DNA from: Clostridiales bacterium
GTDB taxonomy: Bacteria; Bacillota; Clostridia; Christensenellales; UBA3700
Direction of reading: 5' to 3'
NCBI GenBank assembly: GCA_014799645.1
Contig: JAAVHQ010000025.1
Location: 94,388-134,763, forward strand
DNA length: 40,376 nucleotides
The position numbers and the translations under genes are program-made. A model generated the notes under the pieces. The model saw nothing but the letters and a program-made list of their open reading frames with translations, ran no database searches and had not been told where the DNA came from. Positions 1 to 40,376 of the stretch are shown here, in pieces; position 1 is the first letter of the stretch; each line of letters starts with the position of its first letter.

Positions 1-239
1 ACAATATTCGGCTTTTCCTCTTCAAATAATTTATAGACCGCTTCCCTATCGCAAATATCTGCTTTGACAAAGCGGAAATTTTTATTATCCATAACCGGCG
101 CAAGTGTGGAAAGATTGCCCGCGTACGTCAACTTGTCCAAGCAAACTATTCTATAATCGGGATATTTTCCCAACATATGGAAAACGAAATTACTTCCTAT
201 AAAACCCGCTCCACCGGTAACTATTATTGTCTTTTTCAT
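1..239 (-). CDS. rfbB: dTDP-glucose 4,6-dehydratase, N-terminal 79 codons only (gene continues beyond the left window edge)
   Basis: The reverse complement of 1..239 reads [80 protein letters not shown] with no stop. It has the TGGAGFIG Rossmann start typical of RmlB. The ATG at 239..237 overlaps the rfbA stop by 1 nt (TAATG). It is absent from the ORF track because it is truncated. Confidence 0.85.
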   Translation of the reverse strand, partial: MKKTIIVTGGAGFIGSNFVFHMLGKYPDYRIVCLDKLTYAGNLSTLAPVMDNKNFRFVKADICDREAVYKLFEEEKPNI

Positions 240-1117
240 TATATGTTGCCCTCCGCTACTTTTTTCAAATGCTCTCCGTATGGAGATTTTCCGTATTGCT
301 CAGCCGAAACCAATAATTGCTCTTTTGTAATCCAACCGTTGTTGTAAGCAATCTCTTCGGGAGCAGATATCGTTATCGCCTGACGGGTACTCATCATTTG
401 TACGAATTCAGATGCCTCCAATAAGCTATCCATAGTTCCTGTGTCCAGCCATGCAAAACCTCTGCCGAGAAGTTCGACGTTCAAATCATCCTCATCGAGA
501 TATAGTCGATTAAGGTCTGTTATTTCCAATTCGCCACGTTTGGACGGCTTAACTTTTTTTGCATATTCGACAACACGCTTGTCATAAAAATACAAACCTG
601 TTATGCAATAGTTTGATTTCGGTTTCTGCGGCTTCTCCTCAACAGACAAAACCTTACCTGATTTATCAAACTCAACGATTCCGAATCTTTGCGGATCATT
701 GACGTGATATCCGAATATCGTCGCCTTGCCTTTTTTGGCGCTATCCGCCGCGCGTTTAAGATAATCTTCAAAATGGTTGCCGTAAAATATATTGTCGCCT
801 AGTACCATTGCACAAGGTTGGCCGTCAATGAATTCTTCACCGAGCAAAAATGCCTGCGCCAAACCGTCCGGCGACGGCTGAACGCAATATGATAAGTTTA
901 TGCCAAACTGACTTCCATCACCTAATAATCTTTCAAAATTGGGCAAATCTGTCGGCGTCGATATGATAAGAATATCTTTTATCCCAGCCTGCATTAGCGT
1001 GGACAATGGATAAAATACCATCGGTTTGTCATATACCGGCAAGAGTTGTTTACTTGTTACTTTAGTTAGCGGATACAAACGCGTTCCGCTACCGCCCGCC
1101 AAAATTATTCCTTTCAT
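239..1117 (-). CDS. rfbA: glucose-1-phosphate thymidylyltransferase (RmlA)
   Basis: 292-aa ORF starting [18 protein letters not shown] (GxGTRL nucleotidyl-transferase loop). It has RmlA-type length and colinearity. The start overlaps the upstream GT2 stop (ATGA at 1114..1117). Confidence 0.95.
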
Positions 1118-2049
1118 TTAACGCTAATCTCCCGTAATTTTTCTTTAACTATTGCTCTGCCTTTTTTATTTGCAATCGCTTTACTTTTCCTAAACAAAAT
1201 AAGATTGAAAACGGCTAACTTTAGATTTGCTCGACACAGTAGCCTTAAATACTTAATAAGCGTACTCTTTCCATAACATTTCTCAAAATAAATGCTGTTG
1301 CCATTTAACATTGCCCTAAATCGCCTTTCGTTAAACGCCGCTTCTTTACCAAAACTTGCGCCTTCTAAATGTTGCATTGTAGCAGTTGGCACGCTGATTA
1401 CTTTATAATGAGTGCGTTGTTTCATTCTAAACGTGAACTCACATTCTTCAGCATACATAAATATATCTTCGTCAAATCCGCCTATCTCATCAATTACGGA
1501 CTTTCTAATCATCATATCTGCTCCGGTAATATATCCAACCTCAAGAGGCTTGCCTGTAAAATTATATTGATTTTTTATATCACTGTTAGTCAATTTATTT
1601 TTTATTTTATGCCACAAGCCATTGCTCTTTCTAACTGTTTCAAGTGAAGGAAGCGCTAAACGATAAGAGTGCATAGGTTCGTTATTCCAATTAACAAGAT
1701 TCCCGCCGCAAATACCGCATTCAAGAGATTTCTCCATATAATCAAATAGATCAAATACGAAATTATCTTTTATCAAAATATCAGAATTCAGCCATAATAT
1801 GTATTTCCCTGTTGCAATACGCGCGCCCATGTTAAATGCCTTAGACGTTCCCAAGTTTCCACCGGATTGAATATAGATAATTTTACTCTCAAAAAAATCA
1901 TTTAACATTTCACCAGAATTATCCGGGCTATTGTTATCGACAAGAATGATCTCATACTGCAAATTGGCAGTATAACTCAATATGCTTTCAATGGCATTTT
2001 TTGTCAAATCATACGTATTGTAATTTATCATAACGATAGATACGTCCAT
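1114..2049 (-). CDS. family 2 glycosyltransferase
   Basis: 311-aa ORF. The N-terminus [22 protein letters not shown]...[12 protein letters not shown] is the classic GT-A/GT2 start. RBS AGAGGAAAG lies upstream of the ATG at 2049. Confidence 0.85.
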
Positions 2050-2112
2050 TTTACTTTCCTCTTTTTGAAAAATCGTTATTATAACAATCTTCTGAATATC
2101 TATGCTTCTATT

Positions 2113-3177
2113 CTATATCAAATCAGAGCGTTTTTGCTCAATTAGCACGTCCACTACTTTCTTAACGTCCTGCGCTTTGTCTTTTGGACACACCAAAACG
2201 GCAGTTGGAGTTTCGACAACAATTAAATCTTCCAATCCCACTCCGACAACTAATCTATTGCTAGAATAAATCGTCGTATTTTTTGAATCCATAGCAAGCG
2301 CGTCGCCTATTGATATATTGCCGCTTTCGTCCGCTTCGTGTAATGCATTCAACATATCCCAACTACCAACGTCATTCCATCCAAACTCGCCTGGAACTAC
2401 AAGTATATCGCCTGCTTTTTCCATAACTCCGTAATCAATGGAAATCGGTCTTATTTTAGGATAAATATCTTCTATTACCTCAATTTCATCCGAAGTACAA
2501 ATAGCATCATACAACTTCGTCAAATCTTTATATATATCAGGCAAAAAACTCTTAAATTTTTCTAGAATAACAGAAGCTTTCCATACAAAAATTCCGCTAT
2601 TCCAAACGTATTCTTCGCTCTTGAAATACTTTTTTGCAGTTTCCAAGTCCGGTTTTTCAACGAAATTCTTTACTTCTTTAACATTATCTTCGCTTTTATT
2701 GTATCTAATATAACCGTAGCCGGTTGCCGCAAACGTCGGTTTTATGCCTACCGTAACTAATTTATCTGTTCTTTTTGCAGTGGCAATTGCTATATTCAAA
2801 ATATCCGCATACTTACTTTCGTCTTTTATATAAGCGTCGGACGGAGTTACTACCATTACCCCATCTCCGTACGTTTTAAGAATTTTAACCGCGGCATAAC
2901 CTATACACGCGGCGGTATTACGCGCAGCAGGCTCGGACAATATATTGTCTCCTTCAATTCTTCCTGCTACTACTTCTTTCATCTTTCCGACTTGCGATTT
3001 ATTTGTGACGATAAAAATCTTATCCTTATTAACTACCTGAGCCAGTCTATCTATCGTCTCATTTATCATAATTTCTTTGCCGTCTAAATTCAAAAGCTGT
3101 TTAGGCGTATCTTTCCTTGAAAGTGGCCAAAATCTTGTGCCTCCGCCACCCGCCATTATTATTCCGTATGCTTCCAT
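2113..3177 (-). CDS. manC: mannose-1-phosphate guanylyltransferase (NTP-transferase only, no cupin/PMI extension)
   Basis: MEAYGIIMAGGGGTRFWPLSRKDTPKQLL matches the ManC/CpsB-type N-terminus. The track ORF runs to 3297, but the first 40 codons overlap the upstream GT4 gene and have no RBS. The ATG at 3177 is preceded by GGAG 7 nt upstream. ATG 3189 is an alternative start. Confidence 0.8.
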   Translation of the reverse strand: MEAYGIIMAGGGGTRFWPLSRKDTPKQLLNLDGKEIMINETIDRLAQVVNKDKIFIVTNKSQVGKMKEVVAGRIEGDNILSEPAARNTAACIGYAAVKILKTYGDGVMVVTPSDAYIKDESKYADILNIAIATAKRTDKLVTVGIKPTFAATGYGYIRYNKSEDNVKEVKNFVEKPDLETAKKYFKSEEYVWNSGIFVWKASVILEKFKSFLPDIYKDLTKLYDAICTSDEIEVIEDIYPKIRPISIDYGVMEKAGDILVVPGEFGWNDVGSWDMLNALHEADESGNISIGDALAMDSKNTTIYSSNRLVVGVGLEDLIVVETPTAVLVCPKDKAQDVKKVVDVLIEQKRSDLI

Positions 3178-3226
3178 ATTTTTCTCCATAGTTCTCTTAG
3201 ATAATTGATTAAAAAATCTGCTTAAC

Positions 3227-4360
3227 TTATTTCTTAACCAATTCTTCGTATATTTCGATGTGCTTATGAACGATTGCATCCCAAGGATCATTGTCATTTT
3301 GAATAAAATTCTCAGTAGGATTATCCTGCGCTCGCAATATCTCGGCTTTTACCGTTTCTACGTCATTTTCAACTAATCTAAATTGCCCATTATCAAAATA
3401 TTCTAAATTGTTGGTCGGTCTAGTCGTTATAATCGTCCTTCCCTCTTGTTGAGCCGCCAACATACTGCCATTTCTCACGGATACTCCGTTCTTAAATAAA
3501 AACACAGTAGCGTCGGATGCCTTTAGATAATCTCCTACTTCCAAGTCCTCAACGTATCCCGTGATATATATATAATCTTCAAGTTCGTTATTCTTAATAA
3601 TATTTTGCAACTCGTCAAACAATTCTTGAGGGCACTTTTCACTGTTAAATTCTCCGATAATTAATAAAAGAGATTTCAACTTATTTTCATTCTTCAACTC
3701 TGCAAATGCTTGAAGGATAATATCCAATCGCTTTGACACGTTTATAAATCCAAAATACCCAACAATCTTCTCAATCCCAACGCGCCTGTCAGTCAGAATT
3801 TTATTTCTCAAACATAAAATTTCATCTTTTGTTTTTGTCGATTTCGGCACGTTCGCGCCAATATGAATGATATTTATTTTATTCTTATTTATCAATTTAT
3901 TTCGTTTTAATATATCGCTCTTAAACGCGTCTTCAACCACAATTATTCTATTAGAGCAATATATCGCAGGTTTTCTTAATACTTTTGAAATCCATCTATT
4001 ATTGCTATATTCATGAATAGTGTAGACAACCTTGATTCCTCTCAACTTTAATATTATTGGCAATACTATAAAAAGCATTATACTGCTATTCACATATTCG
4101 CTTGTTGGAAATTGAAAGTGAACCAAATCGTATTTACCCCTTTTTATTTCTTTCAATATAGCCTTATACAATGAATATCCTTTCCATTTTTCAATTGAAT
4201 TGATAATTTTAACCTTCGAATCAGTCGGCACATCTGCATTTTTTGAAGTCAATACAGTGACGTCGATTTTATCAGCCATCTTATTATAAAGAACGTTTGC
4301 ATAATCCCCAACGCCGCACTTAATCGGAGGGAATGAACCGCATACAACCAATACTTTCAT
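3227..4360 (-). CDS. family 4 (GT-B, GT1-type) glycosyltransferase
   Basis: 377-aa ORF with MKVLVVCGSFPPIKCGVGDYA at the N-terminus (Glyco_trans_4-like). The C-terminal half has a GT-B retaining-transferase layout. Confidence 0.8.
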   Translation of the reverse strand: MKVLVVCGSFPPIKCGVGDYANVLYNKMADKIDVTVLTSKNADVPTDSKVKIINSIEKWKGYSLYKAILKEIKRGKYDLVHFQFPTSEYVNSSIMLFIVLPIILKLRGIKVVYTIHEYSNNRWISKVLRKPAIYCSNRIIVVEDAFKSDILKRNKLINKNKINIIHIGANVPKSTKTKDEILCLRNKILTDRRVGIEKIVGYFGFINVSKRLDIILQAFAELKNENKLKSLLLIIGEFNSEKCPQELFDELQNIIKNNELEDYIYITGYVEDLEVGDYLKASDATVFLFKNGVSVRNGSMLAAQQEGRTIITTRPTNNLEYFDNGQFRLVENDVETVKAEILRAQDNPTENFIQNDNDPWDAIVHKHIEIYEELVKK

Positions 4361-4361
4361 A

Positions 4362-5594
4362 TTATCTAATCCCTCGCGCCATATTATTTTTCTTTATAAT
4401 TCGCGTATACCCAGCTAGTATACCAAAGAACATCCACATATAAAGTCTAAGATAGTTTTGATTTGCTTGCAAGACAATCATAAAAACCAACAATCCAAAA
4501 CTACATGCAATCAAATAATTATTTTTATATTTTTTACCAACCTTATAAGCATTATAAATTACCCTAAAGACAAAACCATAAAAAAGTATGGTAACCAAGA
4601 TGCCGCAAGTAGATAATAATTCTAACGTAACATTTGATGGAACGTAACTTCTATCCGCACCCATATAAAATCCATACGCGCCCGGTCCAACGCCAAAAAG
4701 CCAGTTATCCTTAAATACTGACCAGATTTCACCATACATGGAAGTTCTTCCACCGTCAGACCCCTTTATGCCTTGAGTTATCAATCTTAACACAAAAGTG
4801 TTGACAATATCTCTAAATAAACAATAGGCTATTACTGCTAAAATCAATAGCATAAGCGTAAACTTTATAATCGTTCCCAATCTATTTTTGCGGATAGAAT
4901 ATAAAACTACTACTACGACAGCCAATCCAATGGCGACAAATCCTGTACTTGCCGTACACAAAACCATACCTAAAAGTGAGAATAAGACGTTAAATAACTG
5001 CTTTTTATCCTTAAAACAAACGCACATAACAAGCGAAACAGTCAACCAAAATGATAAATACGTGGCAAAATAACTCGGCTCATAAAACCATATTGCCGGT
5101 CTGGGAATACCGTGAAATGTCCCCGTACTGAAAAATGGAATAGGATGTCCAAGTAATTCTGCCAAAAACTGAATGGCAATTAAAATTACTTGTAAATACA
5201 TTGTCATTCTAAAAATACTATAAAACCTTCTAAATCCGAAATATAAAATATACGAATACGCTAGACCAAAAATAAAAATATAATTATAAACGAACCACAT
5301 AAAATACGGCAATGTGATGCGCTTATATTGAGATAATAGACACGAAACAAGGAAAAACGCAATCATAAATACAATATTGACGTTCGTTTTAGGTAATGCA
5401 AATTTATTTTTAACAACTAATAAAAAAACGGTGAATACGGCAAAAATTTGAACTATTCTAATGTTTACGCCTATATCAATACCAAAAATATCTGCGCCAA
5501 TTAAAAGAATCGTCAAAAAAGTCATGAAATCTATTACTCCATAACTTGACCTCACTGCTTGTCTTTGTTTAACTGCAACTAAATTACTCTGCAT
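4362..5594 (-). CDS. polytopic membrane protein of the Wzy / O-antigen-ligase (Wzy_C) family
   Basis: 410 aa with about 10 hydrophobic segments. There is a large loop with LFGVGPGAYGFYMG after TM9, as in Wzy_C proteins. It sits inside the glycan operon. Polymerase, ligase and O-oligosaccharyltransferase roles cannot be distinguished from sequence. Confidence 0.7.
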   Translation of the reverse strand: MQSNLVAVKQRQAVRSSYGVIDFMTFLTILLIGADIFGIDIGVNIRIVQIFAVFTVFLLVVKNKFALPKTNVNIVFMIAFFLVSCLLSQYKRITLPYFMWFVYNYIFIFGLAYSYILYFGFRRFYSIFRMTMYLQVILIAIQFLAELLGHPIPFFSTGTFHGIPRPAIWFYEPSYFATYLSFWLTVSLVMCVCFKDKKQLFNVLFSLLGMVLCTASTGFVAIGLAVVVVVLYSIRKNRLGTIIKFTLMLLILAVIAYCLFRDIVNTFVLRLITQGIKGSDGGRTSMYGEIWSVFKDNWLFGVGPGAYGFYMGADRSYVPSNVTLELLSTCGILVTILFYGFVFRVIYNAYKVGKKYKNNYLIACSFGLLVFMIVLQANQNYLRLYMWMFFGILAGYTRIIKKNNMARGIR

Positions 5595-6624
5595 CTCTTA
5601 TAACTCTTAAAATTGCTTGCGCAAAATTATTATAATTAAATTTTGAGTTAATATCGTCTTTTGTAGTAATTACTCTTGTATCGCTATTTTCTATCGCAGA
5701 CGCTAAAGCTTTAGCATTTCCTGTTTCGAAAAATACGACGTCTTCAAAATCATTATATACTTCTCGAAATACTTCTATATCGGAAACTATTGGTTTTGTT
5801 CCAAAATACATAGCTTCAAGCGGCGGCATTCCAAATCCCTCATAAAATGACGGCTGTACTAAAAAACTAGCGCTACTAATTACCTTTATCAAATCTAATT
5901 CGTCTAAATATCCGGTAAACTTAACGTCTTGTCGCTCCAATAGGTCGGCGCAATCGTCCGAAGTCCTAAAATTATCCTTTGTGCCGACTATTGTTAATTG
6001 ATATTTACTTTCTTGTTTATTCAACAATTCCAATGCTTCTTTCAACAAATGCAATCCCTTATGTTTTTTCAAGTTGCCTACGTACACAAGAGAATTAGGG
6101 ATTTTATCCTCAGTAATCGAATATGACTTCAATGCATTTGTTAACGCGTTACCCGTTATTACAACGTCCGTATCTATCTTTGAAAAATGGTGTTTAATAC
6201 GCTTTTTTGAAAATTCGGATACGGTAAACACTTTTTTTGATTTTTTTAATGCACGTTTCAAAAAATATTTTTTTATTAAATAATCAACTTTACCGTTGTT
6301 GCTGTCTTTATAATCAAGAAATATCACGTCATGAATAGTCGTATATATTTTAGCCTTGATTCCGAAAGGCACGATAAAATTAGGAGAAAAAAATGCGTCA
6401 CAACCGTTAATTTGCTTTGTAGGAAAGTGAAGTAATCCTTTTAAGCTAAACGGACTTAAATCACAATATATAGGTGTAAAATTATATTGCAACTTATCAA
6501 GACTTTCTTTACTACCGATCAAGAAATATTGATCTGCATCAAAATCCAAGTTTTCAAGAATTCCGCTTAGATATCGACCAATACCTGACTTTCCAAGATA
6601 CCTACAATCAATCGCAATTTTCAT
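5584..6624 (-). CDS. family 4 glycosyltransferase
   Basis: 346 aa. N-terminus MKIAIDCRYLGKSGIGRY. EX7E motif EGFGMPPLEAM. There is an 11-nt overlap with the downstream gene. Confidence 0.85.
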   Translation of the reverse strand: MKIAIDCRYLGKSGIGRYLSGILENLDFDADQYFLIGSKESLDKLQYNFTPIYCDLSPFSLKGLLHFPTKQINGCDAFFSPNFIVPFGIKAKIYTTIHDVIFLDYKDSNNGKVDYLIKKYFLKRALKKSKKVFTVSEFSKKRIKHHFSKIDTDVVITGNALTNALKSYSITEDKIPNSLVYVGNLKKHKGLHLLKEALELLNKQESKYQLTIVGTKDNFRTSDDCADLLERQDVKFTGYLDELDLIKVISSASFLVQPSFYEGFGMPPLEAMYFGTKPIVSDIEVFREVYNDFEDVVFFETGNAKALASAIENSDTRVITTKDDINSKFNYNNFAQAILRVIRDAE

Positions 6625-7738
6625 TTATTACCTGCTCGTACAAATTATTTACGTTCTCTTTGAAATGCGCGAAAGTAAAAAGCTCTTCCACTCGCTTTAA
6701 TGCATTTTGACCGAGCGTTTTTCTTAAATCCGCATCAGAAGCCAATTTGTTTATTGCATCCGCTAATTGTTGAACGTTTCTATTCTCACACTCTATACAC
6801 GTCTCATCTTTGATACCGACGTAATTTACGCCCGACCCTTCAATGTAATACGTAACAGCCGGCTTTGAAAACCACATTGCCTCGGCAAGCGCTATACCAA
6901 ACGCTTCGTTTTTTGTTATTGATGGAAAAGTAAAAATATCGCAAGAATCAAAATTACTATTCAATTGATCAACTTTGCCTATAAACTCTACATTGTCTGA
7001 GCCATCGGCTTGCTTTTTCAATTCATCGGTGAGCGGACCGTTTCCGGCAATTCTAATAACGATATTATCGTCAATATATTGCGCAGCTTTTATTAAATAA
7101 ATTAAGCCCTTATACGGGACGTGTCTACCAATAAATAAACATACGATTTTATCTCTATATTTTTCTTTTAACCTTCTGCTTTCTTCGATATCTTCGCTTG
7201 CCATAGCCAAACGGTTTTCATTTATACAATTTGGGACCAATACACACTTATCCTTGTACTTATAAAGGAATTCTGAATGGTCAATGTACTGCGGACTGGT
7301 AGCTACAATCTTATCCGCTCTATTTAACAATCTTTTTGTCTGTCCTACAAAAAACTTTTTGAGTATTTTTTGTTTTATTATATCCGAATGATAGTGAACA
7401 ATTATTTTCGCATTCGTCTTGCATTGTAGCAAAAAATGCGCCGCATAAGGATTTGGAAAATGAAAATGTATAATATCTGGATTAAAATTTTTTATGATAC
7501 TCTTTAATTTTTTTCCATATCCTAACGCAATAGCTTGAGATGAAACCTTGAAATTTGGTTTGCATCTAAAAATAGTTACTCCGTCAATCGTTTCTTCACT
7601 ATCGCTTTTTTCATGATTAAAAACCAAAACCATCTGTTCGTATTTGCCTTTTAATGAATCAACGATATCAGAAACTACTTGCTCTACTCCGCCTATATGC
7701 GGTGGGAAATAAGTTGATATATGCAACACTCTTTTCAT
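6608..7738 (-). CDS. family 4 glycosyltransferase
   Basis: 376 aa. N-terminus MKRVLHISTYFPPHIGGVEQVV. EX7E motif EAFGIALAEAM. It overlaps both neighbours (17 nt and ATGA), suggesting translational coupling. Confidence 0.85.
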   Translation of the reverse strand: MKRVLHISTYFPPHIGGVEQVVSDIVDSLKGKYEQMVLVFNHEKSDSEETIDGVTIFRCKPNFKVSSQAIALGYGKKLKSIIKNFNPDIIHFHFPNPYAAHFLLQCKTNAKIIVHYHSDIIKQKILKKFFVGQTKRLLNRADKIVATSPQYIDHSEFLYKYKDKCVLVPNCINENRLAMASEDIEESRRLKEKYRDKIVCLFIGRHVPYKGLIYLIKAAQYIDDNIVIRIAGNGPLTDELKKQADGSDNVEFIGKVDQLNSNFDSCDIFTFPSITKNEAFGIALAEAMWFSKPAVTYYIEGSGVNYVGIKDETCIECENRNVQQLADAINKLASDADLRKTLGQNALKRVEELFTFAHFKENVNNLYEQVINENCD

Positions 7739-8604
7739 TCGTTGTCCTCACTCTCGCAATTCTTAATAGAATCCATCAATTTTACTGCAACGTAATCTTC
7801 TTTATAATTACTCATTGTCACGTCATACGTTAGACTTCCAAAAGCTTTTTTTGCAAGACCTATAAACAAGCCCATCAGTTTTATTGCCCAACCAAATCCG
7901 TGAATTAAATGCAATTTTTTGCCATGCGCGATAGCAATCGCCTTAACCATGTCCGACGTATTGGTATACTCTGCATTTTGTGGGAAGAAAATTCCACTTT
8001 CTTCATTGACAATCATCAGTCTAATAAATTCACTAAGATTATCAATGTAAAGCATTGAACGCTGATTTTTTACGTATGGAAAAATTTTCAACTTGTTGGC
8101 AAATTTTACAAGAGTTTGATAATTACCTTTGCAATTCTTTCCATAAATCATCGGCGGTCTCAAAATACATACTTTGAAGTTTTCATCTGCCAATACACTG
8201 ATTTTTTCTTCCGCTTCAAGTTTTGATTTACCGTAATTAGTATTAGGTTTGGTTTCCGTATCAAGCGTTATTTTACCGGTAGTCAAACCGTATACGCTCA
8301 TAGAACTTAATTGAATAAACTGTCTTACTCCCTCGCTTTTGGCTTTCGTTGCCACTTCGACTACCAAATCACGATTTATCTTGTAATAGTTTTCTGCGTT
8401 TTCCTTAGTTTCTTTTTGATGCGCTATACCTGCGACGTGAAAAACTACGTCATAATCCGAAAAGTCTTTTTCACGCCAAGAGGAATCTTTCAAATCAATA
8501 GTATCGAAAGCACAATCCTCGGGATAATTTTCGAGAACGTACTTCTCTACGGATGTGCCGATATAACTATTTGCGCCTGTAATCAATACTCTTTTCTTAA
8601 CCAT
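7735..8604 (-). CDS. NAD-dependent sugar epimerase/dehydratase (extended SDR)
   Basis: 289 aa. Cofactor loop VLITGANSYIGTSV. Catalytic YxxxK present as YGKSK. Confidence 0.85.
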   Translation of the reverse strand: MVKKRVLITGANSYIGTSVEKYVLENYPEDCAFDTIDLKDSSWREKDFSDYDVVFHVAGIAHQKETKENAENYYKINRDLVVEVATKAKSEGVRQFIQLSSMSVYGLTTGKITLDTETKPNTNYGKSKLEAEEKISVLADENFKVCILRPPMIYGKNCKGNYQTLVKFANKLKIFPYVKNQRSMLYIDNLSEFIRLMIVNEESGIFFPQNAEYTNTSDMVKAIAIAHGKKLHLIHGFGWAIKLMGLFIGLAKKAFGSLTYDVTMSNYKEDYVAVKLMDSIKNCESEDNE

Positions 8605-8605
8605 A

Positions 8606-10987
8606 CTAGCAACCTATCGTCTTCATCAAATCTTCTTTAACTTTACTAAGCAATGATTGCGACTTTTCAATCGAATCGCTCTTTACGCCGAAATAAATCT
8701 TTATTTTAGGCTCTGTTCCAGACGGTCTAACACAACACCAACTGTTGTCGTTGAGTTCAAAATAAAGTACGTTGCTTTGCGGTAAATCTATATCGCTAAC
8801 TTCGCCGGAGTTAACGTCAGTTCTTTTTCTTGTAAAATAATCGCGTACTGCAATGACGTTGAAATCGCCCAATTGTTTTGGCGGATTCTCTCTAAGTTGT
8901 TTCATCATATCAACAATTTTATTTGCTCCGTCAACGCCGCTCAACGTTATACTTTGCAAATCTTCAATATAATAGCCGTATTTCTCATAGATGTTGAGCA
9001 TCTGCTCCCATAGGCTAATTCCTTTGCTCTTATAGTAAGCGGTTGCTTCGCACAGCGCCATAACCGCAACGATAGCGTCTTTATCTCTCGCGTGAGTACC
9101 TACCAAGCAACCGTAACTTTCTTCGTATCCAAACTCAAATTCAAGCGCATTTTTATCGCAATCAAGTTCGCCGTTGTTGTCTTCTTGCGCTTTCTCAAAG
9201 AGATTAATTTGCTCTCCTATATATTTGAATCCCGTCAAGACTTCCTTAACGGTCAATCCGTATTCATCAGCAATATCATAAGCCATATTTGACGATACGA
9301 CGGTGGTAATCAAAGCGGCATTTTTTCTATTATCGGGCAACAGTCCCAACTTACTCTTTTGAGACAATTCATATTCGGCTATCAACAATCCGCTCATATT
9401 GCCTGTAAAGGCTTTGTACTCGCCAGACTTTGCGTCGTACGCATAAACGCCCAATCTATCGGCGTCGGGGTCGGTAGCAAGAACGATATCGGCTTTTTCT
9501 TTTTGAGCAAGTTTCAAAGCAAGTTCAAACGCATTCCTATCCTCTGGGTTAGGATATTTCAGCGTAGGGAAATTTCCGTCGGGTTGCGCCTGTTCGGCTA
9601 CAACGCTTACGCTTTCAAATCCCAATTCTTTTAGAATTCTCGTTACGGGAACGAGACCTGTTCCGTTAAGAGGAGTGTAAACTATTTTAATATCCTTTGC
9701 GACTTGCTTAATCGCGTCGGGATTGAGAACAAGTTTTTTAAGTTCGGCAATATACGCGTCGTCGATATCTTCGCCTACGTAAGTCAACAAACCGCTCTCT
9801 TTGGCTTGGCTTTCCGAAATGCGTTTTATGTCGGCATAATCCGTTATCTTATTTACTTCGTCGATAATAAGTTTATCGTACGGAGAAACGACTTGAGCAC
9901 CGTCCGACCAATAAGCCTTATATCCATTGTATTGAGGCGGATTGTGGCTCGCGGTAATAACTATACCTGCAGTAGCCTTCAAATAACGCACTGCAAACGA
10001 TAACTGCGGCGTAGCGTGAAGCGTATCGAACAAATAAGTCTTAATTCCGTTTGCGCACAAAACCAACGCGGAATCAAGAGCGAATTCCTTTGACATTATT
10101 CTGCTATCATAAGCGATTACCGCGCTACCGTCTTTTGTTTGGCTGTTGATAAAGTTTGCCAATCCTTGCGTCGCTTTTCCGACGGTATAAATATTCATTC
10201 TATTCGTACCCGCGCCGATAATACCTCTCAAACCGCCAGTACCGAACGATAACTGTTTGTAAAATCTATCCTCGATTTCTTTTTCGTCAGTCAACGCTTT
10301 GAGTTCGTTTCGCGTATTCTCGTCAAAACACGGATTGCTACACCAGTTTTCGTACTCCGCTTTATAATCGATATTGCTTGACGCGTTTTGCTTATGCAAC
10401 TCGCCAGTACCGCCTTCGACTACGCCGTCGTGCTTGAATACGGCTTTAATCGTGCCGAAGAAGCATTTGCAGTCAAATGCAAAACTCATCTTCTTTACGT
10501 ACTCGCCGTCGAGCGCCGCTTTTACGGGGATTTCAAGTTCGTCGCGGCCGTTTATTTGCGCCCAACCCGTAAGTCCCGGTTTAATATCGTTTGCGCCGTA
10601 CTTATCGCGCTCGGCTATCAAATCGTCTTGATTCCATAGAGCGGGACGAGGTCCGATAATACTCATTTTTCCGGTAAGGATTTGCCAAATTTGAGGCAAT
10701 TCGTCGATAGACAACTTTCTTGCTATACGACCAAAACGCGTGATATATTGTTCGGGATGTTCGAGCAAATGCGTAGGAATGTCGGGAGTCTTGGTCTTCA
10801 TTGTCCTGAATTTCCACAGCCAAAACAGTTTCTTGTTTTTACCCACACGCTTTTGTCTAAAAAACACAGGACCTGGGTCGTCTATAAAGATAATTATCGC
10901 AATCAAAATAAAGAAAGGCAACAATACGATTGCGCCTATTAAAGACACTATAAAATCAAATAATCTTTTGAAAAAATGTTTGTACAT
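8606..10987 (-). CDS. fusion protein: small monotopic phosphoglycosyl transferase (bacterial sugar transferase, PglC/WbaP-C-terminal type) plus alpha-D-phosphohexomutase (PgcA/PGM-PMM type)
   Basis: Single uninterrupted 793-aa ORF.
- aa 1-190 carry one hydrophobic helix (FIVSLIGAIVLLPFFILIAIIIF), the DE dyad in KLSIDELPQ, IIGPRPAL and PGLTGWAQING.
- aa ~205-793 carry all four phosphohexomutase motifs: TASHNP (Ser347), DPDADR, GYEESYG and RPSGTEPKIK.
- The junction is around 10373..10420. Confidence 0.9.
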   Translation of the reverse strand: MYKHFFKRLFDFIVSLIGAIVLLPFFILIAIIIFIDDPGPVFFRQKRVGKNKKLFWLWKFRTMKTKTPDIPTHLLEHPEQYITRFGRIARKLSIDELPQIWQILTGKMSIIGPRPALWNQDDLIAERDKYGANDIKPGLTGWAQINGRDELEIPVKAALDGEYVKKMSFAFDCKCFFGTIKAVFKHDGVVEGGTGELHKQNASSNIDYKAEYENWCSNPCFDENTRNELKALTDEKEIEDRFYKQLSFGTGGLRGIIGAGTNRMNIYTVGKATQGLANFINSQTKDGSAVIAYDSRIMSKEFALDSALVLCANGIKTYLFDTLHATPQLSFAVRYLKATAGIVITASHNPPQYNGYKAYWSDGAQVVSPYDKLIIDEVNKITDYADIKRISESQAKESGLLTYVGEDIDDAYIAELKKLVLNPDAIKQVAKDIKIVYTPLNGTGLVPVTRILKELGFESVSVVAEQAQPDGNFPTLKYPNPEDRNAFELALKLAQKEKADIVLATDPDADRLGVYAYDAKSGEYKAFTGNMSGLLIAEYELSQKSKLGLLPDNRKNAALITTVVSSNMAYDIADEYGLTVKEVLTGFKYIGEQINLFEKAQEDNNGELDCDKNALEFEFGYEESYGCLVGTHARDKDAIVAVMALCEATAYYKSKGISLWEQMLNIYEKYGYYIEDLQSITLSGVDGANKIVDMMKQLRENPPKQLGDFNVIAVRDYFTRKRTDVNSGEVSDIDLPQSNVLYFELNDNSWCCVRPSGTEPKIKIYFGVKSDSIEKSQSLLSKVKEDLMKTIGC

Positions 10988-10995
10988 ATTATTTG

Positions 10996-11517
10996 TTATC
11001 CTAAAATCTTTCCATCTCTACTAAACACTTTGTTGCTACCCAACTTTGTCTTGTCGGGCACAACAGCGTTCGCTTCTACTACGCTGCCGCAATCTAATTG
11101 ACAGGCGTCTCCAACAACGGCGTTGTGATTGACTATCGCCCCTGCGCAAATCAACGTTCCTTCGCCCACAAAACTATTGGCGTTGACTACCGCAAAAGGT
11201 TCTACTATCGAGCCTTGCTTAATTTGCGCCGAATGACTTACGTACGCTTTCGGACTTATCAAAATAGCAATTCTAAAACAAGATCTTTCCAGTTCGCGAA
11301 TATAAGCAAGTCTCAAATCAGCGTTGCCTATAGCGACGATAGCGTAAGAATAATTGCCTGCGAACTTCTTGTAATCGGCAATCTTGCCGACAGCATTTTC
11401 GACGTTGTCGTCGAGAAAATCTATCTTCTCAAACTGCCCTGTGCTCTCTGCGATTTCTTTTGTCACCTGTCCGTATTGACCTGCGCCGAGAATAAGCAAA
11501 TTATCTTTTGTTGTCAT
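10996..11517 (-). CDS. NeuD/PglD-type sugar N-acetyltransferase (hexapeptide-repeat)
   Basis: The N-terminal Rossmann-like LLILGAGQYGQVTKEIAE...IDFLDDN is followed by a left-handed beta-helix segment (GEGTLICAGAIVNHNAVVGDACQLDCGSVV). The track ORF extends to a TTG at 11568. The start MTTKDNLLILGAG at 11517 fits the family better. ATG 11559 is also possible. Confidence 0.75.
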   Translation of the reverse strand: MTTKDNLLILGAGQYGQVTKEIAESTGQFEKIDFLDDNVENAVGKIADYKKFAGNYSYAIVAIGNADLRLAYIRELERSCFRIAILISPKAYVSHSAQIKQGSIVEPFAVVNANSFVGEGTLICAGAIVNHNAVVGDACQLDCGSVVEANAVVPDKTKLGSNKVFSRDGKILG

Positions 11518-11716
11518 AAATTCGTCCACTAAAATAAAAAATTCGGTGCGCTTCGCCATTTCGCTCAAAATCTTGAACGAAATTGGTACTTACTATTATC
11601 CGCCGACCCGCCTATCGAGAAAAATCCTACGAATATTTACGTCGGCTTGTTTTAGAAAAATCAAAGCGTATTTGAATTATATCACTATAACGTAATTAGT
11701 GTATAATTTCAAACTT

Positions 11717-11745
11717 ATTATACTATATCCATAGGGAAAAATCAA
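11717..11745 (-). promoter_or_regulatory. sigma-70/sigma-A-type promoter of the glycan operon
   Basis: Minus strand TTGATT (11745..11740), 17 nt, TATAAT (11722..11717). A second candidate with an extended -10, TGATATAAT, is at 11684..11676. Both lie just downstream of the terminator above. Confidence 0.6.
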
Positions 11746-11780
11746 TAATATAATGGAAGGTTTCTTAAATTTCAAGGGTT

Positions 11781-11816
11781 ATAAAAAAGAGGACTTCCAT
11801 TGATGGAAGTCCTCTT
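11781..11816 (-). terminator. intrinsic terminator of the 3061-aa gene
   Basis: Perfect 14-bp inverted repeat AAGAGGACTTCCAT / ATGGAAGTCCTCTT (11787..11800 and 11803..11816). On the minus strand it runs into CTCTTTTTTAT. It lies 33 nt after the stop codon. Confidence 0.8.
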
Positions 11817-11848
11817 TGAATCACTTAATTGTGAATTGTCGCTTAGCG

Positions 11849-14800
11849 TTACGCTACGTCCTTTTTACCTTTCTTTTTCTTGGTCAATACGATTATCAAG
11901 ACGATAGCGATTACCGCTACTGCCGCTACTGCTGCGACGATGCCTATGATAAGACCAACGTTGGACTTGCCTTCGACTTCGATAGCGAACGCTTGCGAAG
12001 CAACCGCTTTATAGTTTTGAGTGCCTTCAACCGATATTACTACGTAGTACGTGCCCTTAGAAGCTTCGCTGATGTCGCCGGTGTATTCGTTTTGACACTC
12101 TGCATCAGTATAGTACTTAATCGTTGCTTTACCGTACTTAGCGGTTACGTTTGCGAAATCTGCAAGTACAGGCAAACCGCCGTCAGGTTCAGGCATCTTG
12201 ATTTCTTCAACGAAAGCGTTGTCAGCTTGGCTGATAGTGAACTTCATCGTATTGTTGGTTATGTCAAGCGAGTAGTTGCCTCCCTTAATCATCAAGATAG
12301 TTGCGGTATAAGTACCGACGTTGACAGCCTCGCCTTCGGATACGATCAATTCAAACTCAATTGCATCGCCCGGAATTGCGCCGACCACTGCGGTAACCGT
12401 AGGAAGTTGCGCTTGACCGATACCGTTTTCTTCTTTATAGGTAAGCGAAGTATCCGACCAAGTTACTTGACTGATAGTAGCCTTATTTATAGCAAACGAT
12501 TGACCTGCGTTACCTCTACGCAATCTATAGTTTGGATTGGTAAGACCGGTAGCAACTGCGTTGTGCCAACCTGCGTCTTTTGCGTCGCCGTTGACGATTA
12601 CTTCGCACTCGTCAGTGCCGAGGATACCGCCTTCTGCGATAGTCGCCGTAATGCAGTGGAGTTGACCGTCATAGGTAAAGCTTTCGCCATTCCATATAAT
12701 ATCTACCTCTCTAGGATTGATAACGAAGGTTGTCGCTTGAGAAGCAGGAACAGTATAGTTGTCGTTGTCCAACGCAACTACGTTTATTCTGTACGTACCT
12801 GCATCCTTGCCGAATTCAGTTCCGCTACCGGATACCTTCTCCAACGAATACCAGTTTTCTTCTGGGATGTTGCAGTAGTCCGTACCCAAGATGCTACCTC
12901 TTGCGATTGTTGCCTTAGGTAAGTGTACTTCGCGGTCATACTCGAAGGAGAGATTGCTCCAAGTCAATTCGATTTCCTTAGGTATGATCTCGAAAATCAT
13001 GTAGCTGTCTTCTTCTTTAACTACGTAGTTTGCATTTGTTCCCGTTTCACGGTTTACGACAATCTTAACTTCGTATTTACCTACGTTGACTCCGTTACCG
13101 CTTGTTTGCGAGATAACTTCACCGGACTCGTCTCTCTCAACTACGCTATAAGTAGCAGGAGAAATCTCTTCGCCCGGAAGAACGTTGTCAAAGCCGTCTG
13201 CCGTAAATTCTTGCTGTCTAGCGTTGTATACGAAAACAGTTTCGCCCCAGTTGACTGTGAGCACTCTACGTACGATGTGGTACGGATAAGCAGTTGCGCT
13301 TTCCTCAACGCCTTCGATTATATCACTGTACTGATTTCTTACAGTAATATTCGAAGAGTCAGCTTCATTCTTGAATCTTGCTCTGATTCTGTAAGTACCT
13401 ATTGTGTGGTTGTTATCAACTACGTAGAATTCTACCAATTCTTTGAGTTGTACTGCGAGCGGATCGCTCTCATCCTCGTTGACTCTAATATTCATTTGCT
13501 TGAAGAGTTCATCCGAAGTGAGCTGGGTTTCGCCATATTGAATCTCAACGATATCCGCATTGTATCTAATTTCTGCGCTTCTAACTATTACGCTGATCTC
13601 GCCGAAGGTGTCTTCGTAGTTCTTAAGGCTGAGCATATAGTATATCGGAGTTCCGCTAGTAGCGTTCTTGACAGTTCTCTTTTGAGCGCTGTAATCATTA
13701 GCGTCTTGGCTTGCGGTATCGCTATACTTGACGGTAACATCCGACCAGTTCATAGCGCCTACGAGCAAGTCGTCGGAATCGCCGAGCGAATCGATATAAG
13801 ACCAAACGTCAACTTCTTGCTCTGCGCCGTTGTAAACCAAGCCTACCATGCTGTCGACCATATTGTCAATTGCGGCATGCTTTCTGACGGTGTATACGCC
13901 CCAACCTTCGTTGCCGTCCTTATCTTTGAACGTAACTGCAAAGTCAAAGTATCCTTCGCTATCGCCCTCGTACGCAGCTCTAATGCTGTAAGTATCTGCG
14001 TCAACGTATTGATTGTTTTCATACATCGAAAGGTCAAGCCAAATATTGATACCTTCCGGAACTATTTCGCCGTCTTCTGCGTTCCACTGTGTTTCACTGT
14101 CATTGAATGCGTTCAAGATTTGCGCTTTGGTATATCCATATGTCGTACCTTGACTGCTGATGCGTACGCTCACCTTTCTAGGAACGATAGTGTGAACAAA
14201 CGTCGTACCCGATGGAATCGTATAGTTTTTATTTATAGCCGAATATGTAGACGTCGTATTGAAAGCCGCGTTTGCGGTATACGCATTGCTTCTTGCGTGG
14301 CTACCAACGCCCGATACCGTCAAAGGTATGTAGTAAGTCTCCAAATCTCCATCTTCGTTGTATCTGATACCCGTGTAAGCAGCGCGCAAACCGATACCGC
14401 CGTTTGCATACTCAAATTCTTTGCCGGAAGACCAAACGTCCGCTCTTGCCAAGAATTCTTCTTCACTGTATGTAATTTGACTACCTGTGACGCCGTCCTT
14501 ACGCGTATACCAAACGACTTCGGCTACTCTGCGGTTGATGTGATATGCTGCCGCATTACATCTAACGCCGCTTGCGTTGGTTGCGTAATCTATAACGTAG
14601 TTGGCTCTTTCATTGCTATCTATAAATCTGTGATATACTCTGTAATAGCCCACGTCATTGGTGAAGTCAGCCGTTGCTGCGCCGCCGTTTGCTCCGTCCT
14701 CGCCACCTGCGACTACGTAGAATGTCAACGCGTCGTCGATTTTCGTCTTCATACTGCTATCCCACGGCGTACCGCTAGCAGTAGTGATGGTGTACGAAAC

Positions 14801-17800
14801 TTTCGTGTCAGTCTTAATTCTATCAGAAAGATTTGTTACCACGTCGCCGTAAGTCTTCTCGACTGTACCCGTCATATTGATTACTACGTTGACAGGCAAA
14901 ATCTCATAAGAGATGTCTCGACGAACTACCGTCTCGTGGTTGTCTGACCTTACCATGACTGCAAACGTATAAGTACCTGCATTTCTGAAAGTAAAGTCAT
15001 TGTCTTCAACATACTGACCGTTTCTCCAAATTTGAACCCAACCCGTAGGATCGTTTGGATCTGCGTTGACGTCCTCATTGAAGTAGGTATTTCTATGTCC
15101 TCTAATGTAGTCGGCGTCACCTTGGAAGGTAAACGCAAGCACGTCGTTTACGTCTGCAAGCGGACAGTGCCATGCGCCGTCGAAGGATATAGATTTGAAC
15201 GTATTCGTGTCAATCGTAGCCGTTGCTTTGTTGATGGTAAGCGTAGCGTACGTTTCGTCTCTGAATTCGGTCTCAAAACTGATAAGATATTGATCGCTTA
15301 TCAATCCGCCTTTGTAATCTCCTTCGATATTGAACGTACCGACGACAAGGTAATTAAGAGAACTTGATACTTCCCTCGTAGCGTCGATTGCCTCAGGCGA
15401 GGAGAGTACGAATATGTCGGACGGATTGTGTCCCGGGTACAAGCCTCTACCGCTTATGGTGTATATATCGTCGGAATTGAGATATATATCGATGTTGTTG
15501 TTCGATCCCGTAATTCTTGCGTCAGCCGAGCCGTAGGTGAGTTCTTGGTTCTTTACAGTTATAGTGATAGGTCTCTTGGTGATCTCGAAGAATTTACGTA
15601 TGTTGTTTGCGGTAATACCAAGTTCGCTATATTCCGTCGACGTTGGAACTCTATAGTTGGAGTGCGACACTCCGGTAAGTCTCACGGTATACTCGCCTAC
15701 GTAGTGAACGTGACCTTCTCCGACGGAATCACCGTTTCTGTACGTGTACGTAAGAATAGGTCTTACCGTACCGGCTTCTTCGTCTTCTTCCAAGATGTTG
15801 CCAATCTCAAAGCCTGTGTGGCTTGGACTTATGTCGCTGTGGTCGCCGTACACTTCGTCGATAGACGGATCAAAGTTAAGCCAAATAGGTCTTTGCTTGA
15901 CTTCATACTTATCTACGTTGGAAGTCTTACCTCTGCCCGCCGTAGCTCCGATGAAACGGATGTGAAGTTCTTGTTGTACGCCTTCACTGGTGTAGACTGC
16001 CTTCTCGGGGTCTATCGTCATATTTATCGTATAGAAGCCTACGTCCAATCTAGTCGTCACGTCTTCTACAACGTAGAGCGAGAAGTATCCTCTTGCTATG
16101 ATAGCGTCCCAAGCCTTTCTACCGAGAAGTTGGCTACCCGTGTTTGTAGCAGCGTCAGACATAACGCCGACGATGCTTGCAGTGTCGGTGTTGCTCTCAG
16201 AGGCAAATCCATCTCTAAGCGCAGCAAACAACCGCGTGGAATTCATTATGTTGTCGCCGTAATTCGTACCTACTGTGGTCGAATTGAATTTAATACTGAT
16301 CCAACTTGAATAGTTGCTGATATATATCGGCGTAACGAACTCGTTGTAGTTTTCGTTGGTGACTCTTATCCAAACGTAGAACTTACCGAGTTGCTCCATA
16401 CTTCTATTGGCGATGGTAAAGTTCATATCGATGCCATCTGGAATTTGATTACCGAGATTTGTTCCGGTGGTATATTCAAATATATCGGACATTTCGATTG
16501 TCAAATCTGCCAATTTAGTACCGCCGACAACTCTGATGATTTCCCTAATTTCGGATATTGTCAACTCACAAGTCTCTACCGGCGAGTTGGAATCTTCTGA
16601 CTTCGGACTTGCGTCGAAGTTGAATTCGTTGTGCATAATACTGAGGTTGGCTTTTGTTATCTTAAACGTCGCCACGCTGTCAAAACTATCAGAAGGAGTG
16701 ACAGTCTCATTGTTGTCGTCATCATAGCTTACTCTATAAGGAATGATAGTATAGTTGCTCGATATGCTACCGCCGTCGTTGGTGCTGAACACGATAGGAT
16801 AATTTCCTACTCCATTATATTGTCCTTCAACGCTTGATTGAGCAATCGTAGAAACTTCCCAGTACATATAGTGGTCGCCTACGAATTTGCGTCCGTCAGC
16901 CGTATGGTATCTCCAATTTGCTCCTACCGAAGTCGGATTGGTAAGGACGCCCATTGGAACGGTGCTTGCGCTTCCGTAGGTCGCGCTCTTATCAAATACG
17001 TCGATTTCTATCTCTCTCTTGACGATATTGAAGATAGTCGTATCGTTGACCAAACAGTAGTTTCTTTGGTCGTTTGCATTTGTCAAACTTGCCTGAGCAG
17101 TAGTATATGCGCCGACTGTCGAGCCGCTCAATCTTTGCGATCTGAGCGTGATAGCGCTTGTAGCGATTTCGAGATAGTTCTCAATATAATCGCCGTCGTT
17201 GTCGTCCGCAGTCGCGTCGCCGATTTGATTAGCGTCTGTCAAATTTGCGTCTACTCTTCTATATTGTCTTATGATAGGCTGAATGGTCGGAATTGTGGTA
17301 TCGTAAATATAACTCATACCGTCTTGCCACTCGTCGCCCGTCTGTCTCCAATCTATAATCAAAGGTCTTTGCGAGATCTTGAATGCGCCTGCCGCAAGTC
17401 TTCCCGTCCAGGTGAAAATATAGTTTTCAAGCAACTCACCATCGCCCTTTGATCTCAATGCGAGCGAATAGTTGCCCGCGCCATGGTCGCGATTTGTGAA
17501 CGCCTGACCGTTGTCGGTGAGGTAGAATTCAAGATTAGTTCCTATACTAAAAGCATATTCATGTTCGTCACCGTCATCGTTCGTATACGCTGTACTCGTA
17601 ATACCGAGCGCTGCGATCAACTTATCGTTGTCTGGAATATCGTCGCCGTAGAAGTACTCGACAACCTGATTTCCGATGTTGATCTCAACCGGAAGTCTGT
17701 CGATATAAGCTTCGAAGTGACCGCTTACTTCATAGTGGTTGGCGACTTTAATCTTATAATAGATTACCGTAGCCTGACCGCCTTTATAACCATAGAGTGC

Positions 17801-20800
17801 GATAGGATTGGTCGAATATTCGCCGTTCTGCTCCAAACTATATTCAAATCTTACGACGCCTTCTTCTTTGTAGTGAAGAAGTTCATAACCGCTCAATCCC
17901 TTGTCTTTGAGCAATTCTACGTTCAATGCAAATTCTTGCGGAGTGGTTCTGTAAGTCTTGCGCATATCCTGTCTATCGGATATGATAGTCGCTTCGTGGA
18001 TAATCAAATCTGCCTCGTGGCTTACGAAATTATAACTGTTGATACGCGCTTGAACGAGCGGCTCTCCATCGCTGTCCGTTTCGCCGTCTTTAGGAGAACG
18101 CAATCTTGCTACAAGAACGCCCACGTGCGTTTTTGCGGTATAGAAGTTATCTTCGCTACCGAAATTACTTGGATTGGTCGTCTCTGCGCCCACTATATCG
18201 ACTTCGAATACGGTGCTTGCTCTGCCGGCAATAGCCAAAGAAGTTTGTTCGCCTTTGTCATTTAAGCCGTAAGTGTAGATTTTTGCGTTATCTTCAGCGT
18301 AGTCGTTGTCAGCGAACATTGATTCGGTATAGAAATCAAGGAATTCGCTTGCGCTGGTGCTTCTGCTGTTTCTAGATATTTCGTTTATAGTCTGAGCGTA
18401 CTCAAACTCCATATCTTTCATGTCTACTACCAAATCGCGCTGTTTTATCTCAAACGTCTGCGTAGCGTTAGTAATAGTATAGTTGACGGAAGTATAGTCG
18501 TCTTCAATGCTGAGCACTGCGGTCGCGGTATAAGTACCCGCCCACATTGCCGAGCCGTAAGACACGCCGTCGACATCCGTACGTCTATTTACGAGAGGCG
18601 CAACGTAAGTCACGTCGTCGATTGTGATTTGACCGTCGCCAATTATTCTAATTGAGAATACGAAATCTTTGCCGTCTTCGTCAATCTTGCCGTCGACGGT
18701 CATTTTGCTTATATCGGGTCTGTGTCCCGAGCCGCCGTCATAGTATTGAACGTCTTGCGCGTCCATATTCCAAATAATAGTGACTTCTTTCTTGTTGATA
18801 ACGTACGCGCTGTTCGCTTCGCTGAGCGTAACGTTTACTCTTTTATTCCAAGAATCGATAGGATTGGATTGGTTCTCAATTTGATATTGATACCATTCAT
18901 CTTCGTCTACTTGAAGGTCATCGCTGCTAAGCGCGCCGTAACCTGTAATTCTGACGGGATATCCGTCTTCTCTGGCATTAGTATACCTATTCGTAATCTG
19001 CGTCGCGCTGGATTGCGTGCTCGTGAATACGCCGACGGTGATGACGTCGTTCAAATTGATAGACGTATCGTTGCCGTTTAATTTAACGCTTGCAACGCCT
19101 CTCGAAATGATATCGCTGGACGAAAGCACCTCGTCGCCGTAAGTCGTGGCGACTCTATTTGCGCCCGTCTTGAACGTAACCGCAAGCGTTGCCGGAGTTA
19201 TAGTTATTGTATAACTACCTCTATATGCAAGGTGGTTATCCGCTTGAATTCTGTAATAAACTCTATGAACGCCTACTTCCGTAAAGGAAACACTATTTGC
19301 GCGACCTTCTTCGTCCCACTCTCTCGCATTATCTGTACCCAAATCGTAGTTGGACAGTTTTACGACGAGATTTGCGCCAGATAGAGCCATATTACCTCTC
19401 AATGACACAACGCTACTGTCAATAGGCATATTGTGACTTATCGCTTCGCCCGTATATCCATAAATTATGTCTTCTGGGTCGAAATCGTCCGTATCAACCG
19501 TCATATTTCCTCTAAGGATTGTCAATTTCATTGTCGAATCGACAGTATCGGGGTCTTCCGTCCACTTCACGGGATGATATATTCCGTCCGCCTCCGACTT
19601 ATTTCTCGGTCTAAACGTAATCGTATACTCGCCGGCATTCTTGACGTAACCGTCGCTATTGTAAGTAGCTGCGTTGGCTACGTATCTATCTTCAACCTTT
19701 TCAGGAGTAGTCTTTGCGGTATCGAACTGGCCGTAAATATCATTGTGAATATGCGCGTCAAAATATTTTGCGGTTGTCGCGTTGTAACCGTCAACCCAAA
19801 GCGTTTCAAGTTTCGTCTCATTGCCGTTCTTGTCGCCGTAAGTCCACGGAGTCGGATAAGTCTCGACAGGTCTTCCAACCGTGAATACGAAATTGTTCAT
19901 ATCGTTGGTCAAAGCCGTCATATCATCCGCATTGACCTCTCTCTTTGCGAGATATTGGTCAGCCAAATCAATATATCCTTTTGCAACCGAAGCATTGGTA
20001 GCAAAATTTTGAAGATCATTGTAACTGTCTTCCAACTTATTTCTTGCGTCGAGAAGCGCTTGCTTGTCATATATATGCACTTCTATTTCCAAGTCGGGAG
20101 TACTCTTAGTCGGATTGAGAACATTCTCGCTTGCAGTCTTGGAAGGAATTTCAATAGATTGAGTGCCTTTTACGTGTTTTCCTTCATCGTTTGTATAGTA
20201 TGCCCATTCCGCATGCATTGTGTTAGTAGATGCGGTCGTAAAATCAGTGGCAAGACCGAGCTTGTTTTTATTTTGGTTAGTCACAGTTCCAGTCCAACGC
20301 TCATATAATGCTATTTGATCGCCGGTATACGTCTTGTAATCATATTTTTTGTAATCGATATTGCTCTTCGGGTTACCCTGCATAAAAACAGTCAACGTAG
20401 GCGAGCTATTGCTATCATCTATTGCGCCCAAAATAACGGCGTTGTATGCGTTTGTTCCCGCATTTCCTCCGCCAGGCGACGCATTGTCGTTTCCATTAAA
20501 CTTTTTTCCGCCAATTCCGCTAGAACGAAATCCGCCGTTTTCAAATGAAAAACTATAATTCTCAAAATAATCGTTAAAGATTTTTGCATTAGCGTCAACG
20601 TTGTTGGTTATCGTTGTCTGCGTATATCTTCCCATTATGTTGTGCCAAAACAAGAGAGCGTCATAACTGCCCGTACTTGAATGACACTGGAAATAGAAAT
20701 AGTATCCGGCATCTTGAAGCGACTCACCTTTATTAAGATAAATAGCAGTAGGATACCAAATATCCGCGCCGTATGAACCATCTGCAGTATCAGAAATACG

Positions 20801-21019
20801 AATTACTTTCGAATTAGTCGCATTATACTGCCCGACCTTTTTTATACCAAACGCGCTATTGCTGTACTCAGTAATCCTAGTATCAAGGTTACTAAGTCCT
20901 ACGTCCGGATTTGATTTATGTAAATTGGGCGCGCATAGTATACCCGTAGTCACGACTGCCGCAATGAGCATTATCGATACGACTACCGCAGTAAGCTTGC
21001 GCTTTGTCAAAGAATTCAT
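11849..21019 (-). CDS. giant (about 3056-aa) membrane-anchored surface protein with >20 degenerate MBG (YGX-type)/YDG-like repeats
   Basis: One 9.2-kb ORF.
- Start: the track start at 21034 lacks an RBS. The ATG at 21019 (MNSLTKRKLTAVVVSIMLIAAVVTTGILCA, signal/anchor) is preceded by GGGGGA 7 nt upstream.
- Body: the units are variable in length, mostly about 80-150 aa, of the form phi-x-phi-x-K/R-R/A-x-phi-x-phi ... (T/E)YG, YDG or YNG ... G-x-Y ... NY. Examples are FEITKRPITITVKNQELTYGSAD and FVINPREVDIIWNGESFTYDGQLH.
- C-terminus: VGLIIGIVAAVAAVAVIAIVLIIVLTKKKKGKKDVA, i.e. a TM helix plus basic stop-transfer tail with no LPXTG. Confidence 0.9.
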   Translation of the reverse strand: MNSLTKRKLTAVVVSIMLIAAVVTTGILCAPNLHKSNPDVGLSNLDTRITEYSNSAFGIKKVGQYNATNSKVIRISDTADGSYGADIWYPTAIYLNKGESLQDAGYYFYFQCHSSTGSYDALLFWHNIMGRYTQTTITNNVDANAKIFNDYFENYSFSFENGGFRSSGIGGKKFNGNDNASPGGGNAGTNAYNAVILGAIDDSNSSPTLTVFMQGNPKSNIDYKKYDYKTYTGDQIALYERWTGTVTNQNKNKLGLATDFTTASTNTMHAEWAYYTNDEGKHVKGTQSIEIPSKTASENVLNPTKSTPDLEIEVHIYDKQALLDARNKLEDSYNDLQNFATNASVAKGYIDLADQYLAKREVNADDMTALTNDMNNFVFTVGRPVETYPTPWTYGDKNGNETKLETLWVDGYNATTAKYFDAHIHNDIYGQFDTAKTTPEKVEDRYVANAATYNSDGYVKNAGEYTITFRPRNKSEADGIYHPVKWTEDPDTVDSTMKLTILRGNMTVDTDDFDPEDIIYGYTGEAISHNMPIDSSVVSLRGNMALSGANLVVKLSNYDLGTDNAREWDEEGRANSVSFTEVGVHRVYYRIQADNHLAYRGSYTITITPATLAVTFKTGANRVATTYGDEVLSSSDIISRGVASVKLNGNDTSINLNDVITVGVFTSTQSSATQITNRYTNAREDGYPVRITGYGALSSDDLQVDEDEWYQYQIENQSNPIDSWNKRVNVTLSEANSAYVINKKEVTIIWNMDAQDVQYYDGGSGHRPDISKMTVDGKIDEDGKDFVFSIRIIGDGQITIDDVTYVAPLVNRRTDVDGVSYGSAMWAGTYTATAVLSIEDDYTSVNYTITNATQTFEIKQRDLVVDMKDMEFEYAQTINEISRNSRSTSASEFLDFYTESMFADNDYAEDNAKIYTYGLNDKGEQTSLAIAGRASTVFEVDIVGAETTNPSNFGSEDNFYTAKTHVGVLVARLRSPKDGETDSDGEPLVQARINSYNFVSHEADLIIHEATIISDRQDMRKTYRTTPQEFALNVELLKDKGLSGYELLHYKEEGVVRFEYSLEQNGEYSTNPIALYGYKGGQATVIYYKIKVANHYEVSGHFEAYIDRLPVEINIGNQVVEYFYGDDIPDNDKLIAALGITSTAYTNDDGDEHEYAFSIGTNLEFYLTDNGQAFTNRDHGAGNYSLALRSKGDGELLENYIFTWTGRLAAGAFKISQRPLIIDWRQTGDEWQDGMSYIYDTTIPTIQPIIRQYRRVDANLTDANQIGDATADDNDGDYIENYLEIATSAITLRSQRLSGSTVGAYTTAQASLTNANDQRNYCLVNDTTIFNIVKREIEIDVFDKSATYGSASTVPMGVLTNPTSVGANWRYHTADGRKFVGDHYMYWEVSTIAQSSVEGQYNGVGNYPIVFSTNDGGSISSNYTIIPYRVSYDDDNNETVTPSDSFDSVATFKITKANLSIMHNEFNFDASPKSEDSNSPVETCELTISEIREIIRVVGGTKLADLTIEMSDIFEYTTGTNLGNQIPDGIDMNFTIANRSMEQLGKFYVWIRVTNENYNEFVTPIYISNYSSWISIKFNSTTVGTNYGDNIMNSTRLFAALRDGFASESNTDTASIVGVMSDAATNTGSQLLGRKAWDAIIARGYFSLYVVEDVTTRLDVGFYTINMTIDPEKAVYTSEGVQQELHIRFIGATAGRGKTSNVDKYEVKQRPIWLNFDPSIDEVYGDHSDISPSHTGFEIGNILEEDEEAGTVRPILTYTYRNGDSVGEGHVHYVGEYTVRLTGVSHSNYRVPTSTEYSELGITANNIRKFFEITKRPITITVKNQELTYGSADARITGSNNNIDIYLNSDDIYTISGRGLYPGHNPSDIFVLSSPEAIDATREVSSSLNYLVVGTFNIEGDYKGGLISDQYLISFETEFRDETYATLTINKATATIDTNTFKSISFDGAWHCPLADVNDVLAFTFQGDADYIRGHRNTYFNEDVNADPNDPTGWVQIWRNGQYVEDNDFTFRNAGTYTFAVMVRSDNHETVVRRDISYEILPVNVVINMTGTVEKTYGDVVTNLSDRIKTDTKVSYTITTASGTPWDSSMKTKIDDALTFYVVAGGEDGANGGAATADFTNDVGYYRVYHRFIDSNERANYVIDYATNASGVRCNAAAYHINRRVAEVVWYTRKDGVTGSQITYSEEEFLARADVWSSGKEFEYANGGIGLRAAYTGIRYNEDGDLETYYIPLTVSGVGSHARSNAYTANAAFNTTSTYSAINKNYTIPSGTTFVHTIVPRKVSVRISSQGTTYGYTKAQILNAFNDSETQWNAEDGEIVPEGINIWLDLSMYENNQYVDADTYSIRAAYEGDSEGYFDFAVTFKDKDGNEGWGVYTVRKHAAIDNMVDSMVGLVYNGAEQEVDVWSYIDSLGDSDDLLVGAMNWSDVTVKYSDTASQDANDYSAQKRTVKNATSGTPIYYMLSLKNYEDTFGEISVIVRSAEIRYNADIVEIQYGETQLTSDELFKQMNIRVNEDESDPLAVQLKELVEFYVVDNNHTIGTYRIRARFKNEADSSNITVRNQYSDIIEGVEESATAYPYHIVRRVLTVNWGETVFVYNARQQEFTADGFDNVLPGEEISPATYSVVERDESGEVISQTSGNGVNVGKYEVKIVVNRETGTNANYVVKEEDSYMIFEIIPKEIELTWSNLSFEYDREVHLPKATIARGSILGTDYCNIPEENWYSLEKVSGSGTEFGKDAGTYRINVVALDNDNYTVPASQATTFVINPREVDIIWNGESFTYDGQLHCITATIAEGGILGTDECEVIVNGDAKDAGWHNAVATGLTNPNYRLRRGNAGQSFAINKATISQVTWSDTSLTYKEENGIGQAQLPTVTAVVGAIPGDAIEFELIVSEGEAVNVGTYTATILMIKGGNYSLDITNNTMKFTISQADNAFVEEIKMPEPDGGLPVLADFANVTAKYGKATIKYYTDAECQNEYTGDISEASKGTYYVVISVEGTQNYKAVASQAFAIEVEGKSNVGLIIGIVAAVAAVAVIAIVLIIVLTKKKKGKKDVA

Positions 21020-21058
21020 AGAATATTCCCCCATCTTAGTTTATAATTTTACATATAC

Positions 21059-21088
21059 ATTGTATCACCCTACATTCAACGGTGTCAA
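21059..21088 (-). promoter_or_regulatory. promoter of the 3061-aa surface protein gene
   Basis: Minus strand TTGACA (21088..21083), 18 nt ending in TGA (extended -10), TACAAT (21064..21059). Confidence 0.6.
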
Positions 21089-21131
21089 TAGATGAGAAAA
21101 AAGTTTTTACAAAGTTTTTTAACAAATTTTG

Positions 21132-21164
21132 GAAAAAAAGAAGAGTAAGCCGTCGGCTTACTCT
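21132..21164 (-). terminator. intrinsic terminator of the ABC exporter operon
   Basis: 10-bp stem AGAGTAAGCC / GGCTTACTCT (21142..21151 and 21155..21164) that includes the stop codon. On the minus strand it is followed by TCTTTTTTTCC. Confidence 0.8.
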
Positions 21165-23083
21165 AATTCGAATGCGCCAGTATACAACTGATAATACTGA
21201 CCTTTTAGCGCAATAAGTTCCTCATGCGAGCCTTTTTCTATTATTCTGCCGTGATCTAATACTATTATCACGTCGGAATTTTGCACGGTGGAAAGTCTGT
21301 GCGCGATAATAAATACCGTCCTGCCTTCCATAAGTCTGTCCATACCTTGTTGGACGAGCGCTTCGGTACGCGTATCGATAGAGGACGTCGCTTCGTCGAG
21401 TATCATTACCGGCGCGTCGGCTACCGCCGCTCTTGCGATAGAGAGCAACTGCTTTTGTCCTTGCGAGAGATTTGCGCCGTCGCCCGTGAGCATTGTCGAA
21501 TAACCGCTCGGAAGTCTTGTGATGAAGTCGTGCGCGTTGGCAAGTTTCGCGGCGGCGATACATTCTTCGTCGGTTGCGTCAAGTCTGCCGTAACGGATAT
21601 TGTCCATTATCGTACCCGTGAAGAGATTCGTATCTTGCAAGACGATACCCAAAGACCTGCGCAAGTCGCCTTTCTTGATCTTATTAATATTTATACCGTC
21701 ATATCTTATCTTGCCGTCGGCAATGTCATAGAATCTATTGATAAGGTTGGTAATCGTAGTCTTGCCCGCGCCCGTCGCGCCAACGAAAGCGATTTTCTGT
21801 CCTTTATTGGCGTGTATCGTCACGTCGTGCAAGACGATTTTGTTCTCTACGTAACCGAAGTCTACTTCGTTGAGTTCAATATCTCCGGTAAGTCTTTGAT
21901 AGGTGACAGTACCTTCAGCCTTGTGCGGATGCTTCCAAGCCCATATACCCGTACGCTCCTCGCTCTCGCAAAGATTGCCGTCGCCGTCTTCCTTTGCATT
22001 GACTAGCGTGACGTAGCCTTCGTCAGTCTCGGGCACTTGGTCAAGCAACTCGAATATTCTGCCCGCGCCTGCCGTCGCCATAACAACCGAATTGACCTGC
22101 GAGGACACTTGACCGATGTTGAATGAAAACTGTCTGCTCATATTCAAGAAAGATATTATTACGCCCATCTCCACGCCCGCCTTAGATAGACCCGTCAACG
22201 AAAGATTCGGCACGTTGTAAAGTACGAATACTCCGCCGATAATCGCTACGACTACGTAGAGCGCGTATCCGATGTTACCCAACATCGGCATTAATATATT
22301 GCCGTAAGAATTCGCCTTTTCCGCGTCCTTGAACAATTGGTCGTTGATTGCGTCGAAATCTCTCTTCGATTGCTCTTCGTGGCAGAAGACTTTGATTACC
22401 TTCTGTCCGTTCATCATCTCTTCGACGAAGCCTTCGCTTCTGCCGATAGACATTTGTTGCTTGATAAAGTGCTTCGCGCTCTTTCCGCCTATCGTCTTTG
22501 TCACCATAAGCATTGCCACCACTCCGACAAATACTACGAGCGTAAGCCATATACTCATAGAGAGCATAGTCACTATAAGCGTGATCATTGCGACGAACGA
22601 CGCGTACGCTTGCGGTAGACTTTGAGAAATCATTTGTCTAATCGCATCGGTGTCGTTGGTATAGCAACTCATTACGTCGCCGTGCGTGTGCGTGTCGAAA
22701 TACCTAATCGGCAAGGACTGCATTTTCTCGAACATATCGCGTCTCATATGATACAAAAAGCCTTGCGTGACGTAAGCCATAAGCCTGTTGTAGACAAACG
22801 AGCATATAAGTCCGACAACGTACACTCCCGCCATAAGGGCGATTATCGAATATAGTTTCGTCTTTACGCTCTCCCATCCGCCAGCAATTCCCGGCTCGAT
22901 TACGTTGGAAATGATGACTTTGAGGAAGATTGAAGAACTTATCGCCGCCATTGAGTTGAGCGTGATACATATCGCAACGACTACAAGTTGAACCTTGTAA
23001 TACTTGAACATAAATTTGAGCAATCTGCCGAGAATGGACAGTACGCCCGGCTTGCCTTGTCTTTGAATATTCTTCTTATTCAC
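21158..23083 (-). CDS. ABC exporter half-transporter (TMD-NBD), consensus-Walker-B subunit of a heterodimer
   Basis: 641 aa with an N-terminal 6-TM domain. Motifs are Walker A GATGAGKTT, Walker B VMILDEATSSID (catalytic E present) and a non-canonical signature LSQGQ. An insertion of about 40 aa (EDGDGNLCESEERTGIWAWKHPHKAEG) lies at the start of the NBD. There is an 8-nt overlap with the upstream partner. Confidence 0.9.
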   Translation of the reverse strand: MNKKNIQRQGKPGVLSILGRLLKFMFKYYKVQLVVVAICITLNSMAAISSSIFLKVIISNVIEPGIAGGWESVKTKLYSIIALMAGVYVVGLICSFVYNRLMAYVTQGFLYHMRRDMFEKMQSLPIRYFDTHTHGDVMSCYTNDTDAIRQMISQSLPQAYASFVAMITLIVTMLSMSIWLTLVVFVGVVAMLMVTKTIGGKSAKHFIKQQMSIGRSEGFVEEMMNGQKVIKVFCHEEQSKRDFDAINDQLFKDAEKANSYGNILMPMLGNIGYALYVVVAIIGGVFVLYNVPNLSLTGLSKAGVEMGVIISFLNMSRQFSFNIGQVSSQVNSVVMATAGAGRIFELLDQVPETDEGYVTLVNAKEDGDGNLCESEERTGIWAWKHPHKAEGTVTYQRLTGDIELNEVDFGYVENKIVLHDVTIHANKGQKIAFVGATGAGKTTITNLINRFYDIADGKIRYDGININKIKKGDLRRSLGIVLQDTNLFTGTIMDNIRYGRLDATDEECIAAAKLANAHDFITRLPSGYSTMLTGDGANLSQGQKQLLSIARAAVADAPVMILDEATSSIDTRTEALVQQGMDRLMEGRTVFIIAHRLSTVQNSDVIIVLDHGRIIEKGSHEELIALKGQYYQLYTGAFELE

Positions 23084-24827
23084 CGTCTACGCCCTCCTCG
23101 CTCGAATTTGCTTTGTTTTGAGAGTAATACACCTCTTGATAAATTGCGTTGCGTGCAAGCAATTCGTCGTGCGTGCCGATGTCCGCTACGCTTCCGCCGT
23201 CCATGACGATAATCTTGTCGGCGTCTTGCACGGACGCTACTCTTTGCGCTATGATAAATTTCGTCGTGTCGGGAATATCTTCCTTGAACGCCGTCCTTAT
23301 CAAAGCGTCGGTCTTTGTGTCAACCGCGCTCGTCGAGTCGTCGAGTATGAGTATCTTCGGCTTTTTGAGAAGCGCTCTTGCGATACAAAGTCTTTGTTTT
23401 TGTCCGCCCGATACGTTGCTGCCGCCTTGCTCGATATAAGTGTCGTATTTTTCAGGGAAACCCATGATAAACTCGTGAGCCTGAGCCAAACGACATACTC
23501 TCTCCAACTCCTCGTCGCTCGCATGAGGATTGCCCCAACGCAAGTTCTCTTTAATCGTACCCGAGAAGAGCACGTTTTTTTGCAAGACTACCGCAACTTG
23601 ATTTCTCAAAGCGTCCAAGTCGTAGTCCTTGACGTTCACTCCGCCGACGTAGACGTGCCCGTTTGTCGCGTCGTAAAGTCTTGGGATAAGGTTGACGAGC
23701 GAAGTCTTGCTGCTGCCCGTTCCGCCGAGTATACCCACCGTCTCGCCCGACTTGATGTCGAGATTTACGCCTTTGAGCGCTCTTCTGTCAGCCTTTATAT
23801 CGTACTTGAAGTCTACGTCTTCAAATCTGACCGATCCGTCTTTGACTTCATAGATAGGATTTTCGGGATTATGCAAATCGCTCTCTTCTTCAAGCACTTC
23901 GACTATACGCTTTGCCGAAGTCTTGGATATGGAAATCATTATCATTACCATATTGAGCATCATAAGAGACGAAAGTATTTGCGTAGCGTAGACGATAAGC
24001 GAAGATATTTGCGAGGAATTGTCAACCCCGTTCTTCACTCCGAACATAGTACCCAAAAAGCATATCAACAGTATTGCCGACCACATACAAAACTGCATAA
24101 GCGGATTGGCAAACGCGATAATCTTCTCGCCCTTCAAAAACTCCCATCTTACGTTGTCCGCAGTCTTTGCAAACTTCTCGTTTTCATACTCGTCTCTTAC
24201 GTAAGACTTGACTACTCTTATGCCCTTGATATTCTCTTGAATAGACGCGTTCATCGCGTCGTATTTCTTGAATACTCTGTTGAAGATTGGGTCTACCAAT
24301 CTGAACATTAAGAACAGACCGATTGCAAGTATCGGTATCAATATCAAGAATATCCACGCTATTTTCGGGTTTAGCACGAAAGCCATTATCAATGAAAATA
24401 CCAACATTATCGGCGCGCGGAATGCTATTCTGATAATCATCATATAAGCCATTTGCACGTTGGCAACGTCGGTCGTCATTCTCGTGACTAGGCTGGACGT
24501 GGAAAACTTGTCGATGTTGGAAAATGAAAAGCCTTGCACTCTGTAGTACATATCCTTACGCAAATTCCTTGCAAAGCCTGTCGAGGCGGTCGCCGCGAAC
24601 TTTCCCGACAAAATGCCGAACAACAACGCAAACCCTGCCAACAACAAGAGTATTACGCCATTGACGATAATATTCTTCAACGAATTGTCTTCCTGTATCG
24701 AATCAAGCATCGTGACCATATACAGCGGAATGATACATTCCATCGCCACTTCGAGCGTGACGAACAACGGCGACAGTATCGACGAAAGTTTGAATTCCCT
24801 AATGCTCCTTGCTAATTTCTTTAACAT
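23076..24827 (-). CDS. ABC exporter half-transporter (TMD-NBD), degenerate-site subunit of a heterodimer
   Basis: 583 aa. Motifs are Walker A GGTGSSKTS, canonical signature VSGGQ, and Walker B ILILDDSTSAVD with Asp replacing the catalytic Glu. Confidence 0.9.
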   Translation of the reverse strand: MLKKLARSIREFKLSSILSPLFVTLEVAMECIIPLYMVTMLDSIQEDNSLKNIIVNGVILLLLAGFALLFGILSGKFAATASTGFARNLRKDMYYRVQGFSFSNIDKFSTSSLVTRMTTDVANVQMAYMMIIRIAFRAPIMLVFSLIMAFVLNPKIAWIFLILIPILAIGLFLMFRLVDPIFNRVFKKYDAMNASIQENIKGIRVVKSYVRDEYENEKFAKTADNVRWEFLKGEKIIAFANPLMQFCMWSAILLICFLGTMFGVKNGVDNSSQISSLIVYATQILSSLMMLNMVMIMISISKTSAKRIVEVLEEESDLHNPENPIYEVKDGSVRFEDVDFKYDIKADRRALKGVNLDIKSGETVGILGGTGSSKTSLVNLIPRLYDATNGHVYVGGVNVKDYDLDALRNQVAVVLQKNVLFSGTIKENLRWGNPHASDEELERVCRLAQAHEFIMGFPEKYDTYIEQGGSNVSGGQKQRLCIARALLKKPKILILDDSTSAVDTKTDALIRTAFKEDIPDTTKFIIAQRVASVQDADKIIVMDGGSVADIGTHDELLARNAIYQEVYYSQNKANSSEEGVDGE

Positions 24828-24858
24828 TTTTCACCTAAATCAAATTCTTTTATTTTGT

Positions 24859-24887
24859 ATTATATGATTATTAAAAATTATTGTCAA
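24859..24887 (-). promoter_or_regulatory. consensus promoter of the ABC exporter operon
   Basis: Minus strand TTGACA (24887..24882), 17 nt, TATAAT (24864..24859). RBS AGGTGA precedes the ATG at 24827. Confidence 0.65.
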
Positions 24888-24975
24888 TCGGATAATGCCA
24901 CTTTTTTGAAAAATCAGCGTAAAGATTTTAATAAAAACGCGCGCTCTGCGAATACTATTTACAATAGGTGAATTT

Positions 24976-25485
24976 ATGACGAAAAACGTTAAGTATTATA
25001 CGGCGATGGGCATAATATTGACAGTGCTTTTGGGCGCGCTCTTTCACTTCATCTATGAGTGGACGGGCGGCAATTATATTGCAGGTCTCTTCTTCGCGAC
25101 CAACGAAAGCGTATGGGAACACATCAAACTCGCTCTTCTGCCTATGATGTTGATTTTCCTATTCGGCGGTATCTTCCTCAAAGGCGCGAACAACTTCGCC
25201 CAAGCCGCTTTTTGCGCTATGGCAACGGTGATAATCTTAATTCCGCTCGCATTCTTTTCGTACACACAAGCGATTGGCAAATCGGTCTTTCCAATGGACT
25301 TGACGATATTCATTCTCTCAATAGTCCTCGCCTATCTCGTAGCGTATAGAATTTTCGCCACTCCCCGTCGACCTGTACTCAATGCGCTTGCGCTCGTCGG
25401 CATAGCGGCGATAGTGGTGTGTTTCTTTACTTTTACCTACTACCCACCCGATTGTGTAATATTCAAAGAAGTCTATGCTGAGTGA
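24976..25485 (+). CDS. small integral membrane protein (about 5 TM; resembles DUF6512-type proteins by recollection)
   Basis: 169 aa. RBS AGGTGA lies 4 nt upstream of the ATG. Five hydrophobic segments are present, plus the NESVWEHIKLALLP motif. The family assignment is tentative. Confidence 0.75.
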   Translation: MTKNVKYYTAMGIILTVLLGALFHFIYEWTGGNYIAGLFFATNESVWEHIKLALLPMMLIFLFGGIFLKGANNFAQAAFCAMATVIILIPLAFFSYTQAIGKSVFPMDLTIFILSIVLAYLVAYRIFATPRRPVLNALALVGIAAIVVCFFTFTYYPPDCVIFKEVYAE

Positions 25486-25761
25486 CCGACTTTGTATAGC
25501 ACTGTGCCTTTCGCCCTAACGACTAGGACGCCCTCGGGATCACGTACGGCTAGTACGCTCACCGCTCGGTTGCCGTCGCACGGACAAAAATCACAGCACT
25601 CTCCAAAGCCGAGACAAGCGTTGATTAAATTGTTTTTACCATTTTTTACTCCGCACTCGCCACAGACTTATTTTGTTTTTGAAGTTATGGGCGGTGTAAA
25701 AGTATTTAACCGCCTTTGGACTTGGGTTATTCTATTGGAACTAAAATATTAGCAAAACTTT

Positions 25762-25989
25762 TTAATTTTCTTTATAATAATCTTCTATGCAAAGCAAATC
25801 GTTGGCATCCAAATCAAGTACTGCGCAAAGTTTTGCAAGATTGTCAATGGCGGGCATTTGTTTGCCTAATACGTAAGCAGAAACTTGTTGAGGTTTCACT
25901 CCTATTTGTCTTGCTATTTCGCTTTGTGACTTGCCGCTTTGTTTTATTGCTTCTGACAACTTCTTTTGTATTTTTTCAAATTTAATCAT
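25762..25989 (-). CDS. XRE-family helix-turn-helix transcriptional regulator
   Basis: 75 aa. KSQSEIARQIGVKPQQVSAYVLGKQMPAIDNLAKLCAVLDLDANDL is a canonical Cro/C1-type HTH. RBS GGAG lies 7 nt upstream. Confidence 0.85.
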   Translation of the reverse strand: MIKFEKIQKKLSEAIKQSGKSQSEIARQIGVKPQQVSAYVLGKQMPAIDNLAKLCAVLDLDANDLLCIEDYYKEN

Positions 25990-26024
25990 AATTTACTCCC
26001 TATAATGATTACGAAATTATATTA

Positions 26025-26075
26025 CATGCAATGGGTGAAAAATACTTGACTTTCATGCAATACATGCAATATAAT
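26025..26075 (+). promoter_or_regulatory. promoter of the 87-aa ORF with three CATGCAAT repeats (putative XRE operator)
   Basis: TTGACT (26046..26051), 18 nt, TATAAT (26070..26075). CATGCAAT occurs at 26025..26032, 26054..26061 and 26063..26070. Two copies fill the spacer. Confidence 0.55.
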
Positions 26076-26107
26076 CTGATTAACAATAAAAACACAAGAG
26101 GTTTGAT

Positions 26108-26371
26108 ATGGAAGACAACACAAAAATCATTAAAACTAAACAAAAACTAGATTGGAATTTAGTTTTTTTCTTTATGCGAATATTTTACGACTTTCCGTTA
26201 GTAATGCAAGATAAAGGATTTAGTGAAAGATTCGACCAATTATATAAGTACGTTTCTAGTAAAGTAAAGCCCCCATACAATGGCGATATACTAGAAGAAT
26301 ATGTAATAGTCGAGCAAAAGGCGACAAGTGACGAAGAATATGAAGCGTGGTTAGAAAGCAACAAACAATAG
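26108..26371 (+). CDS. hypothetical 87-aa protein, divergent from the XRE regulator
   Basis: RBS AAGAGG lies 6 nt upstream of the ATG and a strong promoter is directly upstream. No recognisable family. Confidence 0.55.
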   Translation: MEDNTKIIKTKQKLDWNLVFFFMRIFYDFPLVMQDKGFSERFDQLYKYVSSKVKPPYNGDILEEYVIVEQKATSDEEYEAWLESNKQ

Positions 26372-26491
26372 AATACCCCAAGTCCAAGGCGGTAAGTGTG
26401 TTTGCAATTTGGTGTATCATTTTTTGGGCTACGTCCCAAAAAGATGCCCGACACTAAATGCAAATTCACTTACAAGCCAAACCCTCAAACT

Positions 26492-26531
26492 AAAAAAATA
26501 AAGACCTTGCTATCAATGCTAGCAAGGTCTT
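26492..26531 (-). terminator. intrinsic terminator of the glycerol operon
   Basis: 12-bp stem AAGACCTTGCTA / TAGCAAGGTCTT (26501..26512 and 26520..26531). On the minus strand it is followed by TATTTTTTTAG. Confidence 0.8.
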
Positions 26532-26588
26532 ATTCCGTAACTTCTTCACTTTTCACTATTACTTCTTACTTAACGAAAATACGTCGAC

Positions 26589-28442
26589 TCAACGTCTTTT
26601 TGTTCTCGCTACGCTCTCTTCCCAACCGAGCAAGAGATTGTATCTCTTTTCCTCGTCCATTTGCGGATTGAACGAAGTGCCTTCGCTTATCTCGTTTTTG
26701 AGTTCCTCAACGTCGCTCCATACTCCCGCTTTCAAACCTGCTAAATAACACACGCCGAGCGCGGTCGTTTCTATGACAAGCGGACGCTTGACTTCCGCTT
26801 TAAGTATATCGGCTTGGAATTGCATTAGGATATTCGATACGCTTGCTCCGCCATCGACTGCGAGCGAAGAAATCTTGTAGCCAATATCGCTCTCCATAGC
26901 GTGTACTACGTCAAAGACTTGATACGCGATAGATTCGAGCGCGGCGCGGACAAAATGCTCTTTTTTCGTGCCTCTCGTCAAGCCGGTAATCGTACCTCTT
27001 GCCTTAGCGTCCCAGTGGGGCGCGCCAAGTCCTACGAATGCAGGAACGATATACACGCCGTTGGTGTCCGCAACACTTTCGGAAAGTACGTCCGCTTCTT
27101 TCGCCGACTTTATCAAGCCGAGTTCATCTCTAAGCCATTGCAATACCGCTCCGCCGACGAATACGCTTCCCTCCAACACGTATTGCGGTCTGCCGTCTTC
27201 CATACTTGCGCCGAGCGTGGTAATCAATCCGCGCTTTGACGCGACAAATTCATTGCCCGTATTCATAAGCGTAAAGCAACCCGTACCGTAGGTATTTTTG
27301 ACGCTGCCTTTCTCCGTGCAAAGGTGTCCGAAAAGCGCCGACTGTTGGTCGCCCGCAACGCCGCAAATAGGTATCTCTTTGCCCACTACGCTCGCGTCGC
27401 ACTTGCCGAAATCATAACTCGACGGATAGACTTGCGGCAACATTATTTCGGGGATATTGTAAATCGCGAGCAACTCTTTGTCCCACTCCAAAGTCTTGAT
27501 ATTGTACATCATAGTACGCGACGCGTTGGTGTAATCGGTGGCGTGAATTTTACCGTCCGATAGTTTCCACATAAGATACGTGTCCACCGTGCCGAAAAGC
27601 AACTCGCCTTTCTCCGCTCTCGCTCTCGCGCCCTCGACGTTGTCCAAAATCCATTTGAGTTTTGTCGCCGAGAAGTACGCGTCCACCGTCAATCCTGTCT
27701 TGTCGAAAATCTTTTCGTCAAGCCCTTGAGCTTTGAGAAAGTCGCAATATTCCGCGGTACGTCTGCACTGCCATACGATTGCGTTGTAGACAGGTTTTCC
27801 CGTCTCTTTATCCCACACGATTGTGGTTTCACGCTGATTGGTTATTCCGATTGCGGTAACGCTGCTGAGCGAAATTCTGCTCTTTGCCACCGCTTGTTTG
27901 AGCACTTCGAGTTGCGTATTCCAAATCTCTTCGGGGTCGTGTTCTACCCAACCTGCTTTGGGATAAATTTGCTTAAATTCTTTTTGCGCCGAACCTACTA
28001 TATTTCCTCTCTTGTCAAAGACGATTGCCCTTGACGACGTAGTGCCTTGGTCAAGCGAAATGATATACTTCGCGGGTATCTTTTTGGGCACGTCTTTTGT
28101 CGCCACAAAGTCCACTCCAAGACCCAACACGTTGGGGACGATTACTTGACCCGTTTCGACAGGCGCGTTCACCGTCAAGCCGTCGAGAAGCGCGAGCGCG
28201 TCGAATATCTTGTCTTTGGGAATACTATCTGAAGTCTTTACGCTGACCATACGGATAGTACCGCCCTCGACCCTAGCCACGGACGTGACCATACGCTTTG
28301 GACATACGACTTCGTCTTTGGCGTATTTTGCACCTCTTGGGCAAGTATTTCCGCTGACTTTGATATCGTTCAAATCGCTATCGTCTACTTTGAGCCTACA
28401 CCCCATAGGACAGCATATACAAATCAATTCTTTCATACTCAT
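26589..28442 (-). CDS. glpK: glycerol kinase with an N-terminal DUF1667 (Cys-rich) domain fusion
   Basis: 617 aa.
- aa 1-~120 ([15 protein letters not shown]...[15 protein letters not shown]...[15 protein letters not shown]) match the DUF1667 pattern.
- From aa ~124, [24 protein letters not shown]...[11 protein letters not shown] and the rest are full-length GlpK.
- The ATGA overlap with the upstream gene is at 28439..28442. Confidence 0.9.
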
Positions 28443-29698
28443 TCCCCCTTGAGCGCAACAATCATTTGCTCGCCTTTGATTACCTTTTCAATTTGCTCTC
28501 TATTCAAGATTACCGTCTCCATTTCGCCCGGCGTGACGATTTGTTTCTTCTTGGAATAAATCTCTTCATCGCCCGCCATTACGACAAGTCGCACGTTTTT
28601 ATGCACGTTGCCTACGCGCATTTTCAACTGCAATTTATCTAAAGCGCAAGTCTTGGAAATGCGTTGCGGTACGACGTATCTCACGCCGTCCATACCCACG
28701 ACTTGGACGTAATCTCTCACTACTTTGCCGCTCTTGATATACTCCGCCGCGCTCTTGCCCGCGTCCTCGCTCTCTTTGCTGACAAAGTCAACGAGATCGT
28801 GTACGTGCAAGACGTTTCCGCACTCGAAAATACCGTCGACAGACGTCATCATATTTTCGTCTACAACCGCGCCGTTCGTTATCGGCGAAACGCTCACTTG
28901 CGCGCCGACTGCAAGTTCGTTTTGAGGTATAAGACCTATACTCAAAAGAAGCGTGTCGCAAGGTATCTCTTGCGCCGTCGACATTATCGGTTGAAGCTTG
29001 CTGTCCACCTCTGCGATGACTACGCTCGATACTCTGCCCTCGCCCTTAATATCGACTACGGTATGCGAAAACAAAAGCGGAATATCAAAGTCTTTTACGC
29101 ACTGCACGATGTTTCTGTTAAGTCCCGACGAAAACGGCATAAGTTCGACAACCGCCTTGACTTTTGCGCCCTCGAAGGTCATACGTCTTGCCATAATCAG
29201 ACCTATATCGCCGCTGCCAAGAATAACGACTTCTTTGCCCGGCATATATCCGTCAATGTTGATGAGTTTTTGCGCCGTACCTGCCGAGAAAATGCCCGCG
29301 CATCTGCTACCTGCGACGTTGATACCGCCTCTCGGACGTTCTCTGCAACCGCACGCGAAAATGACTGCTTTCGCTTGAATTTTCATCAAGCCGTCGTACT
29401 CGTTGACCGCGGTCACGACTTTCTCATTACTTACTTTGAGTACTGTTGTTTCGAGTTTGTATTCAATACCTCTTTTGATTACTTCGTCGATATATCTTTT
29501 TGCATATTCAGGACCTGTCAATTCTTCCTTGAAAGTATGCAGTCCGAAGCCGTTGTGAATACACTGATTGAGTATTCCGCCAAGTACGTTTTCACGCTCT
29601 AAGATAAGTATATCGCGCTCGCCGTTGTCGTACGCGCTCTTTGCCGCTGCAAGTCCTGCCGGTCCTCCGCCTATAATTACAAGATTTTTCTCTATCAT
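28439..29698 (-). CDS. FAD/NAD(P)-dependent pyridine-nucleotide-disulfide-type oxidoreductase (second subunit of the DUF1667-associated glycerol-3-phosphate oxidoreductase set)
   Basis: 419 aa. First dinucleotide fold [14 protein letters not shown]. Second dinucleotide fold [14 protein letters not shown]. Confidence 0.8.
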
Positions 29699-29701
29699 AA
29701 T

Positions 29702-31144
29702 TTACCCCTCAACCTTGCCGTTTTTGGCTTTGCCTATTACGATTTTGCCGCCTTGCGATTTGAGTACGTCCTCAAAAGGAATACCCAACTCCCTCGCGAG
29801 AATTTCCATTACGCTTTCCATACAAAAACCGCTTTGACACTTGCCCATTCCTGCGCGTGTACGCCTCTTCACGCCGTCCACGTCCTTTGCTCCGACGGGT
29901 CGGTTTATCGAGTCGACAATCTCGCCTTCGGTGACTACTTCGCATCTGCAAACTACCTTGCCGTAAAGCGGATTTTTTGCGATAAGTTTTTGCCTTTCGG
30001 TATCGCTCATTGTAGCAAAATGCGGTATGCCCTTTCTCGTCGCGATAAAGTCGGTTTTTCTATCCAGCGCAAGAATGTGCGCCACGTCTTCGGCGACGTA
30101 TACCGCTATCGCGGGAGCGGAAGTCAACCCCGGCGATTCTATACCCGCGACGTTGTAGAAACCTCTCTTGTCGCTCATACCGATTATAAAATCTCCGCTT
30201 GTCGAGTGCGCTCTCGTGCCGCTGAATTGAGTAATGACGTACTTTTTGTTGAGCGACGGAACGCTGAAAAGCGACTTTTCCCATACTTCTTTCAATCCGT
30301 CGAAAGAGGTGTTTATATCGTCCTTGCTGTCGACGTCGTTTGCCGTCGGTCCTGTGATAAGATTGCCGTGCGTGGTCGGCGCAACCAAAATGCCCTTGCC
30401 CATCTTGCTCGGCATTTGGAATATTGTCCTTTGCGCCAAATATCCGCAAGTCTTGTCGTATAGCATATACTCGCCTTTTCGCGGTATTATCTCTATCTTT
30501 TTATCGCTTACCATATTGTTGAGATCGTCGGCGTGTACGCCCGCGCAGTTGATGACCATATCCGCCTCGTATACCGCGCCGTCTTGCGTCTCAACTTGCC
30601 ATATCTTACCCTTTTTGGCAATCTTGGTGACTTTCTTTTCAAAGAGGAATTTTACGCCGTTGGCGGCTGCGTTCTCCGCGTAGGCAATCGCCATTTCGTA
30701 AGGACTTACGATACCCGAAGTCTTTGCCCAAAGCGCGGCGACAACTTCCTTGCTGACGTGAGGCTCAATCTCCCTGACCTGATCGCCGGTAAGCGTCTGC
30801 AATTCTTCAACGCCGTTGGCTACGCCTCTTTGATACAAATCGTACAAATTGGGCAAGTCTTCCTCGCTAAAGCACAGCACGAGCGCGCCGTTGCGCTTGA
30901 ACGGGAAATCCAACTCTTTGGCAAGTTTGTCAAACATTGCGTTGCCAAGCAGATTAAATTTTGCTTTTTTTGTATTAGGTTTTGCGTCGAAACCTGCGTG
31001 TACTATACCCGAATTTGCTTTCGTTGTACCGCAACTGACGTCGTTGAACTTTTCCAAAACGGTAATTTCCGCGCCATAACGGCTAAGTTCTCTTGCCACA
31101 CTGCAACCGACGATACCTGCGCCGATTATTAAAACTTTTCTCAT
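29702..31144 (-). CDS. FAD-dependent glycerol-3-phosphate dehydrogenase/oxidase-like protein with C-terminal BFD-like [2Fe-2S] domain
   Basis: 480 aa. DAO-type N-terminus VLIIGAGIVGCSVARELS. C-terminal Cys cluster VVCRCEVVTEGEI...RRTRAGMGKCQSGFC. First gene of the glycerol operon. Confidence 0.85.
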   Translation of the reverse strand: MRKVLIIGAGIVGCSVARELSRYGAEITVLEKFNDVSCGTTKANSGIVHAGFDAKPNTKKAKFNLLGNAMFDKLAKELDFPFKRNGALVLCFSEEDLPNLYDLYQRGVANGVEELQTLTGDQVREIEPHVSKEVVAALWAKTSGIVSPYEMAIAYAENAAANGVKFLFEKKVTKIAKKGKIWQVETQDGAVYEADMVINCAGVHADDLNNMVSDKKIEIIPRKGEYMLYDKTCGYLAQRTIFQMPSKMGKGILVAPTTHGNLITGPTANDVDSKDDINTSFDGLKEVWEKSLFSVPSLNKKYVITQFSGTRAHSTSGDFIIGMSDKRGFYNVAGIESPGLTSAPAIAVYVAEDVAHILALDRKTDFIATRKGIPHFATMSDTERQKLIAKNPLYGKVVCRCEVVTEGEIVDSINRPVGAKDVDGVKRRTRAGMGKCQSGFCMESVMEILARELGIPFEDVLKSQGGKIVIGKAKNGKVEG

Positions 31145-31188
31145 AAGCCCTCTTTTAACTAAAAAGTAAATACCTTTTTACTTATAAA

Positions 31189-31217
31189 AGTATATCACAA
31201 GGCTTAAAGGATTTCAA
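31189..31217 (-). promoter_or_regulatory. promoter of the glycerol operon
   Basis: Minus strand TTGAAA (31217..31212), 17 nt ending in TGA (extended -10), TATACT (31194..31189). RBS AAGAGGG precedes the ATG at 31144. Confidence 0.55.
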
Positions 31218-31230
31218 TACCTAAATAAAT

Positions 31231-31270
31231 ATTTATAAAATATAACCTTGCTAGTGTTGCTAGCAAGGTT
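31231..31270 (-). terminator. probable terminator of the 1839-aa gene
   Basis: 11-bp stem AACCTTGCTAG / CTAGCAAGGTT (31244..31254 and 31260..31270), 25 nt after the stop. On the minus strand it is followed by ATATTTTATAAAT. Confidence 0.6.
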
Positions 31271-31295
31271 TGATGAAAATTTGTCACGAGTGCAA

Positions 31296-34200
31296 TTACT
31301 TACGCTTCATAGCGCGCTGCTCTCGCAAATACTCATTATAACGCTCAATTTGGTCTTCTCTCAAATCCACCATATTTTTAGCAGTTGCGAGAGCCTGCGC
31401 GTCATTAACAACAACTTCGCTTTCTTTGACTTTAACTTTAGTTCCGTCGCTGCCTGCATTACGGCGAATGTCTTTGAAGTATTCGTCTTCCATTTTGAAT
31501 AGCGCAACCGTCGTGTTTTTCTTAATTGTCAACTTGACGAGCGGATTGACGGTAGATTGACCTAGTACTATGAAGTAAGTGGACTTCTTCTCTTTGCACT
31601 TGTCTTTGCTCATTGCGTAGGCTTTTAGCGTATCGAATATCTTCTTTTGCTTGTCGGAAAGTTTCGCATACGCCTCGTCAAGCGTAAGTCTTCGCGCGGG
31701 CGCTTTCGCCTTTGGCGCAGGTTTCTCAATCGGCATAGGAACGACTTTCTCTACCTCGACGATTTTCTCTACGGGTACTTCTACTCGCACTTCCTTTTCG
31801 ACAATCTTCTCGACAGGCTTTTCGATTATGATTTTTTCCGCAGGTTGTTGAACCAACGTCGGTTGTGGCATATACGGCATTACGACTTGCTTATCATTGT
31901 TTCTGCCTGACATCTCCATAATTTGTCGCATCAACATCTCTTGATTGCGCATCAGCATTTCGATTTTTTCGTCTTTGCTGTCCTTTTCCACTAACTTGAC
32001 AAGTTGCTTATCTTCGTCCTGTCGCGAAAGTTTTTCCATAATCGCCTTTTGTCCTTCGAGTAGGCTCTTTATTACCTCGTCGTTGGCATTAGTCGACGCG
32101 ACTTCTCTTTCCGCTTGTTTCTCGACTTCTTGTTGCTTGGACAGTTTCTCGACCAACTTCTCTATCGCCTTTTCATTGCTCTCGGTAAGTTGCTTTATTC
32201 TATCCTCATTTTCCTCGTTGAGTTGCTTAATGCGCTTTTCGTTTTCCTCATTCTGCTCTTCGAGTTTGCGCATAATATCTTCGTTGCTCGACGCTTCTTG
32301 CGGTAGATATTGCGTTACGCTCGGAAGCATTGCGCTCATCGCGTCGTTGAGCATAAGTCGCATTTCGTCCGCGCTTACGCCTTGCTGATACGCAAAGCCT
32401 TGTCCGTTTGCATTTCCGCCCATCATTCCCATGAGCATCATTTGCATTTGCTTGTTTTCGGCTTCCTTTTGGTTTTTCGCGTACTCGTCTTTTGCGTCTT
32501 CCAAAGCGCGTAGAGATTTCTTGTATCCGCTCTTCTCTAAAAGCATAAAGATAAACGCTAATACCGCAACTCCCATAAGTATGCAAGCGATTATTGTCCA
32601 GTTGGTCATAGTAATGCCAAACAAGCCAACTGCGTACGCGCTATATTTGCTATCCATCACACGCTTGTTTTCTTTCTTCTTGCTTGCATAACCTAAGCCT
32701 TTTGCCATAAACGCAACAATTAAGATTATGCTTATTGCACTTGCTATTACTTGCCACCACTGTTTGAGCGCTTCGGTTATCTTATCAAAATTAAAGTTGC
32801 CGCCCTCGTTGTCTCCATTTCCGTTCGGGTTGCTCGGATCTGTACCATCTTCGCCCGGATAGAACGGATTGTTCGGGTCGTCCGGGTCATATATTTGCTC
32901 GTTCGCGCTGACCGTGAATTCTTGCCATTCGGTCTCTGTAGTGCCGTCTGCGAAGACGTAATTGTTCTTGTCTGTAATTACCGCTCTGACCTTGTAGCTA
33001 TTTCCGGCTTTCAGGTCGCTGAACTGCAACGGATTGTCGTCCATATCAGCATACTCGTGCTTTATGCCTTGCATTTCTTTTGCAGTCACGCCCAACGACG
33101 GCGGATTATGGCTTGTATTCCATTTACTGCTATCTATTTGCATTTGCGCGATAGAATATTCAATAATCGCTACGTCGCTTTCTACGTTGTCGCCCGCTAA
33201 GTAATATCCGCTTACGCTATCTTTTATCTTTATCTCTACTCTATAATCGCCTACGTTGGTTGGCGCGCTTGCAAGTGGCGTCGTTCCGTTCTTATCGTAA
33301 TACGTTATTTCAAATATATCCGCGCTTGCAGAGCCTTTATCAAATATTATCTCTACAGGTTGAGCGTTGCCATTGTACGTCAACTCTTTATTGATACTTA
33401 TTTGCAATTCTTCCGCATACGTTCCCACTCCGAAGGCTATCGAATACTCGCTTCCCGACAACTCGTATTTATCTCCGTTGTCAGACGTAAATACCGCTTG
33501 CGCTACGTAGGTCTTTACCTTATTTTCTTCTATCTCTATTTTCGTTATATAAGGCGTAGTTTCAGTTATCTCGCTTGCAGAATTTACCTCGTAATATCTA
33601 TACGTAATTATATTAGACGGATATCCGCTCATATTCAATACTCTTGCCGTATACTCTACGCCATTATCGTCCGTCCTCTTTTCCGTTGTCCAATTAGCAT
33701 TTATCACGGCTTTGACTACTTCCCAATCCAACGTCCATTCGTCAAAAGTACCCTCGTAGGAATCTGCGTCTCCTTGAACAGGCTTATAGTAATTGATATC
33801 ATAACCGCTTGCGAGTTCAAAGTATACTTCTTCGCTGCCCGTTTGTCCTACGTACGTGCCTTTTATTGTCTCATACGTATACCTTGCTATAAGTCCTTCT
33901 GGCAACTTGCTTTCGTCCAATACTGCGCTTATTCCGCCCACAGTGTATGGCAACATTCCGTCGGGATATTGCCACTTGACGTTTGTCAAGTTAAACTTCG
34001 TCTTGTCTATCGTCCATTCTATGGAATATATATCGTTGCCAAGTTTGATTGACGTCTTGTACGTTCCCGCGTCTTTGCCTAGTACGTTTCCGTCACCGCT
34101 TATCTTCTCGACTAAATATCCGTTTGAACCATAGTTGGTGTCCAATGTATATCCGTTCGGCAAATCTACTTGGAATGCAAACTGTTCTCCGCTATATACA

Positions 34201-36815
34201 ACACTATTGGCAAGAGTCTTTACTCCTGTCTCTGTGAGTTCTGTCACTGTACGATAAAACGTCTTTTCTACGTTGCCTTCGTACAACTTCCAAAGTATAT
34301 TCGTCCTCTGTCCTGCCGGTAATACTGTCAACGTCGCAGCATTTTTCAATGATATAGTATAGTTGCTATCGCTCGTCTTTACGTCCAAAGTATAACTGCC
34401 TTCAAAGAAACTGCCTAGATTTATTATCTGCTGATTTTCTACTTTATAATTATTACTTTGCAAAGTTGACGCGTCTAACTCTATCGCCGAACTTACCGTT
34501 ATATCCGTGCCAGAGTAAGGTATAAAGATTGTTATCGGAACTTTATCGCTTCCCAACGGCGCGCCGTTGACGTCGACGTATATATCCGCAGACGTACTTG
34601 TCGCGCCTTCGGCTATGCTGAAATTACTGTTAGTTCCTCCGCTGACTGCCAACCGCTCTATTACCAACTCTGCGGGCGTGACTATCACTTTTAGTTCAGA
34701 CGTAGACGCAAATCGGTAATTGATTGCGTGCGTAGACTTGATTGAAGCGACCAACTCGTACGTCCCGGCACTCTGCGCGCTGACGCTATACGGCAGTGTC
34801 GTCTTATTTATCGATACTCCGCTGCTATAATAATTATCTTCCCAATTCAAATCCATTATATTTGGGTCGAAGTTATTTAACTGAAACCTTACGTCGTTTC
34901 CGCCATTGTACGGTTTGCTATTGCTACTTATTGACGGATACGTCAGGACTATCTGCTTTATCTCAAAGTCTATGGTTCGTACGGTATCGCTATCTCCAGT
35001 CGTATCTCCCCAAGCATATTCGTTTGGTTTCAATAAAGTAAGTCGAATCGTATAATTGCCTGCGTTTGTAGGTGTAACGCTTTGCGTTCCCACTAAATAT
35101 TCTACTTTTACAATGCTTGAATCGGCATATACTGAATTATACCAGTCAAGACTCGTTTTGAGCGTTTCCAAAGTTTGTGCTGAGCCATTATAGTCTACTG
35201 AAATATCGGCTACAGAAAGCGCTCCGTTGACAGTGTAACTTCCCGTGATACTCTCTGCGCAATATCCGCCCCTTGCTGCTCCGTCAGTAAACAAAACTGT
35301 TATGCTATAATCGCTTGCGTTTACTCCGTTCAAATTCGCAGTAGCAACACCGTTATTAAACGTCGCCGTTGCTTGATACGATACCGCTCCGTTGCCAGAC
35401 TTGTCCGCAAGTAAAATTATTGCGCTACCGCTCTGTCCCGATTTTGTGACACTTACGCTATTGTTGGTAACCGATATACTCGGTCTACCAGATGATGATT
35501 GGTTGTAATTCACGTAGTCTGACGACTTCATATATAACTTATATGCAGGCGTGGAGTCCGCAGCCGTAGTCACCGAAATAAAATTTGCTCCGTTTGAAGA
35601 AAGATCCGCAGCCGTTGCGTAAATAATATTCGCATTTGTTGGTGAAAAGTTAAAAGCCGGACGCACACCGTATGCATTGTTGACAAAATTGAAACCCACG
35701 TAGCCGGGGGAAGAGACGACCATCGCATAAGAATTGCTTGTACTACGATTGCGCCCCGCCGGACGAAGCAAATAAGTGGTAGCCGCACCTGAGAAGAGGT
35801 CATTTCCTATAATGTAACCGGTCGAGCGATAAGAAGTTCCTTCATAATAACTTGGATAACCGCTAGAACCTGTCTGAGTAGTTGTAGTATTCGTCCACGA
35901 AGAAAGTGTGGATGCATTATTCACTACTTGTTGCGCGTATGTCACGCCACTATCTCCCATACCGTAAGCAGTATTGTTGAGGTCGTAATAGTCGATTAGG
36001 AATAAATAATCACCCACAGTTGTCTCTGTTACGCTATTGCTGTTGCTGGAGATTTTTTCGTCATTGTTCTTCGCGTACACATGTCCGTTCATTGTAGATA
36101 CAATAGAGGTATTATACTTCGAAGCAGCGTTTCCGCTTGTTGTGATACCTGTTGTTTGAAATTGCGGATTGTAATTATCTGAGTATGCAAAATCGCTTGT
36201 CGTATAAGCCGTCGCTTGCAAAATAGCACCCCTCTCGTTGGTATTGAACCAAGTCTCTAAATAAGGTTTGTCAGTCTCGCTAGCGTCATCCAACTTTATT
36301 TGTTGATTAAGGGCAGCGACGGCATTTTCCGAAGTAACTGCAGCAAGATAATACCCGCCGTTGAGTTTCGCTCTTATATAACTAGAAGACCAGTACGCAT
36401 ACGTCTGAGAATATACGTTGTTTACGTAATAATTTTTGTTATAAGCAAGCGTGGTAATCGAAGAGTCCGCCCATACAAGCCAAGATTTTTCCGATGCCGT
36501 AGCGGTTGAATCATTGTTTTTGGAATTATATTTATAGTCGTCAACAGAGAGTATTCTCCACTTTAATGCTTGTCCCGAATCGCTTCCCAAATATATACTC
36601 TGTTTCTGTCCACTCTCAATTACGTTCGAGAAATAATCTTGCTCTCCCCCCTTTGCATTAAGATTAAGCACTGACGGCGCGCCATAAGTAAGCGTCGACG
36701 ATTCTACATTTTTATTTGGTACAAATATAGTCATTGCGCTTGCCATAATCATACACACAATAATCAATATTGACAGCGCAACGTACCCCTTTAATTTTCG
36801 TTTTCGTATATCCAT
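31296..36815 (-). CDS. giant (1839-aa) surface protein: signal/anchor, DUF6273-like head, MBG/YDG-like repeats, membrane segment(s), long charged coiled-coil C-terminal region
   Basis: One 5.5-kb ORF with RBS GAGGTG 4 nt upstream of the ATG.
- Signal/anchor: YVALSILIIVCMIMASA.
- Head, aa ~70-395: ALKWRILSV...YWSSSYIRAKLNG...YLFLIDYYDL...YLLRPAG...YGVRPAFNF (DUF6273-like pattern, from memory).
- Repeats with YNG/YSG motifs: DYNGSAQTL, KPYNGGNDV, LTYNGNAQPVEI.
- Hydrophobic segments at aa 1353-1375 and 1393-1426.
- Then an E/K-rich tail of about 410 aa. Confidence 0.9.
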   Translation of the reverse strand: MDIRKRKLKGYVALSILIIVCMIMASAMTIFVPNKNVESSTLTYGAPSVLNLNAKGGEQDYFSNVIESGQKQSIYLGSDSGQALKWRILSVDDYKYNSKNNDSTATASEKSWLVWADSSITTLAYNKNYYVNNVYSQTYAYWSSSYIRAKLNGGYYLAAVTSENAVAALNQQIKLDDASETDKPYLETWFNTNERGAILQATAYTTSDFAYSDNYNPQFQTTGITTSGNAASKYNTSIVSTMNGHVYAKNNDEKISSNSNSVTETTVGDYLFLIDYYDLNNTAYGMGDSGVTYAQQVVNNASTLSSWTNTTTTQTGSSGYPSYYEGTSYRSTGYIIGNDLFSGAATTYLLRPAGRNRSTSNSYAMVVSSPGYVGFNFVNNAYGVRPAFNFSPTNANIIYATAADLSSNGANFISVTTAADSTPAYKLYMKSSDYVNYNQSSSGRPSISVTNNSVSVTKSGQSGSAIILLADKSGNGAVSYQATATFNNGVATANLNGVNASDYSITVLFTDGAARGGYCAESITGSYTVNGALSVADISVDYNGSAQTLETLKTSLDWYNSVYADSSIVKVEYLVGTQSVTPTNAGNYTIRLTLLKPNEYAWGDTTGDSDTVRTIDFEIKQIVLTYPSISSNSKPYNGGNDVRFQLNNFDPNIMDLNWEDNYYSSGVSINKTTLPYSVSAQSAGTYELVASIKSTHAINYRFASTSELKVIVTPAELVIERLAVSGGTNSNFSIAEGATSTSADIYVDVNGAPLGSDKVPITIFIPYSGTDITVSSAIELDASTLQSNNYKVENQQIINLGSFFEGSYTLDVKTSDSNYTISLKNAATLTVLPAGQRTNILWKLYEGNVEKTFYRTVTELTETGVKTLANSVVYSGEQFAFQVDLPNGYTLDTNYGSNGYLVEKISGDGNVLGKDAGTYKTSIKLGNDIYSIEWTIDKTKFNLTNVKWQYPDGMLPYTVGGISAVLDESKLPEGLIARYTYETIKGTYVGQTGSEEVYFELASGYDINYYKPVQGDADSYEGTFDEWTLDWEVVKAVINANWTTEKRTDDNGVEYTARVLNMSGYPSNIITYRYYEVNSASEITETTPYITKIEIEENKVKTYVAQAVFTSDNGDKYELSGSEYSIAFGVGTYAEELQISINKELTYNGNAQPVEIIFDKGSASADIFEITYYDKNGTTPLASAPTNVGDYRVEIKIKDSVSGYYLAGDNVESDVAIIEYSIAQMQIDSSKWNTSHNPPSLGVTAKEMQGIKHEYADMDDNPLQFSDLKAGNSYKVRAVITDKNNYVFADGTTETEWQEFTVSANEQIYDPDDPNNPFYPGEDGTDPSNPNGNGDNEGGNFNFDKITEALKQWWQVIASAISIILIVAFMAKGLGYASKKKENKRVMDSKYSAYAVGLFGITMTNWTIIACILMGVAVLAFIFMLLEKSGYKKSLRALEDAKDEYAKNQKEAENKQMQMMLMGMMGGNANGQGFAYQQGVSADEMRLMLNDAMSAMLPSVTQYLPQEASSNEDIMRKLEEQNEENEKRIKQLNEENEDRIKQLTESNEKAIEKLVEKLSKQQEVEKQAEREVASTNANDEVIKSLLEGQKAIMEKLSRQDEDKQLVKLVEKDSKDEKIEMLMRNQEMLMRQIMEMSGRNNDKQVVMPYMPQPTLVQQPAEKIIIEKPVEKIVEKEVRVEVPVEKIVEVEKVVPMPIEKPAPKAKAPARRLTLDEAYAKLSDKQKKIFDTLKAYAMSKDKCKEKKSTYFIVLGQSTVNPLVKLTIKKNTTVALFKMEDEYFKDIRRNAGSDGTKVKVKESEVVVNDAQALATAKNMVDLREDQIERYNEYLREQRAMKRK

Positions 36816-36848
36816 TTTACACCTCGATTTTACCCGATTTTTGGTCTA

Positions 36849-36874
36849 GTCAGGAAAAGTATACATTTCCTGAC
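36849..36874. repeat. 26-bp palindromic recombinase-type site (site 1): 12-bp inverted half-sites around a central AT
   Basis: GTCAGGAAAAGT AT ACATTTCCTGAC, with half-sites 11/12 symmetric. The palindrome extends to 30 bp with flanking TA (36847..36876). It lies 33 nt upstream of the ATG of the 1839-aa gene. Confidence 0.7.
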
Positions 36875-36883
36875 TAAAAGCAC

Positions 36884-36912
36884 TTGAATAAAAAATTATG
36901 ATATGTTATGAT
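36884..36912 (+). promoter_or_regulatory. promoter inside the repeat-flanked 89-bp segment, currently pointing towards the recombinase gene
   Basis: TTGAAT (36884..36889), 17 nt, TATGAT (36907..36912). The -10 lies in a tandem TTATGATAT duplication (36896..36915). Confidence 0.55.
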
Positions 36913-36963
36913 ATACATGTCTAATTATCACGAATTTTGACTTTTGAGTGTTGAAATTCTTCG

Positions 36964-36989
36964 GTCAGGAAATGTATACTTTATTTGGA
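36964..36989. repeat. site 2: inverted copy of site 1 (perfect over 19 nt) with a degenerate outer half-site
   Basis: 36964..36982 GTCAGGAAATGTATACTTT is the exact reverse complement of 36856..36874. The outer half ACTTTATTTGGA matches the half-site in only 7/12 positions. Confidence 0.7.
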
Positions 36990-37124
36990 ATTTTTTGACA
37001 TATTTTGAATTTTATCTACTGTTTTCGACATTTTTTGCAAAATTTACATCACTCTCCGCACTCGACAAAGATATTATAAAAAATACGTTGTTTTTATGCG
37101 CGCATTTTTGGACATAATACCTTT

Positions 37125-37742
37125 ATGAACGTTTACGGATATGCAAGAGTATCGTCGTCAGACCAAAATCTTGGAAGACAAATTAAAGAACTGACTAATT
37201 TCGGTATTCCCGAAAAGAAAATATTTTGTGAAAAGAAAAGCGGTAAGGATTTTGAGAGAAAAGAATATTTGCGACTTATGAAAAAACTTCGCTCGGGCGA
37301 TTTGCTCGTGATCAAGTCAATCGACAGACTCGGTCGCAACTATGAATCTATAATCTCAGAATGGAGCAACATTACTCACAAGATAGGCGCGAATATAGTC
37401 GTGCTTGATATGCCCCTTCTCGACACTCGAGAAAAGGCGGGAACTTTGGTGGGAAAATTTATTGCCGACATAGTATTGCAAGTGCTCTCTTTCGTCGCCG
37501 AAAACGAACGCGCCAATATCCGCGCCCGACAAGCCGAAGGCATCGCCTTGGCAAAGCAATCGGGTACTCGCTTTGGCAGACCGAAGAAGGCTTTCACCGC
37601 GGAATTCATTCAAGTCGCAGAGGATTATATCCACAAGCGAATTTCTTTGCCAGAGGCATTGGATTTACTTAATATGAAGCAGTCTACTTTCTTTTACCAT
37701 TTTGGTTCGTACAACTGCTTTAAGGATGAAAATATTGAATAA
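37125..37742 (+). CDS. small serine recombinase (resolvase/DNA-invertase family)
   Basis: 205 aa. Catalytic motif VYGYARVSSSDQNLGRQ (nucleophile Ser10), then DLLVIKSIDRLGRN. The C-terminus has the GRPKK arm plus an HTH (ISLPEALDLLNMKQSTFFYH). No transposase or phage genes are adjacent. Confidence 0.9.
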   Translation: MNVYGYARVSSSDQNLGRQIKELTNFGIPEKKIFCEKKSGKDFERKEYLRLMKKLRSGDLLVIKSIDRLGRNYESIISEWSNITHKIGANIVVLDMPLLDTREKAGTLVGKFIADIVLQVLSFVAENERANIRARQAEGIALAKQSGTRFGRPKKAFTAEFIQVAEDYIHKRISLPEALDLLNMKQSTFFYHFGSYNCFKDENIE

Positions 37743-37763
37743 AATTAATCTGACTAAAACAAT

Positions 37764-38438
37764 TTACTTCTCTACTCGCCAATCGATTGGCTGACGTCCG
37801 TTTTTCTCCAAAAATGCGTTGGCTTTGGAAAAATGCTTGCATTCCAAAAAGCCGTTGTAGAAAGAAAGCGGACTGGGGTGCACGCTTTTGAGTACCAAAT
37901 GGCGCGACGTGTCAATGAGTTTTTCTTTGGCTTTGGCGGGATTGCCCCAAAGCATAAAGACCGTCGGATACGGGCTGTCGCTTATCATTTTGATTACCGC
38001 GTCGGTAAATCTTTCCCAGCCTATACCCGCGTGACTTTGCGGTCTTCCCTCTCTTACCGTGAGCACGGTGTTGAGAAGCAATACCCCTTCGTTCGCCCAA
38101 TTCGTAAGATTACCGCTATTGCTGATAGGAATCCCCAAGTCGTATTCAAGCGCCTTATATATATTGATAAGGGACGGCGGACATTTTACTCCGTCTTTCA
38201 CGGAAAAGCACATACCGTGCGCCTGACCGTAGCCGTGGTATGGGTCTTGACCCAAAATTACGACTTTGACGTTTTCGTACGGAGTATGCTCGAAAGCCGA
38301 CAGTATTTCTTTCATAGGCGGATAGATGCGATAATTGCTGTACTCTTCACGCAAAAATTTGCGTATATCCTCAAAATAGTCTTGCGAAAACTCGCTTTCC
38401 AAAATATTGTCCCAACTATTGCCCAAATGCGACGACAT
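37764..38438 (-). CDS. ung: uracil-DNA glycosylase (family 1)
   Basis: 224 aa. Water-activating loop GQDPYHG, LLLNTVLTV, and the HPSPLS leucine-loop motif. RBS GGAGGG. Confidence 0.95.
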   Translation of the reverse strand: MSSHLGNSWDNILESEFSQDYFEDIRKFLREEYSNYRIYPPMKEILSAFEHTPYENVKVVILGQDPYHGYGQAHGMCFSVKDGVKCPPSLINIYKALEYDLGIPISNSGNLTNWANEGVLLLNTVLTVREGRPQSHAGIGWERFTDAVIKMISDSPYPTVFMLWGNPAKAKEKLIDTSRHLVLKSVHPSPLSFYNGFLECKHFSKANAFLEKNGRQPIDWRVEK

Positions 38439-38464
38439 ACGAATTCCCTCCGTAATTTTTATTT

Positions 38465-38494
38465 ATTTTAACATAATTCGCTAATATCTGTCAA
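38465..38494 (-). promoter_or_regulatory. promoter of ung
   Basis: Minus strand TTGACA (38494..38489), 18 nt, TAAAAT (38470..38465). Confidence 0.5.
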
Positions 38495-38499
38495 CGTGG

Positions 38500-38528
38500 T
38501 TGAATTTTTTGAGAAACCGTAGTATAAT
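38500..38528 (+). promoter_or_regulatory. promoter of the PHP phosphatase gene
   Basis: TTGAAT (38500..38505), 17 nt, TATAAT (38523..38528). It sits back-to-back with the ung promoter. Confidence 0.55.
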
Positions 38529-38545
38529 ATTTTAGAGAGGATTTT

Positions 38546-39349
38546 ATGATAGATACGCACACACATTGCCACCATTCGCACGACAGCAAGCAAAGTCCGC
38601 GCGATATGATAGAAAAAGCGATTGCGCTGAATATGGAATATTTGGCTATTACTGACCATTACGACGCGGAACTTACCTTATTGCCCGAATTCGACTATAT
38701 ACCTCAAATAGACTTAGAGCGACATTTTGCCGAACTCGCCTCTCTCAAAGAAGAGTATAAGGACAAAATTCAACTCGGCGTGGGCATAGAATGCGGATAT
38801 ATGAAAGAGGCGAACCCGCTCTATCTCGACAATCTCGCAAAATACGACTTCGACTTGACAATCAATTCCATTCACACGATTGAGTACGAAGACTGCTATA
38901 TGAAATCCTATTTTGACAAACGAAGTAAATTCGAGGCATACAACGCCTATCTCAAAGCGGTACGCGAAAGCCTTGACTGCCCTTATCATTACGACGTGAT
39001 AGGACATATAGGCTACGTCGCAAGAAAAGCCACCTATCCCGACCCTATGCTTTACTATCAAGACCACAAAGATTTGTTGGACGATATTCTCTTGACTATA
39101 ATCGATAAAGGCAAGGCTTTGGAAATCAACACCAACAGCAAAGGCACGGGACTTGACTTTTTGCCGTCAAAGGAAATCGTCGAGAGATACAGGACGCTCG
39201 GCGGCGAATTACTCACTTTCGGCTCGGACGCGCACGCAATCGAGCGCATTGCCGACAAATATCCGCTCGTCGTCGATTACTTGAAATCGATAGGCTTTGA
39301 GTATATTTTCAAATATATATCGCATAAACCAATCGCAGTTAAATTATAA
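38546..39349 (+). CDS. HisJ-family PHP-domain phosphatase (histidinol-phosphatase-like)
   Basis: 267 aa. MIDTHTHCHHSHDS...LAITDHYD metal-binding PHP signature, with the C-terminal GSDAH motif. RBS AGAGAGG. Confidence 0.8.
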   Translation: MIDTHTHCHHSHDSKQSPRDMIEKAIALNMEYLAITDHYDAELTLLPEFDYIPQIDLERHFAELASLKEEYKDKIQLGVGIECGYMKEANPLYLDNLAKYDFDLTINSIHTIEYEDCYMKSYFDKRSKFEAYNAYLKAVRESLDCPYHYDVIGHIGYVARKATYPDPMLYYQDHKDLLDDILLTIIDKGKALEINTNSKGTGLDFLPSKEIVERYRTLGGELLTFGSDAHAIERIADKYPLVVDYLKSIGFEYIFKYISHKPIAVKL

Positions 39350-39354
39350 CAAAC

Positions 39355-39380
39355 AAGGACGGGGCAATTACCCCGTCCTT
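39355..39380 (+). terminator. probable terminator after the PHP phosphatase gene
   Basis: GC-rich 10-bp stem AAGGACGGGG / CCCCGTCCTT with a 6-nt loop, 6 nt after the stop. The trailing tract ATTCAATATAAT is only weakly U-rich. Confidence 0.5.
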
Positions 39381-39419
39381 ATTCAATATAATAAAACTAT
39401 GAAGAACGCGTCAGTTTAA

Positions 39420-39449
39420 TTGACATTTTGCTCAAACGTCTATTATAAT
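39420..39449 (+). promoter_or_regulatory. promoter of the TetR regulator gene
   Basis: TTGACA (39420..39425), 18 nt, TATAAT (39444..39449). Confidence 0.5.
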
Positions 39450-39573
39450 TATATCAACAATATGTCGGAAAATCAACAATCAGTATTTTTGAAATTGTGT
39501 TGTTGGAATTACGCTACACTTGATTTGTTATCAAACCGACAAAAATATTGAAAGTGTAGTTGAAAAGATAAGT

Positions 39574-40128
39574 ATGCAAGAAACAAGAAGAGTAAGAATG
39601 ACTAAAAAAATGATAAAAGACGCTTATATCGAATTGCTTGAACGCAATCCGTCAAAACGTCTGTCTATCACTGATATTTGCAAAGTCGCGGACATAAACC
39701 GCTCAACTTTCTATATGCACTATGAAGACGTCAACCAACTTGTTACGGAGATTGAAGACGACTTGCTCGACTGCATACCCTATCCGCAAAATATCACCGG
39801 CGCGCTTTCCGAGAGCGAGCAGTATATCGCCTTGCTTGAAAAGACCTTTGATTACATACGCGAAAACAAGAAGTATTTCAGCATTGTCTTCGTGAATTTT
39901 GAAAATACCAATTTCCAAAAGAGAATCGCGCAGACGGTATTAGGCAGATATCAATCTGTTCCGATATCCAACAACACTCTTATGACAAAGTACGGTTTCG
40001 TATTTTGCACGAACGGCGTCGTCGGACTTATCAAGGAATGGATAATCGAAGATTTCCCAATATCCAGTCGAGAATTTGCAAAAATCGTGTTGCAATTCTG
40101 CGTAAAAGCCACTGCGACTTTATCTTAA
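39574..40128 (+). CDS. TetR/AcrR-family transcriptional regulator (DhaS-like N-terminus)
   Basis: HTH region ITDICKVADINRSTFYMHYEDVNQLV. The track ORF starts at a TTG at 39520. The first ATG (MQETRRVRMTKKMIKDAY) at 39574 is the more plausible start, and ATG 39598 is also possible. Confidence 0.75.
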   Translation: MQETRRVRMTKKMIKDAYIELLERNPSKRLSITDICKVADINRSTFYMHYEDVNQLVTEIEDDLLDCIPYPQNITGALSESEQYIALLEKTFDYIRENKKYFSIVFVNFENTNFQKRIAQTVLGRYQSVPISNNTLMTKYGFVFCTNGVVGLIKEWIIEDFPISSREFAKIVLQFCVKATATLS

Positions 40129-40130
40129 TT

Positions 40131-40376
40131 TCACCACTTATTGTGTACTTTTTCGGCAAAGCCTAGTACTTTGTCTAAGACTATTTCTTGTCCGTTGTCA
40201 AGTATGCACTTACCCGAAATATATCCAAATACCTGATGAGGTATCATACACATTATTTTCAAATCGAAAGGCTCGTATCTGTCTAGAATTGGCGTGAACG
40301 TACAAGCCAACCTGCCGTCTTGCGAGATGAATTGCCATTCTTTCATGAATTGAGGCTTGCCCTCTTTGTCCCCGGG
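40131..40376 (-). CDS. DUF2804-like protein, C-terminal fragment (gene continues beyond the right window edge)
   Basis: The frame stays open to the window end (PGDKEGKPQF precedes the track's Met). The C-terminal pattern ...PHQVFGYISGKCILDNGQEIVLDKVLGFAEKVHNKW resembles DUF2804 C-termini. The family call is from memory. Confidence 0.6.
   Translation of the reverse strand, partial: PGDKEGKPQFMKEWQFISQDGRLACTFTPILDRYEPFDLKIMCMIPHQVFGYISGKCILDNGQEIVLDKVLGFAEKVHNKW

Follow-up and report, generated by a model that had tools for sequence, protein, structure and literature searches.

A probable invertible promoter cassette of a multi-copy family between a giant-protein gene and a serine recombinase gene in a Clostridiales genome

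In the 40,376-nt stretch of Clostridiales bacterium DNA analyzed here (the window), positions 36849-36989 very probably constitute an invertible promoter cassette that belongs to a multi-copy family. The earlier note, made from the sequence of the window alone, had proposed a promoter inverton at this place, and we found support for the proposal in homologous loci assembled in both orientations, in paralogous cassettes that lie both ways, and in the matching cores of the two sites. The cassette and its surroundings contain the following features:

31296..36815, minus strand: target gene of the 1839-aa protein (from the ORF list, translation and hydrophobicity scan)
36816..36848, minus strand: fixed leader of 33 nt, with the RBS GAGGTG (minus strand) at 36820-36825
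36849..36874: site 1, crossover-type, 12-2-12, GTCAGGAAAAGT-AT-ACATTTCCTGAC, central dinucleotide at 36861-36862
36875..36963: segment between the repeat arms, 89 nt
36884..36912, plus strand: conserved predicted promoter, with -35 TTGAAT at 36884-36889, a 17-nt spacer, TG at 36904-36905 and -10 TATGAT at 36907-36912
36895..36923, minus strand: promoter-like match TAGACA-17-CATAAT, 10/12 matches, facing the giant gene as sequenced
36951-36980, plus strand: promoter-like match TTGAAA-18-TATACT, overlapping site 2 and reading toward the recombinase gene
36964..36989: site 2, 12-2-12, GTCAGGAAATGT-AT-ACTTTATTTGGA, central dinucleotide at 36976-36977
36990..37124, plus strand: region of 135 nt from site 2 to the ATG of the recombinase gene
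37125..37742, plus strand: small serine recombinase gene, 205 aa, with Ser10 in YARVSSSDQ, and GRPKK followed by a short C-terminal domain

The letters of the two sites read as the earlier note had described them: site 1 has the 12+2+12 geometry with an AT core, the sites are inverted with a perfect 19-nt repeat in which the asymmetric position of site 1 is mirrored in site 2, and the site centers are 115 bp apart with 89 nt between the arms. This inverted repeat (36856-36874 and 36964-36982, 100% complementary) is the longest short-range one of the window, and the maximum was 16 nt in 200 random windows generated by a first-order Markov model. Three zero-mismatch occurrences of the 16-mer GTCAGGAAAWGTATAC were found in the window, all of them at the cassette, and 0.72 occurrences with up to three mismatches are expected in the window by chance. 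No further half-sites above chance were found elsewhere in the window, and the region upstream of its second giant gene (11849-21034) is ordinary and devoid of such sites. Site 2 combines a strong inner half-site with an outer half-site that is degenerate yet conserved. The 135-nt region beyond site 2 resembles, over its first ~60 nt, the right flanks of cassettes lacking a recombinase gene, and a direct repeat of 72% identity (36977-37005 and 37017-37045) starts within site 2 and runs into this region. No terminator-like site was found in 36990..37124, and the predicted folding of the putative leader ahead of the recombinase gene does not stand out from that of shuffled sequence (z = -0.77). 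The search for known RNAs in the intergenic region returned just sub-threshold miRNA-hairpin models, which match the inverted repeat.

Cassettes of the same kind recur in related genomes. A pattern based on site 2 retrieved 35 cassette copies in only eight related MAGs, with up to nine per genome, and the site-1 side of most copies abuts a gene that starts with MDI[RK]K[RK]K and is paralogous to the giant gene of the window. The window cassette is one of about ten per genome, each preceding such a paralogue, and is not a stand-alone switch. The short leader between site 1 and the ATG is also present in the paralogous copies. A recombinase gene adjoins 7 of the 35 cassettes and is missing beside the other 28; together with the near-identity of the sites within a genome, this arrangement suggests that one recombinase may serve many dispersed invertons.

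We oriented 36 cassettes on the promoter and could align them end to end. All 36 have the conserved promoter at one position, 8-9 nt away from the inner half-site. Across a set of 51 cassettes, the cores of the two sites are reverse-complementary in every case, and the core itself varies by lineage (AT, GT or CT). The centers of the two sites are 115 bp apart in 34 of these cassettes, 116 bp in 11 and 114 bp in one; the remaining cassettes have 94, 104 or 106 bp, corresponding to 9.0-10.1 helical turns at 10.5 bp/turn. The earlier note had counted 115 bp as a weakness, being short for a serine invertase synapse, but this spacing turned out to be the most conserved feature of the family (114-116 bp in 46/51). 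Within nine cassettes of the window's species group, invariant positions were distributed as follows:

site 1: 25 of 26 positions invariant
site 2: 24 of 26
-35 hexamer: 6 of 6
-10 hexamer: 5 of 6
segment: 59 of 89
right flank: 12 of 60

Conservation within the cassette is concentrated in the sites and the promoter hexamers. The right flank of ~60 nt is conserved within lineages, and nothing marks it as an enhancer.

Evidence of inversion comes from the orientation of the family members, which was read wholly from consensus assemblies, not from reads. The eight MAGs contain 30 complete cassettes, of which 20 face one way and 10 the opposite way, and both states are present inside single genomes. 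Furthermore, three homologous loci were each assembled in both orientations in different samples. At one of them, L011 carries the 89-nt segment in exactly reverse-complemented form relative to L009, L010, L013 and L015-L018; the left flank is identical at 984 of 997 positions, and the recombinase is 78% identical to that of the window. At another, where the recombinase is 70% identical, L077 is flipped relative to L074-L076 and L078. The third precedes the gene for a giant-protein homologue, with L090 and L091 flipped relative to L088 and L089. Meanwhile, no flipped copy was found among ~10 loci of the window's species and its closest relatives, in which the promoter always points away from the giant gene; this set comprises the window, L001, L056, L093, L094, L038, L044, L055, L060 and L062, plus two partial copies. 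The organism of the window is present in the samples behind ENA assemblies ERZ27267571, ERZ27267574 and ERZ27267591, and in SRR11425446.

For the window locus, whose unique left flank is CGATTTTACCCGATTTTTGGTCTA, the flipped junction is predicted to read ...ACATTTCCTGAC joined directly to CGAAGAATTTC... We found 0 matches to the exact flipped junction ACATTTCCTGACCGAAGAATTTC in JGI metagenomes, a negative result that carries little weight because the collection barely contains the clade; the general site-2 pattern retrieved one cassette locus of the whole family there. Some contigs end at the cassette, L002 inside site 2 and L012 and L014 at its edge. We did not count these breaks as evidence of inversion, because repeats alone can break assemblies and paralogous cassettes have the site plus the first ~30 nt of the right flank in common.

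The segment between the arms carries the promoter whose direction the switch would control. In the sequenced state, the plus-strand promoter at 36884..36912 (9/12 matches plus TG in the promoter scan) is directed toward site 2 and the recombinase gene. The earlier note had taken it for the sole promoter of the intergenic region; its location and direction stand, but the scan lists two further matches, and it is the only promoter-like match of the region that is conserved across related cassettes. The match on the minus strand, TAGACA-17-CATAAT, places its -10 element within the AT-rich spacer of the plus-strand promoter; other lineages do not share this match, and both of its hexamers vary even among the cassettes of the window's species group, so it is probably incidental. 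The sequenced state is presumed to be silent ("OFF") for the giant gene, but this species-specific match on the other strand faces the gene, which may for that reason not be silent. The earlier observation that the 33-nt gap between site 1 and the giant-gene ATG leaves no room for a private promoter can be read directly from the sequence.

We propose the following mechanism. Recombinase dimers, supplied by the neighboring enzyme or by a paralogue elsewhere, would bind the two 26-bp 12-2-12 sites and synapse across a loop of 115 bp (center to center), about 11 helical turns. Cutting at the central AT dinucleotides, rotation and rejoining would then invert ~113 bp, which, given exchange at these dinucleotides, would be the DNA from 36863 to 36975. 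Cleavage at the central dinucleotide is presumed, and the window's own copy presumably still inverts. The segment would present a single conserved promoter of the sigma-70 type, located 8 nt from one inner half-site. In the sequenced state, transcription from this promoter would run in the direction opposite to the 1839-aa gene, crossing site 2 on the way to the recombinase gene. In the flipped state, it would cross site 1 and the fixed 33 nt before entering the giant gene, with a leader of ~100 nt. Genome-wide, each giant-protein paralogue would be switched independently, resulting in phase and antigenic variation of the protein family.

The enzyme acting on the sites would be the neighboring small serine recombinase or a paralogue of it. 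The neighboring ORF is intact and 99.5% identical in a second MAG, and the genome of the window's species contains at least two recombinase paralogues; the paralogue represented by the L062 gene is 82% identical to the neighboring enzyme. As the earlier note had recognized, the protein contains YARVSSSDQ and GRPKK, and its gene starts 135 nt past site 2; it also matches PF00239 (E = 1e-28, residues 3-148). Its length of 205 aa falls in the range of the class (about 180-210 aa), and no Pfam or NCBIfam helix-turn-helix model matched, with ~50 residues following GRPKK. The catalytic domain can be aligned with those of Sin and gamma-delta resolvase, and the best solved relative is Sin / Tn552 Bin3 (108 bits, E = 4e-30), followed at a greater distance by gamma-delta resolvase (68 bits) and Gin (54 bits). 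By these scores, the recombinase does not group with Hin and Gin over the resolvases (Gin 54 vs Sin 108 bits). It also falls outside the Mpi family as defined by NCBIfam NF009949, scoring 47.9 bits against a cut-off of 272. The architecture is not universal among close recombinase homologues, because the loci of P0012 (72% identical) and P0061 (69%) have other contexts without such sites. We found no transposon or plasmid context among the neighboring genes, and an origin from a mobile element was rejected on the grounds that the intergenic region has zero matches in phage and plasmid collections.

The protein encoded by the target gene starts with a signal anchor at its N-terminus (residues ~7-35). 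Next comes a long stretch rich in Ser, Thr and Asn that includes a variable head (residues ~40-530), then a pair of hydrophobic helices (~1352-1375 and ~1401-1430) and a charged C-terminal part of ~400 aa. The paralogues behind other cassettes have the N-terminal anchor and the C-terminal part in common with it. Pfam returned no family above threshold for the 1839-aa protein, with DUF6273 as the sole sub-threshold match, and each of its 21 homologues is a hypothetical protein encoded in a Clostridia MAG. The head (residues 36-540) was modeled with AlphaFold from 11 sequences, but at a mean pLDDT of 38 the model was unsuitable for a fold search. The label "adhesin-like" that the earlier note had attached to the giant protein is unsupported.

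Readings other than an ON/OFF switch deserve to be weighed against the same data. The segment might carry a working promoter on each strand, so that the giant gene would be transcribed whichever way the segment lies, and inversion would merely trade promoters of unequal strength between the giant gene and the recombinase side. We consider this unlikely. The minus-strand match does face the giant gene with 10/12 matches, compared with 9/12 plus TG for the plus-strand promoter, and it would be odd for all cassettes of the species to be found in one state if that meant silence of all paralogues in all cells. However, the other lineages of the family lack the minus-strand -10 element, which falls within the AT-rich spacer of the plus-strand promoter, and the minus-strand hexamers vary within the species group, in which those of the plus strand are 6/6 and 5/6 invariant. 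A consensus assembly, moreover, shows the majority state of each locus, so an "all off" picture is expected if each paralogue is on in a minority of cells. It is still less probable that the cassette is a relic, that is, that the family once inverted, or still does so in relatives, and is frozen in the window's species as fixed upstream DNA. The missing flipped copy among the ~10 loci of the species and its nearest relatives and the missing flipped junction in the metagenome scan would both fit such a relic, but the metagenome collection hardly contains the clade. Against a relic, the sites are near-invariant among the cassettes of the species while the flanks and the interior of the segment diverge, every copy has a perfect inverted repeat of 19-21 nt, and the intact recombinase ORF is nearly unchanged in the second MAG (99.5%).

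The earlier note had itself raised a res-like autoregulatory operator, at which a resolvase-type protein would repress the divergent genes through the sites without recombination. The similarity of the recombinase to the resolvase Sin agrees with this idea, as does the overlap of site 2 with the promoter-like match at 36951-36980 that reads toward the recombinase gene. As the main function, however, it is contradicted by the 28 of 35 cassettes in related genomes that have no adjoining recombinase gene; furthermore, the sites are inverted rather than direct, and, in three homologous systems, a single locus is found with the segment turned around. Res sites would be expected to accompany the recombinase gene, in direct repeat between copies and with accessory subsites, and we regard an operator as highly improbable. 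Protein bound at site 2 could nonetheless influence how much transcription continues into the recombinase gene.

The preferred reading, an invertible promoter cassette, has counterparts among known systems. The sites resemble those of Hin, Gin, Cin and Pin in being 26 bp long, inverted, composed of 12-bp half-sites around a 2-bp core with matching cores, and used with a small serine recombinase; Hin flips the promoter for a surface antigen. Unlike in those systems, the segment measures about 115 bp, compared with ~1 kb or longer, and does not include the recombinase gene; each genome has many target loci, and no Fis-type enhancer was identified at the window cassette. Sin, beta and Tn552 Bin3 of Firmicutes include the closest solved relative of the catalytic domain (Sin / Tn552 Bin3), and the beta recombinase can invert DNA between inverted sites with the aid of a DNA-bending protein. 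Those enzymes, however, resolve plasmid or transposon cointegrates at res sites with accessory subsites, whereas the window sites are chromosomal and form an inverted pair around a promoter, with no transposon or plasmid context. The fimS element of Escherichia coli (FimB/FimE) is likewise a short promoter inverton beside a recombinase gene, and its orientation affects the adjoining gene (orientational control of fimE); the same effect on expression is possible at the window, although fimS uses tyrosine recombinases, is 314 bp long and occupies a single locus.

Promoter invertons under a master recombinase are already well known from Bacteroides (Mpi, serine) and C. difficile (RecV, tyrosine). 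Mpi of Bacteroides fragilis inverts at least thirteen regions, including seven polysaccharide loci (PMC5903667). It resembles the window system as a serine recombinase with many scattered short promoter invertons before surface-structure loci. Unlike Mpi, the recombinase of the window belongs to another family with other site sequences, its host is a Clostridia lineage, and the targets of the family are single giant-protein genes as opposed to polysaccharide operons. A further difference is that the recombinase gene of the window lies directly downstream of one inverton, so that the invertible promoter can read into it. In Clostridioides difficile, the single recombinase RecV serves several short promoter-type switches of cell-surface proteins, for example cwpV and the flagellar switch (PMC5903667). 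These Cdi switches share with the window family the use of several short surface-protein promoter switches in a member of the Clostridia, but RecV is a tyrosine recombinase, with other chemistry and another site architecture.

The host clade consists of uncultured, probably gut-associated Clostridia, some of whose MAGs are labelled Christensenella, and a literature search combining Christensenell* with inverton, phase variation or recombinase found nothing. We tentatively suggest, as a possibility short of an even chance, that the recombinase is a Sin-like master invertase of ~10 minimal promoter invertons that phase-vary clade-specific giant proteins, with its own gene wired to one of these invertons. 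If so, the invertons would operate at a fixed spacing of ~11 helical turns with no recognizable enhancer, and the targets would be a giant membrane-anchored family with hypervariable heads. If its gene is wired in this way, the promoter would feed the recombinase gene in one state and the giant gene in the other, and the switching capacity would follow the state of that one switch in a self-referential feedback loop. The cassette family would represent a third, independent master-recombinase system, in poorly studied and largely uncultured gut Clostridia. Compared with the known systems, its novelty would lie in the Sin-like recombinase lineage, the new crossover-site consensus, the unusually short and strictly conserved 115-bp geometry, and targets that form an uncharacterized family of 1500-2000-aa proteins with variable heads. 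The fixed ~11-turn spacing could provide a compact model for serine recombinase synapsis across a very small loop. Finally, the consensus of the sites, GTCAGGAAAAGT-NN-ACTTTTCCTGAC, together with the layout of the cassette, explains why assemblies of these genomes fragment at cassette loci, and provides a key with which MAGs can be searched for such regulons without the need for reads.

The reading of the window's cassette (two 12-2-12 sites flanking a promoter segment, 36849-36989) as an inverton, proposed in an earlier note made from the sequence alone, is supported by relatives, which show same-locus flips and both states within genomes, and was extended to a genome-wide set. Re-reading the window sequence confirmed the site sequences, repeat geometry and gene distances of that note, and the elements are as follows:

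36849-36874, site 1, GTCAGGAAAAGT-AT-ACATTTCCTGAC
36964-36989, site 2, GTCAGGAAATGT-AT-ACTTTATTTGGA
36884-36912, plus strand, promoter-like match TTGAAT-17-TATGAT with TG before it, the promoter of the earlier note (-35 hexamer 36884-36889, -10 hexamer 36907-36912)
36923 to 36895, minus strand, promoter-like match TAGACA-17-CATAAT, directed at the giant gene
36951-36980, plus strand, promoter-like match TTGAAA-18-TATACT, overlapping site 2
31296-36815, minus strand, giant gene (1839 aa), ATG 33 nt from site 1
37125-37742, plus strand, serine recombinase gene (205 aa), ATG at 37125, 135 nt past site 2

The arms at 36856-36874 and 36964-36982 are perfect inverted repeats of 19 nt separated by 89 nt, which places the site centers 115 bp apart. 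This is the longest short-range inverted repeat of the window, compared with a maximum of 16 nt in 200 Markov-random windows, and the 16-mer GTCAGGAAAWGTATAC has three mismatch-free occurrences in the 40-kb window, all at the cassette. The site geometry is the same as that of hix/gix sites. The inner half-sites are strong at both sites; the outer one of site 2, degenerate but conserved, reads TCCAAAWAAAGT on the other strand. The region of ~60 nt past site 2 (36990-37050 in the window; right flanks of loci L038-L072) is conserved among cassettes of the same lineage even where no gene follows (for example, TTGGAATTTTTTGCTATTTGTCGATTTTTT), and in the window includes a direct repeat (36977-37005 and 37017-37045, 72% identical). 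This stretch may act as an accessory recombination element or as an upstream promoter element, or may simply belong to the duplicated unit.

The plus-strand match at 36884-36912 had been taken as the only near-consensus promoter of the intergenic region; our scan returned three matches. Since both hexamers of the minus-strand match vary among the nine cassettes of the species group and its -10 hexamer is absent from other lineages in an alignment of 36 cassettes, this match is probably incidental to the AT-rich spacer, though possibly real in the window's species. The intergenic scan found no terminator-like site between the plus-strand promoter and the recombinase ATG. The pattern of invariance across the species group indicates that selection maintains the sites and the plus-strand promoter:

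Invariant positions in nine cassettes (eight loci of the window's species and one relative with a 92% identical recombinase)
Site 1: 25/26
Site 2: 24/26
-35 hexamer: 6/6
-10 hexamer: 5/6
89-nt segment: 59/89
Right flank (60 nt): 12/60

Cores and spacing were compared over 51 cassettes, including some loci represented by more than one sample. In all 51, the central dinucleotides of paired sites were reverse complementary, although the core itself differed by lineage (AT in 21, GT/AC in 29, CT/AG in one). In Hin, Gin and the resolvases, the central 2-nt stagger cut demands matching cores between inverted sites, and the match seen here is exactly what such a serine recombinase requires. The spacing of 115 bp, considered in the earlier note to be short for a serine invertase synapse, proved instead to be the most constant feature of the family: the center-to-center distance is 115 bp in 34 cassettes, 116 bp in 11, 114 bp in one, 106 bp in one, 104 bp in two and 94 bp in two. 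At 10.5 bp per turn these distances correspond to 10.9-11.0, 9.9-10.1 or 9.0 helical turns, which suggests that, in so small a loop, both sites must lie on a defined face.

We retrieved contigs encoding close homologues of the recombinase (92%, 83% and 78% identity), all of which share a layout of large divergent gene, full palindromic site, ~89-nt segment, second site and recombinase gene. Orientation was read from consensus assemblies of different samples, each of which gives the orientation prevailing in one population. At the 78%-identity locus, one assembly (L011) differs from seven others in that its 89-nt segment is exactly reverse-complemented, with identical sites and 984 of 997 matching positions in the left flank. 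Likewise, L077 has the opposite orientation to L074-L076 and L078, at a locus with a 70% identical recombinase and the half-sites TGCAGTAAAAGT, and in front of a homologue of the giant protein L090 and L091 are inverted with respect to L088 and L089. Inversion is thus demonstrated within the cassette family, not within the window's species. The alternative of a res-like operator, at which the resolvase would repress divergent genes, is contradicted.

In the window's species itself, the promoter faces away from the giant gene in the window, L001, L056, L093, L094, L038, L044, L055, L060 and L062, and likewise in the partial copies L043 and L068; no flipped cassette was seen among these copies, all from consensus assemblies. 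Such a uniform consensus would be expected if each paralogue were expressed in a minority of cells, and a frozen system fits equally. The JGI metagenomes, which include a single cassette of the entire family, gave no match to the exact flipped junction. Contigs that stop at the sites (L002, L012, L014) were discounted as evidence of inversion, as repeat copy number explains these breaks.

Scanning GTDB (one genome per species) with site 2 and its outer flank gave 35 matches, confined to eight MAGs titled Clostridia, Clostridiales or "uncultured Christensenella sp.", with at most nine per genome. The MAG JAAVHS01 contains a near-identical window locus (L056, recombinase 99.5% identical), besides eight more matches. 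A recombinase gene adjoins only 7 of the 35. The site-1 side usually abuts a long gene whose product begins MDI[RK]K[RK]K and continues into a hydrophobic stretch, as in the giant protein; the products are paralogues sharing this N-terminal anchor and ~500 C-terminal residues (~50% identical), with residues ~40-530 mostly unalignable. When 36 cassettes are oriented on the conserved promoter, they align end to end in the order inner half-site, 8-9 nt, TTGNNN, 17-18 nt, TATAAT-like hexamer (often with TG before it), ~50 nt and the other inner half-site. In the 30 complete cassettes of the eight MAGs, the promoter points to the site-2 side in 20 and to the site-1 side in 10, and both orientations occur within one genome (e.g. 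L064, L066 and L069 versus L065). These data support the window cassette as a likely member of a genome-wide set of switches.

In the inverton reading, putative recombinase dimers would bind both 12-2-12 sites, a tetramer would synapse them across the 115-bp loop, and Ser10 attack at the central AT, subunit rotation and end rejoining would turn over 36863-36975; these proposed steps follow established serine-recombinase chemistry. In the sequenced state, transcripts would run from near 36919, a start predicted from the hexamers, through site 2 to the recombinase ATG at 37125, and the invertible promoter may feed the recombinase gene. In the flipped state, transcription would start near 36919 on the other strand and pass site 1 and the 33-nt leader with its GAGGTG ribosome-binding site into the giant gene, giving a leader of ~100 nt in total.

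The best solved relative of the recombinase is the Sin/Tn552 Bin3 resolvase (108 bits), followed by gamma-delta resolvase (68 bits). Membership of the Mpi family was rejected (47.9 bits against a cut-off of 272), as was a Hin/Gin-like identity (Gin, only 54 bits versus 108 for Sin). In function, the system comes closest to Mpi of Bacteroides fragilis, a master recombinase of the serine type that flips at least 13 promoter regions (PMC5903667). Invertons are reported from Clostridia in surveys, and the enzyme is of the tyrosine type where these tie a clostridial inverton group to an invertase (PMC11892184); RecV of C. difficile is a tyrosine recombinase (PMC5903667). Our literature search found no paper joining Christensenell* with invertons or phase variation. 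No plasmid, phage or transposon context was found among the window neighbors or in plasmid and phage collections. One MAG of the window's species encodes two recombinase paralogues, 99.5% and 82% identical to that of the window, each beside a cassette.

"Adhesin" is only a guess for the giant protein, since Pfam offers its family nothing better than a sub-threshold DUF6273 match and its homologues are all hypothetical proteins. Locus L093:1-6658 (sample ERZ27267574) is syntenic with window 31296-37742, with an almost identical cassette and a recombinase identical at 129 of 130 residues over the available part; its giant gene, however, represents another allele, of 1985 aa and with only 48% identity across 69% of the query. 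At this fixed locus, the target gene appears to have been replaced or to be rapidly diverging. Directly downstream of the giant gene (26589-31144, minus strand) lies a glycerol-utilization-like set, also present in L093, comprising an FGGY kinase-DUF1667 fusion, a pyridine-nucleotide-disulphide oxidoreductase and a DAO/BFD-type FAD dehydrogenase, which we regard as ordinary metabolic context. A second giant ORF (3061 aa, 11849-21034, minus strand) has an N-terminal hydrophobic anchor and sits downstream of an apparent polysaccharide/glycosyltransferase-type cluster, judged by ORF pattern alone; its upstream region (21035-21157) is ordinary AT-rich sequence with no recombinase sites.

At the loci of the recombinase homologue P0063 (69% identical), which faces a gene for a Big_2-domain protein (L030, L031, L034 and L036 versus L029, L032, L033, L035 and L037), related sites GTAGTAAAAGT-AC-ACTTTTCC... 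lie ~100-350 nt upstream of the recombinase gene (at 3001). In some of these assemblies a further 106-bp module, which brings a third site and another promoter (TTGACA-17-TACAAT), makes two tandem cassettes, and the short form looks like the long form after loss of the DNA separating two sites. The long leaders that separate some cassettes from their targets contain a 14-bp palindrome, ATAGAAAATTCTAT (L088:~180-200; right flanks of L045 and L061), which is also present twice around the -35 hexamer ~150-200 nt upstream of the gene for the homologue P0012 (72% identical; L019-L028); an XRE-type helix-turn-helix ORF adjoins this gene. This palindrome, not found near the window cassette, may be an operator for a second control layer. 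In L039:2682-2998 (MAG MGBC118395), the recombinase gene beside the cassette matches as two fragments only (residues 1-56 and 132-204) and is either disrupted or misassembled; it is intact in five other assemblies (L004-L008).
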